Below, piece by piece: positions 1 through 64,000 of a stretch of DNA of 64,000 bases. The position numbers and the translations under genes were made by a program. Each line of letters begins with the position of its first letter. The first letter of the stretch is position 1. The notes beneath the pieces are model-generated. The model saw only the letters and a list, made by a program, of their open reading frames with translations. It did no database searches and was not told where the DNA came from. The stretch is from a virus, in IMG/VR virus record IMGVR_UViG_3300032246_001270; one strand, given 5' to 3'.

Positions 1-417
1 TAATCTTTCTTTTATTTTATATAAACTTTTGTTAGTTCTTTTATAGTAATCTTCTTTCTTAAGTCCGTTTTCAGTCTTTAATTTAGAATACCAATTAACA
101 AATTTTTCAACTTCGGTTAATTGATTATGAATACTTGTAATACCTCTACTTATTTTAGCTTTTGGAGAACCATCTTCTTTTTTAAGTGCTAACCAACGAT
201 TTTCTTTTAAAGTCTTTTCTTCATCATCTTTAGCTAATACCATACCACTAACATCAGCTAATGCACCATCATCTTTTGTATCAGCTGCAGTTGGTTTCAT
301 TTCTAAAGGTTTTTTAGAATTTGCAGGAACATCGTTTTTTAACCAATCTTTTGCTTCTTCTAATTGAATTTCTTTAATTATTTCTCTAATAGTATTTTTC
401 AACTTAATATTATCCAT
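1..417 (-). CDS. Hypothetical protein, truncated by the window edge (head-module neighbour)
   Basis: Not in the ORF track. ATG at 417 overlaps the stop of 410..1285; reads MDNIKLKNTIREIIKEIQLEEAKDW... and stays open to position 1. Confidence 0.75.
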   Translation of the reverse strand, partial: MDNIKLKNTIREIIKEIQLEEAKDWLKNDVPANSKKPLEMKPTAADTKDDGALADVSGMVLAKDDEEKTLKENRWLALKKEDGSPKAKISRGITSIHNQLTEVEKFVNWYSKLKTENGLKKEDYYKRTNKSLYKIKERL

Positions 418-1285
418 TTACCTTTGATTTTAATTCTTTGATTAGTTCATAAGAAAGCATTATAGATGAAACTTGATTATCAGTTACAGTTTTGCCAAAT
501 TTCATTTTATCTAAAATAGAAATAGTTTCAGATAATTTTATTGTAGTAACTTTATCTTTAATTTTTAATTTTATTTCTTTTAAATTACTAATAATTTTAG
601 GTAATTCAATTGAAACATATTCTTTAAATTTAGTTGTATTTGACATATTGTTAATATATTCTTTTAACAATCCTTTTTGGTTGTCATCTAAATTTGTATA
701 TTTTTTATTGAAAGTTTCAACAAGAATCTTATAGGTTAATAATCTTAGGTCTTTATCTTGCTGTTTGTATGATTCTATTAATTTAGAATCTTCTGAGTTG
801 TTAGTTTTTGCTAAAGTAGGTCTTGATATAATGTTTTCAATTAGGGTTATTTTAGAATTAAATACATCCTTAATATCATAGTTTTCAGATTTTTTAGATT
901 CAAATACTTTATATATTGATGCTAATACCTTATAGTTAGTTATTGGAGAAGAAAGAAAATTTTCTAAATCAAATTTAGAATTTATCTCTTTAATAAGATT
1001 ATATTTTTCTTTTGTTAATTTAGTTTCATTTAACTTTGTATGAGCTTGAGATACAGTATCTACAAACATTTCGGCTTTTGATTCCGAATTGTATTTCTCT
1101 TTTAATAGTAAATCATAAAGACGTAATTCTTTATTTAATTCAGTACCTGCAGCAAAGAACTCTTTTACTATATGTTTTGCATTTTCAGTCTTATCTCCAT
1201 TAAGTACCTCTAATGTTATTTGTCTTACTAAAAGCTCAAATAACACTCCAGTATTCTTAACTTTGGAATGTTTTATTTTTTTCAT
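410..1285 (-). CDS. Hypothetical helical protein downstream of portal (possible prohead core/scaffold-associated)
   Basis: 291-aa Lys/Glu/Leu-rich ORF with its own late-type motif at 1327-1334; function inferred from position only. Confidence 0.6.
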   Translation of the reverse strand: MKKIKHSKVKNTGVLFELLVRQITLEVLNGDKTENAKHIVKEFFAAGTELNKELRLYDLLLKEKYNSESKAEMFVDTVSQAHTKLNETKLTKEKYNLIKEINSKFDLENFLSSPITNYKVLASIYKVFESKKSENYDIKDVFNSKITLIENIISRPTLAKTNNSEDSKLIESYKQQDKDLRLLTYKILVETFNKKYTNLDDNQKGLLKEYINNMSNTTKFKEYVSIELPKIISNLKEIKLKIKDKVTTIKLSETISILDKMKFGKTVTDNQVSSIMLSYELIKELKSKVNG

Positions 1286-1352
1286 TTATTTACCCTATAT
1301 TTAACCTACATCTATAAACTAACACATATAAATATAAACTTTTTAATGTTTA

Positions 1353-3134
1353 TTAAAATTTGGTGTCATCTAACAGGTTATTTTCATCTAAAAGGTCAGT
1401 TTTTTTTGTTTTTTCACTTAAAATCTTCTTTTTTGATGAAATCCCATTAATATATTCTTGTGCTAATTTTCTTTTTGATTCGTTTGTACGAGTTTCCCTT
1501 TTCCTCTCACCTTCATTTTCTTTATTCCCCAATGGGTCTCTACCTAACGGATGTTTATCTTTTCCGTATGTGTTTCCTTCTCTTGGTCTACCACCTTTAT
1601 CATTATCATTTATCTCCTGCTTCATTTTTTCAATCTCCTCCTCAACATTAGTTTGTTGTGGTGGATTTGCCGGGTCTTGTCCTTGCTGTTCTATTGAGTT
1701 ATAACGGAATCTATCTTTAAGGTCTAATACCATCTTAGCTCTTTCAGTATCCATTTCCTCCTCACTCATACCAAACACATTATGAAATACCCAATCACTA
1801 GATAACATATTTAATTGTTTTAAATCGCCGGCCAATCTTGTCTTTTCACTCCATAGATTTACTTTCTCTTGCTCATATATTGTAGAAGCGTTAGTTAAAG
1901 TAAGTTGAAAATTTGTCATTTCAGAATCATCTATTCCATGAGCTGCCAAATGAACAATAGCTATTTTATATAATTCACTAACAACTGTTCTTTGAATTCT
2001 TTCAATAGTTCTAGCAAAACGAACATCCTGTGCTGCAAGTGTTGCTTTACCACTTACATCTTCTTCATATCCTAAAAACGCTTTTGGAATTTTTAAAGCT
2101 GCAAATAATTTAGCTTTTAAATAATCAATATCTTCTATTGCTGCATATTCCAATCCTGCTAAATTTTCAATTGATGTACCACTATCTCCACCTCTAACAG
2201 GTAAAAAGAAATCTTCAGTAAGGTTTTGAATATTATATTTTAAATTATAATCTCCAGTATCTTTATTAACAAATGGAGTTTTTTTCATTTTGTTAATAAT
2301 TTTTTGCATATAGTTATCAACTTCTTGAGGGTTGATATTACCAATATCTATTTTGAATACTCTTTTTTCAGGTGCTCTCATAATACGATGAATTAACATC
2401 GCATCTTCCATCAATTGTAATTGTTTCCAAACTCTACGCCCACCTTCAATCATTGCTTTACCATACGGAAGGAAGTTAGTATCTGATAATAAACGGAAGT
2501 GAGCCATTTCATAGTTCTCATATTCTTTTTTACCAAATCTATCTAATTCAACTTTAAACTTAACATAATTTTGATTATTAGGGTCAGTACCTTCTAACCT
2601 TTCTGTGTTATATACAGAATATGGTATTACATTTATAATACCTTTGCCCTCTGCTATTTCTAATGCTAAAAAGAAATCTCCATATTTAACTAAATTTCTA
2701 ACCCAAGGCCATAAATTAAATTCTACATTTATTATATCGTAAAAAAGATTATGAAGTAATGAACTTACATTTTCATTTGTTGATTTAATTGTAAGAATAT
2801 CACCATATTCATTTTTAGTTGTAGATTCATCCGAATATATATCTAATGCAGATGCTATAATTGGGTCATTATCCATAGCATCGTAATCTCTAAATAACTC
2901 TCTACGAACCTGATGGTATGCCATAGATTGTGCACCCTGATTGGTTTCGTAATAAGACCTTTGTAACTTTGTATATCTATCTCTTAGATTTACAAAATTT
3001 GTATTCATTTGTCTATCATCTGTATCTACAACCTTACGCTTACCATCTTTATCAACGGTTACGATTGCGCTGGTTGAGAACAATTTCTTTAATCTACCAA
3101 AAAAACTTCTACCTTCCATTTCTTGCTCTGCCAT
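1353..3134 (-). CDS. Portal protein, T4 gp20-like
   Basis: Motifs MDNDPIIASALDIYSDE, KQLQLMEDAMLIHRIMRAPEKRVFKIDIGN, EDFFLPVRGGDSGTSIENLAG and KLFAALKIP; adjacent to the terminase. Confidence 0.93.
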   Translation of the reverse strand: MAEQEMEGRSFFGRLKKLFSTSAIVTVDKDGKRKVVDTDDRQMNTNFVNLRDRYTKLQRSYYETNQGAQSMAYHQVRRELFRDYDAMDNDPIIASALDIYSDESTTKNEYGDILTIKSTNENVSSLLHNLFYDIINVEFNLWPWVRNLVKYGDFFLALEIAEGKGIINVIPYSVYNTERLEGTDPNNQNYVKFKVELDRFGKKEYENYEMAHFRLLSDTNFLPYGKAMIEGGRRVWKQLQLMEDAMLIHRIMRAPEKRVFKIDIGNINPQEVDNYMQKIINKMKKTPFVNKDTGDYNLKYNIQNLTEDFFLPVRGGDSGTSIENLAGLEYAAIEDIDYLKAKLFAALKIPKAFLGYEEDVSGKATLAAQDVRFARTIERIQRTVVSELYKIAIVHLAAHGIDDSEMTNFQLTLTNASTIYEQEKVNLWSEKTRLAGDLKQLNMLSSDWVFHNVFGMSEEEMDTERAKMVLDLKDRFRYNSIEQQGQDPANPPQQTNVEEEIEKMKQEINDNDKGGRPREGNTYGKDKHPLGRDPLGNKENEGERKRETRTNESKRKLAQEYINGISSKKKILSEKTKKTDLLDENNLLDDTKF

Positions 3135-3205
3135 AATTTATTATTAATTTCTAAAAAATTCTATTTTGACATTATATAACATAAATATCGTAAAATATCA
3201 AAACC

Positions 3206-4801
3206 CTATAACCATTGAGATAAATCTTCAAATCCATCACCAACTCTCATTTTCCAAGGATTATCATCCATTGAATTATTACCTCCATAAATTCCCTGAT
3301 TTGCATTTGATGATATACCACTAACAGCTTGCTTTGTTAAATCAATACCCTGCTGTCTTAAACGAAGTGCAGTATCTCTAACCCATAATCCAATTGAAAA
3401 TGCCATTACCAAGTCATCATTATAACCTTTCATAGCTTCAGCTCTACCATTCATATAAATAAATGTAAATAGCTCATCTATTAAACGTGATGACCTAACT
3501 ATAATTCCTTTTTCTCTAAAGTAATCAGTTAATTTAGATATAATTAAAGGTCTAGTTTTAGAAGTAGTTGAGAAACCAGCTACTAATCCCTTTTCTTCTG
3601 CTCTATATCTATTTGTCATTTGATGCTCAATATCAATATATTTTAAATCCTTACTCATATAAAATAAGTTTTTATATCCTCTATCAATTACTTGCTGAAT
3701 TGTAGCCCAACCAATGTTTGCGTTCTCTATGACAAGTAAAGCATCATTATATTCAGTTGAAAGTGATACTAAGAAGTTTCCAAAATCTTTTGTATCTACT
3801 TTACCTTTATATTCTGCTACTTGAACCGAATTAACTATATCAATTACATGACATGTGGAATAATCGGCTCCATCACCTCTAGCCACATCGGCTACTACCA
3901 TATAAGATTTTGAATAATCAGGATATTCCCATTTCCAAAGATTTCCATCAAATCCACCTTTTTCAATTGGGTCTTGTATATAGGTTTCTTTATAGAACAT
4001 TAGGGTTTCGGGTTCAATTACTGTTTCACCAGAAGATACAAAGTCACAATCACACTCCTGTGCTGCTTTCTTAGGTCCTAATAATTTCTCTTGTTCATCT
4101 CTCCATTTTTGGTCTCTTTCAGGGTGTACAGTCCAATGTAATCTGATTGTATTGAATGGATTTCTACTTTCTTCTGCTCCTAACCAAGTTTGATGAAACC
4201 AATTACCAACACCATTAGGAGTAGAAAGGGCAATACAACTACCACCCGTTGAAAGGGTAGACTGAGCTGATACCCAAATCTCATCAATATCATCAATAAA
4301 AGCAGCCTCATCAAATATTAGAAGTGATAAGGCTTCCGAACGTCCTGCATCAGGAGAACTAGCAATAGCCTTAATTTGAGAACCATTTTGTAAACGAAGG
4401 GAAAGCTTGTTATCTTCCATTGAACCTCCCTTAAGCCATGTTGGAAGCAAATCATGCATTACTCTAACTTTTGTTACTAAGTTCTTTGCAACCTCTTGCT
4501 TTGTTGCAATTACTAACACATTAAAATCAGAATTAAATATCATTTTCCAAAGTGAGAATCCAGCACAAAGTGTTGAAATGCCAGTTTGACGTGATTTTAA
4601 AACTACATTAAATCTATTATCTTTAAATTGTGTTAAGGTCTTTTCTTGAAATGGAAATAGTTGAAAAGGTATCTTACCTCTAACAGGGTGTTGAATCATA
4701 CAATATTTCTTCATAAAATGTATCGGGTCTACCGCACATTTTTTGTATTCTTCTGCAATTATTTCTTTTAAAGATTTTTTTTGTATTATACCTGTACTCA
4801 T
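3206..4801 (-). CDS. terL: Terminase large subunit, T4 gp17-like
   Basis: Q motif FQLFPFQ, Walker A KSRQTGIST, Walker B LLIFDEAAF, coupling motif STPNG, nuclease motifs ADVARGDGADYS and NDDLVMA. Confidence 0.95.
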   Translation of the reverse strand: MSTGIIQKKSLKEIIAEEYKKCAVDPIHFMKKYCMIQHPVRGKIPFQLFPFQEKTLTQFKDNRFNVVLKSRQTGISTLCAGFSLWKMIFNSDFNVLVIATKQEVAKNLVTKVRVMHDLLPTWLKGGSMEDNKLSLRLQNGSQIKAIASSPDAGRSEALSLLIFDEAAFIDDIDEIWVSAQSTLSTGGSCIALSTPNGVGNWFHQTWLGAEESRNPFNTIRLHWTVHPERDQKWRDEQEKLLGPKKAAQECDCDFVSSGETVIEPETLMFYKETYIQDPIEKGGFDGNLWKWEYPDYSKSYMVVADVARGDGADYSTCHVIDIVNSVQVAEYKGKVDTKDFGNFLVSLSTEYNDALLVIENANIGWATIQQVIDRGYKNLFYMSKDLKYIDIEHQMTNRYRAEEKGLVAGFSTTSKTRPLIISKLTDYFREKGIIVRSSRLIDELFTFIYMNGRAEAMKGYNDDLVMAFSIGLWVRDTALRLRQQGIDLTKQAVSGISSNANQGIYGGNNSMDDNPWKMRVGDGFEDLSQWL

Positions 4802-4802
4802 A

Positions 4803-5486
4803 TTACCCTTTAAGTTCTCTTACTAAATCGTAATTTTTATATTTTAATTTTTCGTAAGCTTCATCTCTTAATTTTGTAACTTCTTCAATTTCTTTTTCAA
4901 AATTAATAATATTAGACATTATTTCTGCTTTTAATTCATTAACATCTCTTTCCATAGCCCACTTTTCAATCTTACCATCTTCACCTACAACTTCATAATC
5001 TTGTCTAGCATCATTATATGCTTGTTGAAATTGAGCTATTACATCTTTACCATGTGCAATCATATTAGAACATATTTTATAATCTTCATAGGCTTCCCAT
5101 AAACCATCTTGTCTAATTTCAAATTCTTTTTTAGTAAGGCAATGTAAACAATATCCAGTTTTAGATATTACTTTTTTATCAATTCTATTAATTTTAATTG
5201 TTTGACAATTTTCAGATTTACAAGTATTTAACTTATCTAAATAAGCCCTAACATCAGCCATTGTATCTGTTAATTCAGATGTTTGTATTTTTCCGGCTTC
5301 CATCTGCTCCCAATGTTTTCCATTAGAATCTATCCATTTTTCCCCAACGCTTCTTTTTATTATTTTTTTGTCAATACCAGAGAATGAAATTTGAGTTTCT
5401 TTTTGATATTCACCACCAGTTAAAACCATATCTACCAACTTTCTACGAGTTGGGTGCATAAACTTTTTATTGAATTCCTTTGCCAT
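4803..5486 (-). CDS. Hypothetical protein with Cys cluster (CxxxxC...CxxC), co-transcribed upstream of terL
   Basis: 227-aa ORF ending 1 nt before terL; late motif at 5510-5517. Confidence 0.6.
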   Translation of the reverse strand: MAKEFNKKFMHPTRRKLVDMVLTGGEYQKETQISFSGIDKKIIKRSVGEKWIDSNGKHWEQMEAGKIQTSELTDTMADVRAYLDKLNTCKSENCQTIKINRIDKKVISKTGYCLHCLTKKEFEIRQDGLWEAYEDYKICSNMIAHGKDVIAQFQQAYNDARQDYEVVGEDGKIEKWAMERDVNELKAEIMSNIINFEKEIEEVTKLRDEAYEKLKYKNYDLVRELKG

Positions 5487-5537
5487 ATTATATACGATAT
5501 ATTTGTATATATAAGTATATCAAAATAAAGAAAACGA

Positions 5538-8500
5538 TTATTTATCGAAGAAAATTCCTAAAATTTGATTTAGGGGTGCGAATGCACCTGTTAATTTGTA
5601 AGTATTACCACTATATACAAATACAATACCCTCATTTGGTACAATTTTATCAAACCCACCCAAAGCTTTAAGCCTCTCTAACTCTAATTTTAATTTTGCA
5701 ATCTTCTTAGGGTCACCACTTGCTTTTACCTGTGATATTGTTGATTCCAAACGAGCTACCATTTGTTTTCTAGCAGAAGATGGATTTGCTGTAAGTACTG
5801 ATTCGGTAAATGCTAATACATCTGCACCAACTCCTAAAAATATCTCCTCAAATTTCATAAGATTATCTTTAGATATTTTTTGTTGGTCTTTTTTATCAGT
5901 TTGCTCAGCCCATCCTCTTATTTTATCATCTTGTATTTCTGCTATACGGAAACTCTTGTCACCAAAAGCCCATCTTTTAATTAATCCTATTTTTTGTTGT
6001 GCATCTAATTTCTTTGCACCTTTATTTACAAAATTAGACCACCATGCTTGGTGATAATCAGCCACACCATCACTATCAGAAAGATTAAATTCTTTTTGAA
6101 GTTTATTAATCATTGAAATATACTTTCCTTGCTTTTTAGAAAGGTCTTCTGATTTAGGAAGTGATTGCATTGGAGGTCCCTGAATTGTGTATTGGGATTG
6201 AACATGCTGATTTACTTGCTTAATCATTCCTGCTAATATTTTAGCTGCTTGTTGATTTTCTCCAACAATTGTACCATCAGTATCATATTCAAATGTACCA
6301 TGAAATACCAATAGTGGTTGATTATATGGAATTACATTTACCGATGTCGGATATATTACTTCTAAATTCATAAAGCAAGAACCATCTTTGAATATCTTTT
6401 TTCTTTGTTCTTCACTTAATGCCGCAATAGCTGCTGAAAGGTCTTTCATTGCGTAGTTGTATGCATCTGTAAGTCCACCTCTACCAGCAAACTTATCCGC
6501 CACCTGTCCTATTGTCATAGCACCCTCACCTTTATTCTTTAAATGTGATTTGTTACGAGCTGCAACTAATCTACCATTTACCCAACTAACTGCTAATGCT
6601 TGACCATCAGTCTTCTCTCTTGCTAATTCTAAATCACCATTTAATGCTCTTACTACAATTTGTTTTAAATCACCAAAAGTAAGATTCATTTCAATATCAA
6701 ATGGATGATTCATATGTCCATACGCTCCACCTTCGTTAATATTTTCTTTTTGTAATTTTTGAATTTCTTTATTTAATTTATCAATTTCTGCTCTAACTTT
6801 CATTTGTGCCGGTGATTGTGGCATCATTTTTAAAGCTTTAATGAATAAAACCATTCTTTGCTTTTCCAAATCTTTTAAAGAACTTTCATTAACTGGATTT
6901 CTTAATTTTACACTTTTAGCAATATGTCTTTCCTCATCTTTAATAGTATCACCATCTATATCAATAGTTGGGTCCATATTAATTCTTTCATCTTTGCCAG
7001 GTTGATTATCATATTGATTAGGATATGCATCAGTTGTACCAGCCGTACTCTTACCATCGCCCTTTATAAAATCAGATGGTAATTTATATCCGTATTTTAA
7101 CGTACGATTATATTTGTGTACACTATCATCATGATTATCTATTGGAAGTTTTGATTGATTTTTTAATCTTTTTAATTCATGCTCTGATGGTATTTTATGA
7201 TAAGTTCCCCATCCAGGTAAATCTTTTGTATAATATCCTGCTATATCATAGTCCTCCCATCCTTTATTCCAAGCATATCCAGTTGTTGAATTACCATCAT
7301 TACCCATATCATTACCACTATATTCTAATAAACTTTCGTTTTTAATTTTTGATAACTTTTCGTAGTAATGTAAATCTTCCCATAAATGGTCCATAGCTAT
7401 TTCAGCTGCAATACTAACATCCGTTGTGTGTTCCATTTCAACTTTAATACCAGCCACCAATCTAGGTTTAATATATTCTTTTGCAAATTGTTTTGGGTCA
7501 TAATATTCTTTAACATCCCACTTCTTAGCTAAATCAATTAAAGTTTTACCTTTTGCTAACCCACCAGGTATTCTATCTTTCTGTACTGCTATCTCATCAA
7601 CTTGCTCATATCCACTCATTCCTTTGTTGTTAAGTTTTTTACTATTTTTTTTAACATCTTTAGAATCAGGTGCTCCATTAATATATCCACCCGGTAAACT
7701 TAAACCTATACCAGCTCCTCCGGGAAATCCCATTTCATCTAATAGTTCATCAAAATCAGAAACTATTTCTTTAATATCTTCTTTTGAAATTATTGTATCG
7801 TTTTCTTTATCAGATAATTCCCAAAATCTTTTAGCTTTTTTAATTGGTTTTTTTTCTTTAATCTCTTGCCAATCTTCCGTAGTATGTGGGTCTTTAGCAG
7901 GGTCTAAATTTGTATTAGCTACATTAGATACATTATATGTAGCTTGACGTAGCATCATTCCCTTTTCGTTATCTTTTTTATTTTTACCTTGAACCCAATC
8001 TGCTTTTGGAATATGTAATTGTGTATATCCACCATTTTTAAACCAAAATTCAGGTTTATGTTTATTTAATATTCTTTTATCACCTGCATTTAAATGTGAA
8101 GTTGATGGTTCTCCAGCTTCTCCATCAAACCCACCCAAAGCAGTTTCCTTTAAATTTTCTTTTTTAGGTATTCTAAATGTTACAGCTTTTTTACCATTAA
8201 TTGTTGGCATTCCCCATTCATCCTCACCAATTGATTTAACAACTACTTTTTTGTTTTTAAATTTTCCCATCAACAAAGTATCACCAACTTTTACGTTTAA
8301 TTTAATTTCTTCGTTAATACATTCTTTTAATCCCTTTAATTTAAGAGTAATTAATTTGAATATTTGAGAGTCAAACTTTGGATATGCTTTTGTAAAATTT
8401 TTCTTTCTATCAGCTTCACTACCAGCACTTAACCAATAACGAACATCAGTACCACTAATAGGATTTGATTGTGCCGGCGAAGCGTAAACATACCCTTTAT

Positions 8501-8924
8501 CTAAATACCCCTGCTCTACTTTACCTTTATATGGTGTAAAGTACTTACCACTTAATCTATTTTGGTCCTTCTCACCAACCACAACTATTAAACCAGTTGT
8601 GTTGGAATCATATTTTTTAAGTATTTCCTCAGGAGCATATGGATTTTTGATATTAACAATTTTAGATGATGGTATTCCAAACATCTGCATCATTATTGCT
8701 TTTTTTTCCTTAAAATTAAATGGAGATTTTTTTGAATCGGTAACATTAGAAGTTCCGATATAAACACTATCCTTACCGAATTTGCGTACTAAATTATCAT
8801 AAGTTGCAAAGTGGCCCTTATGAAAAGGTTGAAAGCGGCCTGAATAAACAACTATCACATTGTCTATCGAAGCCGCTTTCTCCAATAATATTGATTCCAC
8901 TAAAAATTTTGTCAATCCTTTCAT
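5538..8924 (-). CDS. Multidomain protein: N-terminal HIGH-family nucleotidyltransferase, central small domains, C-terminal RNA-ligase-like nucleotidyltransferase
   Basis: YSGRFQPFHKGH and ISGTDVR (HIGH/SxT motifs); central GIKVEMEHT...IAMDHLWEDLHYYEKL; C-terminal EKTDG, NLEVI, LVFH, EGIVF and YKL matching ligase motifs I, III, IIIa, IV and V. Confidence 0.75.
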   Translation of the reverse strand: MKGLTKFLVESILLEKAASIDNVIVVYSGRFQPFHKGHFATYDNLVRKFGKDSVYIGTSNVTDSKKSPFNFKEKKAIMMQMFGIPSSKIVNIKNPYAPEEILKKYDSNTTGLIVVVGEKDQNRLSGKYFTPYKGKVEQGYLDKGYVYASPAQSNPISGTDVRYWLSAGSEADRKKNFTKAYPKFDSQIFKLITLKLKGLKECINEEIKLNVKVGDTLLMGKFKNKKVVVKSIGEDEWGMPTINGKKAVTFRIPKKENLKETALGGFDGEAGEPSTSHLNAGDKRILNKHKPEFWFKNGGYTQLHIPKADWVQGKNKKDNEKGMMLRQATYNVSNVANTNLDPAKDPHTTEDWQEIKEKKPIKKAKRFWELSDKENDTIISKEDIKEIVSDFDELLDEMGFPGGAGIGLSLPGGYINGAPDSKDVKKNSKKLNNKGMSGYEQVDEIAVQKDRIPGGLAKGKTLIDLAKKWDVKEYYDPKQFAKEYIKPRLVAGIKVEMEHTTDVSIAAEIAMDHLWEDLHYYEKLSKIKNESLLEYSGNDMGNDGNSTTGYAWNKGWEDYDIAGYYTKDLPGWGTYHKIPSEHELKRLKNQSKLPIDNHDDSVHKYNRTLKYGYKLPSDFIKGDGKSTAGTTDAYPNQYDNQPGKDERINMDPTIDIDGDTIKDEERHIAKSVKLRNPVNESSLKDLEKQRMVLFIKALKMMPQSPAQMKVRAEIDKLNKEIQKLQKENINEGGAYGHMNHPFDIEMNLTFGDLKQIVVRALNGDLELAREKTDGQALAVSWVNGRLVAARNKSHLKNKGEGAMTIGQVADKFAGRGGLTDAYNYAMKDLSAAIAALSEEQRKKIFKDGSCFMNLEVIYPTSVNVIPYNQPLLVFHGTFEYDTDGTIVGENQQAAKILAGMIKQVNQHVQSQYTIQGPPMQSLPKSEDLSKKQGKYISMINKLQKEFNLSDSDGVADYHQAWWSNFVNKGAKKLDAQQKIGLIKRWAFGDKSFRIAEIQDDKIRGWAEQTDKKDQQKISKDNLMKFEEIFLGVGADVLAFTESVLTANPSSARKQMVARLESTISQVKASGDPKKIAKLKLELERLKALGGFDKIVPNEGIVFVYSGNTYKLTGAFAPLNQILGIFFDK

Positions 8925-8955
8925 TATATAGTTCTTACTATATAAATATTCGATA

Positions 8956-9384
8956 TTATTCTTTTACAACTTTCATTCCAGAACCCATTTGATTTGAGTT
9001 ACCTGTTTTTGAAGCCGCTTGCATTGTTTGTTGTTGTTGTTGCTCCTGCATTTGTCTTCTAGTAGGTGCACCTGGTTGATATTGAATAGTACCATCTTGA
9101 ATGTTGATTCTACCTTGAGGATATTTTTCATCCAATCCTTCAACTACTTCTTTTAATTGAAATTGAATAGATTTAAAATCATCTTCAGCTTTTTCTAAAA
9201 TTTCATCCAAACGCATTAACTCATCTTGAATTTCTCTTTTTCTGATGTAAATACTACCAAAATCATTAACTAATAAATTAGATTTTGATTGATAATCATT
9301 AATTGTTTCAATGATATCATCATCTATTTTTACTGTTACAACTTCAATTTGTTGTTTTTGCGGAACTTTGTCTAACTCTGCCAT
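8956..9384 (-). CDS. Coiled-coil hypothetical protein, paralogue of 12799..13086
   Basis: Shares FG.I..R and KYPQGRINIQDGT / KYPKGEIDLNEGT with 12799..13086. Confidence 0.65.
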   Translation of the reverse strand: MAELDKVPQKQQIEVVTVKIDDDIIETINDYQSKSNLLVNDFGSIYIRKREIQDELMRLDEILEKAEDDFKSIQFQLKEVVEGLDEKYPQGRINIQDGTIQYQPGAPTRRQMQEQQQQQTMQAASKTGNSNQMGSGMKVVKE

Positions 9385-9438
9385 AAATTATTATTTTAAT
9401 TGTTTGTTTATATATATAAGTATATTGTTTTTTTATTT

Positions 9439-10596
9439 TTATAAGAATTTTTCTAACTCTTTTATAACCTCTTTGGATGATATTGATTTTGTACATTCAA
9501 ATTGTCTATCAGTTCCTTTATGGTCCGGACACCAATTCCAATCACCAGCATCCAATTTTAATCTATTAAAACAACCTTCACATTTTCCTTTTGGTGCTGT
9601 AATTCTTATACAATCTTTCATTTCTGCCCAATCGTATGAGAATCCACTAATTAAAACAGTTGGAACTTTTAAAGACCAACTTAACCAACTTAATCCACTA
9701 CCAATACCAATGAATGCTTTTGATTTTAACATTTCATCCATAACTCCTTCAATAGTTCCGTTTGGATGCTTTATAATACCTTTTGGTAATTTATTACCCA
9801 TATAATCATCACCTTCTTTTGATAATAATTTAACTGTATATCCTTTATTATTTAACCAATCAACTACATCCTGCCATCCAGTTGGATTATTCCAAAATTT
9901 AGATTGTGCAGTTCCAAATACAGCTATACAAACTTGTTTATTTTTTAAATCTATTTTTGGATTTCTTTTTTTAATTAAAGGTCTAATTTCTTCATAATTC
10001 AATCCTAAAATATCAGAACACATTTTTTGAAGTGTAACTGTTTTTGGGTCTATTGGATTTTTAAATAAATTAACAGTACTATCATCATTATAAAATAAAC
10101 CAATTGAATACATAGAGTATATATTATCTACACTTATACCAGGTGTAACAAATTCTATGTTTGGATACTGATTTTTAAACATATCATTCATAAATGTAGA
10201 TACTATCAATTTACAATTATGCTTTTTTCTAAATTCTTCAAAGTAAGGAAACCAAGCTAAAGAATCACCTAAAGCTCTTGAATCCATTGCTATATAAACT
10301 CTTTTGTTATTTGCATCATATAAATGTTGGCTCCATAATTTACCATCTTCATATATATTAATTTTCCACTCAACAAAATATTCTATACTACATTTACACC
10401 AACAATTATTTCCTATATTGCTTGAATAAATAATTTTTTCAGTTTTATTATCAATAAAATCAACTTTATAATTTCCTTGTTTACTTCCTTTTATTTCAAC
10501 AAAAGGTCCTCTAACAAAATGAATTATTGCTTTATTAGTAACCTCAACTATATTATTTTCATTCTTTTTTAAATTATCGTAAATCATTAACTCCAA
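9439..10596 (-). CDS. TibC/Aah-like (autotransporter O-heptosyltransferase family) GT-B glycosyltransferase
   Basis: LGDSLAWFPY, FIGIGSGLSWLSW, PTVLISGFS, and the four-Cys iron-finger pattern CEGCFN...WCPDH...QFECTKSI. Confidence 0.8.
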   Translation of the reverse strand: MELMIYDNLKKNENNIVEVTNKAIIHFVRGPFVEIKGSKQGNYKVDFIDNKTEKIIYSSNIGNNCWCKCSIEYFVEWKINIYEDGKLWSQHLYDANNKRVYIAMDSRALGDSLAWFPYFEEFRKKHNCKLIVSTFMNDMFKNQYPNIEFVTPGISVDNIYSMYSIGLFYNDDSTVNLFKNPIDPKTVTLQKMCSDILGLNYEEIRPLIKKRNPKIDLKNKQVCIAVFGTAQSKFWNNPTGWQDVVDWLNNKGYTVKLLSKEGDDYMGNKLPKGIIKHPNGTIEGVMDEMLKSKAFIGIGSGLSWLSWSLKVPTVLISGFSYDWAEMKDCIRITAPKGKCEGCFNRLKLDAGDWNWCPDHKGTDRQFECTKSISSKEVIKELEKFL

Positions 10597-12761
10597 GTTT
10601 TAACTGTTAAATCCAATAATGAATATCCTTCCGCTTGCTTACTATACATTTTATTTGTGGTATATCTTAGTCTTGGATAATTTGCAAATACATGATTATA
10701 CCAAAGGTCACCAACATCCCATCCACAATCTTTTAATCTATCCATCCACCATTGTTTTTCTCTATTTGGAATTAAATAACAATGTGCTAAATCTTGATTA
10801 GCTGCTGTTTTACTAAATAACTCATCTATTTTTTCTTTTTCTCTTGATGGGTTATTTGCAAATGAAATAAATGGAACTCCATCTCTTTCTGATATAAAAC
10901 ATGCTTTATGAACTATTTCAACAAATTCTTCTAAGCCGGTGTATATAAATGCATCTGCTTCAAATACCAAAGTGTAATCATAATTTTCAGTATCCATTGT
11001 TTCCAATGCCATTCTATGTGCTAAATAACATCCATAATGTCTACCGGTCATCCAACCCAAACCAGCACCAGGGTATAATTCTCCCGGCTTATTATCTTTA
11101 CTTATATGCTCAGGCCTTCTACAATTTTCAGCAGGTGCAAATCCCTCATATGGTGCATTTACAATCGGCTCATAATACATACCATATTTTTCTAATTGCT
11201 TAAGAGATTGAATAGATACTCTTTCTCTCATATCATCAGGTCTAGTCAACATATGCTTTATTTGGATACGTGGTTTAGTACGATACCAATTTCTAAATCC
11301 TCTATGAAATTGTTTATAAAAAAATTCATCAGCTGCCCGAGTAACACCGGGAAAGAAGCTTCCACCATAATCATCACCACTAATCCAACCACCGGGTTTA
11401 ATTTTATTATACCAATAGTTTATATCATCTCTAACATCTTCATATGAATGTCCAGCATCTAACATTATATAATCAATACTACCATTTGTAAATTGATTAG
11501 ATGCATTATGTGATGTATCTTTTATAATATCAATATTTCCGTAATTTCCAGAAAGTACTGTATTATCTATAAATTCATAGAATATATCCCCATTAAAACT
11601 ACCTACTATGTTTTGATGCAATTCTTCATCATCAGTTCCTTTAAATGTATCTATGGTAGTTAGTTTAATACTTTTTCCTGATTTTTTTATTTTAGTTGCT
11701 AAATAATTTGTAGACTTACCAAACCATGTACCTACTTCAACAAAGGTATCACCATCATTCGCTTTATCAACCATTTCATTATATAAATCTATATAAGAAA
11801 ACCAACCTGGTATTTCATTAAATTCAGGTTGTAATTTTTCTAATATAATTCTTTTAGTTAATTTTAAATCATCATTAATATAAGTTACCAAAGAGTTATT
11901 ATCATATGTATCTAAATATGTATGTAATTTTCTAAATATAGAAGGCATCTTATATGAAAGAGCTTCTTTAACTGATAATGGATTTAATTCTAACGTAGAT
12001 GAAAAATAGAACATATCACAAGCTGCATAAAATGTATCTACATCATTTCGTTCACCCCATATCATACAATTTTCAGGTTTGTGTTTCATTAAAGGTCCCC
12101 AATAATGTTCAAAATTTCCGGCTTGATTTCCTACAAAATGAAATTTAATTTTATACTTTTCTAATTGAGTTGCTATTGAAAATATTTCGGCTTGATTTTT
12201 ACCTGGTGCAAATAATCCAACATTTAGTACATGCTTCCATGTTGGGTCTAATTCCAATTCTTTTTGAGCAGATTCTTTATCAAATGTATATTCTTCAATT
12301 GGATATTCCCATACATCTAAAGGAACTCCAGTATCTTCAAATCTTTGTTTACTCCATTCGGATACTAAAACATATTTGTCAGGATGATAAACTATTTCGG
12401 ATGGATTGGTAAATGAACCATGCGTAGTTACTACTATAAAATAATTTCTTTGTTTTACAAAAATTTTATCTAATATATAAGTAGGTAAATCAAATTGTGG
12501 TATTTCGTGAAAATGAATTATATCAGGTTTAAAATTTTCTATAATAGAAATTATTTCCGATTTATCATTTCCCAAAGTATGTACAGGTACTAATGATTTA
12601 ATTCTATTCTTTTGTACTACAAAAGCATTACCACCACTGTTGTTTATTTCAACAACTTCAATTTCAAAATTTTTTATAAATTCTTTTACCTGCTTATATA
12701 GGTATTGTGGTTGCCCACCAGTAGACAAATGTGGTGCGACGTAAAGTAACTTTTTATTCAT
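10587..12761 (-). CDS. Tri-domain protein: GT4-like glycosyltransferase, class I SAM methyltransferase, GT25-like glycosyltransferase
   Basis: HLSTGGQ, PGKNQ and ELNPLSVKEALSY (GT4); VEVGTWFGKS, LDAGHSYE and KPGGWISGDDY (methyltransferase); GCYLAHR and LVFEADA (GT25-like). Confidence 0.8.
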   Translation of the reverse strand: MNKKLLYVAPHLSTGGQPQYLYKQVKEFIKNFEIEVVEINNSGGNAFVVQKNRIKSLVPVHTLGNDKSEIISIIENFKPDIIHFHEIPQFDLPTYILDKIFVKQRNYFIVVTTHGSFTNPSEIVYHPDKYVLVSEWSKQRFEDTGVPLDVWEYPIEEYTFDKESAQKELELDPTWKHVLNVGLFAPGKNQAEIFSIATQLEKYKIKFHFVGNQAGNFEHYWGPLMKHKPENCMIWGERNDVDTFYAACDMFYFSSTLELNPLSVKEALSYKMPSIFRKLHTYLDTYDNNSLVTYINDDLKLTKRIILEKLQPEFNEIPGWFSYIDLYNEMVDKANDGDTFVEVGTWFGKSTNYLATKIKKSGKSIKLTTIDTFKGTDDEELHQNIVGSFNGDIFYEFIDNTVLSGNYGNIDIIKDTSHNASNQFTNGSIDYIMLDAGHSYEDVRDDINYWYNKIKPGGWISGDDYGGSFFPGVTRAADEFFYKQFHRGFRNWYRTKPRIQIKHMLTRPDDMRERVSIQSLKQLEKYGMYYEPIVNAPYEGFAPAENCRRPEHISKDNKPGELYPGAGLGWMTGRHYGCYLAHRMALETMDTENYDYTLVFEADAFIYTGLEEFVEIVHKACFISERDGVPFISFANNPSREKEKIDELFSKTAANQDLAHCYLIPNREKQWWMDRLKDCGWDVGDLWYNHVFANYPRLRYTTNKMYSKQAEGYSLLDLTVKTWS

Positions 12762-12766
12762 TGTAA

Positions 12767-12798
12767 CAAATATACGAAATTATTTTGAAACTACCAAA
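12767..12798 (-). promoter_or_regulatory. Bacteroidota housekeeping-sigma promoter upstream of the glycosyltransferase operon
   Basis: Minus strand reads TTTG-GTAGTTTCAAAATAATTTCG-TATATTTG (20-nt spacer), 5 nt before the ATG at 12761. Confidence 0.8.
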
Positions 12799-13086
12799 TT
12801 ATTTTTCTTCTACATCAAAAATAACAGTACCCTCATTTAAATCAATTTCACCCTTTGGATATTTAATTTCTAATTCTTTTAAGAATGCATTTAATTCATC
12901 AGAATTTTTATCAAAATCCAATTCTAATCCTTCTTTAACACCTTCCAATCTTTTAATTTCTAAATTTAAATCTCTAGTTCTTACACTAATTTGACCAAAT
13001 GATATAATGATATCATTTGATTTTGCTTGAAATGTTTTTAATTTTTCAAGTTGTTCAGGTTGTAATTTTTCAATTTGTGTTGCCAT
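12799..13086 (-). CDS. Coiled-coil hypothetical protein, paralogue of 8956..9384
   Basis: Shared C-terminal KYP.G.I....GT motif; late motif at 13107-13114. Confidence 0.65.
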   Translation of the reverse strand: MATQIEKLQPEQLEKLKTFQAKSNDIIISFGQISVRTRDLNLEIKRLEGVKEGLELDFDKNSDELNAFLKELEIKYPKGEIDLNEGTVIFDVEEK

Positions 13087-13123
13087 AATATATTATTGTT
13101 TATATATATAAATATATACTTTT

Positions 13124-13387
13124 TTAATTTCCGTAAGGAGAATCTCCTAAAATTTCAGAATTCCATGTAGATTTTAATTCATCCAATGTTGATATATTAG
13201 TTATATCAATATTAGTTGCATCTCTTAATGCTTGTTTAGTTGCTCCTATTTGTGCAGTTTTTTCAGAATCTCCTCTTTCTAAGGCTTTCATAAAATCAAC
13301 ATCAAGTGGTTTAAAAAGTTCCTCTCTTTTACTTCTTATTTTATTTTGATGTATTTCCAATGCTTTATTTAAATCAATTCGTATCAT
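13124..13387 (-). CDS. Tail fibre assembly chaperone-like protein
   Basis: IRSKREELFKPLDV...KQALRDAT...W pattern of tail-fibre chaperones. Start moved to ATG 13387 (MIRIDLNKA) to remove the overlap with the upstream gene. Confidence 0.6.
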   Translation of the reverse strand: MIRIDLNKALEIHQNKIRSKREELFKPLDVDFMKALERGDSEKTAQIGATKQALRDATNIDITNISTLDELKSTWNSEILGDSPYGN

Positions 13388-13391
13388 AATA

Positions 13392-13673
13392 TTAATAATT
13401 TTCAATATGTTGTGCATCTTCTAATGCCTTTCTATGCATTTCATCCATACCATAATCAGTTGGATTAGACCAATCTGGGTCATATGCAGTATGAAATACT
13501 TTATCATAATATTCATACTCAACTAATATAAATGGCCATCCAGCCGGTACAGTTCTTTTTGCTATCATTGTAGCTGTTTTAAAATCATCAGCAAAAATAC
13601 TTGTAGAACCTAACATTATTTTTGTTCCTAAACTTTGCTTACGAGAAGGAAATATACTTACATATCTTGCCAT
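13392..13673 (-). CDS. Hypothetical protein, probably tail-fibre associated
   Basis: 93 aa between the fibre and chaperone genes; IAKRTVPAGWPF and DWSNPTDYG. Confidence 0.55.
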   Translation of the reverse strand: MARYVSIFPSRKQSLGTKIMLGSTSIFADDFKTATMIAKRTVPAGWPFILVEYEYYDKVFHTAYDPDWSNPTDYGMDEMHRKALEDAQHIENY

Positions 13674-13685
13674 ATATTTATTTTT

Positions 13686-16600
13686 TTATTTATAAACTAA
13701 TATACCAATTCTACTACCACTGCTATCTTCACTATCTAATTCTATTTTAAAACTGGTAGCAAATGAATCAAACACTCTTACTAATTTTGGTATTGGGCCG
13801 GTTGCCGTTTCAGAACCTGATATTACTACACTATAAAATCCAAGGGGAGCAGTTGAGTTAAACCACGTTGATGAATCTTGCAATGCTTCTACAAAAAATA
13901 CCTGAAATGTATTGGTTGTTACATACGTTATTTTTTCTATATTCATACAATAAGGCCACCAATATTCGCTATAAGTACCTGAACAATTTGTTGTTGGGTC
14001 CGGTTCAAAAAATGCATATGCTCTTAAAATTTGATAAGCTCTATTATATCCTCCAAAGAAATAAGATGTCATAAAGTTACCTCCAGCTGCTCTATTAGAA
14101 CGAGGATATGATGCATTATTAATATAAATTCTTTGCATTGCATTATGCCACTCAATTGCATTTTGATTCAATAATAAAAATGTTCCACCAATATGTCCAA
14201 TTGTTCTTCTATCTTGAAATGAGCTATTTACATGTCCACCGGAGTTTGGAAAATCCGTAAGAGATAATGAAGATAAAAAATCTGGTCTAGTTAAAAAATA
14301 TCTATCAGTATCTTGTCCTACATTAATTCCAACCTGATTAAGTACTGTGGATGCTACCGATGCATTATAGGCAACATCAATATCAGGCATATAATAATCA
14401 ATAGTCATATAGTTATCATATTCCAAATTGTAAACTATATATTGAATACTAACCGTGTATGTTTGCCCAGCTATCATATTTACTCCAGACATATATAATA
14501 CTATATTAGTAGGAGGTGAACCAGGATTGATTTGTTCATAGAAATTACCGCCAAAATCCGCATCAAATACAGGAGTATCTACATACTCAGCTCCACCAAA
14601 TCCACTATATACACTGTTACCACCACTATCTCTTACATAAAGTCTCATATCCACATAAGGGCCGGAATGTTTTGTTCCACTTATCCAAGTAGTTTTTCTT
14701 AAAGAACTTACTGGAATTGTAAATGTTAATTCATAAGCTGCTGTTAATGGTGGAACTATATTATTATTAACATTCCATGTTGGTGAATATGGCCAATCGC
14801 CAGGAGAACCCGGAGGTGTAACACCACCGGGATATTGTAAATATCCATTAGGTCCTTGCCCTGTCAATGTACCATTTTGGTATGTTGCAGTTCCAGCAGC
14901 ATATCCTGTTATATGAATTGTTCCAGAGTTGTAGTTTAATGGGTCTGCGGTTGATGTAGTTCCATAATCTAATAATACTTTAGTTACATTATTTCCATCT
15001 TTTAAACGAATAATTCCAGATATAACTAAATCAGTATCATCCCAATAAAGATACTTACCACCAACAGTAGATGTTGCATCTCCTAATCTAAATTGTCCTA
15101 AGTTATTTAAAAAATATCCTTTCCCTGCTGATAGAGATGTTGCGTTTACACTTCTAATATATCCCGTATAACTTCCATCAGTACCAATAACCAAACCTCT
15201 AGTAATTGTTGCATCTTGCGCCAATAAAATATCAGTTGCTACTGAACTAAATGTTGCTCCAAAGGTTGACCAATCAGATACACCCGGAGTCCCCCAAGTT
15301 GCTGTTCCAGTTTTAGATGGATTGTTTACTAAATAGTATGCTCCAGTATATGCCGGATATCTAACTACATCTTTACGAGTTCCATCAGCTGTTTGAAAAT
15401 ATGCTGTTCCAGAATCATAATTTCCTCTAAATACTACGCCAGGACCAGGTGCACCATCGTTTCCATTATTACCATTAACACCCGATGTACCATTTGCTCC
15501 ATCAGCTCCGTTTTTACCGGATGTACCATTTGCTCCATCAGCTCCCGATGTACCATTTGCTCCGGGCGAACCAGCTGCTGCCGCAACAGTCCAAGGACCT
15601 GCGCCAGGATATCCTGTTGATGCGTTTGTATTATTTGTTGATGTATGTGAAGTTGTTGAAGTACATTGCCAACTTTGTCCTCCGTAAGTAGCAACATCAT
15701 TTGCGTAATAAACAGTTGATGATGCCCAAGCTCCTCTTAATGTTCCAGCGTTTTGACCGGGAGCAACTTGATTTATAGAACCAACAATTGTTAATGTGTT
15801 ACCATCCCATTTTAATGCTCTTTGCCCATCTGAAGATTTAATTGAAAATCTACCAGTTGTTCCGCTAGCACCATTTTCATAAATACCTAAAAATATACCT
15901 GGTCTATCATATCCAATAACTCCGGTAGATGTTTGGTCACCACTTGCTCCTTGAGTACCAGTCTGTCCCATAGCCATATATGGGTCATTACGTCCTCCAG
16001 CTAATACAATATTTGCAAATGCACCTGTTGTATCTTTTGTACCAATATTAATTGTGTTCTTTACATATGATTCATCAAATATTGCAATCTTAGCTGCTAC
16101 AAAAAATTCTTGAGTTCCTAAATATTGCCAATAATTATTATCTGATGTTGTTCCAGATGGTGCTTGTGCTCCAACTAAGTTACTACTCTTATTATAAGTT
16201 GCGGGGCCACTACCACTAATTGCTGCGTAATATGTTGTCGGATTTCCGTTAGGTGGATATATTACCGCATCCCTACGATAGTTTACAGTTTCAACACTTC
16301 CTATGTAATCTATTGTATTAGACCAATTGCCCCTCATTACAACACCAGGTCCTGTATTTCCTTCAAATTGAACTGCAAATGATTGAGTTTTATATAATTT
16401 TTCTCTTCCCTCACAATCTATTTCATAAACAACATATCCAGTTGTATATGTAGTTGGGTTTGACCAACTTACTAAATCGTATGTATATGCTAAATTATTT
16501 GCATCTACTGGTAATGTACTACCTACTACCAAACTACCACCTAAAGTAATATGAGAAGATTTATCAAATACTTTTACAAGTGATTTTTCTTTATATCCAG

Positions 16601-19600
16601 TATTGCCGTATGCATCAGTTTGTCCTCCACTAAATGATGATACACATAATAATTGAGTCCCACCTCTAGTTGGTTTAATTGTAGTAGAAGTATCAGTATA
16701 ACTCATTTGTCCAGATACTTTATAAACTAACGCAGATGCTTCGTTTGATAGTAATGCCGAATATGGTGCTGGTGCTGTAAATTGTACTGCTATTGATTGT
16801 GTTACAAATTGAGTTTGTCTACCACTTTCAAAATCTATTTTATAAACTATTTCTCCAGATGTATTTACTGCCGGATTTGTCCATGCAGTTATATTACCAA
16901 TTTCAGCAGGGTTTAATGCTGGGAATTTTGTACCAGCCATTGTAATCCAAGAAGACTTTGTAAATATGGATGCAGATGAATATCCTAATATACCAATTAA
17001 ATTATCTTGAAAATCATAATCAGTAGGATATGTTGGTGCTGGGTATGTTGTTACATTTATTAATTGTGTGGCTCCTTTAAATGTTGTAATTTTTTCTCCA
17101 GTTCCTGCAAATTGAGTTGTCCACAAATCTGCAGTAATTGATGTATTATCATTTGTTGAAACTAATTTATATGCATCAGCTCCAGCTTTAACACCGGCAA
17201 TAGTTAATTGACCAACTGCTCTTATATCAGAATCTTGTAAATTATAAAATATAGGAGCTTTACCATCAACTAATTTTGCTTTCCAAGTTTTTGTTTGACC
17301 TGGCCCAGCAGCATCTGCTCCAGTAATTCCGTATAATGTATATGTTGGTGGAACTCCTTCCATTGGATAAGGTCCATCATAAAAAGTTTCAGTGCCATCT
17401 GCTTCTACAAAGTAAAAATATACTTGAGGTCCATCAGTAATACCAGCAACATACGAACCAGTTGTATTAAATGCAGTTGCTGTTAAATCAATACCACCAT
17501 CAGGTGCAGTTTTATATCCATCTCTATTATAGTTTATAGTATATGTTGATGATTTTAAAGATATACTTCTAGCGTTTGGAGTTGATATATTTTTTGTTAT
17601 TACCTGAGTTCTGTTAAAAACAGATGAGGTATATTGATGACCAGGTCCTAATGAATATGGATAAGCAACTATATTATATAATACACTTGCTGTTGTATAT
17701 GGATGGTCAAATCTTTTAAAGTTTATAGTTGCAGTATCAAATGATGAAGATGATAAAGAACCAGTTTGAATATTACTTCCACTAATAGATAAGAATCTCC
17801 AAGTTCCAGGTGCTTTTGATTGTGTTGTAAATGTTAAATAATCGGCTCCTTCTTTTAATTTAATTGTTGTATTAATTGGTAGATATCCTGTTGTTGGGTC
17901 TATATAACCAACTTCATCGGAAATTAAAGTTTGTGTTAATGGCGATACAATAACTTCAACTTGCGGAGGTCCATCTAATATTTTTGTGTAATTTTGAGTA
18001 ATACTTGCAGTATAAATTGATGATGTATAATATGGATGTATTACTAAATTATATAAAATACTTCCACTTAAATCACTAAGTTTACTTGCATTTGAAAGTA
18101 ATAGAGAATCTGCATATGCACTACCTAAGTATGATGCATCAATAACACTACCTGTCATTATATTACTTCCCGTAATCCAAAATTTTGAATATATCCCATT
18201 TCCAGTAGATACCGATTGGGATGCTGTATAGAATGTACCATGTTCACTTTGTTGTTCAACACTTCCAGTAAATATTAAATAACGAGACCCCTGTTTTAAT
18301 CTAATTTGAGTTGCAGATTGGTCATAACTATTTACAACTCCTTTTGAATTTGCTTTTAAATTTACTGTTGATGGTGTTATTTCAAATATAATACTTTCAT
18401 CTCCAGGTTTTCCTTCTGGTACAATAGTAAACGTTTTATCAAAACTTACAGATGCAGATGTCCAAGGTTCAGTATATGTAAAAGTTAATGTTAAATTTTT
18501 ACTTTGTTGTAGTGGGCTTCTTACATTTGAATTTGTTGGGATTTCAGATGGTATAATAAGTTTATTATCATCAATACCCGTAACAGTTAATGTTGGGTCT
18601 AAACTTTGTGTATGATAATAAATCCAGTATTCAGGAACATAATCTTTATTAATTGACATTGATGGGTAAACCTGAAAAGATGATGTTATATATTCATTTT
18701 CTCCAGACACTGCTCTTTTTGCAAAAGATGCGGTTGCGTATCCAAACAAAGGTTTAAATTGTGTATCAGTTCTTGGATTTATAGTAAATGAATCTGCATT
18801 ATATGTTACCTTACCACTATCCAAACCATCTTGCAAATCTTCTAAAATAATTGTTGCTAAAACAGAAGATGATACCGCATATGCCCAATTAGATGCTGCA
18901 GAACTTGATGGCATCAAATAAAGTGTTCTTCTAAAATCAATTGAGTCTCTAGTAAAAATTGCGTTATAATCTATTTGTTTACTACCAATAGTACCAACAG
19001 TTAAACCTTTAATATAATTACTTTGAGTTACATAAGATAAATTTACAAACTTTTCAGGAGTTGAATAATCTACTGAACCTGTTTTTAAAATATGTAATTG
19101 TATATCAGAAAAATTCTTTACAGCTTGCTTACTTAATATAATATCATTAATACCATCAATTCTTACCGCCTGTATTTCTAATGATGCAGTACTACTATTT
19201 CTAATTTGAGTTCCTCTATAAGGTCTAATAATATGGTTTACTCCGCCAAATCCATCTAATACTTTATATATATTAATAGTATCGGTATATCCCTCAACCT
19301 CACCAGTCAATCTTACCAATTGTACATTTATATCGCTTCTAGAACCAGTAAAGTCTTGAACAGTCATATAAACATTTGCTGTTCCTATTCCATGTAATAA
19401 GCCAGGAAATTGTTGACCAGAACCAGTATATGATGATGATAAATTATTACCAAAGAAATCAAATGATTGTGATGTATAATGAACTGAACCGGTTAATAAA
19501 GTTTTTTGTTCATCAATTGTTATAACAGTTGGTGGTACTGGGTTTGAACCAGAATCAAATTGAAACCCTGCGGATGATGGTACTAACTTAAGTTGTTTTC

Positions 19601-21269
19601 TAATTGTTTGTAAGTTTCCCCCATTAAATGTTTTAGTTGCATCAACTAATACAGGAATGTAATTATTATTTACATCGTAAAATTCAAAACGATATAAAAA
19701 TGTTTCTATTGGTAAACTTCTAGGTACTGATTGAATAAATGTAATTTCGTCAGGAGAAAATGCAGTTTCTTGTGCTGCGGATAAACTAATATTTGCAATA
19801 TGCCAACCAGTTCCAACTATTTCAAAATAAAGTTTTGCATTATTTATTTCTTCTGCACTTATATTTTTAGTTATATTACTTTTTTGTAATAAACTATTAG
19901 ATGAATTTATTTTTATAATATTTTGTTCAACTTGAACAGTTGTTGTAGTTCCATTAGCTACAGATTGCTTTGAACCACTAAGAAATACGTTTATGTAATT
20001 ATTAGGAGAAATATTTTTAACTAATCTAGTATCAAATGTTAAAGAATATTCTGCCCCCTTAGTAATTGATATTGGATTTTTTATACTAAAATATGTTGGA
20101 TTAGAACCACCATCTAATTTTATAGAATCAAATAAATAAGTTTGATTAAAAGTTGTTGTTAAACTATTTGATGATGTTACCCAATATGTTAAATTATTAG
20201 TTCCATCAAATATACCATAGTATTCTTGATTTTTATTTGTACTAGCCAAATCTACTAATAATTCATTAGATTCTAATTTAATTTCTTGAACAAATTGATA
20301 ATCAGATAAATCAGATTGTGATTTTCTAAATATTTTAACTCTAGCACAATCTCCAACAAATGTAGTTAAATTAGTTAATTCAATTTTAGCAAAAGAACCA
20401 GTTAATGCTGTTTTTAAATTATCAATTCCTTCTGCATAATTAAATGATGCAGTATATCCTACTTCTACTAAATTTGCAACCAATCCATTATCTGTTGTAT
20501 ATGGTGGTTGAACTATGATTTCTCTACTATTAACAATATTTGTTACTAATGGATTGTAAGAAATATCATCAAATGTTAAATATGTACCAACTACAGATGC
20601 TGTCCAAAATGTATCATCTGTTGTTGTTAAAAGATATGAAGTTGGTGATGTATAATTTGTTAATGAAGCTCCTAATACTGGCGCTAATGGAGTACTATTT
20701 ATTAAACCTTTTTTTATTACATTTGTTGCAACATTTGAAAATATTGGTTTAACTATTTCTGAAATAACTACATTTGGTCTTTTATAAAATCTTACCTTAT
20801 CTTCATTAGAAAGTAATCTATTTGCTTTAAAAGTTTTTTCCCATTTTACATTATATACATTTTTCCAATCATCTGGTACACTTTGTTTAATACCATCAGA
20901 ATCTATATATGTTTTTAACTCACCTAATATTGTAATTTTTGCATTACCAATTGGAGTATCTTCGTATATATAAACAGCAATTACTTTTGATATTCCCTCA
21001 TAATATTCAGGAACACCATTACCTGGTTCATAATAAATTGGATTACCCTCAACATCTATAATTTCTATCTTTATTTCAGTAGATTCCATTAAATGCTCAG
21101 AACCTTCAATAAGAAATCCATTCTTACCACCAGTAAATGTATCTTTAAATTCCGTAATCCTAAAATATTTAGAATTTGGAGTATCATCAACTACAAATGT
21201 ATTGTAAGTTGTTAATTGTGGCTGTAAGTTTGTTGTTTGATTACTAGCGTATTTCTTTATCCTTGCCAT
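13686..21269 (-). CDS. Large tail fibre / receptor-binding protein
   Basis: 2527 aa, beta-rich and S/T/G/N-rich; repeated GPGVV(M/F)RG(N)W/Y modules; collagen-like Gly-X-Y segment; followed by chaperone-like genes. Confidence 0.8.
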   Translation of the reverse strand: MARIKKYASNQTTNLQPQLTTYNTFVVDDTPNSKYFRITEFKDTFTGGKNGFLIEGSEHLMESTEIKIEIIDVEGNPIYYEPGNGVPEYYEGISKVIAVYIYEDTPIGNAKITILGELKTYIDSDGIKQSVPDDWKNVYNVKWEKTFKANRLLSNEDKVRFYKRPNVVISEIVKPIFSNVATNVIKKGLINSTPLAPVLGASLTNYTSPTSYLLTTTDDTFWTASVVGTYLTFDDISYNPLVTNIVNSREIIVQPPYTTDNGLVANLVEVGYTASFNYAEGIDNLKTALTGSFAKIELTNLTTFVGDCARVKIFRKSQSDLSDYQFVQEIKLESNELLVDLASTNKNQEYYGIFDGTNNLTYWVTSSNSLTTTFNQTYLFDSIKLDGGSNPTYFSIKNPISITKGAEYSLTFDTRLVKNISPNNYINVFLSGSKQSVANGTTTTVQVEQNIIKINSSNSLLQKSNITKNISAEEINNAKLYFEIVGTGWHIANISLSAAQETAFSPDEITFIQSVPRSLPIETFLYRFEFYDVNNNYIPVLVDATKTFNGGNLQTIRKQLKLVPSSAGFQFDSGSNPVPPTVITIDEQKTLLTGSVHYTSQSFDFFGNNLSSSYTGSGQQFPGLLHGIGTANVYMTVQDFTGSRSDINVQLVRLTGEVEGYTDTINIYKVLDGFGGVNHIIRPYRGTQIRNSSTASLEIQAVRIDGINDIILSKQAVKNFSDIQLHILKTGSVDYSTPEKFVNLSYVTQSNYIKGLTVGTIGSKQIDYNAIFTRDSIDFRRTLYLMPSSSAASNWAYAVSSSVLATIILEDLQDGLDSGKVTYNADSFTINPRTDTQFKPLFGYATASFAKRAVSGENEYITSSFQVYPSMSINKDYVPEYWIYYHTQSLDPTLTVTGIDDNKLIIPSEIPTNSNVRSPLQQSKNLTLTFTYTEPWTSASVSFDKTFTIVPEGKPGDESIIFEITPSTVNLKANSKGVVNSYDQSATQIRLKQGSRYLIFTGSVEQQSEHGTFYTASQSVSTGNGIYSKFWITGSNIMTGSVIDASYLGSAYADSLLLSNASKLSDLSGSILYNLVIHPYYTSSIYTASITQNYTKILDGPPQVEVIVSPLTQTLISDEVGYIDPTTGYLPINTTIKLKEGADYLTFTTQSKAPGTWRFLSISGSNIQTGSLSSSSFDTATINFKRFDHPYTTASVLYNIVAYPYSLGPGHQYTSSVFNRTQVITKNISTPNARSISLKSSTYTINYNRDGYKTAPDGGIDLTATAFNTTGSYVAGITDGPQVYFYFVEADGTETFYDGPYPMEGVPPTYTLYGITGADAAGPGQTKTWKAKLVDGKAPIFYNLQDSDIRAVGQLTIAGVKAGADAYKLVSTNDNTSITADLWTTQFAGTGEKITTFKGATQLINVTTYPAPTYPTDYDFQDNLIGILGYSSASIFTKSSWITMAGTKFPALNPAEIGNITAWTNPAVNTSGEIVYKIDFESGRQTQFVTQSIAVQFTAPAPYSALLSNEASALVYKVSGQMSYTDTSTTIKPTRGGTQLLCVSSFSGGQTDAYGNTGYKEKSLVKVFDKSSHITLGGSLVVGSTLPVDANNLAYTYDLVSWSNPTTYTTGYVVYEIDCEGREKLYKTQSFAVQFEGNTGPGVVMRGNWSNTIDYIGSVETVNYRRDAVIYPPNGNPTTYYAAISGSGPATYNKSSNLVGAQAPSGTTSDNNYWQYLGTQEFFVAAKIAIFDESYVKNTINIGTKDTTGAFANIVLAGGRNDPYMAMGQTGTQGASGDQTSTGVIGYDRPGIFLGIYENGASGTTGRFSIKSSDGQRALKWDGNTLTIVGSINQVAPGQNAGTLRGAWASSTVYYANDVATYGGQSWQCTSTTSHTSTNNTNASTGYPGAGPWTVAAAAGSPGANGTSGADGANGTSGKNGADGANGTSGVNGNNGNDGAPGPGVVFRGNYDSGTAYFQTADGTRKDVVRYPAYTGAYYLVNNPSKTGTATWGTPGVSDWSTFGATFSSVATDILLAQDATITRGLVIGTDGSYTGYIRSVNATSLSAGKGYFLNNLGQFRLGDATSTVGGKYLYWDDTDLVISGIIRLKDGNNVTKVLLDYGTTSTADPLNYNSGTIHITGYAAGTATYQNGTLTGQGPNGYLQYPGGVTPPGSPGDWPYSPTWNVNNNIVPPLTAAYELTFTIPVSSLRKTTWISGTKHSGPYVDMRLYVRDSGGNSVYSGFGGAEYVDTPVFDADFGGNFYEQINPGSPPTNIVLYMSGVNMIAGQTYTVSIQYIVYNLEYDNYMTIDYYMPDIDVAYNASVASTVLNQVGINVGQDTDRYFLTRPDFLSSLSLTDFPNSGGHVNSSFQDRRTIGHIGGTFLLLNQNAIEWHNAMQRIYINNASYPRSNRAAGGNFMTSYFFGGYNRAYQILRAYAFFEPDPTTNCSGTYSEYWWPYCMNIEKITYVTTNTFQVFFVEALQDSSTWFNSTAPLGFYSVVISGSETATGPIPKLVRVFDSFATSFKIELDSEDSSGSRIGILVYK
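15440..15572 (-). repeat. Collagen-like coding repeat (GANGTSGAD units)
   Basis: Three copies of gatgtaccatttgctcc encoding GANGTSG within a Gly-X-Y run. Confidence 0.9.
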
Positions 21270-21360
21270 TAAAGTTATCCTATTTTATATTGATAAATAT
21301 TCTTAATATTTTTTATCATTATAATTATATATAGAAAACTAAAGAAATCTAAAGAAAGTT

Positions 21361-21534
21361 ATGAAAAAATACGCAATGATACAAATAGATGCTGAAATAC
21401 ATCAAGCATTAAAAGAATTTTGTAAAGAGAAAGGATATAAAATAAATGGATTAGTAGAAACGCTTATAAAAGAAAAGGTGGAATCCTCAAAGAAGACCCC
21501 ACCTAAAAATATATTACCAGTTATTAGAAATTAA
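21361..21534 (+). CDS. Small ribbon-helix-helix-like DNA-binding protein; the only convincing plus-strand gene
   Basis: Below the track cut-off. MKKYAMIQIDAEIHQALKEFCKEKGYKINGLVETLIKEKV... (57 aa) has an RHH strand-helix-G-helix pattern and fills an otherwise empty gap. Confidence 0.7.
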   Translation: MKKYAMIQIDAEIHQALKEFCKEKGYKINGLVETLIKEKVESSKKTPPKNILPVIRN

Positions 21535-24500
21535 TCTTAGAAAACCCATCTACTTTTTTAATTTCAATAAGTCCATCTACAATATCTCTCATTTGTTCTA
21601 AGTGAGAAATAACCCAAATAAAATCAAATTGAGTTTTAAGATATTGCATCATCATAAATAGGGATGATAAGTTATCTGCATCTAATGTACCAAACCCTTC
21701 ATCAATTACTAAGAAGTTTGGTCTAGGTAGGTTGCATATGTTAATTAGAGCTACTCTAATCGCTAATCCCGATATGAACTTCTCCATACCACTACACATC
21801 TCTAAAGCCCACTCCTGGTCCTCATAAACGATTTTAGCGTTAATATTCTTTCCATCAGTATCCATTGAGATTGAGAAATCTACTACCTGTCCTAATATAT
21901 TGTTCACTTCGTTTTCAATTGCTGGTAAAGCCTTTGATATTAACTCATATGGTACACCATCTTTTTTAACTGCATCTAAGTAGAATGTATATAATTGGTT
22001 TTTACTTTCCAATTCTTTTACTTCCTCCATCTTAGCTACCATATTATCAATATAAGTTTTTGTTGCACCAACCTCTGACATTAATTTTAACATAAGTTTG
22101 TTCACATCTGATATTTGCTTTTCTACACCTTGCTTTAATCTACGAACATTTTGTATTTGAACATCTAATGCTTCGTTTCGTATAATAGTTCCCTCATTTT
22201 CAAAATATCTATTTATATCAGCGGATACAGTTTCTTTTTGATGTTGTAATAATTCAACTTTAGTATCGCAAGTTTTAATATCCACATCCAAGCGTTCTGT
22301 TACTACTATTAATCTTTTATGTTCATCAGTCCATTGTTTCCATTGACGGAATTGGTCTTCAACTCCAGCTAATTCACCTAATTGAGTTATAAGAGCACCA
22401 TGTAAAATGTTTAGTGTTTCTAATTGATTACCTTGTTGTTCTAATTTTGTTTCGGTTTCCTTTGCATCCTTTACGAATACATTGTTCATACAAAAGTTAC
22501 AATTAGGGTCATACTCATGCTCTGCTAAATGAGATAACTTTTCTTTGTTATGTTCAATCGCACTTTCTAATAATTCAATCTGATGTAAGGTATCTTTTAT
22601 TTGTCCTTTAACTAAATTCAATTGAACTTGCGCTTCACCAATATCAGTTCCATTTATAGTAACTTTAGAATCAACCATTTCTTTGGCTTCTCTAACTAAC
22701 TCTTTGGATTCCGTATGTTTTGTTGTTTTATCGGATTTACTATCACCCCAAACCTTTAAATCATCAACAATCTTTTGTGCTTTTGCATTTAGAGAATTGA
22801 TATCTAAGTTACCTTGAATTGGAACAATTTGTTGAGATATAGTTACGATTTGTTCTTCTAAATCAACTTTACGATTTTCCAAATCTAACTTCTCTGCATC
22901 TAAACTATCATACTCCTCTCTCTTTGAATTCAAGTCGTTTTCTTTTTGGGCTAATTCAGAAGTAAAGTCGGTTCTTCTGAAATTTCTGATAAGTGCATTC
23001 ACATCTTTGATATCGTTTGTAGCAGTATCATACAGCTTATCAAATATATCCAAGCCCATAAACTGAGCCATCAAATCTTTCCTTTCGGATTGTGATTTAT
23101 CAATAAATAAGGCATTATTAGCTTGTAGTGAAAGGGCTGTCATAATAAAATCCTCATATCTTCCCACATAGGTTTCAATGTTTTGGTTGGTATCCCTTCT
23201 CTCCGTTCCGTTAAGTGATTCCCTACCACTATCTCCTTCTCTCCAAAAATCAACATCCACTTTTACGTTCTTTCCCTTATTGATTGTTCTTCCTTCTCTA
23301 CGAATACCATATACAACTCCATCTACGGAGAATTCTAATTGGCAATGGAAATCTGATTTACGATTATTCATAATAGCAGATGCTTTGTAAGCCCTACTAC
23401 ACTTATCAAACAAACAGAATGAGATTGCATCAAATAGGGATGATTTACCCTGTGCATTTGGTGCGAATAATCCCATCAATCCGTTTACCTTATCGAAGTT
23501 GATTACGTTCCTCTCTCCGTATGAGAACATATTACTGAAATCAAACTTTATTGGTTTCCAGCTTATATTTCTTTGTAGTTCTGATGGTTGTATTCTACTA
23601 TTAATGTCACGATTTATTTTCTCTATTCCAGCCAAGTCCTCCTTTGTCACAAATGGCATCATACGTTCAATATACTCCCCTATTAAAGAGTTTTGATGGT
23701 TTATATCAGCTATACTATCTACTTCCAACCTTGCTTCTCTATCGTTAGTTTTCTTCTTATTGAATGTATCCGTTCTAATGATTGTAAAGTCCTCCACACC
23801 ATACTTTGCGGTAATATCAGCCATCATCCTCTTAGTATCTGCGGTATCCGTATTAGTTACCCTTACTCTTAAACGAGGGTATAAAGGCATATCAGTTACA
23901 TCCGGCACAATACCACCATCAACATCTAAAGTGTAATAACCATAATCATTTTTGATATCAATTTCTTCGTAAGTCATTGTATCTAAATCCCAAGCTAAGA
24001 ATCCGTGCTTATCTAATGTCTCACCAAAGTTTTGTTGTACTAATGAACCAGCATATACCACCTTACATCCGCTTGGTGATATCATCTCTTGTCTTTTATG
24101 AATATCTCCTAATAAAGCTAAATCATATCCATCGAATATATCAGTTGTGAAGTGTCTACTACTAACTACATAACCCACATCAGTTGTGGAGTTATCAACA
24201 GGTCCATGAAATAATGCAATCTTTTTGTTTCCAAATAGAGTGTTTGCTTTAGGCCAATTATATTTGTTATCAAATATACTAAATACTGCAAAATCAACAT
24301 CTCCTATTCCGTAAACTTGCGTATCCTTTAAATAGGTTAGGTTTGGTAACTTCAATGCATCTACAATTGGAGTAAGTACATCCATTCTATCCGAATTATT
24401 CATATTACAATCGTGATTACCAGCGATTACAATAGTAGGACATAGTTTGTTACATTCCGTAAACAACCAACTAATCTCACTTACCAATTCAGGACTCATT

Positions 24501-24667
24501 TCCAATTTAGCGTGAGCAATATCTCCAGCTAAGTAGATAATAGAATCTTCCGTTCCTCTCTTTTTGATTTCTTCAAACATTGAGTAGAATACTTCTCTAA
24601 ACTCTTTGTGTCTTTTAATGTTACGGATGTGTATATCCGCAATGTGATAAATTCTCTTTAACCTCAT
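21524..24667 (-). CDS. Mre11/SbcD-Rad50/SbcC (gp47-gp46) fusion recombination nuclease-ATPase
   Basis: ADIH, AGD, GNHD and GDIH phosphoesterase motifs; Walker A PNAQGKSS; zinc hook CNFC; signature CSGME; Walker B LVIDEGFGTLD; ISH switch. Confidence 0.92.
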   Translation of the reverse strand: MRLKRIYHIADIHIRNIKRHKEFREVFYSMFEEIKKRGTEDSIIYLAGDIAHAKLEMSPELVSEISWLFTECNKLCPTIVIAGNHDCNMNNSDRMDVLTPIVDALKLPNLTYLKDTQVYGIGDVDFAVFSIFDNKYNWPKANTLFGNKKIALFHGPVDNSTTDVGYVVSSRHFTTDIFDGYDLALLGDIHKRQEMISPSGCKVVYAGSLVQQNFGETLDKHGFLAWDLDTMTYEEIDIKNDYGYYTLDVDGGIVPDVTDMPLYPRLRVRVTNTDTADTKRMMADITAKYGVEDFTIIRTDTFNKKKTNDREARLEVDSIADINHQNSLIGEYIERMMPFVTKEDLAGIEKINRDINSRIQPSELQRNISWKPIKFDFSNMFSYGERNVINFDKVNGLMGLFAPNAQGKSSLFDAISFCLFDKCSRAYKASAIMNNRKSDFHCQLEFSVDGVVYGIRREGRTINKGKNVKVDVDFWREGDSGRESLNGTERRDTNQNIETYVGRYEDFIMTALSLQANNALFIDKSQSERKDLMAQFMGLDIFDKLYDTATNDIKDVNALIRNFRRTDFTSELAQKENDLNSKREEYDSLDAEKLDLENRKVDLEEQIVTISQQIVPIQGNLDINSLNAKAQKIVDDLKVWGDSKSDKTTKHTESKELVREAKEMVDSKVTINGTDIGEAQVQLNLVKGQIKDTLHQIELLESAIEHNKEKLSHLAEHEYDPNCNFCMNNVFVKDAKETETKLEQQGNQLETLNILHGALITQLGELAGVEDQFRQWKQWTDEHKRLIVVTERLDVDIKTCDTKVELLQHQKETVSADINRYFENEGTIIRNEALDVQIQNVRRLKQGVEKQISDVNKLMLKLMSEVGATKTYIDNMVAKMEEVKELESKNQLYTFYLDAVKKDGVPYELISKALPAIENEVNNILGQVVDFSISMDTDGKNINAKIVYEDQEWALEMCSGMEKFISGLAIRVALINICNLPRPNFLVIDEGFGTLDADNLSSLFMMMQYLKTQFDFIWVISHLEQMRDIVDGLIEIKKVDGFSKINF

Positions 24668-25602
24668 ATATTATTTAGTTTGGATAGAACTAAGTCATCC
24701 CATCCAGTTTGTGTTGCTCCTTTTAATAATTCTCTAACTGCTTTAAATCCCATATCCCCAGCATCCTTTCCTTTTGGTATAATATTCTTTACATTAATAC
24801 CATTCTTTATAAAATAATCAGTATGCTTTGTAGAATCGGTAATAGCATCTGAATCTAATAGTATTGTTACTTCCTTAACACCTTTCTCTATAATCTTATT
24901 CTTTAATTTACTCAATAAGAACTTACCAAGCAAAGGAATGCAATTTCTCTTAACTGAAAATGAATCAAATACACCTTCCACTAAAGTAATAGGTTCATTC
25001 CAATTGATTTGATTTTCAAACACAATAACATCTCTATTAACCGGCGGATTCTTATACTTCATTCGTTCTTCTTTGTAATATGAACGAGCTATAAAATAAT
25101 TCAAATCACCATTCTCATCATATGAAGGTACAATGATTCTACCAAAGTATAATCCTTCGGAACAATATCCAATATTGTATTTAACGATATCAGCTTGTGT
25201 AATACCTCTTTCTTTTAAGTAATTAAGTGCTTGATTATATTCAGGTTGGAATCCTTTTGGTTTGAAATGAAGTTGTTTGAATTCTGATGGTAATTGCAAC
25301 TTAGCTATATACTCATCTTTCTCAACTAATGTATAATCATCCTCACCATAGATATCTTTTAATCTATTAACGTCTCTTATATCTACATTAAGTTTGCGAA
25401 GAAGTGATTGGATGCTTCTACCCTTAGAATCACATACCCAACAGTGCCATCTTTGGGTATCTAAATTTACTTGAAGTTTCTTTTTGTGGTGATTACAAAA
25501 TGGACAATGATGTGCCTGTTCATTACCCTTTAAGGATGAACCTACACCTAATGCGGTGTCTAAAATGTTAATGACTGTTAGTTTATTCTTCCCAGATACC
25601 AT
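24664..25602 (-). CDS. DNA primase (zinc finger + TOPRIM)
   Basis: CPFC...HCWVC zinc finger; RIIVP, KYKN, VEGVFD and LDSD. Confidence 0.9.
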   Translation of the reverse strand: MVSGKNKLTVINILDTALGVGSSLKGNEQAHHCPFCNHHKKKLQVNLDTQRWHCWVCDSKGRSIQSLLRKLNVDIRDVNRLKDIYGEDDYTLVEKDEYIAKLQLPSEFKQLHFKPKGFQPEYNQALNYLKERGITQADIVKYNIGYCSEGLYFGRIIVPSYDENGDLNYFIARSYYKEERMKYKNPPVNRDVIVFENQINWNEPITLVEGVFDSFSVKRNCIPLLGKFLLSKLKNKIIEKGVKEVTILLDSDAITDSTKHTDYFIKNGINVKNIIPKGKDAGDMGFKAVRELLKGATQTGWDDLVLSKLNNI

Positions 25603-25619
25603 TATTAGTATATTCTATA

Positions 25620-25651
25620 CAAATATACAACTTTTTTGGGAATTTACCAAA
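25620..25651 (-). promoter_or_regulatory. Bacteroidota housekeeping-sigma promoter upstream of primase and Mre11-Rad50
   Basis: Minus strand reads TTTG-GTAAATTCCCAAAAAAGTTG-TATATTTG (20-nt spacer). Confidence 0.8.
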
Positions 25652-25852
25652 TTACCAGTTAGAATTTTTTAAATCGGTTAAAAAATCGATTAAAAATTGC
25701 ATTCTTGCTTTAATTTCTTCTCTAGGTTGGTTATTATCCAACATACCCTGAAGGTCTTTTAAAGATGCGGCTGTAATCATTAGTCCATCTTCTTTGTTTG
25801 TTAAAAAGGCTTCGGAAATTCCGTACTTTTTTGAGATTTCTGTAATATTCAT
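25652..25852 (-). CDS. Hypothetical protein
   Basis: 66-aa ORF packed tightly between neighbours; possible N-terminal HTH-like segment ITEISKKYGIS. Confidence 0.55.
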   Translation of the reverse strand: MNITEISKKYGISEAFLTNKEDGLMITAASLKDLQGMLDNNQPREEIKARMQFLIDFLTDLKNSNW

Positions 25853-25857
25853 AACTT

Positions 25858-26268
25858 TTAGTTTATAATATCCCTACGGAAGAATTTTCCCATAAGGTTT
25901 TCGTTTATTGCTTGGTCATTGGCAAGAACATCGTAATGAAATTGCCATTTAATTTCGTAATATGATAAGGATTTTTTTGAGAAACAAAATTGAATGATTT
26001 CTCTTTCAAAGTATTCAGCGTTTCCAGCTTTTACTTCTGATTTAATCCATTCGTTTGATGAATAGTATTTCTCCCAATCTGATGCTTTCTTTACAACTCT
26101 TTTACGAGTCTTTCCCTTAAGAGGTTTCAATCTTCGGGTTTGGGATAACGATTTCTTTCCTATATAAAATCTATTAGTTCTAGTATCAACTATCTTATAG
26201 ACAAATCCAACTGCACCTTCAGGTGTAGTATCTTCTGTAACAATATTTCCATTAAATTTCCAACTCAT
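25858..26268 (-). CDS. GIY-YIG endonuclease, T4 endonuclease II/DenA-like
   Basis: GFVYKI...FYIGKK, SDWEKYYSS, FEREII, YYE and NEN. Confidence 0.8.
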   Translation of the reverse strand: MSWKFNGNIVTEDTTPEGAVGFVYKIVDTRTNRFYIGKKSLSQTRRLKPLKGKTRKRVVKKASDWEKYYSSNEWIKSEVKAGNAEYFEREIIQFCFSKKSLSYYEIKWQFHYDVLANDQAINENLMGKFFRRDIIN

Positions 26269-26271
26269 TGA

Positions 26272-26448
26272 TTATTTTTTCACAGTATCAGAATACTTCT
26301 TTGATGTATCCAATTTACCATGTCTAGCTTTAGTAAGTGTGGTATCATCCTCTTTAGAAGTTTCTATTGGCTTTTTATCGTGTCCTTTAGTATCTATTTT
26401 ACCAGTCTTAGGTGGTGTTTTTTTGTATATATCTATTATACTTGCCAT
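26272..26448 (-). CDS. Small basic hypothetical protein (58 aa)
   Basis: Not in the track. MASIIDIYKKTPPKTG...KKYSDTVKK*, preceded by a late motif at 26469-26476. Confidence 0.65.
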   Translation of the reverse strand: MASIIDIYKKTPPKTGKIDTKGHDKKPIETSKEDDTTLTKARHGKLDTSKKYSDTVKK

Positions 26449-26481
26449 TTTTTATTTGATTTACTTAATATAAATATAACG

Positions 26482-27423
26482 TTATGTGTCAAAACGAACA
26501 ATAAAGTTTACAGGGTAATCATGCATTGATTTAATTGGTTGGGGTAATTTAGCCACTGCAATCATATTTAAATCGTTATCATATAACCCAATTGTAGTAA
26601 TCATTGGTGCTAAATAAGAACCAGTTTGGTCTACAGAACCACTAACAGCATAATCATCAAAACTACCAAATTTAGTAGGGTCAAATGATGATTTATATGG
26701 AAACATATTACCTCTAACATACTTTGTGCCTGGTGTATAAAATGATTGAGTTACTAAATCATTAAACTTTATAGAATTAGGTCTTTGAGTTATATGAGAA
26801 TCAACAACACCACCATCTTCATATACAGCTGATGGATTTTGAGAATAATTAAATTCATGCTCTAATACTGGTATGAATATTTCATTTTCAAATATTGTTT
26901 TTGTAGAATTAAAATTTAATACAAATTGAGAAAGAACAGAACCACTAACCACATCTTTTGCAATTACTATTAATCCTCTATCATAAAATATATTTCCTTT
27001 TATATTACTACCAGAATCAATAAGATTAGAATAACCGTCATCTGTATAAGTCCTTCCCAATTGTTTATCTTGCAGTACAACTGTACCAACCTTTATACCT
27101 TCTCCATATTGGTGTTGTGGTATTGAAAATACAGCTATATTATTTTCTAAAATTCTTTCATCGTTTGATGCATATGATTTTCTTTTACCAACTTCTGTTA
27201 AAATTGATGCGGTAGCTGCATTTTTATAGAATTGGTTATATACAGAAGCCCATATTAATCCTTTTACAAATCCATTACTTTTATCTGCAGTATCAACATC
27301 TATTAAAAAACTACTGCTATTAGCACCAAATACAGGACTTATATCAGTTTCATCCAAAGCCCATTGTTTATAGACTTTGAAAGGTCTCACCATAATATCT
27401 GATTTTGGAATCTCTTTAAGCAT
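26482..27423 (-). CDS. Virion baseplate/tail structural protein
   Basis: C-terminal ITTIGLYDNDLNMIAVAKLPQPIK resembles the tail-collar (P2 gpH N-terminal type) C-terminal half; paralogous to 27502..28746. Confidence 0.65.
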   Translation of the reverse strand: MLKEIPKSDIMVRPFKVYKQWALDETDISPVFGANSSSFLIDVDTADKSNGFVKGLIWASVYNQFYKNAATASILTEVGKRKSYASNDERILENNIAVFSIPQHQYGEGIKVGTVVLQDKQLGRTYTDDGYSNLIDSGSNIKGNIFYDRGLIVIAKDVVSGSVLSQFVLNFNSTKTIFENEIFIPVLEHEFNYSQNPSAVYEDGGVVDSHITQRPNSIKFNDLVTQSFYTPGTKYVRGNMFPYKSSFDPTKFGSFDDYAVSGSVDQTGSYLAPMITTIGLYDNDLNMIAVAKLPQPIKSMHDYPVNFIVRFDT

Positions 27424-27454
27424 TTATCCTTTTGATTTTATATAAATATTCTAG

Positions 27455-27488
27455 AAATGAAAAACCCCCTTTCGGGGGGTTTCATTTT
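27455..27488 (-). terminator. Intrinsic terminator
   Basis: Minus strand AAATGAAACCCCCC-GAAA-GGGGGTTTTTCATTT after the stop of 27502..28746. Confidence 0.85.
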
Positions 27489-27501
27489 ATTTCAATTCTA
27501 A

Positions 27502-28746
27502 TTAGAATGATAATTTAACTTTAATTAATATTTCTTTATCAAAAGATTTAGCAATTGGTTGAGAAGTTTTAGCTACTGCAATCAATTCGTTTGCATCGTT
27601 TAATAAACCTATTGTTGTTACATAAGTGTATGGGTCAGTATTAAAAGATGTTTCACTAAAAGTTCCATCAGCATTTACATATGTAGGATTATTGGAATAA
27701 TTAAATTCTCTATTTGTTGCTCTTACAAAGAAATGTTGTGTATGAACATTTTCAGTTCTTCTTGCTTCAAAATCACCACCAGCTTTTATAGATTCAAATA
27801 ATCTAAAGTGATTAAATGCATCATAGTATGTATCTAAACTACCACTTAAATTACCCTTAAGAGTAAATGTATTTGTAGAGCCAGATGGGATGTATATGTT
27901 TTTATCAGGTAAGTTTCCTACTACGTTTCCTATTGCTTTAGCGTTAAGAATTATAATACCTCTATTTGGATAGAACATACCATATCCTTGTCCAGTTGGA
28001 GAATATCCTGCTTTTAAATCAGTAGCGGTATCTGCTGTATTTTTTGTTGTTGCGTCTGCTTGAGTTCCTAAATTTAATGAACCAGATACTACTTTAAATT
28101 CATTACCAGCTAATCCCAAATCATCACCAAATTTCTTACCACTATTATCAATGAATGTAAAGTAACCATTAGAACCAGAAAGTTTTAATGACCAGTTACC
28201 AGCATCCATCTTTTCTCTATATCTACTTCTAGCTATATTAATAATATAAATTTCATTACAATCAGTTGCAATTCCGTTTGAGTTATCAAATTGAAATTTA
28301 GATAATGTTGGGTCTAATAACATTGATTTATATTGAGCGTAGGTAGCTTTAGTTGCTAATAATGCGTTATCATTTTTTTCTAAAGTTATAGAACCACTAC
28401 CATCACTACTACCCCATGCTATAGCGAATTGAACTTCTTCACTATCAGTAAATCTTGGGTCAGCATTTAATGCGTTTACATAATAATATCCACTATTAGC
28501 TTCTGTTTGAATAGATGAAGAATATATATTAGTTAAAGAACCAGAATCATTACTCCATAATCCAGTTGTTACAACTTCAGTTTTTGCATTTACTTTATCA
28601 AATTCACCAAATCTTTTATAAATACCAATTTTAGCATCACCAGCAGCCGTACCAACCAATTGATTAAGTAATTCTGTTGTTAATGTGTTATTATTAATTG
28701 CGGTTTGAATTCGACCGGTTATATTAGGGTCTGTTATTTGTGCCAT
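27502..28746 (-). CDS. Virion baseplate/tail structural protein
   Basis: G..Y..RGIII, EFNYSNNP and YVTTIGLLNDANELIAVAKTSQPIAK shared with 26482..27423. Confidence 0.65.
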   Translation of the reverse strand: MAQITDPNITGRIQTAINNNTLTTELLNQLVGTAAGDAKIGIYKRFGEFDKVNAKTEVVTTGLWSNDSGSLTNIYSSSIQTEANSGYYYVNALNADPRFTDSEEVQFAIAWGSSDGSGSITLEKNDNALLATKATYAQYKSMLLDPTLSKFQFDNSNGIATDCNEIYIINIARSRYREKMDAGNWSLKLSGSNGYFTFIDNSGKKFGDDLGLAGNEFKVVSGSLNLGTQADATTKNTADTATDLKAGYSPTGQGYGMFYPNRGIIILNAKAIGNVVGNLPDKNIYIPSGSTNTFTLKGNLSGSLDTYYDAFNHFRLFESIKAGGDFEARRTENVHTQHFFVRATNREFNYSNNPTYVNADGTFSETSFNTDPYTYVTTIGLLNDANELIAVAKTSQPIAKSFDKEILIKVKLSF

Positions 28747-28763
28747 ATTTTATCTATATTTTA

Positions 28764-29390
28764 TTATACTAATTGTTTATAAGTTACTGTTACAGGTATA
28801 GTTTGAGAACCACCAGTTTCGTTACCATAAACAGTGATAGTTGTACTAACATCAATTTTTAAGTTTGGATTTGGAGTGAATCTGAATTCTAAACCACTTA
28901 CAACAGTTGCTGTTGTTGTTACTTCATCATTTAAATATAAAGATGTTGTAGCTGCTGCAGCTCCTCTAGTTACAGACAATGTACCAGCTCTTTGGTCTGC
29001 TAATACCATTGTATATCCTGAATTTGAATTTCCTGATGGAGATGTTGTTGGTAATAAAGCCACACCACCTTCATATTGATTTACCGCAATTGATGGTACA
29101 CCTAATTTAACAGTTGCTATTTGGGTAGTTCCTTTTGGTAAAGTAACTAATTTATATCTTAATACTTGAGTTTCATCAGGTGAAGCTTCCGTTATAGGAA
29201 TAGCTTTAATTGCAGAATCGTAATAAGCTGAACCTTTTGGATGTGCTGGTTCATAAAGCGTATAATCGATTTCATCATCTCCCAAAGCGAACTTTGTAAT
29301 GTTCAAAGATTGACCAGATGCTAATTTTTGTCTTCCTTTTTTAGTAAGGATAGCATCTACTGTTATTTCGGTGTTATCTAAATATGCCAT
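28764..29390 (-). CDS. Virion baseplate/tail structural protein
   Basis: ILTKKGRQKLASGQSLNITKFALGDD resembles the tail-collar N-terminal half. Confidence 0.65.
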   Translation of the reverse strand: MAYLDNTEITVDAILTKKGRQKLASGQSLNITKFALGDDEIDYTLYEPAHPKGSAYYDSAIKAIPITEASPDETQVLRYKLVTLPKGTTQIATVKLGVPSIAVNQYEGGVALLPTTSPSGNSNSGYTMVLADQRAGTLSVTRGAAAATTSLYLNDEVTTTATVVSGLEFRFTPNPNLKIDVSTTITVYGNETGGSQTIPVTVTYKQLV

Positions 29391-29445
29391 TTTTAATTTA
29401 TTTTTGTTCTATATTCTATAAATATAACTTATTTTATTTTTCAAA

Positions 29446-32400
29446 TTAATCAACCTCAAGAATTGGTTCTCCACTACCTCTACCAGTCTTAGCCACTCTA
29501 AGGATGTTAGGATTAGTAGTAAATGTTTCAACTGGGTCTAATCCATCAGGTGTAGTTGCTGCAGATTGTAATGAACCCTTCCAAAATGAACGAGTCATAC
29601 CTTCAGATAAGTTATTTACATATCTATAATGTGTTGGTAAGTATCCATTTACAGACTCTACTGAAACAATATTATTTCCTATTGCTACGCTACCACTCCA
29701 AGATTGAGAAGAAACTTTATATTTGTATTTTGTAACAGGAATATTTGTATATCTAACTTGACTTCCAGATAATGCGCCATTCACAGGGTATCCATCTATT
29801 TGTGTTGATATTTTTTGAACATATTGTTCTTTTACCAAAAATACACTTTTTCTACTTCCAGTTTGTTGATAATTTCCAAATAATGTTTCTAATTCTCTTA
29901 CTACGGCAGTTCCATTTTTTGCATATAACCCATATCCTGCATTTGCTAAAGAATCCTTTTCCATACCAATTGCTTGAAAACTAAATGCATCAACTTCAAT
30001 AACTATATTACTTCCTGTATTAGTTGCCTGTAAAAATGTTTCATACATTGGTAAATTACCTTCTAATTTAGTATTATCATTTGCATTAATTTGAGTATCA
30101 TAATTTGAATTAGTTCCATTCAAATAATATATTTCTTGTGCATCAATTAATCCTTCTTCATTACTAATATTGCTTGTAAGTGTTGTTACTTCTTGTGCAT
30201 CTATATATGCATCTTCAGAAATTGAATCTAATTCTAATACAAAATGTTCATTATAATCAATTAGAGTATTATAATCTTCGTGCTCTGCAATAGGTCTATC
30301 CCAACGAGTTTTACTTCTTTCTAAATAGTGAGGTTCAATTAATAATCCTTTAGATACATTTGCTCTAGCCGGTGCTAAATCTGCAAGCACTTCAAACAAT
30401 GATTTATCAATGTATTTTATTAATCTGATATATTCATAAATATCCCTACCATTCATTCTTTCAAAATAGTAATGTCTTAAAGTATCTAATTCAGAATAAT
30501 GTTCTTTATATTCATCTCCAAAATCACCAATATAATCATCTATATTAAATTGTCCAAATGTTTTTAAGATATCCATGTTTAACTCCTTAATTGGAGAGAA
30601 AAATAATCCTAATCTATTTGTATCAATTGGAGCTCTATCAAATGATTTTTTAGTTGCTCTTTGTTTATAAGAAAGGTCACTAATTAATGTTTGCTCTTCA
30701 AATCTTATTTTATTTGAATATGTTAATCCTAAAGATGGTACATGTGCTGTTACAGTTCTATCATATGGTATATACTGATATGGGTAGTGTGATGCTGAAT
30801 ACATATTATTTGCATATCCATAATCTTCTCCATAGTTATCCGATACCGATACATTTTTAATTCCGTAATTTTCAGTTTTTGTTCTATCTTTTGGATATTC
30901 AAAATCTAAACGGAATAATAAATCTTTTGTCGATGAATCATAATCATTACCATTAGTTGCATCAGGAAATAAAGTATGATTTTCAAATTTACTCCTTTGC
31001 AAAGGTACACTCCATAATCTAACTTCATCCAAAGTTCCCTCATATCCATTTCCACCAATTTGTAAAAATGAACCAGTTTCCCATTGAGTATCAGTAGTTT
31101 GAAGTGACATACTCACCGATGTTATAATTCTATGGCCATCTGTTGTATTTAACCAAACTTCAAACCAAGAAGATGAATCAGGATTATTGTGTCTATTAAT
31201 TGCAACTTGTGAATAATATTCATTAGATATTGGAAAATCCAAACTACCTGTTTTTAAATCAGGTCCATATGCATATGGTTCATTATTTATATAAGATATA
31301 TAATATGTTGCGGGAATACTAACATTTTCATCAAAATATGTATTTGTTGATGCATCACCACCAAAGTTTAATTCTAATTTACCAAAAGAACCAGTAGTTT
31401 GTATTAAATCCAAACTCCATTCACTACCACTTATTAAACTATAAGATGTATTTGGTAATGTTGATGGAAGTATTCTAAATTCAACACAATCCGGATAGCT
31501 TGCACTTCCTGTATTGTATTTCCAAGGTACTTTAATATTTGAACTTCCGTTTGCATTTAAACTACCATTTAAATAAATTGCAGCTGTTCTATCATCAAAT
31601 GTAAATTGAGAAACTGCATCAGTTGTTGGGTCTTGAGGTCCACCAAATTCCATTATAGTCAACATAGATTGTGGTACTCCGTAACAAGCCATTATAGCTT
31701 TCATACTTCTAGCAGTACCTTTATGTTTTAATAGATAAGGTAAATTATTTAATATTCTTCTCCAAACTTCATTGTTTGCATCAGCCAATGGCATTGAATA
31801 TTTTTGAGTACCATCTTTATAAGTACCAAATGCATATTCCCAAAGTAATTCTGAATTAAATGCTCTTTTTGCATCCCAACCAAATGATTCTAATAGTGTA
31901 TGAACTAAGTTATTTGAAAATCCTTTTACTTGTTTATGTTCTAATACTTTAGTTTTTGATAAATTAGCTATATACGCCCATACTATATCAAAGTGTTGGC
32001 CTATCATATCTAAAAATACTAAGAAATCATTATTGTTATAATCTTCTTTTATAAATTCAGGTATATTATTTACCAAATAATCAGGGTTGTATTTATCATA
32101 TTCAGCTGCTAAATCTATTAAAGAATTATACCAAGCTACAACATCATTATTTGTTGATATTTTTAAAGTATAAGTAGCAAGTCCAGATATTGGATTTATA
32201 TATAATTCTTTTGGATATGCTAAATCATTTGTTGATTTATATAAAAAGTTTTCAAATCCATCCAATGATTTAACTAGTCCATTTATTGTATCTGATAATT
32301 TTTTTATTTCATTTAATTGAGGAGTTCCTTTATATTGTATAATTTCCCAATCAATATCAAATAAACCATCTTCAGTTTGTACTTGATATCCATCTTCTGT

Positions 32401-34710
32401 TAATACACCACCATTATAGTTTTCATATTTTGGAGTAAATGTAGTTGCTACTAAACCATCTAATCTTGTTTTATAATTTTCTAATAATTGTATTTTATAA
32501 AAGAAATTATTAACTCTTTCTTCAGCTGAACCAAAGTGTGAAAAATTTTCAAATGTATATACTGAGCCACTTACATATTGTATATTTAATTTTGTGGTAT
32601 CTATTCCATTTGTTGATAAATAATTGGTAACTAAATCATTTGATGTTATTGAACCACTAGCAATTAAATCATCATATACTTGATATGCAATACCGCTACT
32701 TTGGTCTAATGTAAAGTTAGGTCCTTTTAATGGATGGCAATACATTGAATCAATACCATTAATAGTTATTGTTTCAACGATTGGATTTGCTTGTAATTTA
32801 GAAATCCAAACTTGTTGATTTGGTTGTACAGCCGTATCTAATGGTTCGTATAGTTTTAATATTAACGAACCTTCACTACCAACCCAAGTTGTTATTACTT
32901 TATTATCACCATTACCTAAATGTAATAAATGTGTAAGATATTTAGAAGTTTCATCCGCAAATATACTAGTATCGAATTGGTCTATAAATCCATCTGCTAT
33001 TCTACTAACTGCTACATCTCTTGGTATTGTTAATTTACCTTTATTAAATTTAATATCTATTAATTCCTCTTTACCAACCACAACTTCCCTACCACTTTCG
33101 TTATAAGGAACTAATTTTAATGTTAAAGTTATTGTATCTGCATTTTGTGGTGCAGATACTCCACCTATATTTAAAAGACTTTGAAAATTTAAACTAACTA
33201 TACCCGATTTAGTTGCTTTTATAAATTGGTCAGTACCTAATTTATAAATTTTAACATAATCAGTATTTACTGATTCATAACTTATTCCAAAATCTACATT
33301 AGTTCCAACAAAATCCGGACCATTTAATATAGATGGATATGTTATGTTTCTAATATCAGGAACACCAACATAAATGTCATCAATAGCATCTATTGTTAAT
33401 TCAGTTATACTACCATCACCATCTGTATTTGAAGGTACTAATTTAACTTTATAATTTCCTATTCTATTGAATACTCTAGCAGGTATTGTAGCTATAAAAT
33501 TTGAATCAGTAATAGCATCTAAGTTACTAAATGTAAATTTTTCATTATTTATATATAAAGTAATTCTTGATGTATTTTGTGATTTACTTAATCCAATTGG
33601 TACATCTGCTTTTGAATTTATATTGTAAAGTCTTTTTGTTTCTTGGTTAATTAAAGATAAAGCTGGTGTATTTAATACTTTTGAAATAAATGGTTCTGAT
33701 GTTATATCTATTAAATAATTTTTTCCATCTATACTTAACTTTGTAGATACACTTTCTAAATTAGTTTGTGCATTTATTTGATTAGAATCATACCCATCCG
33801 CATTAACTTTTATATTTGTAATTCTAAATTTGGATATAGTTGATGATTGTATATTAATAGTACTACCTAATTGTAATAATATTGTATTATCACCTTTAGT
33901 TAAATTTATACTTTCATTAGTACCATCTACTTTTTTTACATTTAATATAACAGAACTATCTTCTCCATTTAAATTTACTGATAGTTTATTTGTTGTATCA
34001 ACTGGAGGGTCTGGTTTAATTACTTCTTTATTTAATGTAAAATTTAAAGCATCATCAAAAGAAAGAACATCTTTCTGCTCATATCCGTTTGCGTAATGTT
34101 TTATATTAATTTTATAATATGATTTTGTAGAATATACAGGTGAATCTTTTGTAAAAGTAGGATACCCAGTTAACCAACTTTGTCCCAATCCACTAACTCC
34201 AGTATTACCCGACATACCACCAAACAAAGATGACATTGGATTGAAATTTCCTAAATAGTTTTGTAAATCAATCTCAAATTCTTCATTTTTGGTTAAAGAT
34301 ATTATATATGTATCATTTGTTGTATATCCAATTTTTTGTAAAGATATTTTTTTATCACCATTTAATAAAAGTTCACCTATTGTTACATCAAGTGTAGTTG
34401 GTGTTGATTTTTGTGTATTTTCATCATTAACATAAACATATGCACTTGGTATATCTGATTTTATTACTATTGTATGTTTTTGATTTGATAGTGCTGTATT
34501 TGGTTGGTTTGTTAATACTACACTACTCCCACCACCTATCGTAATAGCACCAGTACCACCATTTTGCCCTTGGTATCCACCACCTGCAATTGGATAATTA
34601 TGAATATCATTTTGGATATCATTAATAAAACCACCAATTCCATTATTTAATTGGATGGATTCGTTTATTCCAAAATTATTATCAAACATTATATCATCTA
34701 GTGCTTTCAT
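29446..34710 (-). CDS. Large baseplate wedge protein (P2 gpI-like domain + LamG-like domain)
   Basis: WRRILNNLPYLLKHKGTARSMKAIMACYG (gpI-like); GTLDEVRLWSVPL (LamG-like); lies in the baseplate block. Confidence 0.7.
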   Translation of the reverse strand: MKALDDIMFDNNFGINESIQLNNGIGGFINDIQNDIHNYPIAGGGYQGQNGGTGAITIGGGSSVVLTNQPNTALSNQKHTIVIKSDIPSAYVYVNDENTQKSTPTTLDVTIGELLLNGDKKISLQKIGYTTNDTYIISLTKNEEFEIDLQNYLGNFNPMSSLFGGMSGNTGVSGLGQSWLTGYPTFTKDSPVYSTKSYYKINIKHYANGYEQKDVLSFDDALNFTLNKEVIKPDPPVDTTNKLSVNLNGEDSSVILNVKKVDGTNESINLTKGDNTILLQLGSTINIQSSTISKFRITNIKVNADGYDSNQINAQTNLESVSTKLSIDGKNYLIDITSEPFISKVLNTPALSLINQETKRLYNINSKADVPIGLSKSQNTSRITLYINNEKFTFSNLDAITDSNFIATIPARVFNRIGNYKVKLVPSNTDGDGSITELTIDAIDDIYVGVPDIRNITYPSILNGPDFVGTNVDFGISYESVNTDYVKIYKLGTDQFIKATKSGIVSLNFQSLLNIGGVSAPQNADTITLTLKLVPYNESGREVVVGKEELIDIKFNKGKLTIPRDVAVSRIADGFIDQFDTSIFADETSKYLTHLLHLGNGDNKVITTWVGSEGSLILKLYEPLDTAVQPNQQVWISKLQANPIVETITINGIDSMYCHPLKGPNFTLDQSSGIAYQVYDDLIASGSITSNDLVTNYLSTNGIDTTKLNIQYVSGSVYTFENFSHFGSAEERVNNFFYKIQLLENYKTRLDGLVATTFTPKYENYNGGVLTEDGYQVQTEDGLFDIDWEIIQYKGTPQLNEIKKLSDTINGLVKSLDGFENFLYKSTNDLAYPKELYINPISGLATYTLKISTNNDVVAWYNSLIDLAAEYDKYNPDYLVNNIPEFIKEDYNNNDFLVFLDMIGQHFDIVWAYIANLSKTKVLEHKQVKGFSNNLVHTLLESFGWDAKRAFNSELLWEYAFGTYKDGTQKYSMPLADANNEVWRRILNNLPYLLKHKGTARSMKAIMACYGVPQSMLTIMEFGGPQDPTTDAVSQFTFDDRTAAIYLNGSLNANGSSNIKVPWKYNTGSASYPDCVEFRILPSTLPNTSYSLISGSEWSLDLIQTTGSFGKLELNFGGDASTNTYFDENVSIPATYYISYINNEPYAYGPDLKTGSLDFPISNEYYSQVAINRHNNPDSSSWFEVWLNTTDGHRIITSVSMSLQTTDTQWETGSFLQIGGNGYEGTLDEVRLWSVPLQRSKFENHTLFPDATNGNDYDSSTKDLLFRLDFEYPKDRTKTENYGIKNVSVSDNYGEDYGYANNMYSASHYPYQYIPYDRTVTAHVPSLGLTYSNKIRFEEQTLISDLSYKQRATKKSFDRAPIDTNRLGLFFSPIKELNMDILKTFGQFNIDDYIGDFGDEYKEHYSELDTLRHYYFERMNGRDIYEYIRLIKYIDKSLFEVLADLAPARANVSKGLLIEPHYLERSKTRWDRPIAEHEDYNTLIDYNEHFVLELDSISEDAYIDAQEVTTLTSNISNEEGLIDAQEIYYLNGTNSNYDTQINANDNTKLEGNLPMYETFLQATNTGSNIVIEVDAFSFQAIGMEKDSLANAGYGLYAKNGTAVVRELETLFGNYQQTGSRKSVFLVKEQYVQKISTQIDGYPVNGALSGSQVRYTNIPVTKYKYKVSSQSWSGSVAIGNNIVSVESVNGYLPTHYRYVNNLSEGMTRSFWKGSLQSAATTPDGLDPVETFTTNPNILRVAKTGRGSGEPILEVD

Positions 34711-34730
34711 TACTTTATAAGTATTTTATA

Positions 34731-36047
34731 TTATTCAAATCTCATTTCATCTCTATTCTTTGGCATACCAATATTTAAATAACCAAAATCGTTACCGCCA
34801 CCAAAATCGTTACCGCCATTCATTGAACCACCACCGCCTCCACCTCTACTACCATTTTCACCACCAGCAGCTCCACTAAATCCACCACCAATTACGGGGT
34901 CATTTGGTTTAACATAATCAGGCTCACCATCTGGAGTAGTTATTATAACTTTTATTGGTGGTATTTGTTTTTCAACAGGTGTTCCTATTACAGGAGTAGG
35001 TTCAGGTAATTCTGGTGATACTTTTTTATGAAATTCTAATTCAGCATTTGTTTGATTTGCTTTTTGTATTTGTTGTACATTTAATACAGGAGATGAAGTA
35101 TCAACAATTGTATTAACTTCTAATCTTTGTAAAATTTGTCCAACTTCATCAATACTACTATCAACACCAGTATCAAACGTTGCAATTTTTTTAATATCTT
35201 GATTAGGTAAAGCTGAATTAACTGCTGTAACTAAAAGTCTTTTACAAATATCTCTTATATCATTCTTTGATAGTGATATAGGAGTTTTTGTTTTTAAAGA
35301 TTTTCCATAATTTGGACTACTTATATCTGATACTCTATGAGAAAATTCATAAATACAAGATTGAACAAATTTATCATGTACTTTTGTAATAAATGTTCTA
35401 AAATCTTTTATTTTAAATTCATCAGCCATTTTATTATACCAACCTTCACCATATTTAGTTTTAATAAAACTATCTATTGCTACTGGAGTTATTTTTTCTA
35501 TAAAATTAAATGCTAAATTTATAGTATCATCTCTAAATTCACCATTGTTTATAAACAAACTATATCTTTGCTCTAAATCAATATTTGGTTTATTATTATT
35601 TCTTATTGGAAATAATCTAATTTCAGTTCTAGATGGAGATATTTCTGATATCCATAATTTATTAGTATCATCATCAGTACCAACTCTTTTATTTAATAAA
35701 GTAATTTGTGTTTTAAAAATGCCATTATTATACCCAGCTTCTCTCAATAATCTTTCAACATCTATAAAATATTCAGATGGTAATTGATATTTTGAAAATA
35801 TTGTACCTTCAGCTGACATAAAATAATCTTTTATGTTTTCATCTGATAGTGGTATATATCTAATAAGTTTTCCATCTTTTTGGGGTAACTGATTATCATT
35901 AATATCATATACAATAAACTCAATAGCATCTTGTTCGCCAAATCCAAAAAATGATTGCAAATTTCCTTGTTCAAAAATTGCTCTATCTTTTGAATTAATA
36001 CGATACCCTTTATTATCTAATATTTCTTTAAATGTTTTTATTGCCAT
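34731..36047 (-). CDS. Putative baseplate-associated structural protein
   Basis: ISEISPSRTEIRL motif, Gly-rich C-terminus, position in the baseplate operon. Confidence 0.55.
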   Translation of the reverse strand: MAIKTFKEILDNKGYRINSKDRAIFEQGNLQSFFGFGEQDAIEFIVYDINDNQLPQKDGKLIRYIPLSDENIKDYFMSAEGTIFSKYQLPSEYFIDVERLLREAGYNNGIFKTQITLLNKRVGTDDDTNKLWISEISPSRTEIRLFPIRNNNKPNIDLEQRYSLFINNGEFRDDTINLAFNFIEKITPVAIDSFIKTKYGEGWYNKMADEFKIKDFRTFITKVHDKFVQSCIYEFSHRVSDISSPNYGKSLKTKTPISLSKNDIRDICKRLLVTAVNSALPNQDIKKIATFDTGVDSSIDEVGQILQRLEVNTIVDTSSPVLNVQQIQKANQTNAELEFHKKVSPELPEPTPVIGTPVEKQIPPIKVIITTPDGEPDYVKPNDPVIGGGFSGAAGGENGSRGGGGGGSMNGGNDFGGGNDFGYLNIGMPKNRDEMRFE

Positions 36048-36049
36048 TT

Positions 36050-37138
36050 TTAATTATGATTGAATAACTTAAATGTAAAATCTTTATTTTCAGTTTTTGT
36101 ACCATCAGATACAATTATACTAAAACTAAATACATATTCTGTTGCTTTTGAATGAGAAAATAATCCACCACCATGCTGACCTGCAAGAGTTTTTAGATAC
36201 GCTGATGGTGTATCCATTTTAAATCGTTTAGTTTCATTTGCTTTTAAAGTTACAGGCAAACTAAATCCAAAGTCCCATATTGATTGATTAACAGCTCCAG
36301 TAAATTTAACATCAACTGTTATTTGTTTATTTCCTGTTAATTCAGCTGATGCAATTACATCAAACCAATTTCTAAATGTTTTTGTAAAAGGGTCACCACT
36401 TGCTGCAAATTTCCCAGCTGATGCAGTTGAGCCATAACCACCACCATAATCAGCTGCCATCATTTGTGGAGTAGTTTCTTTTGAAGGGTCACCTTTGTCA
36501 AATAATATACTTGATAATTGACCTGTTGCAACCGCCCCAGCTGCTAAAGCTTGTTCTTTTGCAGATGCTGCTATACGAAGTGCATCTATTTCTTGTTGTA
36601 AAGATTGATTTCTAGCGTATAATGAAACTCTTTGAACTGCTTCTGCAGTTCCTTTTTGTATTGAGTTTTGTAATTCAGAAATACTACTAACAATTTTTGT
36701 TGTAAGTTGTATTGATTGATTTTCAGCAGATGCTACATTTAAATCTTTTAAATCCAATTGTACTTTTAAACTTTCTGATACAATTTCTACATCTTGAACT
36801 TTTGCTCTTAAATCAGTTACTTCTTTAGTTAATGTTGCAACTTGTGCTGTTAAATCTATAACAGATTTTGTTACTTCATTATATATTGGTCTTGGAATAC
36901 TATCATCTATCGGAGGTGGTGCTATTGGAATTAATTCAAATATTTTTGTATCTATTGATTTAAGTAATTCAGTTTCATTATATTTTGGCTTTATTAATTT
37001 ACCAGATATAATACCATCATCATCTTTTGTTTGCTCAAATACATTAACTCCTGCCGAATTTTTACTTGGAAGTACCAATGACCCGCTAATTAACAGGCTA
37101 TTTATTAATGCTTCATTTTGTAAACCGGTCTTTATCAT
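36050..37138 (-). CDS. Putative structural protein with central coiled coil
   Basis: Heptad-rich middle and beta-rich C-terminus; in the baseplate operon. Confidence 0.5.
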   Translation of the reverse strand: MIKTGLQNEALINSLLISGSLVLPSKNSAGVNVFEQTKDDDGIISGKLIKPKYNETELLKSIDTKIFELIPIAPPPIDDSIPRPIYNEVTKSVIDLTAQVATLTKEVTDLRAKVQDVEIVSESLKVQLDLKDLNVASAENQSIQLTTKIVSSISELQNSIQKGTAEAVQRVSLYARNQSLQQEIDALRIAASAKEQALAAGAVATGQLSSILFDKGDPSKETTPQMMAADYGGGYGSTASAGKFAASGDPFTKTFRNWFDVIASAELTGNKQITVDVKFTGAVNQSIWDFGFSLPVTLKANETKRFKMDTPSAYLKTLAGQHGGGLFSHSKATEYVFSFSIIVSDGTKTENKDFTFKLFNHN

Positions 37139-37139
37139 C

Positions 37140-38213
37140 TTATTTATTTACTATACTAAATGTCATTTCTTCATCAAAATATTGAATATCTTCATCACCC
37201 ATATCAACTTTAAATTCTATTTTATAAACTCTTCCAGCTTCCCAATTTGAAAAATTTAGTTTTATATAATTTCCATCGGAATCACAACTAATTTTAGAGT
37301 ATTCGCTAAATGGAATTATAATATCATCCGAAGCAAAATCTTTTATTTGATAATATGAGTTTTTAGGTAAATATTTTTGAGATGTATATGCAAATGTATT
37401 TGTAAATGTTTTTAAAGGATATAATTCTCTTCCAAAAATTCTTAATTTTGCAATACTTCCTAATTTATATTCTTTTTTAGGATTATTTACACCAACTTTA
37501 ATATCAGTTGCAGTTAATGGAGATAAAGATGCAGTTGCAAATGTTTGGTCATCCCAACCTATTCTAATTTTTGGTTGATATATAGTATTTGTTTCTTTAC
37601 TAAAAACTTTTATAATACCATAGTCTTGAGTATCTACTTCATTATCAATTGAATGTCTTAATATAATACCATCATTAGGAATTGAACCACTCATCCAAGC
37701 TATTAATAATGATTTAACATTCATATTAATATCGGCGGTTTGATAATCAAATGATTGATTTGCTTCATAATTAGTCCACCAAGTCCCACCAACTCCATTA
37801 TTTATACTAGCTGTTGTATATGAATTAAAATTATTTTGTAACCATTCTTGCTTGCTATCACCCTCTCTATAATTCCAAGTTACTCCAGCAGTTGATACAT
37901 TATCAAATCGAGTACCAATACCCATTTCCCAACTTCCTGAAATTGGATTTGCGTATATTGTATATTTTAAAGGAAGCTCTTCACTTTTAGTTTCTCTTAA
38001 AACTAAAGTTGCATCATCCATAGATATTGATGTATTTACTAAAGATGCTGAAAGGTATCCAATATCAAATTTAAGTAAAGCATGAGATACATCTTTTACA
38101 TTACCATAATATATTTTGCTTATTTCTAATATCTCATCTAAACCAGTATTTTGATTTGGTTGTTGAAGATATACCGTTGCATCTTTTGATGCTGTTAAAA
38201 AATAGTATGCCAT
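37140..38213 (-). CDS. Putative virion protein with DNRLRE/CBM96-like domain
   Basis: ASKDATVY...PNQNTG, LLKFD, W.SGSIPNDGIIL and FSKE...PK. Confidence 0.55.
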   Translation of the reverse strand: MAYYFLTASKDATVYLQQPNQNTGLDEILEISKIYYGNVKDVSHALLKFDIGYLSASLVNTSISMDDATLVLRETKSEELPLKYTIYANPISGSWEMGIGTRFDNVSTAGVTWNYREGDSKQEWLQNNFNSYTTASINNGVGGTWWTNYEANQSFDYQTADINMNVKSLLIAWMSGSIPNDGIILRHSIDNEVDTQDYGIIKVFSKETNTIYQPKIRIGWDDQTFATASLSPLTATDIKVGVNNPKKEYKLGSIAKLRIFGRELYPLKTFTNTFAYTSQKYLPKNSYYQIKDFASDDIIIPFSEYSKISCDSDGNYIKLNFSNWEAGRVYKIEFKVDMGDEDIQYFDEEMTFSIVNK

Positions 38214-40243
38214 TATTTTACTCTACCTTTTATATCTTGATTTGGAAACTTAATTTCAAAAACAGATGGGTCTAACGAAGGATAAACAATTTTATCTTTT
38301 GTTGCTGCATCTATATTATATGAATTTGTTGAATATGGTAATCCACATTTATTTATTACTTTTAACATAGGTACGGAAGATACTCCTTCTGTATTAGCTA
38401 AAAGTAATTCAATTTCATTCAAATTTATTGTTTGGTTAAAATTCCAATTATCTATATTGAAATAATCTTTTAATTCATTTATACATTTTGTCAATACTTC
38501 CGATTTATTATAATTTGGATAAACAACAATTTCAAAATCTAATCCTATATTTATTACAAATCCATCATTTATATTAACACCATCTGTTAATATTCTATAT
38601 TCATTTAAATATGTCTTAAGATTTTCTTTTACTGCTCTATTAAGATTTGTTAAATTACTATTATCATCATATCCTAACAAATATAAATTAATTGCAAATG
38701 GATTATTTTTTTCGTTTTCATTTGAAGTTTTTCCTATAAGAAATTGAGTAATATTTTGTTTTATTTGACCTTCGGTTGGTGTAGTTGATTGTTTAGTAAA
38801 GTTCATAACCAAATCAGTAAATTCTTGCAAATGATTTGGAGATGCTAATATAGATGATGGTGAATTATTATCTAATGTACCATCTGCTACTGCAAATGCT
38901 TTTGATATAGAACCAAATTTTGTTGGCATTGATAAAACTCGTATCTGATAATCTTTTGCTGTTACTGCTCTGTTTTGAGAACCAAAATTTGCTAAAGCAT
39001 TTTGTCTTATTTCTTCAATAGATTCACCACCCCTACCACCAACAGCAGGTACTTCATTATCAACTGCTAATGAATTTTTTGCAACATTATATATAGATAA
39101 CTCAGTTGTATTTAATAATCCAGACATATCTTCATAAGATATACCATCTATTTTGGTAAGTTCTCCACTTGCAACATTTGATTTAACACCACCACCAGTG
39201 TAATACTTAACAGTTATAGTTGTATTTGATGGAGATGTACCATACGTTTTTGTTTTTAAAAAATTAGTTGGGTCAAATGATTCTTCTAATCTACTAATAG
39301 AATTTGGTAATCCTAATCCAACATTTTTAAGATTTGGAATTAATGTTTCATCAGATGCCGTTGGGTCACCTGCTCCAAATTGTAAAGTTGTTGTACTATC
39401 TGAATTTATTTTTACTGTAAATCTCTTAGGAGTTTTTATTGTTTTTAAAATATATGGAACAGTATCTTTATGTTGTGCTAAATCCGGGTCATTTTTTTCA
39501 TTATTTGGTTGCTGAATAAAAATCATCTCCTGTGCTAAATAAGGAACTTCATACCATTTATTATTATTTGAATCTCTAACATCATATATTTCAATAACAT
39601 CAGTATCATCCAAATCTATTGTTTGAAAGGATTGATAATCTGAAAATGGTATATTTTTTGTTTTTACATTAGCTGATATAGCTTGAACATATTTTTTAAT
39701 TAAATAAAATGTAGGTTCTCCAGTATTTATATCTCTTTCATATATTGTTACTTCTCTACCATCAGGATTTGAAAAATCAACTACATCTGTTGTTAAAAAT
39801 TGAACATTAGTTTTAGTAGATGAAACTACCATACCTTCCTTTATTCTTAAATAATATTTACTATCTGGCTTATTTGAACTACCATTTCCAATTGAAGGTA
39901 ATAATTGATATACAGATAGAGTTGTTAATGCCGGTGATGTTACTTTTGGTTTATATCCTAAAAATTGAGCCAAAGCAATTACACTTTGTATATCTTCTGC
40001 ATATGGTAAAATTGATTCTTTTAAAGTATCATCAGTATAGTATGCTAATACATCACCAATATAAGATGCCATTTCAATAAACATCATACCGGGTGATGTT
40101 TCATTAAAATCAGAATAGGATTTTGGATAATATGTTTTTGCAAATTCTATAAGATTAGCTCTAAAGCTAGAAAAATCTTTATTAAGATATTTTATATCCT
40201 TTCCTTTATTTTGAAAATTTTTATTTATTGTGTTTATTGCCAT
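38213..40243 (-). CDS. Baseplate wedge subunit, T4 gp6/baseplate J-like
   Basis: KDFSSFRANLIEFAK, LAQFLGYKPK, QFGAG and GGRGGESIEEIRQNA...QNRAVTAKDY. Confidence 0.88.
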   Translation of the reverse strand: MAINTINKNFQNKGKDIKYLNKDFSSFRANLIEFAKTYYPKSYSDFNETSPGMMFIEMASYIGDVLAYYTDDTLKESILPYAEDIQSVIALAQFLGYKPKVTSPALTTLSVYQLLPSIGNGSSNKPDSKYYLRIKEGMVVSSTKTNVQFLTTDVVDFSNPDGREVTIYERDINTGEPTFYLIKKYVQAISANVKTKNIPFSDYQSFQTIDLDDTDVIEIYDVRDSNNNKWYEVPYLAQEMIFIQQPNNEKNDPDLAQHKDTVPYILKTIKTPKRFTVKINSDSTTTLQFGAGDPTASDETLIPNLKNVGLGLPNSISRLEESFDPTNFLKTKTYGTSPSNTTITVKYYTGGGVKSNVASGELTKIDGISYEDMSGLLNTTELSIYNVAKNSLAVDNEVPAVGGRGGESIEEIRQNALANFGSQNRAVTAKDYQIRVLSMPTKFGSISKAFAVADGTLDNNSPSSILASPNHLQEFTDLVMNFTKQSTTPTEGQIKQNITQFLIGKTSNENEKNNPFAINLYLLGYDDNSNLTNLNRAVKENLKTYLNEYRILTDGVNINDGFVINIGLDFEIVVYPNYNKSEVLTKCINELKDYFNIDNWNFNQTINLNEIELLLANTEGVSSVPMLKVINKCGLPYSTNSYNIDAATKDKIVYPSLDPSVFEIKFPNQDIKGRVK

Positions 40244-40252
40244 ATCTTAATC

Positions 40253-40681
40253 TTAAGTTTGTACATTAAATGTTACAGTATCCAAATTTGTAGTTTGCCC
40301 AACTCTAAAAGTTACAGATACACCGACTTGATTAGTATCTTTCATTTCATTTGTTTGTTGTATATCTATATTTTCAACAGTTATATATGGTAACCACATA
40401 GCTAATGAATCTACTATTGTATTTTCTAATTTTTCAGAAAATGTTGAATCATTAATTTCAAATAAAAGTTCTTGCAAACCACTTCCTAATTCTGGTTGCA
40501 TTAATCTTTCATATTTTTTAGTAAGTAATAAATTTTTTATATTAGCTTTTGCTTGGTCTATTGTTTTAAAACTTTGATTAAAAGCAGTATTGCCTATTTG
40601 AATAGGTAATGTTATACCTATTGCATAATCCTCAAATTGCTTACTATCTGTTAAAAACTTTTTACCAAGTACTATTGCCAT
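40253..40681 (-). CDS. Baseplate wedge subunit, gp25/GPW-like
   Basis: NIKNLLLTKKYERLMQPELGSGL..LLFE and WLPYI. Confidence 0.88.
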   Translation of the reverse strand: MAIVLGKKFLTDSKQFEDYAIGITLPIQIGNTAFNQSFKTIDQAKANIKNLLLTKKYERLMQPELGSGLQELLFEINDSTFSEKLENTIVDSLAMWLPYITVENIDIQQTNEMKDTNQVGVSVTFRVGQTTNLDTVTFNVQT

Positions 40682-41181
40682 TATTTTTTATTAAATCTTT
40701 TTACAAGTTCTGAATAATCTCTATTCAAAGCTTTATCGATTGCTTCGTTACCTGTATTAACACCCAATCCTGTTGGTTGAGGTCCTCTAGCTAAATCACC
40801 ATAACCCATTTTTTCAGCTACTGCTGTTCTACCTACAATTGAACCCATATCACCCTGTCCAAAACTCATTGTTCTAAACCCACCATCACCTTGTGGGATA
40901 CCTCCTCTTGTTTCATTTAGGATTTGGTTAATCATTGGGTTTTTACTTAATTGCTTTTGCGGAATAGTTTGTTGTACTGATTCTACAATAGGTTCATCTC
41001 CTAAAATAGCTTTAGCCATTGAAATACCAGTTGATTGCTTTTTAGGGGCTGATTGTTTACCTTCACTTAATAATCTTTTTACTTCCTTTTGAACGGATTC
41101 TTTGATTAACGCAGGTAATTGCTCCTTCAATTCCTCTTTTATAAGGATTTGTATAGCTTTTAATAATTTATCTGTGTTCAT
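40681..41181 (-). CDS. Hypothetical protein with repeated (L/I)xE sites
   Basis: LIKE, LIKE, LLSE, ILNE; late motif at 41199-41206. Confidence 0.55.
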   Translation of the reverse strand: MNTDKLLKAIQILIKEELKEQLPALIKESVQKEVKRLLSEGKQSAPKKQSTGISMAKAILGDEPIVESVQQTIPQKQLSKNPMINQILNETRGGIPQGDGGFRTMSFGQGDMGSIVGRTAVAEKMGYGDLARGPQPTGLGVNTGNEAIDKALNRDYSELVKRFNKK

Positions 41182-41238
41182 AATTGTTTTGTTATGTTTA
41201 TAAATATTTGAATTAAGTATTTTTGAGATTTAATCTAA

Positions 41239-42384
41239 CTATGCTAATGATGATGGTTTAATTCCATAATGTTCACATATCCTTAGTCCTCCCTGTGATA
41301 TAGGTGTATTTTGTACTTGCGTTGCTCTAACCACGCCAGCATTTGATATTCTTCTTTTTGTAAATAATAAAGCTAATTTATTAGCATCTCTCTCACCACC
41401 CTTCCATGCATTTTTCATAATGTTTGCAAATCCTTGAAACCAACCCTCACCATTCCATATACAATATATCATATGAAATAATAATAAATCATTTGATAAA
41501 ATAACTTTTTGTAATTCTGGATACCCTCTATAATATGATGGAAACCATTTATCCCATTGAGGTTTTACCATTGCAGCTGTTAATGTTGCCAATTTAGTAA
41601 ATAAAGGATTTGGTGGTAGGTACTCACTTTTCCATCTATTTCTAGCATCCTCAGAATCTATTAATCTCCAAAACTCCAAACCTTCTGGAGAATTTAATGC
41701 TGCTTTATTATCAAATGTTCTATCTATACCCATCATAGTTTCACCACTCACACCCATACCAGCAAAAGCTTTTGGATTTCTAATTTTCATATCTGGGTGG
41801 TAGTATCCACCTTCACAAACTCTAATAACTTGTGTTGCTATTTTATACCAATTTAAACTACCATCTGCGTTCGCATTATTTTTTAATTTTGCTAATGCAG
41901 CTTTATAAGCTGGGCTTTCTTTGTCTACTGGATTATTACCAGGTACTTTAATACTGCTTGGTGGAATTTCATCTAATATTTCATTAAATGGAACAGTATC
42001 ATCATAAATAACAGCATCACCAACAATGAAATCTTCTGATTTTGCGTCTAGATTTAGTTGTATATCTCCTGCAACGCTTTCATCCATGGTATATGGATTT
42101 GTTTCCCCAATAGGATATCCAATATCATCCATTGCTTTATTTTCTTCTTCTACCTGCTGAAGTAATTCTGGCGTTATTGATGGAACATTTATAATTCCAC
42201 TAAGTTGTGCAGGGGCTACATAGTATCCACTCCAATTTAAAACACCCGGACCAGGAGTCCCTAATGGTGGATATAAAGATGTTGTATTAACTATACCTTG
42301 TATTGTTGACAGATGTGCATTTGCGTAATTAATAAAATCATCAATTAGCAAACCAGTATTATTATTTGGTGGTATTACAGACAT
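41239..42384 (-). CDS. Baseplate-region protein with GH108-like lysozyme domain
   Basis: EGGY.HPD...GETMMGID, the GH108 EGGY...GET..GI pattern. Confidence 0.6.
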   Translation of the reverse strand: MSVIPPNNNTGLLIDDFINYANAHLSTIQGIVNTTSLYPPLGTPGPGVLNWSGYYVAPAQLSGIINVPSITPELLQQVEEENKAMDDIGYPIGETNPYTMDESVAGDIQLNLDAKSEDFIVGDAVIYDDTVPFNEILDEIPPSSIKVPGNNPVDKESPAYKAALAKLKNNANADGSLNWYKIATQVIRVCEGGYYHPDMKIRNPKAFAGMGVSGETMMGIDRTFDNKAALNSPEGLEFWRLIDSEDARNRWKSEYLPPNPLFTKLATLTAAMVKPQWDKWFPSYYRGYPELQKVILSNDLLLFHMIYCIWNGEGWFQGFANIMKNAWKGGERDANKLALLFTKRRISNAGVVRATQVQNTPISQGGLRICEHYGIKPSSLA

Positions 42385-42385
42385 A

Positions 42386-43546
42386 TTAAGAATAGTAACA
42401 TTTTAAACCGGCTTCATATTTTCCATCTTTCATTGTAAGTAACTGCCTTCTTTGTACTCCATTTTTTTTACAACTTATATGTATCCAAATGGAATTACCA
42501 TGTTCAAAAATCATTTGGTCAAATGGTAAGTTTGCTTTTACCCAATTTGCAATAGGAAGATAACTTTGAGGTGATACGCCGGGGAATTGCACATCAACAG
42601 CTTCACCTTTTTGATGTTGAGATACTCCACCCGGAATACTAGCAGTTCCTCTAAATGCAGAATTTACTCTAACATTTGGATATTTTGCTTTTAATGGTTC
42701 TAATATATTTTGAGCTACATTTTGTAAATTGCATATTATTTCTTCTTCAGTTAAACCAACTTGAGCTTTTATTTTATGTGCAAATATACATCCAATTGAT
42801 AAATCTCTTAATCTATAATTTGGAGATAGTTTTCCATCATAATCTTTTCCAGAGTTACACTTAACAGGATAAGCTTCTTTTTTTGATATGGGTTCACTAC
42901 TACCTTCAGCTACTTCTGCAATTTGAGTAGCTTCTTCCTCTGTTAGTTCTACATATGGTGGATTATCTTCAGGCAATTCTTCTCTAATTGCTTCTATTTG
43001 TTCTCCAGCTTCTTCACCACCATCAGTTAATACTTCCGCACCGGTTTCCATAACTACTTCTTGTGCACCTTCAACGGTATTGTTATCGTCTGGTATTGTT
43101 GCTAATAGTTCTTCGGTTGGAACTTCATTTATTTGATTTGGTGGTACTGATATTGTTACAATTGGTGGTTGCCAAATTCCCGGATTAACTACTATATTTG
43201 ATGAAACTCCAACATTTGATGTAGAACCTGGAGCTGGAATTATTGGTATTGGAAATTCATTTAAAGTTGCACCTGTCCAATATGCTATAACTCCGTTTCC
43301 CATTTGTCCTACTAAATCATATGGACCATTTGTTGATTGACCTGCCAATAATGCTACTTTGAATAGAGATTCCATAGCATCAACATTTCCTTTTTTAATA
43401 GAAACATGATTTAATGTATCACTACCTCTTTTAATTGCTGCATCATATTCTGTTGCGTATAATTTAGCTACCGTATCAATATCTTGAATTGATTCTGGGC
43501 TGTTTGCGTATCTTAAAATATTATCTTTAAATATTTGCCAAGACAT
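42386..43546 (-). CDS. Baseplate-region protein with peptidase M15A (Zn) domain
   Basis: LSPNY, ILEPL, NSAFR, SQHQKGEAVD, FDQMIFE and WIHIS. Confidence 0.8.
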   Translation of the reverse strand: MSWQIFKDNILRYANSPESIQDIDTVAKLYATEYDAAIKRGSDTLNHVSIKKGNVDAMESLFKVALLAGQSTNGPYDLVGQMGNGVIAYWTGATLNEFPIPIIPAPGSTSNVGVSSNIVVNPGIWQPPIVTISVPPNQINEVPTEELLATIPDDNNTVEGAQEVVMETGAEVLTDGGEEAGEQIEAIREELPEDNPPYVELTEEEATQIAEVAEGSSEPISKKEAYPVKCNSGKDYDGKLSPNYRLRDLSIGCIFAHKIKAQVGLTEEEIICNLQNVAQNILEPLKAKYPNVRVNSAFRGTASIPGGVSQHQKGEAVDVQFPGVSPQSYLPIANWVKANLPFDQMIFEHGNSIWIHISCKKNGVQRRQLLTMKDGKYEAGLKCYYS

Positions 43547-43547
43547 A

Positions 43548-44777
43548 TTAAGATGTTTGATTTAGTTTACTAAGAATATTATTTAATTTGGATTTTATTG
43601 TACCAAATTGAGATGCGTTCACAGGTCCAACTGCAGATGGGCCTGATGGTGTTAGAAATGACATTTGAGATATTGCATCTAAAAACTCAGATAAGATATC
43701 TACTAATTGTTGTCCTTTAACTATTGGTTCTAAATCTTTACTTCCCAATATTACAGAACCATTTCCAGTAACCATTTGAACATCCCTATCATTTGTAATA
43801 ATATTAATATCATCACCAACACTTATATCTATTCCTAATTTATTATCAATTGACATTGCACCATCTGATATAAATCCATAATTCTTTTTAGAATAAAAAA
43901 TCATTTCTGCATTTTTTGCAGATAATATTATCCTTCCAGAATTTAAAAGTAATTGGTCTCCAATTAATTTAGATGGATAATCTACAAAAGAATCCGGCTT
44001 TTTTTCAAAATCACTTTTACCTTTATCATCAACTGTTCCCGGTAAAAATCCTAATTGATGTTGATTTGAAGAAAGTACTATTGAAGTACCATCTTTATTT
44101 ATATCTTCCTCAATACTTAAATTTTCTCCTTTTTTTCTATTATCAGAAGCTTCACTATTTCTTATTATAATTGTAGGAGAAAATGTATTATCAGTATTAT
44201 TAAATGCAGAAAATCTAATTGATTGGCCAAATCTACCTTCAATCAAAGAATCACCTTCATACAATTTTAATTTATGAATACCTTCCTGTATTTTATAGTA
44301 CTTACCAAAATTATTTTTATATTCAGAATCACCACCACTTGTTCTAGATATTCCAGTAGTTTGTACATTCTTATAATTTGCAGAAACTTTTTTGTTATCT
44401 TTTTCTGGTTTGAAATTTCTTGATATTGCTTCTGGGTCTGCTGTATTTGTTGGATTTGCATCCATTCCAATTCTTCTATAAAAATACGCTCCGGGTGCCC
44501 CCTCATATATTTCTACTTGCTCATTGATTATTGGTAAATTTTTAAAATTTTTATCAAACGGATTTGCCATTGGCAAATCTTTATCAGCAGATGTTAAATC
44601 ATCAGATGTTCTAAATATTATAGAGCCAATTACTTTATTATAATATTTTTTTGATTTAGCAAATTCATCATCTTCATCCAAAATTACTTTATGAACCCAA
44701 CCTATTTTTTTAGGAGATGGTGATGATTGTTCAGTAATATTATTAGAAGCAGTAATTCTACCAGAAGTTAATCCCAT
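43548..44777 (-). CDS. Baseplate hub/spike protein, gp5/VgrG-like
   Basis: LPIINEQV (OB-fold type), YEGDSLIEGRFGQSIRF, beta-strand repeats, EPIVKG and TPSGPS. Confidence 0.65.
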   Translation of the reverse strand: MGLTSGRITASNNITEQSSPSPKKIGWVHKVILDEDDEFAKSKKYYNKVIGSIIFRTSDDLTSADKDLPMANPFDKNFKNLPIINEQVEIYEGAPGAYFYRRIGMDANPTNTADPEAISRNFKPEKDNKKVSANYKNVQTTGISRTSGGDSEYKNNFGKYYKIQEGIHKLKLYEGDSLIEGRFGQSIRFSAFNNTDNTFSPTIIIRNSEASDNRKKGENLSIEEDINKDGTSIVLSSNQHQLGFLPGTVDDKGKSDFEKKPDSFVDYPSKLIGDQLLLNSGRIILSAKNAEMIFYSKKNYGFISDGAMSIDNKLGIDISVGDDINIITNDRDVQMVTGNGSVILGSKDLEPIVKGQQLVDILSEFLDAISQMSFLTPSGPSAVGPVNASQFGTIKSKLNNILSKLNQTS

Positions 44778-44778
44778 A

Positions 44779-45171
44779 TTATTTCATTTTCTTTTTTAAT
44801 TCTTCTAATTCAAATTCTAAATCATCAACCCTTTCAACTTCTTGTTTAGTTTCATCTAAATCTTTAAGTAATTGTTCTTTCTCAAACGCAGATAAGAATC
44901 CTTCTTGTCCTTCCGTTTTCTTTTCAGATGCTATAATCTTAGTTGCTATTGTTGCTAATTTAACCAATTGGTCATCGTTCTTAACTGAGCTATCGATTAA
45001 TCCACCAATTACAGGACCCAAAGTTCCCATATCACCAGCGTGTCTAACCATTTTCTTTAGTTCTTCTATTAAAGCACTAATCTTTTGTTTTTTAGAAACT
45101 TGGTTGTTATAGATATCCTCAAAAAGACCACTTAATGATTTACCTTTAAATAATTCGAATTCTGTTGACAT
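44779..45171 (-). CDS. Helical hypothetical protein heading the baseplate-hub operon
   Basis: 130-aa coiled-coil ORF; late motif at 45198-45205. Confidence 0.55.
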   Translation of the reverse strand: MSTEFELFKGKSLSGLFEDIYNNQVSKKQKISALIEELKKMVRHAGDMGTLGPVIGGLIDSSVKNDDQLVKLATIATKIIASEKKTEGQEGFLSAFEKEQLLKDLDETKQEVERVDDLEFELEELKKKMK

Positions 45172-45221
45172 ATTAATATATTTACATTTTGTATGTATAT
45201 AAATATGGTTCTTAAAAAATG

Positions 45222-46043
45222 TTAGGAATTAATTTCCTTTACTCGGATTTGTATTTTGGGAGAATATCCCTTTGGTAGTTCGTTTCTTACACCTTCAAAT
45301 GATTCTACTTCGTTTGAAAAATATTCTATTTCAAGTATTTTATCGGTAAGATTCATTATAGTCTGAGAGGATGTAAACATAGTAGAAGTAGTTCTTCTCA
45401 TATTTAATTGAGATTCTTTTTTATAGAATTGCTTTCTCATTGCAGCTCCTATTTGAGTCCAATCAGTTACTTTTTCAACTGTTTTTTCAGCTGATATCTT
45501 TCTCATTTTAGAACTAAGATATTTTACTCCAGATGTGTATCCTGCATCGGTAAATGTGTGTCCGTGATTTGTTCTTACAGTTAAATCTTCTTGGTTATGC
45601 AATTTAATATCAGGTTTATGTTTGGATGTAGCCTCAATACTAATCATATTTTTTGGAGATGATATAAATGTATGTCCTTTTAATGCTAACTTACTATCAC
45701 CCTTAAATGTAAGTGCTGATTTAAGTGCTTCTTTTAAATTCTTTTGTTTGATAATATTTCTCATCTTTTGTCCATCAGGACCTGGCTTTCCAACTTTTTT
45801 AACTAATTTCTTTTCAGCCTCATCAGCTCCAACTAATAGTGCAGCGTTTACTACTCCTATTCCAAACTCATTCATACCCTCACTCCAATCGGTAATCATA
45901 TCATGTAAGTATGCAACTTCCACACCATCTAAAATGGTATGTACTACTTCTAATTTAGGTTTGTAAGCTCTATCTCTATTCTTAGCTAGGATAAACTTAT
46001 CATTAACCTCTTTAGATACGATTATGCACTCTGAAAGTTTCAT
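45222..46043 (-). CDS. Ntn-hydrolase (C45/choloylglycine hydrolase/NRDE-like) with a 5-residue leader before the Cys nucleophile
   Basis: MKLSE-CIIV...ILAKNRDR, EGMNEFGI and RTNH. Confidence 0.75.
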   Translation of the reverse strand: MKLSECIIVSKEVNDKFILAKNRDRAYKPKLEVVHTILDGVEVAYLHDMITDWSEGMNEFGIGVVNAALLVGADEAEKKLVKKVGKPGPDGQKMRNIIKQKNLKEALKSALTFKGDSKLALKGHTFISSPKNMISIEATSKHKPDIKLHNQEDLTVRTNHGHTFTDAGYTSGVKYLSSKMRKISAEKTVEKVTDWTQIGAAMRKQFYKKESQLNMRRTTSTMFTSSQTIMNLTDKILEIEYFSNEVESFEGVRNELPKGYSPKIQIRVKEINS

Positions 46044-46316
46044 TTAGAATCCTATTGAAATTACATCACCATCTGCTTCAACCCAACGAATTTTTAATGC
46101 TAATAATTTTTTAAGAGTATCAGCTCCAAAACGATAACCACTTCCAAAATTACCTTTTGCTGGAATATCCACAACCATTCCGTGAATACCAGCAAAAATT
46201 TGAGAATGGTCTGCACCAATTACTTTTTGGAATGCTACAACCTGTTTTTGTTGAATGGGTTTTAATTCTTTGAATTTTACTTCAGATGCTTCGTTTAGTT
46301 GAGTAAGTTTTATCAT
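46044..46316 (-). CDS. Small protein with MIKL..LNE leader (putative internal head protein)
   Basis: Starts MIKLTQLNE-A. Confidence 0.6.
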   Translation of the reverse strand: MIKLTQLNEASEVKFKELKPIQQKQVVAFQKVIGADHSQIFAGIHGMVVDIPAKGNFGSGYRFGADTLKKLLALKIRWVEADGDVISIGF

Positions 46317-46317
46317 T

Positions 46318-46956
46318 TTATTTCTTTAATTTAATTTTCCAATAAACACCACCTCTAACATATGGAGTGAATCCACCATTTGTACCATCTGTTGTTTTGT
46401 TATTAACACCTAAACCTAATTGTAATATCTTATCTTTTTTAGTATTGATTAAAACTCCCATACCTACTGAACTTACAAAATCTGCTTTGTTGAATCCACC
46501 CTCTAAACCATAGAATACTTTAGTTTTAGGTAATTCTTTAACAATTGTAGTATTATTAATTACTCTTTGCTTAACATTAGCAGTAAAATTTCTACCTTCA
46601 ATTTTGTTTTTAGTAATTGTATCAGTTAAAAATACAAATCCTAAACTATCAGGCAAATGCAATGTATCTTTGTATATATTTTTTGCAAAGTAATCTCTTA
46701 GTAATGCTGCTGTATCTACATTTATTAACTTAATTGCGGTATCATGTAAGATAGTTTCATGGAAGATATCTTGTCCTTTTTTCCAAAGTGTTTTTACTTT
46801 TGTTACTTCGGTAGTATCATGTATCTCTTTAATAACTTCATATTTCTTACCATCAACCATCATTGTTTTACCAACTCCATTACTTTTACCAAAGTAAAAC
46901 TGAATTGCTACACAAGCAATAAGAACTAATATGGCAATATTTTTTAAATTTTTCAT
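46318..46956 (-). CDS. Membrane-anchored periplasmic protein with C-terminal amphipathic beta strands (spanin-like candidate)
   Basis: N-terminal hydrophobic segment; ends YVRGGVYWKIKLKK; six D-(S/T)-(T/A/L/I) motifs. Confidence 0.5.
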   Translation of the reverse strand: MKNLKNIAILVLIACVAIQFYFGKSNGVGKTMMVDGKKYEVIKEIHDTTEVTKVKTLWKKGQDIFHETILHDTAIKLINVDTAALLRDYFAKNIYKDTLHLPDSLGFVFLTDTITKNKIEGRNFTANVKQRVINNTTIVKELPKTKVFYGLEGGFNKADFVSSVGMGVLINTKKDKILQLGLGVNNKTTDGTNGGFTPYVRGGVYWKIKLKK

Positions 46957-46970
46957 AATATATTATTTTT

Positions 46971-47465
46971 TTAATTTATTTCGTGATTATCATCGTTACT
47001 CAAATACTTAAATTGCTTTTGCATACCATTCCAATAATTATCATCATCAGGATTTTCATGTTTATTAAAAATGTTTATTTTATTTAACAATCCTTTTAAT
47101 CCTTTTTCATCTTTACTTTTTTGATAGTCCGCTTTTAATTTATCATATTCTTTCTTTCTATCTTTATAAAAATCATCCATATCATGTTGATATCCTTTAA
47201 GTCCATTTTTAGTAGCTAATGCCATAGCTGCTTTTCTAGCAGGATGTGTCATTGGATATCCAAAAGCTGTTTTTACCGATATTTCATTTCCAGTTTCAGG
47301 ATTTTTTACTTTTAATTTTTCAAACTTATCTCTTAACTCTTTATTCTTTTTTGCTAATGCTAACCTTTTTTGTTTTTGTGCAGTAGTTTCTCTACGTTTG
47401 GGTGAGCTAAGAACAGGTACAAAAATAAATTCGTTTAATAAAGATTTTAATTTGATATCTGCCAT
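46971..47465 (-). CDS. Basic protein with IKL..LLNE leader (putative internal head protein)
   Basis: Starts MADIKLKSLLNE; contains KVKNPETG; late motif at 47484-47491. Confidence 0.55.
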   Translation of the reverse strand: MADIKLKSLLNEFIFVPVLSSPKRRETTAQKQKRLALAKKNKELRDKFEKLKVKNPETGNEISVKTAFGYPMTHPARKAAMALATKNGLKGYQHDMDDFYKDRKKEYDKLKADYQKSKDEKGLKGLLNKINIFNKHENPDDDNYWNGMQKQFKYLSNDDNHEIN

Positions 47466-47501
47466 TTTTTTCTATTTTATGTGTATAAATATTGTATTAT
47501 C

Positions 47502-49067
47502 TTAAAATATCATTTTTGACCCAATTTGGATATTATTCAATAGGGAAAAACTATCACCAAAGGACATTGCCGCTTTATAAGATGCTGAAAATCCAAATCT
47601 TTTACTTAATTTGTAATCATATCCCAACCCTACCATTGCTCCCGGTATTCTACTTACAGTACTTCCACCAGTCACCGTATTCCAAGCTAATGGAGATTGC
47701 ATTACAAATACTTGCGGAGTTAGGGTTACCTTTCTACTATAAGGGAATGGTTTCATCCAAAATCCTACTAAAGATGAACTTAAACTTACATCATATCCAC
47801 CTGTTGTTGCGTTTTGCATCATTAAAGTAATCACACCAACATTATATCCGAATGTTCCATATTTAGGGTGAGGTTTAATCCAAGTGTATCCGTTAAGGTT
47901 CATTAGAGTTCCTTTAAGATATGCAAATGTAGTTCCGTATGAATGTATTGCGTTTAATTGTCCGTTCTCAAAATCCATCTTTGTAATACCACCACTTAGT
48001 GCAAATTGGTTTAGGGTACTCCAAATAAGTGCGGTAGCTGAATATGATTTATCTCCCATCAATGAAGAACGAGATACACCCACACTCATCATTACAGCGT
48101 ATTTACCTTCCGCATCTTCCGTACCAGCCAAATCAGATGCTAACATCATTGGATTAGCTGCTACTTTCTTTTTTTCCTCTTTTTTCTTTTCTTCCTTCTT
48201 ATCCTCTTTTTTTTCTTCTTTAGACTCTTCTTTTTTTTCGTCCTTCTTCTCCTCTTTGGTTTCCTCTTTCTTTTCTTCTTTTTTACTTTCCGATTTAGTT
48301 TCCTCTTTCTTTTCTTCAGTCTTACTTTCCGATTTACTTTCAGATTTAGTTTCTGATTTTGTTTCGGTTTTAGTCTCCGTTTTAGTTTCAGTCTTTGTTT
48401 CCGTAGATGAGCTAGATGATGAAGATGAACTACTACCAGAACTGCTTCCAGAACCTCCAGAAGCACTGCTTCCTGATGATGCCGGCGGTGGAGCGGATGA
48501 ACTACTGCTTGGTGGTGGTGGAGGGGCTGATGCCGTTGGTGGTGGGGCAGTTGGTGGTGGTGGAATTGCTCCCGTTGCTGCTCCACTAGCTGCAGAACTT
48601 ACTGCTCCACTAGCTGCCGATGAAGCTGCTGAACTAGCCGCTCCACTTGCTGCTCCACTAGCCGCAGAACTAGCAGCTCCACTTGCTGCTTTTGCTGCTG
48701 CATCTGCTACTGCCTTTGCTGCTGCATCTGCTGCTGCTTGTGCCGCTGCAGCTGCTGCCGCTGCTGCCGCTTGTGATACTGTGTTTTGTACAGTTTGTTG
48801 AACTACGGTATTTGTAGGACAAGCCATAGTTGAATAAGCTGCATAAGTTGCGGATATCCAAACTTGAACTGCACCAGCCATTACTTCGGTTGGTGAGAAT
48901 ACTCTTATTTGATTGTAGAATGATACCGTTGCAAACCCATTAGTCATAGTTGTAGTGGCTACTTTAATTTCACCAGTACACTTATCCTTAAATGTTTGTG
49001 TATATGTTTGCCCCATTACTATTTGACAAAACAATACTAAAACAAATCCTAATATGTATTTTTTCAT
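47502..49067 (-). CDS. Secreted protein with long low-complexity linker and C-terminal outer-membrane beta-barrel
   Basis: Signal peptide ending VMG-Q; poly-Ala, SSAASGAA, poly-Pro, Ser/Gly, TETK and KKEE tracts; alternating beta strands; terminal Phe. Confidence 0.7.
   Translation of the reverse strand: MKKYILGFVLVLFCQIVMGQTYTQTFKDKCTGEIKVATTTMTNGFATVSFYNQIRVFSPTEVMAGAVQVWISATYAAYSTMACPTNTVVQQTVQNTVSQAAAAAAAAAAQAAADAAAKAVADAAAKAASGAASSAASGAASGAASSAASSAASGAVSSAASGAATGAIPPPPTAPPPTASAPPPPPSSSSSAPPPASSGSSASGGSGSSSGSSSSSSSSSSTETKTETKTETKTETKSETKSESKSESKTEEKKEETKSESKKEEKKEETKEEKKDEKKEESKEEKKEDKKEEKKKEEKKKVAANPMMLASDLAGTEDAEGKYAVMMSVGVSRSSLMGDKSYSATALIWSTLNQFALSGGITKMDFENGQLNAIHSYGTTFAYLKGTLMNLNGYTWIKPHPKYGTFGYNVGVITLMMQNATTGGYDVSLSSSLVGFWMKPFPYSRKVTLTPQVFVMQSPLAWNTVTGGSTVSRIPGAMVGLGYDYKLSKRFGFSASYKAAMSFGDSFSLLNNIQIGSKMIF
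48160..48775 (-). repeat. Low-complexity coding repeats (Ala, SGAA, Pro, Ser, TETK, KKEE)
   Basis: Visible in DNA (gctgct, gctccact, ggtggt, ttcttc runs) and in the protein. Confidence 0.9.
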
Positions 49068-49915
49068 TAAAAATTATTCAGCCCAATACCCAATTGCGAA
49101 TAACCTCTTATTGGGTCAGTATCAAATTTCAAAGTAAAAAATTTGAAATCTCTTAATATACCAACCTTAAATGTTGTAAAATATGCTTTTGATTTTGGAA
49201 ATGAAATACCACCTAAATCATCTTTACCTTGATATCTAATTTCTTCATGTCCAAATCCAATCATTCCGTGTACACCTAATTTATCAAACCTTTTACCACC
49301 ACCCAAATATAATGTATGTTCTTTTCTGAAATCAGTTTTACTAAGTGGAAAATCTACCATAGCTAAATTACCATAAGGAAAATATTGATTTCTATCTATT
49401 TCATAAGTCATTACATAATCCATAATAAAATATCCTTTAGTTCCACCAATTGTTCCCCAAAAGTTAGCTTGTTGATTATTTGTTTTACCTAATCCAGCTT
49501 GAACTAATAAAGGAGTACTTTGAATTGTATCTTTCTTTCCATTTTCGTATATATGAACTACATCTCTATGTCTCCATCCGTAGTTATCATACCAAATATA
49601 AGGATAAGGTGCGTACCAACCCCAAGTTCCATAATATAAACCATAAGGATTACTTATTGTAGGTCTATATCTTCTTACTAATGGTTGTTCGGGAAATGAT
49701 TGACCTGGTCTGATTGGTTCGGTTTGTGTTCTCCAACTACTAACATTATTTTGTTGTTGTGGATATGATTGTTGTACTCTAGGAGCTTCCACTCTTTGTT
49801 GAGGAGGATTTGTTCTCCAGCTACTAATTTGAGCTGATGCTACAATAATAGTTCCAAATAGGAATGCTAGGAATAAAGCACATGCTAATATTACCTTTCT
49901 TATTTCTTTTGTCAT
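49067..49915 (-). CDS. Secreted outer-membrane beta-barrel-like protein
   Basis: Signal peptide ending ASA-Q; duplicated SSWRT; Tyr/Trp-rich linker; beta strands ending QLGIGLNNF. Confidence 0.65.
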   Translation of the reverse strand: MTKEIRKVILACALFLAFLFGTIIVASAQISSWRTNPPQQRVEAPRVQQSYPQQQNNVSSWRTQTEPIRPGQSFPEQPLVRRYRPTISNPYGLYYGTWGWYAPYPYIWYDNYGWRHRDVVHIYENGKKDTIQSTPLLVQAGLGKTNNQQANFWGTIGGTKGYFIMDYVMTYEIDRNQYFPYGNLAMVDFPLSKTDFRKEHTLYLGGGKRFDKLGVHGMIGFGHEEIRYQGKDDLGGISFPKSKAYFTTFKVGILRDFKFFTLKFDTDPIRGYSQLGIGLNNF

Positions 49916-49919
49916 AGTT

Positions 49920-50663
49920 TTATCTTTGGTATAAATATAACTCTCCGTTATAATCTACCAAAATGGCACTCATATTCTCAATCCAATCCCCACTATTAAG
50001 ATATCTTTCTCCATTAATCATCATATCCGCCGGTTGGTGAATATGTCCGCAAATCACCCCAGAACACCCTTTTTTGTGGGCCATTGATAAGGCAGTGGTT
50101 TCAAAATCGTTTATATAATTTGTTGCGGCTTTAACACTTCCTTTAATCTTTTGTGATATAGATATATAAGGTAACTTTCTCCAAGTTCTATATCGGTTAT
50201 ACCAACGATTAAGCCATAATGCAAAATCATATCCAATTGAACCTATCTTTGATAACCATTTATATTTGGTTATAAAAACATCCACAACATCTCCGTGGAA
50301 AATGTAATAGCTCTGATTCCTATATACATCATCTTCCACCCAAGTTTTTGTATTAAGTACATAATCTTCTTTAATTTCAATGTGTCCAAAATTTGTGCCG
50401 ATAAACTCTTGTATAAATTCGTCATGGTTTCCTCTTATCCAAATTATTTGTGTTTTGTTAGATAACTTTAATATTTTAGAAATAACTTTAGTGTGTTTCT
50501 TTTTCCACTTAGCCCCTCTATTCAAAGCCCACCCATCAATTATATCTCCATTAAGAATAAGGAGGTCGGTTGGGTGTTTGTCTAAAAATTCTATAAACTC
50601 ATCCGCTTTACTATCTTTAATTCCTAAATGTAAATCTGATGCTATGATAGCTTGATATCTCAT
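49920..50663 (-). CDS. LpxH-like (UDP-2,3-diacylglucosamine diphosphatase family) metallophosphoesterase
   Basis: SDLHLG, NGDIIDGW, GNHD, HGD, CGHIH and YLNSGDW. Confidence 0.8.
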   Translation of the reverse strand: MRYQAIIASDLHLGIKDSKADEFIEFLDKHPTDLLILNGDIIDGWALNRGAKWKKKHTKVISKILKLSNKTQIIWIRGNHDEFIQEFIGTNFGHIEIKEDYVLNTKTWVEDDVYRNQSYYIFHGDVVDVFITKYKWLSKIGSIGYDFALWLNRWYNRYRTWRKLPYISISQKIKGSVKAATNYINDFETTALSMAHKKGCSGVICGHIHQPADMMINGERYLNSGDWIENMSAILVDYNGELYLYQR

Positions 50664-50950
50664 TTTTTAAATAATTTTTTCCAAATTTTATTTCTAGGAT
50701 TACCAAATTGCATTCCTAAATATTTTCCCAAAACTGAACCTATTATGTAAAATATTATAATTCTAAAATTTCCCTTCAATAAATCATCTATTGCAAAATA
50801 AGTAGATGCTAATGAAACTAAATTTATCCAAACTGAATTTAATAAAAGTGCTCCTACTTTATTTTGGTATGTATATTTTATTTCTAATACTTTAAAAATA
50901 TTATACATTGTTTGTGCGAATAATACTATAACTTCTTTCATTAAGACCAA
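50660..50950 (-). CDS. Small multi-pass membrane protein
   Basis: Three hydrophobic segments; YIIGSVLGKYLG. Confidence 0.6.
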   Translation of the reverse strand: MVLMKEVIVLFAQTMYNIFKVLEIKYTYQNKVGALLLNSVWINLVSLASTYFAIDDLLKGNFRIIIFYIIGSVLGKYLGMQFGNPRNKIWKKLFKK

Positions 50951-51657
50951 TAGTTATGATGATGTTTAAAAAATTGTGGATTGTTTCTATTTAAATAACT
51001 TTTTATCATTATTTGTATCATCCACCAAATACCTTTATTTTTAAATCTACGAGCACTTGTCCAAGCTCCATAGAATCTATAAATCATAAATTTGTTTGCG
51101 GATATCTTTGATGAAATTGAATAATCTTCTGCAAATAATTCATCTTCTATATACCCACCCACTTCCCAATATGCTTTTGTTTTAAAGAATTGAAATCCAC
51201 CAATTGCAAAAGGAGTACCGATTACATAACTTATCCATTGAGAAAGGTCAAACAGGCGAAAGGCCCAATTCCATCCCTTTTCGGTTTTGAATGGTACAGT
51301 CAGTAAATCGGTATCGTAAGCCAATGCCATTTCATAACAATTAACTAATGTTCTATCATTTGCTAACATTATATCGGCATCTAAAAATAAGATGTATGGC
51401 GTTTTTGCTAATTTACTTCCTTCTAAACGGCCTTTAGCTGGAAATCCTCCATCTATTACTTCAATATCTAATTTATATTTGAAATCCGCTTGTGCTTTCC
51501 ATAACCACCAAAAAGATTCTTCCTCATCGGAAACATCTGCTATTATTACTTTGGTATCATTTATAAATTGTTGTTTGGCAATTAATCCAATACAATCATA
51601 AATGTTAATTCCTTCGTTTTTACAAGGTATTACTATCGTTATTTGTTTACTTAACAT
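50941..51657 (-). CDS. GT2 family glycosyltransferase
   Basis: IVIPCKNE, LFLDAD, GGY.E...AEDY and TSARRF. Confidence 0.88.
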   Translation of the reverse strand: MLSKQITIVIPCKNEGINIYDCIGLIAKQQFINDTKVIIADVSDEEESFWWLWKAQADFKYKLDIEVIDGGFPAKGRLEGSKLAKTPYILFLDADIMLANDRTLVNCYEMALAYDTDLLTVPFKTEKGWNWAFRLFDLSQWISYVIGTPFAIGGFQFFKTKAYWEVGGYIEDELFAEDYSISSKISANKFMIYRFYGAWTSARRFKNKGIWWMIQIMIKSYLNRNNPQFFKHHHNYWS

Positions 51658-51670
51658 ATGAGTATAAATA

Positions 51671-51699
51671 AAAAACCTTCAGTTGATTATGAAGGTTTT
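51671..51699 (-). terminator. Intrinsic terminator
   Basis: Inverted repeat aaaaccttca / tgaaggtttt with a minus-strand T tract. Confidence 0.75.
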
Positions 51700-51718
51700 A
51701 ATATTATCAAATTATTAA

Positions 51719-52054
51719 TTACTTTGTTTTTATAATCAATTCACCCAATACCTCAATTTTACCAACTAATTCCTGAAATTCTATTTGTTCCATATTAGTT
51801 GCTTCAGGCATCGAACACAATTGTCCCATTAGTTTTTTGTATTCCATTTTAACCATTTTCATATCCAACTGTCCATCTTTTGCTTTCTTGTAGTATGGAA
51901 GTTTTACTTTGAAATGATGGTAAGTCAAAAGAGCCGGCCCACCTTTCTCTTTTGCATCGTTAGTGATTTTAGTAGCACCATCCAATCTCTTACCAGCAAA
52001 AGTTTCTAAATCTCCACTAACTTCTTCTTTTAATATATTACTTAACTTTATCAT
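51719..52054 (-). CDS. Small protein with MIKL..ILKE leader (putative internal head protein)
   Basis: Start reassigned to ATG 52054 (MIKLSNILKE-E), 1 nt after the upstream stop. Confidence 0.6.
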   Translation of the reverse strand: MIKLSNILKEEVSGDLETFAGKRLDGATKITNDAKEKGGPALLTYHHFKVKLPYYKKAKDGQLDMKMVKMEYKKLMGQLCSMPEATNMEQIEFQELVGKIEVLGELIIKTK

Positions 52055-52055
52055 A

Positions 52056-52535
52056 TTATTTACAGGTTTTCCAACCACCACCTTTTGATTTGTAATTTTT
52101 TGCAGCCCAGCCATTTGCATATGCTGATGGATATACATCAAACTTACTTTTTGCTGCTGCTTTAGATGCTGACCATTTTTCTGGGTCTGTTGGACAATTT
52201 CTTTCTAAAAATAATCCCATTGCTTCTTCAATTACCTCATGTTTCTTTTTACCGGCACAATGTGCTTTTTGTGAGAATCCTTTTGGATTAGAACAATTGA
52301 TAGATTTTTTATATTTTGCACTCCAAGTTTCATTCATAGAACCTAATCCACATCTTTCTAAAAATTCATCAGTATTTACTTCAATATTTTCTTTTTTAAA
52401 ATCTCTAAGTCTATCTAATGCCATTTGTTTACGATTATCAATATCCTTAACTTGGTTAAGCATATCAACAATACCATCAACCATTTCTTTTTGATGTGGT
52501 TGTTCTTCTTTTAATAAATTACTTAAATATATCAT
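52056..52535 (-). CDS. Mosaic of small basic domains with MIYL..LLKE leader
   Basis: MIYLSNLLKE; WSAKYKKSINCSNPKGFSQKAHC; KFDVYPSAYANGW...KGGGW. Confidence 0.6.
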   Translation of the reverse strand: MIYLSNLLKEEQPHQKEMVDGIVDMLNQVKDIDNRKQMALDRLRDFKKENIEVNTDEFLERCGLGSMNETWSAKYKKSINCSNPKGFSQKAHCAGKKKHEVIEEAMGLFLERNCPTDPEKWSASKAAAKSKFDVYPSAYANGWAAKNYKSKGGGWKTCK

Positions 52536-52981
52536 TATGCTCCTGTTTTTACAAATGTTGGTTTCTGTCCTTTACTTTGTTCACCACCTTTTTTACTATC
52601 ACCTGCTTTGGATTGTGCACTTCTTTTTCTTTTTACAAATGCTGCTCTACCATCAGGTCCTAACTTTGCTGCTTTCTCTTTTGATAAACAAGCTGCGTAT
52701 GCTGAGCCTGATTTACTATCTCCACATTTACCTACTTTTTTTCCTTTACTATCATATCTATCCCAACCACCACCACTACTTGAACCTTCACCACCTTTAC
52801 CAAACCATTTACGAAGGTCTTCTTTAATTGGTGTATTATCATTTCCGCATTTATGGCAAAGATATGGATTTGTTTCACCACCATCATAACCATCAGATAT
52901 ATCCCAATGCCAGCCACACTTATCGCATGTAACTACACCATCTTTAAAAATTTCGTTTAATATATCGGTAAGCTTTATCAT
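52535..52981 (-). CDS. Mosaic protein (Zn ribbon + basic domain) with MIKL..ILNE leader
   Basis: Start reassigned to ATG 52981 (MIKLTDILNE); CDKCG...CHKCG; EDLRKWFG...CG...ACL. Confidence 0.6.
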   Translation of the reverse strand: MIKLTDILNEIFKDGVVTCDKCGWHWDISDGYDGGETNPYLCHKCGNDNTPIKEDLRKWFGKGGEGSSSGGGWDRYDSKGKKVGKCGDSKSGSAYAACLSKEKAAKLGPDGRAAFVKRKRSAQSKAGDSKKGGEQSKGQKPTFVKTGA

Positions 52982-52982
52982 A

Positions 52983-53492
52983 TTACCACTTTCTACAACT
53001 CCAATAGTTTGCTTTTGTTCTTGGACCCGGATTATCACAATTCATTCTTGCTCTAAAAGATTTTCTAGCTGCAGGATTTGATTTTCTGATTTTCATTCCT
53101 TTCTGTCCGAAGTTTACTTTAATGATTTTACCAGTCTTAGGATTCTTTACATATACCTTAAACTTCTTAACATCACCTTGCATTGGTTTACCTAACTTTA
53201 CTTCTCTACCTTGATATTCTGCTTCGTAAACACAATTACAATTTGCTTCTTCTAATTGAGTTGAATAACCTTTTAAGAAGTTTATGAAATCATCCATATC
53301 TTCTTGCTCAACATCCAATTCATCATAATCATCAATTGGATTATCGGTTGGAGTATCACCAAGTTTGTAAGCTTGGTCTACATAAGCATCTTCGTTTTTA
53401 GGCTTAATGCCTTTTTTCTTCATATTGATTGCAATTGCAGCCTGTCGTGCTGCATTTGCTGCTTCATTTAATAAGTTATTTAATTTTATCAT
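52983..53492 (-). CDS. Mosaic protein with MIKL..LLNE leader
   Basis: MIKLNNLLNE; EAEYQGREVKLGKP; KVNFGQ...RKSFRARMNC...ANYWSC. Confidence 0.6.
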   Translation of the reverse strand: MIKLNNLLNEAANAARQAAIAINMKKKGIKPKNEDAYVDQAYKLGDTPTDNPIDDYDELDVEQEDMDDFINFLKGYSTQLEEANCNCVYEAEYQGREVKLGKPMQGDVKKFKVYVKNPKTGKIIKVNFGQKGMKIRKSNPAARKSFRARMNCDNPGPRTKANYWSCRKW

Positions 53493-53598
53493 TTGCCAAT
53501 CTATTTAATATTTCTTGATTTTGCTTTATTAATTCTGCAGTCTTAACTCCAGACTTAACGCTTCTCATTGCTCTTTTCTTTTTAGGTTTTGTTCCCAT
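53476..53598 (-). CDS. Small basic peptide (40 aa)
   Basis: MGTKPKKKRAMRSVKSG...NDKIK*; fills the gap between the CsgG-like gene and 53492. Confidence 0.5.
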   Translation of the reverse strand: MGTKPKKKRAMRSVKSGVKTAELIKQNQEILNRLANDKIK

Positions 53599-53599
53599 A

Positions 53600-54322
53600 T
53601 TATTTAGCGAATACGCCCTTTTTAATCATTTTATCTAATATATTTGCACATGCTATATCTAATGCTTTTTTAGTTGAAATACTAATAGTTGATTGGTTAA
53701 ATTTAATTGGGTCTATTGAAGCATCTGAAACTAATGTTAATTGTCTATTTGTTTTAGCTTCACCCAAACCAGATGCTGCTATGATAGTTCCATTCTCTGC
53801 ATTTGTAAAACGTACCTGTAAACCTAAACGAGTTACTAAGTTATCTTTGATACCATCCTTTAAATTAATAGTTTCATCTTCGGATACTGAATAATCATAT
53901 ACTTCAATTTCAACAAAGTAATGTGCTAACTTAATCTTTCCTCTACCATCTAATTTGTTTTCGGAAATACCAGCTTGTGATGCTTGATATTGTTTTACCA
54001 TTCTATTTTTAATCTCAGTCTTATCTTCGGTAAATTCAAATCTGTTAAGGTTGTCCAAATATTCTAATACGATATTTGCAACACCCAATCCAACTCTCTT
54101 TTCTTTTAGTTCAGGATACATTTCATATACCTCATCACCAATACCACATTTTAGGATTTGAATATTCTTTTTAGGACCTTCATAATCCATATATTGAGAG
54201 ATATCTTTTTTCTTTTCAAAATCAGCCTTAAACTCCTCAGTCTTAGTGCTTCCTATTGTTTGAGCAACAACCACAGTGCTGCTTAATAAAAAGAAACTTA
54301 ATAATAATAATAAATTTTTCAT
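53600..54322 (-). CDS. CsgG/HfaB-family secreted protein
   Basis: Signal peptide; L..LNRFEFTED, GKIKLAHYFV.IEVYDY and LQVRFTNAENGTII match the CsgG-type alpha/beta pattern. Confidence 0.7.
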   Translation of the reverse strand: MKNLLLLLSFFLLSSTVVVAQTIGSTKTEEFKADFEKKKDISQYMDYEGPKKNIQILKCGIGDEVYEMYPELKEKRVGLGVANIVLEYLDNLNRFEFTEDKTEIKNRMVKQYQASQAGISENKLDGRGKIKLAHYFVEIEVYDYSVSEDETINLKDGIKDNLVTRLGLQVRFTNAENGTIIAASGLGEAKTNRQLTLVSDASIDPIKFNQSTISISTKKALDIACANILDKMIKKGVFAK

Positions 54323-54350
54323 ATATTTTTTTCATTTCCTATATAAATAT

Positions 54351-54380
54351 AAAAAAAGGGGAAAACTATGTTCTCCCCTT
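54351..54380 (-). terminator. Intrinsic terminator
   Basis: Minus strand AAGGGGAGAAC-ATA-GTTTTCCCCTT-TTTTT. Confidence 0.8.
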
Positions 54381-54420
54381 ATAATATATCCGCCCTTCCT
54401 ACAGTTAAAGGACATATTTA

Positions 54421-54687
54421 CTATCCTTCTTCCTCTTCAGTCTTTGTTGTTGCATCTCCACCTTTTTTTGTAAATTTATCCAAAGTATCTGCACCCATAC
54501 CAATAGCAGTAACTACCATTACGGCGTTTACTAATTCAGCAGCTGGTTTAAAGTGTTCTTCGGTAAATGAATTTGCTAACATAGTACCACAAAGAAATAA
54601 TGCACCTATAAATGCGATTACTGGTTTTACAGATATTGCACCTCTTTCGTCTTTGAAGATGTCAATTACCCATTCTTTGAATGTCAT
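54421..54687 (-). CDS. Small two-TM membrane protein (holin-like)
   Basis: 88 aa, two hydrophobic helices, charged C-terminus. Confidence 0.5.
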   Translation of the reverse strand: MTFKEWVIDIFKDERGAISVKPVIAFIGALFLCGTMLANSFTEEHFKPAAELVNAVMVVTAIGMGADTLDKFTKKGGDATTKTEEEEG

Positions 54688-54743
54688 AGTTTTTGTATTT
54701 AAAAATTAAACTATGTAACCGATTTAAGAAACATATTAATATT

Positions 54744-55100
54744 TTACCATTGTGCTGGCTTCTCTTTGAACTCATCACCTTCTTTCTTTTTAGGTTTTGG
54801 TGCATCTGCTGGTTTAGCAGTTGTTGTTCCACCACCTTTGTTGATGATTACTGTTTTACCTGCTCCCGCTTGTTGTTGCTGAGGGATGTTAATGTTGATT
54901 GATTGCGGTTGAACTTGCTTATCACTATCTTTTGGTTTTTGTAAGTAGGACATTAAAAATGTACCCCCACCTACTACCAATGTACTAACCGTACCAATAA
55001 TAGTTTTTTTCAAACCACTCATTGTACCATCATTATGTTTTTCGTTTTTAGCCATTGCAGCTTCTTCCGATGTTTTTGTTGTTTTTGTTGTTTTTGCCAT
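54744..55100 (-). CDS. Single-TM protein with low-complexity tail
   Basis: IIGTVSTLVVGGGTFLM followed by a Q/P/K-rich tail. Confidence 0.6.
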   Translation of the reverse strand: MAKTTKTTKTSEEAAMAKNEKHNDGTMSGLKKTIIGTVSTLVVGGGTFLMSYLQKPKDSDKQVQPQSININIPQQQQAGAGKTVIINKGGGTTTAKPADAPKPKKKEGDEFKEKPAQW

Positions 55101-55103
55101 AAT

Positions 55104-55475
55104 TTATATTTTATTAAAGTCAGTTATTCCTAATTGATTACCAGCTGCATCATATAATGCAATTCTATATGCTGATGTTGGGAAAGCGTTAGTATATACC
55201 TTTAAGATATTATCGCCTACTTTTACATCCATAGTAGATTTAGATACTACTCTATTAGCAATATCAGTAATCTTTACAGTCACAGTTTGAGCTACATCAC
55301 TTTTTACATTCATAGCTACTTCCGAAGTTACAAATTGTGATTGTAGTTTAATACCAACCGATGATGCTATTGCTAAATCAGTTCCAGTAACTTGTGCTAT
55401 TGGAGTTGGTACATCTACTTTTGTACATCCAGCAAATACGAAGGTTGCAACCAATATTAATGCTAATTTTTTCAT
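55104..55475 (-). CDS. Lipoprotein with T9SS C-terminal-domain-like Ig fold
   Basis: Lipobox FAG-C; VKITDIANRVV...LKVYTNAFPTSAYRIAL...DFNKI. Confidence 0.6.
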   Translation of the reverse strand: MKKLALILVATFVFAGCTKVDVPTPIAQVTGTDLAIASSVGIKLQSQFVTSEVAMNVKSDVAQTVTVKITDIANRVVSKSTMDVKVGDNILKVYTNAFPTSAYRIALYDAAGNQLGITDFNKI

Positions 55476-55476
55476 T

Positions 55477-55824
55477 TTACTTAATTATAATTGTTGTTTT
55501 ACCTACTTGGGTTTTGTTTCCATCCTCCAATAGTAAGTATAAATATGTTGTAGGTAACGATTTGGTGTAAAGTGTTAGTTTATTTTCTCCTATTTTTCCA
55601 GTAAATCTTTCTCTTGTCACAACTTGGTTTGTCACCGAGTCCCCAATTGTCAATGTATATACGCCACCAGCCTTTAAGTTAAATTTGATTTCTTGTCCAT
55701 CAGTTACCTCACTTTGTTTAGTACTAAAGATATCAGTATTTGTAGCTACTATTGGTAAAGGTGCATCCACCTTTCTACATGCGGAAAGTAATACTAAACT
55801 TAATATAAAAAATATCTTTCTCAT
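55477..55824 (-). CDS. Lipoprotein with T9SS-CTD-like Ig fold, paralogue of 55104..55475
   Basis: Lipobox LSA-C; C.KVD.P.PI, GEN.L.LYT..LPT and KTTIIIK. Confidence 0.6.
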   Translation of the reverse strand: MRKIFFILSLVLLSACRKVDAPLPIVATNTDIFSTKQSEVTDGQEIKFNLKAGGVYTLTIGDSVTNQVVTRERFTGKIGENKLTLYTKSLPTTYLYLLLEDGNKTQVGKTTIIIK

Positions 55825-57740
55825 TAGTTTACTTTAAGTTTTAATTGTTTACCATCTTTATTAACTGCATCAGTAGAACCAATTGCTAATAATCCTAAAG
55901 TGTTTGTAATTCCTCTAGTTGGTGTGAATATTACTTTATATTCAGTTGTATTATCTAAAGAAGTGCTACCATCCGTAATCAAAGAACCTAAATTTACAAA
56001 CGTTCCTTTATCAGTTCCATAATTCATTGGAGAACCTTTTGTTTTAAATTCAACACCTTCAAACTTTAAAACTGAATTATCATAGTTTAATTGAAATTGA
56101 GTTCCTACTACATTTTGTTGTAATGGGTCAAATGTTATGTAAGCATACACTTTACCATTTGCTAATTCCGTTATGATAGAGGATTGTACATCCGTTGATA
56201 CAGCCGTTGTTCTAACACTCATTGTAGTTATACCATTTGATTTAGGTATGGTTGAATGAGATAGATTTACATCACCTTTCCAAGCCATAGCTAAATTCAA
56301 GGTATCCGTAGATTTGCCAGTGTTTATATCAAATGAATAATTACTATCTAATGGATTTGTAAACGTAGTCCAATTAGATTTACCAATTTTATCATAAGTT
56401 GATTGTGATATTATTCTCAATGTATTACTTAATTTAAATGTATCAACTATGTTTTTCTTTCCGGTTAAATGTTGTAATAATAAAAACGCATCAGCTTCAT
56501 TAAAGTAACCATCATTATTTACATCTCCGTTTTTATATTGAATACCATATGTAAATTCGTTTCCACTTTGATTTCCAAATATACCAACATTTGCTACTTC
56601 CTTAAATGCCAACCAAACATCCGATACCGTTACAATACTATTATATAATGTTGCTAAATTGTTTGTAGTTGTCAATGATATTTTTTGTGTTTTATATGCT
56701 TGAGTTGCAGAAAATGCAATTGTACTTTGAAAAGCATAATCTGTATTCCAACCATTTACATTTCTAATAGATGAATTATTTGCGGAAGTTCCATCAGTTA
56801 TTTTTGTTAGTGGTGATGGTACGGTATATATTGCCCAAGTTCCATCATTTGAAGAAAATGTAACAGGCCCATCATATGCATCAAATATTTTTACACTATT
56901 AATTGTAGTTGGGTCTATATTACCAACTTGTCTCATATCAATTAATAATCTACTATTACCATTCAACCAACTTGCGTTTGGATTTGTGTAAGACCATTCA
57001 ACTTGACCGGCTGTAATTGTTGCTTTGTATCCAGTATTAACTTTGTTACTATCTAATAAAGATGTTATATCTGCCGTTCCGTTTGAACTTAGTGCCGAAC
57101 CCAATGAGAATTTAGTGGCATCTACGTTTGTATTAAAATTAAAATTAGTAATTGCTTTTTTAGTTGGTGTTGATGGTTGTGTTGAATAACACTCATCCGA
57201 TTGAATACTCCAATTACTTTGAGATGGTCTTTTCCATTCCAAATCCATTCCCCAACCACCGCTCCAGTTTTGGTATCTAGCCATAAAAGCATAAGATTTA
57301 CCAGCAACTAAATTAACAGTTCCATAATGATTTGCACCAAATCCATGTGGACCATAAAATGATGTTACCACACTTCCATCCAAAGAGAAATCAACACCAT
57401 CATCTCCGTTTATGAAAAAAGAATATGTTCCAGTTTCTTTTGGAACAAAATATCCATAAATTTTAATACCGGTATAATTTCCGCCATTTGGAATATCCGA
57501 TGCTGTCCATCTACCATTAAAATCTAAAAGTGCTGAATTTACTGCTGCCGTTCCACTTGCATAAACTGTTGCACCCTTAGTTACATCAAACATATTAACA
57601 AAGTCAGTTGCGTTATTAGCATATGCTCCCGCTCCATTATTAATAATGTTATAGACAGTATAATTCAAATAACCCACCCCCGATTGGGAGTAGGTTACGA
57701 ATGATATTAATAAGAATAAGAGAGTAACTAATTTTTTCAT
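55824..57740 (-). CDS. Secreted protein: PA14 domain, dockerin-like domain, C-terminal cohesin-like domain
   Basis: Signal peptide; GYFVPKETGTYSF...DDG...L.AGKSY (PA14); GDVNNDGYFNEADAFLLLQHL (dockerin); VVGTQFQLNYDNSVLKF (cohesin). Confidence 0.7.
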   Translation of the reverse strand: MKKLVTLLFLLISFVTYSQSGVGYLNYTVYNIINNGAGAYANNATDFVNMFDVTKGATVYASGTAAVNSALLDFNGRWTASDIPNGGNYTGIKIYGYFVPKETGTYSFFINGDDGVDFSLDGSVVTSFYGPHGFGANHYGTVNLVAGKSYAFMARYQNWSGGWGMDLEWKRPSQSNWSIQSDECYSTQPSTPTKKAITNFNFNTNVDATKFSLGSALSSNGTADITSLLDSNKVNTGYKATITAGQVEWSYTNPNASWLNGNSRLLIDMRQVGNIDPTTINSVKIFDAYDGPVTFSSNDGTWAIYTVPSPLTKITDGTSANNSSIRNVNGWNTDYAFQSTIAFSATQAYKTQKISLTTTNNLATLYNSIVTVSDVWLAFKEVANVGIFGNQSGNEFTYGIQYKNGDVNNDGYFNEADAFLLLQHLTGKKNIVDTFKLSNTLRIISQSTYDKIGKSNWTTFTNPLDSNYSFDINTGKSTDTLNLAMAWKGDVNLSHSTIPKSNGITTMSVRTTAVSTDVQSSIITELANGKVYAYITFDPLQQNVVGTQFQLNYDNSVLKFEGVEFKTKGSPMNYGTDKGTFVNLGSLITDGSTSLDNTTEYKVIFTPTRGITNTLGLLAIGSTDAVNKDGKQLKLKVN

Positions 57741-57741
57741 T

Positions 57742-59409
57742 TTATTCTACGATTAGATTTACTTTGTTACCATTTGCATCTACTGCATCTGATAAAACAG
57801 TGAAGAACAATCCAGTTGTATTTTGTAAAGGTACTTTTGAAGTAAACATTAATTTGTATGGAGTACCTACTTTAATTTTAGATGTTTTGTTTTGGTCAAT
57901 AGAACCAAATGTTAATCTTCCATTATTATGAGTTGAGAAATTTGTCATTGTGTTTCCAGTATCAAATACAACATTATCTAAAGTTAATTTAGAATCATCA
58001 TAGTTCATTATTACTTGTAATCCAGCTAAGTTATCTGCTGTTAATGTACCAACTAATACTACGCTAGTTCCTGATATTGAAGAAACTAAACTTAATGTTG
58101 CGTTTGCTAATTTTTTTGATTCGTATGCTATTGTTGCAAATGATGCTACCGAATTAACTGAATTAGCTTTTACACTAATTGTACTTCCAATTGGATTAAC
58201 ACTCATACCAGTCACTGCTCCAGTTATTGAAGCCGGGTCAGTTGAGTTTGAGTAATCCAAATCTCCACCATATGCAAAAGCAAAATCATTTGTTTGTGTT
58301 GCTGATGTTACCTCTACAATGTTATCAGTTAAAACTCCAGTGTGCCATACATCCTTTTTACCATATAAGAAACCATATGAAGTTGCTGCTTTAGTTGGAA
58401 TCTTAGCTTTTGCTGCTATATCAATTCCCATTACATAAGAGAATAGATTGTATGCATCATCGTTACCAAATGTACTATTAGCGATTGTTACATTACCAAT
58501 TTTCTTTTCTAATGTTGGGTATTGGAAATAGCTTGTAGTACCATTAATACCAACCGATGCGTTTTGTAAGAATGCTTTATATGCATCTGATACAGTTACA
58601 ATATTATCTAAATAAGCCGTACCAGTTGCCGGGGTAATAACCACACCAAACTTATCACCCACTTTAGGTTTAACAAAAGAAGCGATACCTGTTGAACTAA
58701 AGTTAGCAGTTTCTATTACAGTTCCTGTCATATTAACAGTTCCGTTAGCGTTAAGTGGATATAGTTTTGCGGTTAAGTATATTACCGAAGTATCTGTTGA
58801 TGGAAATGCAACTCTAACATTAAATGCTGCTAAACCACCAGTTACAGTTCCTAAAGAAACTGCGGTACCTGTTGTTGTGATTGGTGAAATATATGCACCA
58901 CTTGCGTTATATGAATAAGCTAAATCTAATTTGTGAATATCAGTATAATCTTCTTTGGCCAATACAATATACTTTTGTGTTGCTATAATCCCATCAACAC
59001 TAGCATCAGTTCTTTGTACAGTTAATTGTCCAACATTCCAATCAGAGTTTACTGCGTAAGCCCAAGGAGATGCTTGATATTGCTCATACAATGAAGTTGC
59101 TGATTTGTTATTCGTAGTGTTAGGTGTGTAGTTATAGTTACTCCAACCTGTATAGAATGTTTGAGAAGAACTACCTTGTGAGAATGATGTTGATACATAA
59201 CTCAATGCTTTGTTATTGAATCGGTATCTTAACCAAAAATAACGAGGTGTAGTTGTTCCTTTAGCAACGGTGTACTTTACCGAAATGGTGTCACCCACTT
59301 TGTAAGGTCCAGCAGTTGTTATAGCTTGGTCTACAGTCAATTGTGCCTGTGCCGTAAACGATAATAGGGATATAACTAATACCCCTAAAAATGTTAATAA
59401 TTTTTTCAT
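57742..59409 (-). CDS. Secreted protein: cohesin-like, dockerin-like, cohesin-like
   Basis: Signal peptide ending AQA-Q; VGDTISV...RFNNKALSY; IVTVSDAY...GNV...DAY...GDLDYS; LAGLQVIMNYDDSKLTL. Confidence 0.65.
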   Translation of the reverse strand: MKKLLTFLGVLVISLLSFTAQAQLTVDQAITTAGPYKVGDTISVKYTVAKGTTTPRYFWLRYRFNNKALSYVSTSFSQGSSSQTFYTGWSNYNYTPNTTNNKSATSLYEQYQASPWAYAVNSDWNVGQLTVQRTDASVDGIIATQKYIVLAKEDYTDIHKLDLAYSYNASGAYISPITTTGTAVSLGTVTGGLAAFNVRVAFPSTDTSVIYLTAKLYPLNANGTVNMTGTVIETANFSSTGIASFVKPKVGDKFGVVITPATGTAYLDNIVTVSDAYKAFLQNASVGINGTTSYFQYPTLEKKIGNVTIANSTFGNDDAYNLFSYVMGIDIAAKAKIPTKAATSYGFLYGKKDVWHTGVLTDNIVEVTSATQTNDFAFAYGGDLDYSNSTDPASITGAVTGMSVNPIGSTISVKANSVNSVASFATIAYESKKLANATLSLVSSISGTSVVLVGTLTADNLAGLQVIMNYDDSKLTLDNVVFDTGNTMTNFSTHNNGRLTFGSIDQNKTSKIKVGTPYKLMFTSKVPLQNTTGLFFTVLSDAVDANGNKVNLIVE

Positions 59410-59410
59410 A

Positions 59411-60061
59411 TTATTTTTTTCCCAATAATTTTGTGATTAGCTTATCGGATGCTTTTTTCAGAGCGTTGCTAAGAGAAGTTTGATTAAATTTACCACCCTC
59501 ATCAACTATTAACGTAGACATTGAGATTTCTGATGATGATTCTTCAACCACTATCTCCTTCTCCTTCTTTCCTTCTTTATATAGAATACCTTGCAATCTA
59601 ACTACTACTTCTTCTTCTCCTTTATGGAATACTGAAATGTTAGTTTTTGTTGAAAGTACATCCAAATAAACAATATTAACTTTTAAGTGATATTTTGCAT
59701 CTTGTGAAAGGTCATATCCCTTTTCTTGAATATATTCCTCTAAGATGTTCTTTACTCCAAATGCAAGATTACGATTTCCTGCTAATTTACCAATCTTAAC
59801 TTGGTTTTCTACTGCATCAACCCATACATGGTCTTCTGCAACATAAAATATGTTTTCAGGTGAGTTTTTGAATGTTCCATCAATTCTCCATTCAATCCAA
59901 TTAATGATATTTCTTTGTAATTCATGCTTACCTGACAATTCTAAATAAACAAAGAACAATTGAAAACATAGGGCAAATATAACCCAAAACCCTACTAAAG
60001 AAAGAAACGCCCATGCAAGTTTATCTTTCCAGTTTAATACAAACGCTTTAATGTAAGACAT
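59411..60061 (-). CDS. Membrane-anchored CsgG-like paralogue
   Basis: N-terminal TM helix; FGVKNILEEY and KFNQTSLSNALKKA align with LGVANIVLEY and KFNQSTISISTKKA of 53600..54322. Confidence 0.6.
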   Translation of the reverse strand: MSYIKAFVLNWKDKLAWAFLSLVGFWVIFALCFQLFFVYLELSGKHELQRNIINWIEWRIDGTFKNSPENIFYVAEDHVWVDAVENQVKIGKLAGNRNLAFGVKNILEEYIQEKGYDLSQDAKYHLKVNIVYLDVLSTKTNISVFHKGEEEVVVRLQGILYKEGKKEKEIVVEESSSEISMSTLIVDEGGKFNQTSLSNALKKASDKLITKLLGKK

Positions 60062-60159
60062 AATTTTTACCTTTTAGTTATTACTATAACCAATTGCGGT
60101 AACAAAGTTAATGAAATCTATTAAAAAAACCTATTGAGAGGGAACGTATTTTGGACAAT

Positions 60160-60196
60160 AAAAAAGGTTATCCAACAATAAATATTGAATAACCTT
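60160..60196 (-). terminator. Intrinsic terminator whose loop contains the late promoter motif
   Basis: Minus strand AAGGTTATTCAA-TATTTATTG-TTGGATAACCTT-TTTT. Confidence 0.7.
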
Positions 60197-60222
60197 AAAA
60201 TAGTATTAATTCGATTGTTAAA

Positions 60223-60594
60223 TTATTGTAGATTAACTAATTTGTATTTTGTAGAGTATAAAAGTTGTGAAATGTTATCTATTTGGTTTTGTATCCAAGA
60301 ATCTTGCAATTTAGAATCTTTTCTTTCATTTTCTAAAAATGTACAAAGATTTGTAAAATATTTGATTATATTTTCAACAGAAGCATCATTATCTAAATTG
60401 TTTACTTCTTTGAATTCTATGATTCCGTATTTTCCTTGGTATGATTCTACCAAACCATCAATTATACCTACTATTTCATCATAGTATATATTTAGTGCAG
60501 AATGTGCTGCAAATGCTCCCGGTCCTTTTACTCTTAGATGAAATACATGCGCTTGTGTGCGGCTGTGAAAAAACATTGATGCGATTCTTTCCAT
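60223..60594 (-). CDS. Ferritin/Dps-like four-helix protein
   Basis: H..H...H.AL..YY...D.L.E.YQG pattern. Start reassigned to ATG 60594 (MERIAS); motif at 60616-60623. Confidence 0.7.
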   Translation of the reverse strand: MERIASMFFHSRTQAHVFHLRVKGPGAFAAHSALNIYYDEIVGIIDGLVESYQGKYGIIEFKEVNNLDNDASVENIIKYFTNLCTFLENERKDSKLQDSWIQNQIDNISQLLYSTKYKLVNLQ

Positions 60595-60599
60595 AATTA

Positions 60600-61337
60600 T
60601 TAGTCTTCTTGTTCTAATAAATATTGTTCTTCCCAAAAATCATTACTTTTAGATGTAATCATTCCATAATCCAAATAATCATTTAACATTTTAGTTTGAT
60701 GTTTCTTCATTTCATTTACTACTTTTGTAATATAATGTGTTTTACAATCTGTCATTTCTCTGATTAAAAGATATAGATGTTTTTTGTTAAAATTTTCAAT
60801 ATGTTGTGACCTTCTGAATAGTTCTAACACTGCATCTGCTATTTGTATATCTCTTTTCTTTGTAAATACTCTAGTAAGGTTTTGGTCCCAATACTTTAAC
60901 ATAAGGTCTTTAAATTCACTTAATTCTTCACCAAACTGAACTTCTTTAAAATCATCTTCAGGATTCCAACTTTCAGGCATTTCTGAAAGTAGAGATGTTT
61001 TTTTAAAACGTTTATAATTTCCGTTATTTTTAAGGATTAAATGATTTTTTGCTACAATAGAAAAATAAGAAAATGCTTTTCCTTTACCTTCTTGAAACAT
61101 ATGTATCTTTTCAATTAAAGTAGATACTACTTCCATTTGAACATCTTCTTTACTTACATCAAAATAAGAAAACTTAAATGTATTAAGAATATTTTCTGCT
61201 AATTTTTCAAAAGCATATTGAATTCTATTTTTATATAAATCGTTTTTTTCTCTTTGTGATGTTGATTTGTTATATGCAATGATAGCCTGTTCGGTATCCA
61301 TTGTAAAATAAACTTTACTTTTCTTTTTACGAGGCAT
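60600..61337 (-). CDS. Phage sigma factor, T4 gp55-like (probable late sigma)
   Basis: KLAENI...F, EDVQME and KIHMFQEGKGKAFSYFSIVAKNHL (region 2); C-terminal HTH-like segment. Confidence 0.7.
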   Translation of the reverse strand: MPRKKKSKVYFTMDTEQAIIAYNKSTSQREKNDLYKNRIQYAFEKLAENILNTFKFSYFDVSKEDVQMEVVSTLIEKIHMFQEGKGKAFSYFSIVAKNHLILKNNGNYKRFKKTSLLSEMPESWNPEDDFKEVQFGEELSEFKDLMLKYWDQNLTRVFTKKRDIQIADAVLELFRRSQHIENFNKKHLYLLIREMTDCKTHYITKVVNEMKKHQTKMLNDYLDYGMITSKSNDFWEEQYLLEQED

Positions 61338-61339
61338 TA

Positions 61340-61621
61340 TTAAATTTCAGTTTTATAAGATTCTATTGTGTCTTTTAGTTGAGTAAACACAACCCCAACT
61401 TCATCATCTGATTCAAAAGAGCCACCTAAATCTATTTCTTTCATTTCTGCTAACATATTTTCTAATGTTATTAAAGTGTTATCTTGCCTCATATCATAAT
61501 CCTCTATGATATCATTTAATTGCTCATTTTGTTTTACATATGATATACCTCTAATTAATAAAATTATATTAAGTATTATAGAAGCCGGTAATAAGATTAT
61601 TATTAGGAAGGTTTGGAACAT
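61340..61621 (-). CDS. Hypothetical membrane-anchored protein
   Basis: N-terminal TM helix; ID.GGSFESDDEVG. Confidence 0.55.
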   Translation of the reverse strand: MFQTFLIIILLPASIILNIILLIRGISYVKQNEQLNDIIEDYDMRQDNTLITLENMLAEMKEIDLGGSFESDDEVGVVFTQLKDTIESYKTEI

Positions 61622-61647
61622 AATTATAGTTTTTAAAATATATTATA

Positions 61648-61679
61648 CAAATATACAACTTTTTATTGAAACTACCAAA
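61648..61679 (-). promoter_or_regulatory. Bacteroidota housekeeping-sigma promoter upstream of the sigma-factor operon
   Basis: Minus strand reads TTTG-GTAGTTTCAATAAAAAGTTG-TATATTTG (20-nt spacer). Confidence 0.8.
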
Positions 61680-61680
61680 T

Positions 61681-61911
61681 TTAAGCTTCTCCAATTTGAT
61701 TTGAATAAAATCCTTTACTTAAAAAATCTACGGAAGCTTCTTCTTTAGCTTTGTTAATTTCATCATTTACCCATTCCATTTTAGAAACAAATCGGGCATC
61801 AAGTTTTTCTTCCTTTACCTTTTTTGTTTCAATTAATTCATCGACTAGAGCTTCTACTAACATTTGTAATACTAATATTCTTTCATTTTGTTTTTGTAAT
61901 AATTCTTTCAT
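61681..61911 (-). CDS. Hypothetical protein
   Basis: 76-aa ORF overlapping the upstream gene by ATGA. Confidence 0.55.
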   Translation of the reverse strand: MKELLQKQNERILVLQMLVEALVDELIETKKVKEEKLDARFVSKMEWVNDEINKAKEEASVDFLSKGFYSNQIGEA

Positions 61912-62153
61912 GCTAATTGGATTGAGCCGGAGTAGGCGTTTTCAAATATTGAATTTAATTCTTGTTCTACATTTCTAAGATATTCCTGTCCAAATGCTTT
62001 CTTTACCGATAACGATGTATATCCCATAGCTCCTGCCATTCGAATACACATTCTTTTGTATTCCCAAACATCCATATCGTTTGGTACTTCAAATTCTATT
62101 TTAGAGGCTTCTCTATTTTCTTGTTCTTCAATGATAAATATTAATTTTGCCAT
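61908..62153 (-). CDS. Hypothetical protein
   Basis: 81-aa ORF; IEFEVPNDM...MAGAMGY. Confidence 0.55.
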   Translation of the reverse strand: MAKLIFIIEEQENREASKIEFEVPNDMDVWEYKRMCIRMAGAMGYTSLSVKKAFGQEYLRNVEQELNSIFENAYSGSIQLA

Positions 62154-62162
62154 TTGTTAAAA

Positions 62163-62735
62163 TTAAATTAAGTTCCATCCTTTTTCTAGGTAAGAATCAA
62201 CCTTTTTACTTTTTACAAATTCCATTTCACCAGCTGGTCCTTGCAACATAACTCTTTCGTTTCTACCTGGCTCTTTATCCTTTATAACAGTTTCAGAATA
62301 TTGACGAGTTATATGTGTGATATCTATACCATTTATTGCATCAATTAATCTTTGTACTAATACAGCTTCTAATAATCCTTTATCTCCAAAAAATTCATCA
62401 GAATCTTTCCAGTCATTTTTTTCTGCTTTAAATTCAACTCTACCTAAATTATCGGTAGTTATTATTACATATGGATATCTGATAGTTTTACGAACTTTAT
62501 TTTTGTTTGTATCTTTTTCAAAATAAACTAAAGGTTGTTCTGATGTTTTTTCTATTACAGGATTTACTAATGTTAGTTCATCATCTACATTACCTAATCT
62601 AATTGTTACAATTCTTTTATCAATATTTACATCAGCTGCTGTAAACATAAATCCTTCCAATTTAGATATAGCTTCTTTATATGCACTTATATCTTCTGCT
62701 GTTATTGGTGATTCATTAATTTTTTCTACTTTCAT
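62163..62735 (-). CDS. Degenerate peptide deformylase homologue
   Basis: AADVNIDKRIV, LVNPVI, KTIRY and EAVLVQRLIDAING, but no HExxH or EGCLS. Confidence 0.7.
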   Translation of the reverse strand: MKVEKINESPITAEDISAYKEAISKLEGFMFTAADVNIDKRIVTIRLGNVDDELTLVNPVIEKTSEQPLVYFEKDTNKNKVRKTIRYPYVIITTDNLGRVEFKAEKNDWKDSDEFFGDKGLLEAVLVQRLIDAINGIDITHITRQYSETVIKDKEPGRNERVMLQGPAGEMEFVKSKKVDSYLEKGWNLI

Positions 62736-62904
62736 TATTTTTGTTTTTAATATATTCTTCTATTTTTTGTGTTATATAATCTATTGTACCTTCGGGTCCT
62801 TCAAATCCCATATATTTCATATATATTTTAATTTTATTAGGATTTTCTTCTAATTCTTTTTTTAATTCTTCTAATGAAGGAAGGTGTGCGGTTATATATG
62901 TCAT
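62716..62904 (-). CDS. Hypothetical protein
   Basis: 62-aa ORF coupled to both neighbours. Confidence 0.5.
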   Translation of the reverse strand: MTYITAHLPSLEELKKELEENPNKIKIYMKYMGFEGPEGTIDYITQKIEEYIKNKNNESRKN

Positions 62905-63293
62905 TATTCTAAATCTTGAGGTCCATTTCTATAAACTCTATAACTATCTTCATCAAAATGCTCCGTACTTACTTCCATAATAGTTGCTCCTTCGGACAGT
63001 GCTATTAATTGATGAGGTAATCCTTTCTCAATATAAACTACATCACCTTCTTGTAATTGTGTGTAGTTTCTTTCAGCTGCTTCAGTATCTATCCAATCAA
63101 ATTGAAATGCTCCTTTTTGAACATACCAAGTTTCATTCTTTAACATATGATAATGCATTGAGAACTTATTTCCAGATTGTGTAAATATTAATAACTTTCC
63201 ACAATATTGATTATCGTTATGAATCCATAGTTCATAACCCCATTTTTTTTCAACTCTTTTTGGTTGTTTAATTTTTACATCAAAATTTGCCAT
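62904..63293 (-). CDS. Cupin, mannose-6-phosphate isomerase type II-like
   Basis: VEKKWGYE, SMHYH..KNETWYV, GD...I..G.PH and EVST. Confidence 0.75.
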   Translation of the reverse strand: MANFDVKIKQPKRVEKKWGYELWIHNDNQYCGKLLIFTQSGNKFSMHYHMLKNETWYVQKGAFQFDWIDTEAAERNYTQLQEGDVVYIEKGLPHQLIALSEGATIMEVSTEHFDEDSYRVYRNGPQDLE

Positions 63294-63299
63294 AATATT

Positions 63300-64000
63300 T
63301 TAATTTGATAAAGGTGCTTTAATTGCTGGGTGTGATTGATATCCTTCTAATATAAAATCCTCCGGAGTATTACAACATATACCATCTATTTTTGCATTTG
63401 TTTTTAACTTTGGTAAATCAAATGGTTCTCTACTAATTTGTTCTTTGGCTTGCTCAATATGATTTAAATACAAATGAGTATCACCCAAATTACCAATCAA
63501 TTCATCAGGTATCATATCCACTTCGTTTGCTATAATATGAAGTAATAATCCATATGAAGCAATATTAAATGGTAATCCTAAAAATGTATCTACACTTCTT
63601 TGATTCCACATTAAAGAAATATATCTTTTACCATCTTGTTCTCTTGTCCAAATTTGGAATCCATAATGGCAAGGTGGTAGTACCATTTGGTCTAACTCAC
63701 CTACATTCCAAGCTGATACCATTAATCTTCTACTATCCGGATTCTCTTTTAAGTTTCTTACTAATTCATCTATTTGGTCAATCTTACCATTTTCACCTTG
63801 CCATTGTCTCCATTGTTTTCCATAAATAGGTCCTAATTCACCATCGGTTCTTCCACTCTTATTATAATCACCATCCCAAATATGATTGTTATGTTTATGT
63901 AAGAAAGCAATATTAGTTTGGCCTGTTAAAAACCAAAGTAGTTCTGATACAATTTGCTTCCATGCCATTTTCTTTGTAGTAAGTAGTGGAAACCCCTCAC
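63300..64000 (-). CDS. thyA: Thymidylate synthase, 5' end outside the window
   Basis: FPLLTTKK (upstream of the track start), ELLWFL, LGPIYGKQWR, LPPCH, QRSVD..LGLPFN and GDTHLY. Confidence 0.95.
   Translation of the reverse strand, partial: EGFPLLTTKKMAWKQIVSELLWFLTGQTNIAFLHKHNNHIWDGDYNKSGRTDGELGPIYGKQWRQWQGENGKIDQIDELVRNLKENPDSRRLMVSAWNVGELDQMVLPPCHYGFQIWTREQDGKRYISLMWNQRSVDTFLGLPFNIASYGLLLHIIANEVDMIPDELIGNLGDTHLYLNHIEQAKEQISREPFDLPKLKTNAKIDGICCNTPEDFILEGYQSHPAIKAPLSN

Follow-up and report, generated by a model that had tools for sequence, protein, structure and literature searches.

A phage module of exported cohesin, dockerin-like and lectin-domain proteins in viruses of freshwater Flavobacteriales

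Results

Eight genes for exported or membrane-anchored proteins

The DNA analysed here, referred to as the window, is a stretch of 64,000 nucleotides from the IMG/VR record IMGVR_UViG_3300032246_001270. It is phage DNA, as seen from a baseplate wedge gene, with Flavobacterium phage immuto as the nearest isolate, and the host type of this large freshwater phage is Flavobacterium-type bacteria. Positions 53600 to 60061 contain eight genes on the minus strand, with two terminator-like hairpins, one at the flank and one inside (Table 1). The genes from H to C are tightly coupled, since the intergenic spacing is only -1 to 3 nucleotides. ORF positions, spacing and hairpins agree with the initial annotation, which had described a tightly coupled minus-strand operon followed by a second CsgG-like gene past the terminator.

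As judged from the sequences and their hydropathy, all eight products possess a Sec signal, a lipobox or a hydrophobic anchor. H has a transmembrane segment, D and E have lipoboxes, and G, F and A have Sec signals with a predicted cleavage that yields Gln at +1, confirming the export signals and anchors previously assigned to the larger proteins. This Gln is invariant in the G family (Q23) and in the F family (Q19). The earlier observation that no curlin-repeat gene is present also holds, since Pfam searches with 23 proteins (the eight of the module and 15 flanking or related ones) found no curlin repeats (CsgA/B), CsgE or CsgF.

Table 1. Positions of the module genes, hairpins and linked genes in the window
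Feature	Position	Strand	Description
Terminator-like hairpin	60164..60196	-	14-bp stem then T run; ends upstream gene and marks 5' limit of the operon (upstream of H)
H	59411..60061	-	216 aa; TM 13-44, periplasmic alpha/beta domain
G	57742..59409	-	555 aa; Sec-exported; cohesin, beta-domain, degenerate dockerin-like helices, cohesin
F	55824..57740	-	638 aa; Sec signal, PA14 head 74-182, middle domain, dockerin-like region ~367-428, C-terminal cohesin
E	55477..55824	-	115 aa; lipoprotein LSA/C-R-K-V-D; small beta-sandwich
D	55104..55475	-	123 aa; lipoprotein FAG/C-T-K-V-D; paralogue of E
C	54744..55100	-	118 aa; moderately hydrophobic segment ~33-53; Q/K/P-rich tail
B	54421..54687	-	88-aa membrane protein; highly charged C-terminus
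Terminator-like hairpin	54356..54380	-	between B and A
A	53600..54322	-	240 aa; Sec-exported, non-lipidated, divergent CsgG-family protein (by profile and modelled fold)
Linked 282-aa exported protein	49067..49915	-	ends ...GLNNF; putative outer-membrane beta-barrel (call inferred from signal peptide and C-terminal Phe only)
Linked 521-aa exported protein	47502..49067	-	N-terminal domain, long low-complexity linker, C-terminal domain ending ...KMIF

Cohesins, dockerin-like regions and exchangeable lectin heads

Most of the initial domain calls were upheld by HMM and structure prediction of the ORFs. The structure model of G (pLDDT 85.6) contains two cohesin folds, one at residues 20-190 (Z 13.1-13.3, rmsd 2.3, 130 aligned residues; 1g1k, 2jh2) and one at residues 435-555 (Z 14.7, rmsd 2.0, 120 aligned residues with 6kgc_A; Z 14.4 with 1ohz_A). 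The C-terminal half of 290 amino acids is common to F and G (E 2e-15). No Pfam match to cohesin (PF00963) was obtained for F or G of the window, and 17 of 39 F relatives matched this family, the best at 2.5e-8. Both dockerin loops of G are degenerate (NVTIANSTFGNDD); of the cohesin-dockerin-cohesin architecture proposed for G, the two cohesins are upheld, and the dockerin is weaker than first described.

The head of F is a PA14 domain (PF07691, 6.3e-10, 39.5 bits against a gathering cut-off of 24), to which the solved PA14 domains 6qdi and 6qe7 match at 1.5e-9. In the dockerin-like region, the second repeat consists of the calcium loop DVNNDGYFNEAD followed by AFLLLQHLTG, fitting the pattern DxNxDGxxxxxD plus helix. 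A profile of this region retrieved the solved dockerins 8x3a (1e-7), 3ul4_B (7e-5) and 1ohz_B (2e-3), always through the second repeat, and dockerin (PF00404) was matched in Pfam at 0.0076 by the window protein and at 3.3e-4 by the best of its relatives. The first repeat (...LYNSIVTVSD plus helix) is degenerate, with just loop positions 5 and 12 kept. The PA14-dockerin-cohesin reading of F thus stands for the PA14 domain, the cohesin tail and the second calcium loop but not for the first repeat.

The lectin head is swapped among the relatives of F, being a C-type lectin in 21 of 39, PA14 in seven and LCCL in seven. The calcium-loop motif is found in F in 34 of the 35 fully spanned loci that contain G, versus two of the 15 loci lacking it, these two being the near-identical contigs L074 and L075; the co-occurrence involves only two clades and thus few independent events. 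Neither a T9SS sorting domain nor another known signal for crossing the outer membrane was found in F and G, which both end in cohesins. Thus, the two proteins may stay in the periplasm.

Lipoproteins D and E and the small membrane proteins

D and E are paralogous (E 2e-14), and neither the Cys nor the Lys at +3 varies in them. This pattern is similar to the export signal of Bacteroidetes surface lipoproteins, C-X-K-(D/E)2 just past the lipidated Cys (PMC5080379). D and E of the window have a single acidic residue after C-x-K (Table 1), making their surface export uncertain; among their relatives, eight have the full motif and 26 a partial one. The description of both as lipoproteins resembling T9SS C-terminal domains is confirmed for the lipoboxes, but the likeness to a sorting domain is weak: PF18962 (T9SS sorting domain) was not matched by D or E of the window, NCBIfam gave none, and 10 of 51 relatives matched PF18962 weakly (best 3.7e-4). 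DUF3244 was matched by 20 of the 51 relatives, and in the D family the matches to DUF3244 and to the sorting domain are below threshold. Alignment of the D/E profile to the T9SS domain of immuto gp015 gave E 0.008 and a low probability. The layout of T9SS cargo with a C-terminal sorting domain is absent, D and E being free-standing lipoproteins. The match of D to the Cor PHROG is confined to the signal peptide.

Hydropathy of B revealed one clear transmembrane segment and one weaker hydrophobic stretch, a holin-like topology, and a protein of 85-92 amino acids with a B-like layout is kept at this position in the relatives. C is present in 66-67 related loci.

A CsgG fold in A and a looser resemblance in H

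No Pfam match was obtained for A of the window at E 0.1, and PF03783 (CsgG) was matched by 17 of 38 aligned relatives of A, with 1.9e-17 as the best value. The family profile aligns with E. coli CsgG (3x2r/4q79) at 2e-5 across 179 positions. In the structure model (pLDDT 79), the eight top fold matches are all CsgG (Z 12.2-13.8), including 4uv2 (Z 13.8, rmsd 2.9, 175 aligned residues) and 7brm (Z 12.9), followed by PelC (Z 9.6) and LptE (about 8.5); TraT shares the broad alpha/beta fold (Z 7.0). By profile and modelled fold, A is a divergent member of the CsgG family, in agreement with its first assignment.

The idea that A acts as a curli-type outer-membrane pore fared differently. A and its close phage relatives carry ...VVVAQ/T and no lipobox Cys, the distant relatives carry ...GC. 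The model contains a single long hairpin (strands 135-153 and 157-174), with charges on nine of the 25 residues at its tip. The region of the second hairpin is shorter, with about 24 residues compared with about 33 by our own count in E. coli CsgG; the PDB alignment stops before this region. Since the lipid anchor is absent and the hairpins are charged, A is probably not a curli-type pore. Within the module, conservation is highest for A (median identity 82% versus 46-62% for the others). A is transcribed separately and often lies 2-4 kb from the remaining genes, and it may serve some other function than they do.

H had been regarded as a CsgG paralogue, a claim that was not supported here. 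BLASTP of H against A gave a weak match (6e-4 over 101 amino acids), and hhalign of the two families aligned 26 columns at a probability of 18%. In Pfam, H matched Lipoprotein_16 below threshold (1.6e-4) and TraT weakly; an atlas lead pointed to a Lipoprotein_16/LptE cluster named CsgG (score 0.92), and a profile search of the PDB with H gave no matches. In many relatives, H is split into a transmembrane protein of 71-77 amino acids and a signal-peptide protein of 162-172 amino acids. H is an inner-membrane-anchored protein with a periplasmic domain that probably belongs to the LptE/Lipoprotein_16/CsgG-like superfamily, resembling CsgG only loosely.

The module is conserved in related phages

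Gene order is conserved in about 50 related viral contigs, confirming synteny among related phages: the order H-G-F-E-D-C-(B)-A was found in 34 fully spanned loci, one more locus is rearranged, and 15 have a variant lacking G. The module is also preserved where it has been rearranged (L066) or has taken up insertions. A relative of G was found on only one short MAG contig in 185,579 species genomes. We read the module as phage-specific and as belonging to phages of freshwater Flavobacteriales.

Two further exported proteins are loosely linked to it. In 38 of 80 loci, a homologue of the 282-aa protein is encoded downstream of A, at a distance of 43 nt to 5.5 kb. The 521-aa protein shares a 45%-identical domain with a 484-aa gene product of the relative L027; four further relatives have a gene of comparable length (456-508 aa) between D and C. 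In relatives such as L074, the module has taken up genes for a lipoprotein and for a TonB-dependent-type barrel that includes a plug domain (3.1e-20).

Metagenomes contain more than 6,000 cluster representatives of A (90% identity), and IMG/VR contains more than 500 matches, the contigs being as long as 334 kb. Given this abundance, a widespread group of lake phages spends 6-9 kb on exported proteins.

A cultured relative, Flavobacterium phage immuto

In vB_FspM_immuto (NC_055915, gp013-gp018), the A homologue (54% identity) adjoins a C-type lectin protein with a dockerin-like tail and a cohesin-like protein with dockerin-like segments. A further neighbour, gp015, joins a cohesin to a genuine T9SS sorting domain, both passing the Pfam threshold; it alone has the standard T9SS cargo layout. 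The parts are arranged differently from those of the window. By tblastn and DNA searches, only the A homologue was found in immuto. We found no study of gp013-gp018, and the record merely names domains. Immuto is the only cultured system carrying the module, and with Flavobacterium sp. LMO8 as host it allows experiments.

Discussion

From the domains, export signals, gene order, head swapping and co-occurrence of the F motif with G shown here, we infer binding partners, final location and purpose. With moderate confidence, we propose that the module, all of whose products are predicted to leave the cytoplasm, remodels the envelope of the infected cell by means of a lectin-presenting, cellulosome-style scaffold. 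F would be the working subunit, with a swappable sugar-binding head on a constant dockerin-like and cohesin tail, and G an adaptor whose extra N-terminal cohesin would take the dockerin of F. The C-terminal cohesins of both might bind further subunits or an anchor, and the lipoproteins D and E could hold the assembly at the outer membrane. H, C, B and the periplasmic CsgG-fold protein A might provide envelope-side support or aid export, A probably pairing as a ring or plug with an outer-membrane barrel, in the manner of PelC or LptE, and not acting as a curli pore. The most likely purpose would be binding of a variable host surface glycan, resulting in receptor masking or cell-cell sticking, which are our leading guesses for the biological role; masking would stop superinfection and the loss of progeny on debris. 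Display at the surface gains indirect support from the cohesin and T9SS domain joined in immuto gp015 and from the dockerin motif of F tracking G. The polymer or lattice envisaged in the initial annotation, and its suggested roles in host aggregation, exclusion of other phage and deterrence of grazers, are conjectures.

The same proteins could form a complex that does not cross the outer membrane, in which the ligand of the lectin heads would be peptidoglycan or some glycan of the periplasm. The lack of a recognised outer-membrane translocation signal on F and G would fit, as would the inner-membrane anchor of H, a soluble A with a periplasmic-type signal, the CsgG/LpoB/LptE fold, which is typical of periplasm-facing lipoprotein partners, and the holin-like layout of B. 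However, swapping of three unrelated lectin types suggests a variable ligand and not conserved peptidoglycan, and the true T9SS sorting domain on the immuto cohesin protein and the surface-export-like motif in D and E also argue against confinement to the periplasm. We therefore consider such a complex rather doubtful, and equally so its possible effects, namely a stiffened or re-wired envelope, blocked entry of later phage DNA or tuned lysis timing. B, C, D and E, which come last in the operon (3' end), could also suggest a lysis cassette, in which B (88 aa; hydrophobic stretches, charged C-terminus) would be the holin, C (N-in, single-segment) the inner-membrane spanin-like and the lipoproteins D and E the outer-membrane spanin-like components, the large proteins being accessory. 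This is quite improbable, since no lysis family was matched in PHROG or Pfam, D and E are beta-sandwiches of 100 amino acids and not short proline-rich o-spanins, the module contains no endolysin (that of immuto is about 8 kb away), and F, G, H and A would be left unexplained.

Capture of nutrients would be another use: scaffold and outer-membrane transporters would gather glycans or other nutrients for the infected cell, like a small Sus-type surface complex supplied by the phage. Surface lipoproteins and glycan-binding proteins serve Bacteroidota to this end (PMC5080379), two more exported barrel-like proteins are linked to the module, and relatives such as L074 contain a TonB-dependent-type barrel and a lipoprotein inside it. 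But this insertion is sporadic (two of 50 spanned loci), neither a glycoside hydrolase nor a gene of the SusC/SusD type is present in the window, and head swapping is better explained by strain-specific glycans than by nutrients, making nutrient capture improbable. Head swapping is likewise a property of receptor-binding proteins, and the module adjoins the structural block, so that F and G might be tail-fibre or decoration proteins with exchangeable receptor-binding heads. We judge this very improbable: the Sec signals with their conserved cleavage-site Gln are invariant, lipoboxes and, in a relative, a T9SS sorting domain are present, and no tail PHROG was matched. Exported F and G would be absent from the cytoplasm, where virions are assembled, and are thus unlikely to be virion parts.

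A bolder form of the scaffold proposal, which we entertain only tentatively, is a self-assembling lectin coat. Subunits with both dockerin and cohesin would polymerise on the infected Flavobacteriales cell and present strain-matched lectin tips; the lipoprotein anchors would have the fold of a T9SS sorting domain, and a ring of the non-lipidated CsgG-fold protein would work with phage-encoded outer-membrane barrels as a trans-envelope apparatus. If true, this coat would represent a novel type of organelle, made by a virus on the cell surface and controlling who adsorbs or sticks to infected cells in lakes. A scaffold that masks receptors or glues cells together would alter the spread of infection among freshwater Flavobacteriales, and with it a virus would for the first time have been shown to operate a cohesin-dockerin assembly system. 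For protein engineers, a constant docking tail with heads that can be swapped might be of interest.

Comparison with known systems

The scaffold parts resemble those of cellulosomes and non-cellulosomal scaffolds (1ohz, 6kgc, 2xdh, 2jh2), with which the module shares cohesin folds (Z 13-14.7), a dockerin-type calcium loop with helix, and the layout of a variable functional head, a constant docking tail and an adaptor with extra cohesins. Unlike cellulosomes, it is encoded by phages of Bacteroidota, its cargo would be lectins and not enzymes, each subunit would carry both plug and socket, and the first dockerin repeat is degenerate. The surface-exclusion lipoproteins of phages and plasmids (T5 Llp, Cor, TraT) each consist of one small protein, which binds to a protein receptor and blocks later entry. 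They too are envelope-exported proteins of mobile elements, a resemblance that would concern function only, whereas the module comprises at least eight genes and has lectin heads. In PelC-PelB and LptE-LptD, a lipoprotein ring or plug lies beneath an outer-membrane barrel; the fold of A and the putative barrel gene linked to it in 38 of 80 loci are similar, but A has no lipid anchor.

In the literature searched, we found no phage lectin-cohesin-dockerin envelope system of this kind. Pelagimyophages and the OM43 phage Melnitz have CsgG/CsgF gene clusters without curlin subunit genes, for which 'sibling capture', uptake or lysis control have been proposed (PMC7029224, PMC9004378). In these as in our module, a gene of the CsgG family stands in a small operon for exported proteins of an aquatic myophage. 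Their CsgG was recognised directly (by annotation and Swiss-Model/HHblits), is accompanied by CsgF and looks derived from Proteobacteria. In the module described here, in contrast, CsgG is detectable through profiles and fold only, without lipid anchor and with charges on the hairpins; the searches gave no CsgF, and cohesin, dockerin and lectin proteins make up the centre of the operon. The CsgG clusters of the marine pelagimyophages, themselves unexplained, have a testable counterpart in this module.

Results

The gene set at 53600-60061, an exported lectin/cohesin/dockerin module, is common in nature. Eight minus-strand ORFs fill the region: H, G, F, E, D, C, B and A in order of transcription, with 216, 555, 638, 115, 123, 118, 88 and 240 aa. 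The genes from H through C are separated by gaps of -1 to 3 nt and C and B by 56 nt. These gaps and two terminator-like hairpins (see table) bear out the proposal of the initial annotation that H to B form an operon and A is transcribed apart. The TATAAATA promoter motif is not enriched; a Bacteroidetes -7 box (TAnnTTTG) lies 42 nt upstream of H, and with 144 sites overall this box is too frequent to count.

All eight products carry an export feature. H has an N-terminal TM helix (residues 13-44), G, F and A have Sec signal peptides, and D and E have lipoboxes. C contains a single moderately hydrophobic stretch; B has a clear stretch of this kind, a second, weaker one and a strongly charged C-terminus. 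The predicted +1 Gln is invariant across the G family (Q23) and the F family (Q19), consistent with the 'Q-rule' for signal-peptidase-I substrates of Bacteroidetes. None of the eight proteins matched a PHROGs family apart from D, whose match to the Cor family is confined to the signal peptide, and the NCBIfam search gave nothing above noise.

Searches of solved structures with sequence profiles of the G, H and D/E families yielded no useful match, and the cohesins of G were revealed by fold comparison only. The AlphaFold model of G, built with 30 diverse homologues as input (pLDDT 85.6), has cohesins as its best Foldseek matches, and a second structural aligner placed cohesins at residues 20-190 (Z about 13, rmsd 2.3, 130 aligned) and 435-555 (Z 14.7, rmsd 2.0, 120 aligned). 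The stretch between the two cohesins comprises a small beta domain and four helices (265-326). F has a PA14 domain above the Pfam threshold, which also matches solved PA14 domains, and its last 290 aa are homologous to the C-terminus of G (2e-15). Among 39 relatives of F, Pfam detects cohesin in 17 (best 2.5e-8) and Dockerin_1 in 4. The profile of the dockerin-like region of F matches solved dockerins (1e-7 to 2e-3), every time with the second repeat, which has a canonical DxNxDGxxxxxD loop (DVNNDGYFNEAD in the window). The cohesin folds and the PA14 domain uphold the earlier calls of these domains, and this Ca-loop upholds the dockerin call for F in part; the first repeat of F and both repeats of G are degenerate. 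Complex prediction for the F dockerin region and the N-terminal cohesin of G gave scores of 0.03, 0.45 and 0.01, with an uncertain partner fold, and speaks neither for nor against an interaction. The head of F varies among the 39 relatives (C-type lectin in 21, PA14 in 7, LCCL in 7) and the tail is constant. When 50,697 phage records were searched with tblastn, F found PA14 heads in unrelated phages only and G found no match.

D and E are paralogues with an invariant C-x-K. Sub-threshold matches to DUF3244 occur in 20 of the 51 family members and to the T9SS sorting domain in 10, so that the label 'T9SS-CTD-like' can be kept as a weak but consistent lead. The start of these proteins, C-x-K-(D/E), resembles the surface-export signal of Flavobacteriaceae-type lipoproteins, for which C-X-K-(D/E)2 is optimal (PMC5080379); the window copies have a single acidic residue there. 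D and E might derive from sorting domains of cargo proteins; a search for longer proteins bearing the D/E domain returned two odd matches only. The 866-aa protein P0394 from a JGI metagenome, a C-type-lectin protein, also matches the D/E profile (6e-29). Either a fusion of F with E or read-through across the overlapping stop and start codons may account for it; a real fusion would tie the lipoprotein to the lectin protein.

A itself has no Pfam match in the window. An exhaustive search for relatives gave 210 representatives, and among the 38 of these that were aligned Pfam detects CsgG in 17 (best 1.9e-17) and LpoB in 7. The family profile matches E. coli CsgG at 2e-5, CsgG takes all eight top places when the model (pLDDT 79) is compared by fold (Z 12.2-13.8), followed by PelC (9.6), LptE (about 8.5) and TraT (7.0), and the protein-language-model neighbours are CsgG/LpoB clusters. 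Taken together, these matches place A in the CsgG family as a genuine, if divergent, member. More distant relatives are lipoproteins, while the Cys is missing from A and the related phage proteins; the sole long hairpin of A is 36% charged and the second is shortened. A curli-type pore was thus rejected as the default reading, since A has no lipid anchor and its hairpins are charged.

Of the two CsgG-like proteins first proposed, A was supported by fold and profile, whereas the link of H to CsgG is weak. The most fitting description of H is an alpha/beta domain that is tethered to the inner membrane and falls into a broad LptE / Lipoprotein_16 / CsgG-like group. Its N-terminal third corresponds to 'h', a 71-77-aa TM protein with the conserved tail W-K-I-D-G-T-F-K-N-x-P-x-N-I-W-Y-E that is encoded directly upstream of the A homologue in other loci (L027-L029, L031-L072 and others). 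In many phages the H core is separate from 'h' and has its own cleavable signal peptide, which identifies H of the window as a fusion and suggests a joint function of A with the TM peptide and the H core.

The search among 90%-identity clusters gave 6,256 relatives of A, all unnamed, and IMG/VR gave 501 confirmed matches, the largest of their contigs measuring 334 kb. The best 80 loci with their flanks were compared with the window proteins and their architectures rebuilt; 50 of them span the whole module. Identity to the window proteins is 46-62% for H through C versus 82% for A. Class I, with 35 of the 50 loci, has the order H - G - F - E - D - C - [two-TM protein] - B-like - (h) - A, rearranged in one case (L066), with sporadic insertions of a homologue of the 521-aa protein (see table), a glycosyltransferase and phosphoesterase pair or DUF2589 pairs. 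The other 15 loci are without G; 13 of them read H - F - D/E-like lipoprotein - C - two-TM protein - h - A, with an F of about 702 aa (527 aa in one locus), and in the other two (L074/L075) F has 589 aa and a TonB-type barrel and a lipoprotein are present. The Ca-loop motif of F is present in 34 of 35 loci with G but in only 2 of 15 without it, namely L074/L075. This co-occurrence points to a coupling of the F dockerin to the G cohesins, with few independent events. The two-TM protein between C and B is conserved in most related loci (172-233 aa) and has a Cys/His-rich C-terminus (...CEHxWGDSxHDGHEECQKCG). It found no tblastn match in the window, whose copy of the module is therefore a reduced one.

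Among 185,579 species genomes, G has a single match (49% identity), on a 3.4-kb contig of a lake Schleiferiaceae MAG (L082, JBIPMA010000251.1), which indicates that the scaffold proteins are phage-specific. The contig, probably a piece of phage DNA binned together with that of its host, points tentatively to hosts among freshwater Schleiferiaceae.

The window is phage DNA, identified as such by a baseplate wedge gene, and its nearest isolate is Flavobacterium phage vB_FspM_immuto (NC_055915), a 160-kb myophage of Baltic origin. The module is flanked by genes for thymidylate synthase and peptide deformylase, both of a kind that large aquatic myophages typically carry as auxiliary genes, and for a family-2 glycosyltransferase and a metallophosphoesterase. 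The latter pair lies inside the module, between B and A, in six related loci, which hints at a connection to surface-glycan modification. Two upstream neighbours, genes for a DUF5856 protein and a 245-aa protein, accompany the module in 8-9 loci; the 245-aa protein is 85% conserved among phages and without Pfam family, and its N-terminus may resemble that of the T4-type late sigma factor gp55.

Two further exported proteins belong loosely to the module. The 282-aa protein has no Pfam family, and its homologue lies 43 nt to 5.5 kb downstream of A in 38 of the 80 loci. The 521-aa protein has an N-terminal Cys-containing domain, a low-complexity linker of about 230 aa (first Ala/Ser/Pro, then Lys/Glu/Thr) and a C-terminal domain of about 200 aa, a layout reminiscent of an autotransporter or outer-membrane barrel. 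In L027 a 484-aa relative (45% identity in the C-terminal domain) is encoded between D and C, a position taken in L028, L029, L043 and L048 by genes of comparable size (456-508 aa). The C-terminal Phe suggests that both proteins may be outer-membrane barrels. If so, they, and not A, would be the membrane-embedded parts, and A would be a ring or plug partner like PelC and LptE, its next-best fold matches.

Features of the window, of related loci (L-numbers) and of phage immuto
Feature	Record	Position	Strand	Details
Two very large structural-block ORFs	window	13686-21269 and 29446-34710	-	2,527 and 1,754 aa
Baseplate wedge gene	window	38213-40243
521-aa exported protein	window	47502-49067	-	signal peptide; C-terminus ...KMIF
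282-aa exported protein	window	49067-49915	-	signal peptide; Trp/Tyr/Gly-rich; C-terminus ...GLNNF
Metallophosphoesterase, family-2 glycosyltransferase	window	49920-51657	-	9.9e-14; 7.4e-10
Terminator-like hairpin	window	54380-54356	-	between B and A
Strong terminator-like hairpin	window	60196-60164	-	upstream of H
DUF5856 protein, 245-aa protein	window	60223-61337	-	DUF5856 1e-14
Peptide deformylase, thymidylate synthase	window	62163-63968	-	7e-7; 1.5e-80
Two-TM protein	L065	8842-9426
Two-TM protein	L006	7499-8173
TonB-dependent-type barrel, 400-aa lipoprotein	L074 (also L075)	6469-9920		plug domain 3.1e-20; between module and A
DUF2589 pair	L010 (also about ten other loci)	8821-9940		204 and 158 aa; 3e-30, 2e-13; upstream of A
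gp013	immuto			signal peptide; C-type lectin (3e-15); tail with DVNNDSRFTVSD loop
gp014	immuto			signal peptide; cohesin-like and dockerin-like segments, by eye
gp015	immuto			cohesin (5.9e-9) fused to T9SS sorting domain (2.4e-8, above threshold)

Discussion

Our preferred reading, to which we give an even chance, is that the module displays lectins on a cohesin-dockerin scaffold at the envelope of the infected cell. F would supply the lectins as cargo and G would be the adaptor, with D and E as outer-membrane anchors, and H, C, B and A would form the apparatus on the envelope side. The lectin heads are unrelated to each other, which argues for a glycan ligand that varies between strains, and such a ligand makes receptor masking or cell-cell adhesion the leading ideas for what the module may be for.

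The chief alternative, a complex confined to the periplasm, is one that we consider unlikely; it draws its strength from F and G, which lack any known way through the outer membrane. For action at the surface, the best indirect evidence comes from the cultured relative immuto, in which the A homologue, gp017, lies beside gp013, gp014 and gp015. These three proteins, of whose domains the database record names just two, are laid out like an anchoring scaffoldin with its adaptor and cargo, and from its sorting domain the anchor is predicted to be delivered to the cell surface via the type IX system of the host. The window lineage has no protein with a standard T9SS sorting domain, the nearest being the D/E lipoprotein pair. 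Other functions fit less well: nutrient capture is improbable, a lysis cassette slightly more so, and a role as virion parts highly improbable, F and G having been rejected as such because their export signals are conserved.

Cohesin-dockerin systems are well known from bacteria and archaea; our literature search found no description of a phage module with cohesin, dockerin and lectin. Clusters of CsgG and CsgF are known from pelagimyophages (PMC7029224) and phage Melnitz (PMC9004378), and 'sibling capture', a case of cell-cell adhesion, has been proposed as the role of the pelagimyophage curli genes (PMC7029224). A precedent for receptor masking is the Llp of T5, which acts on a protein receptor.
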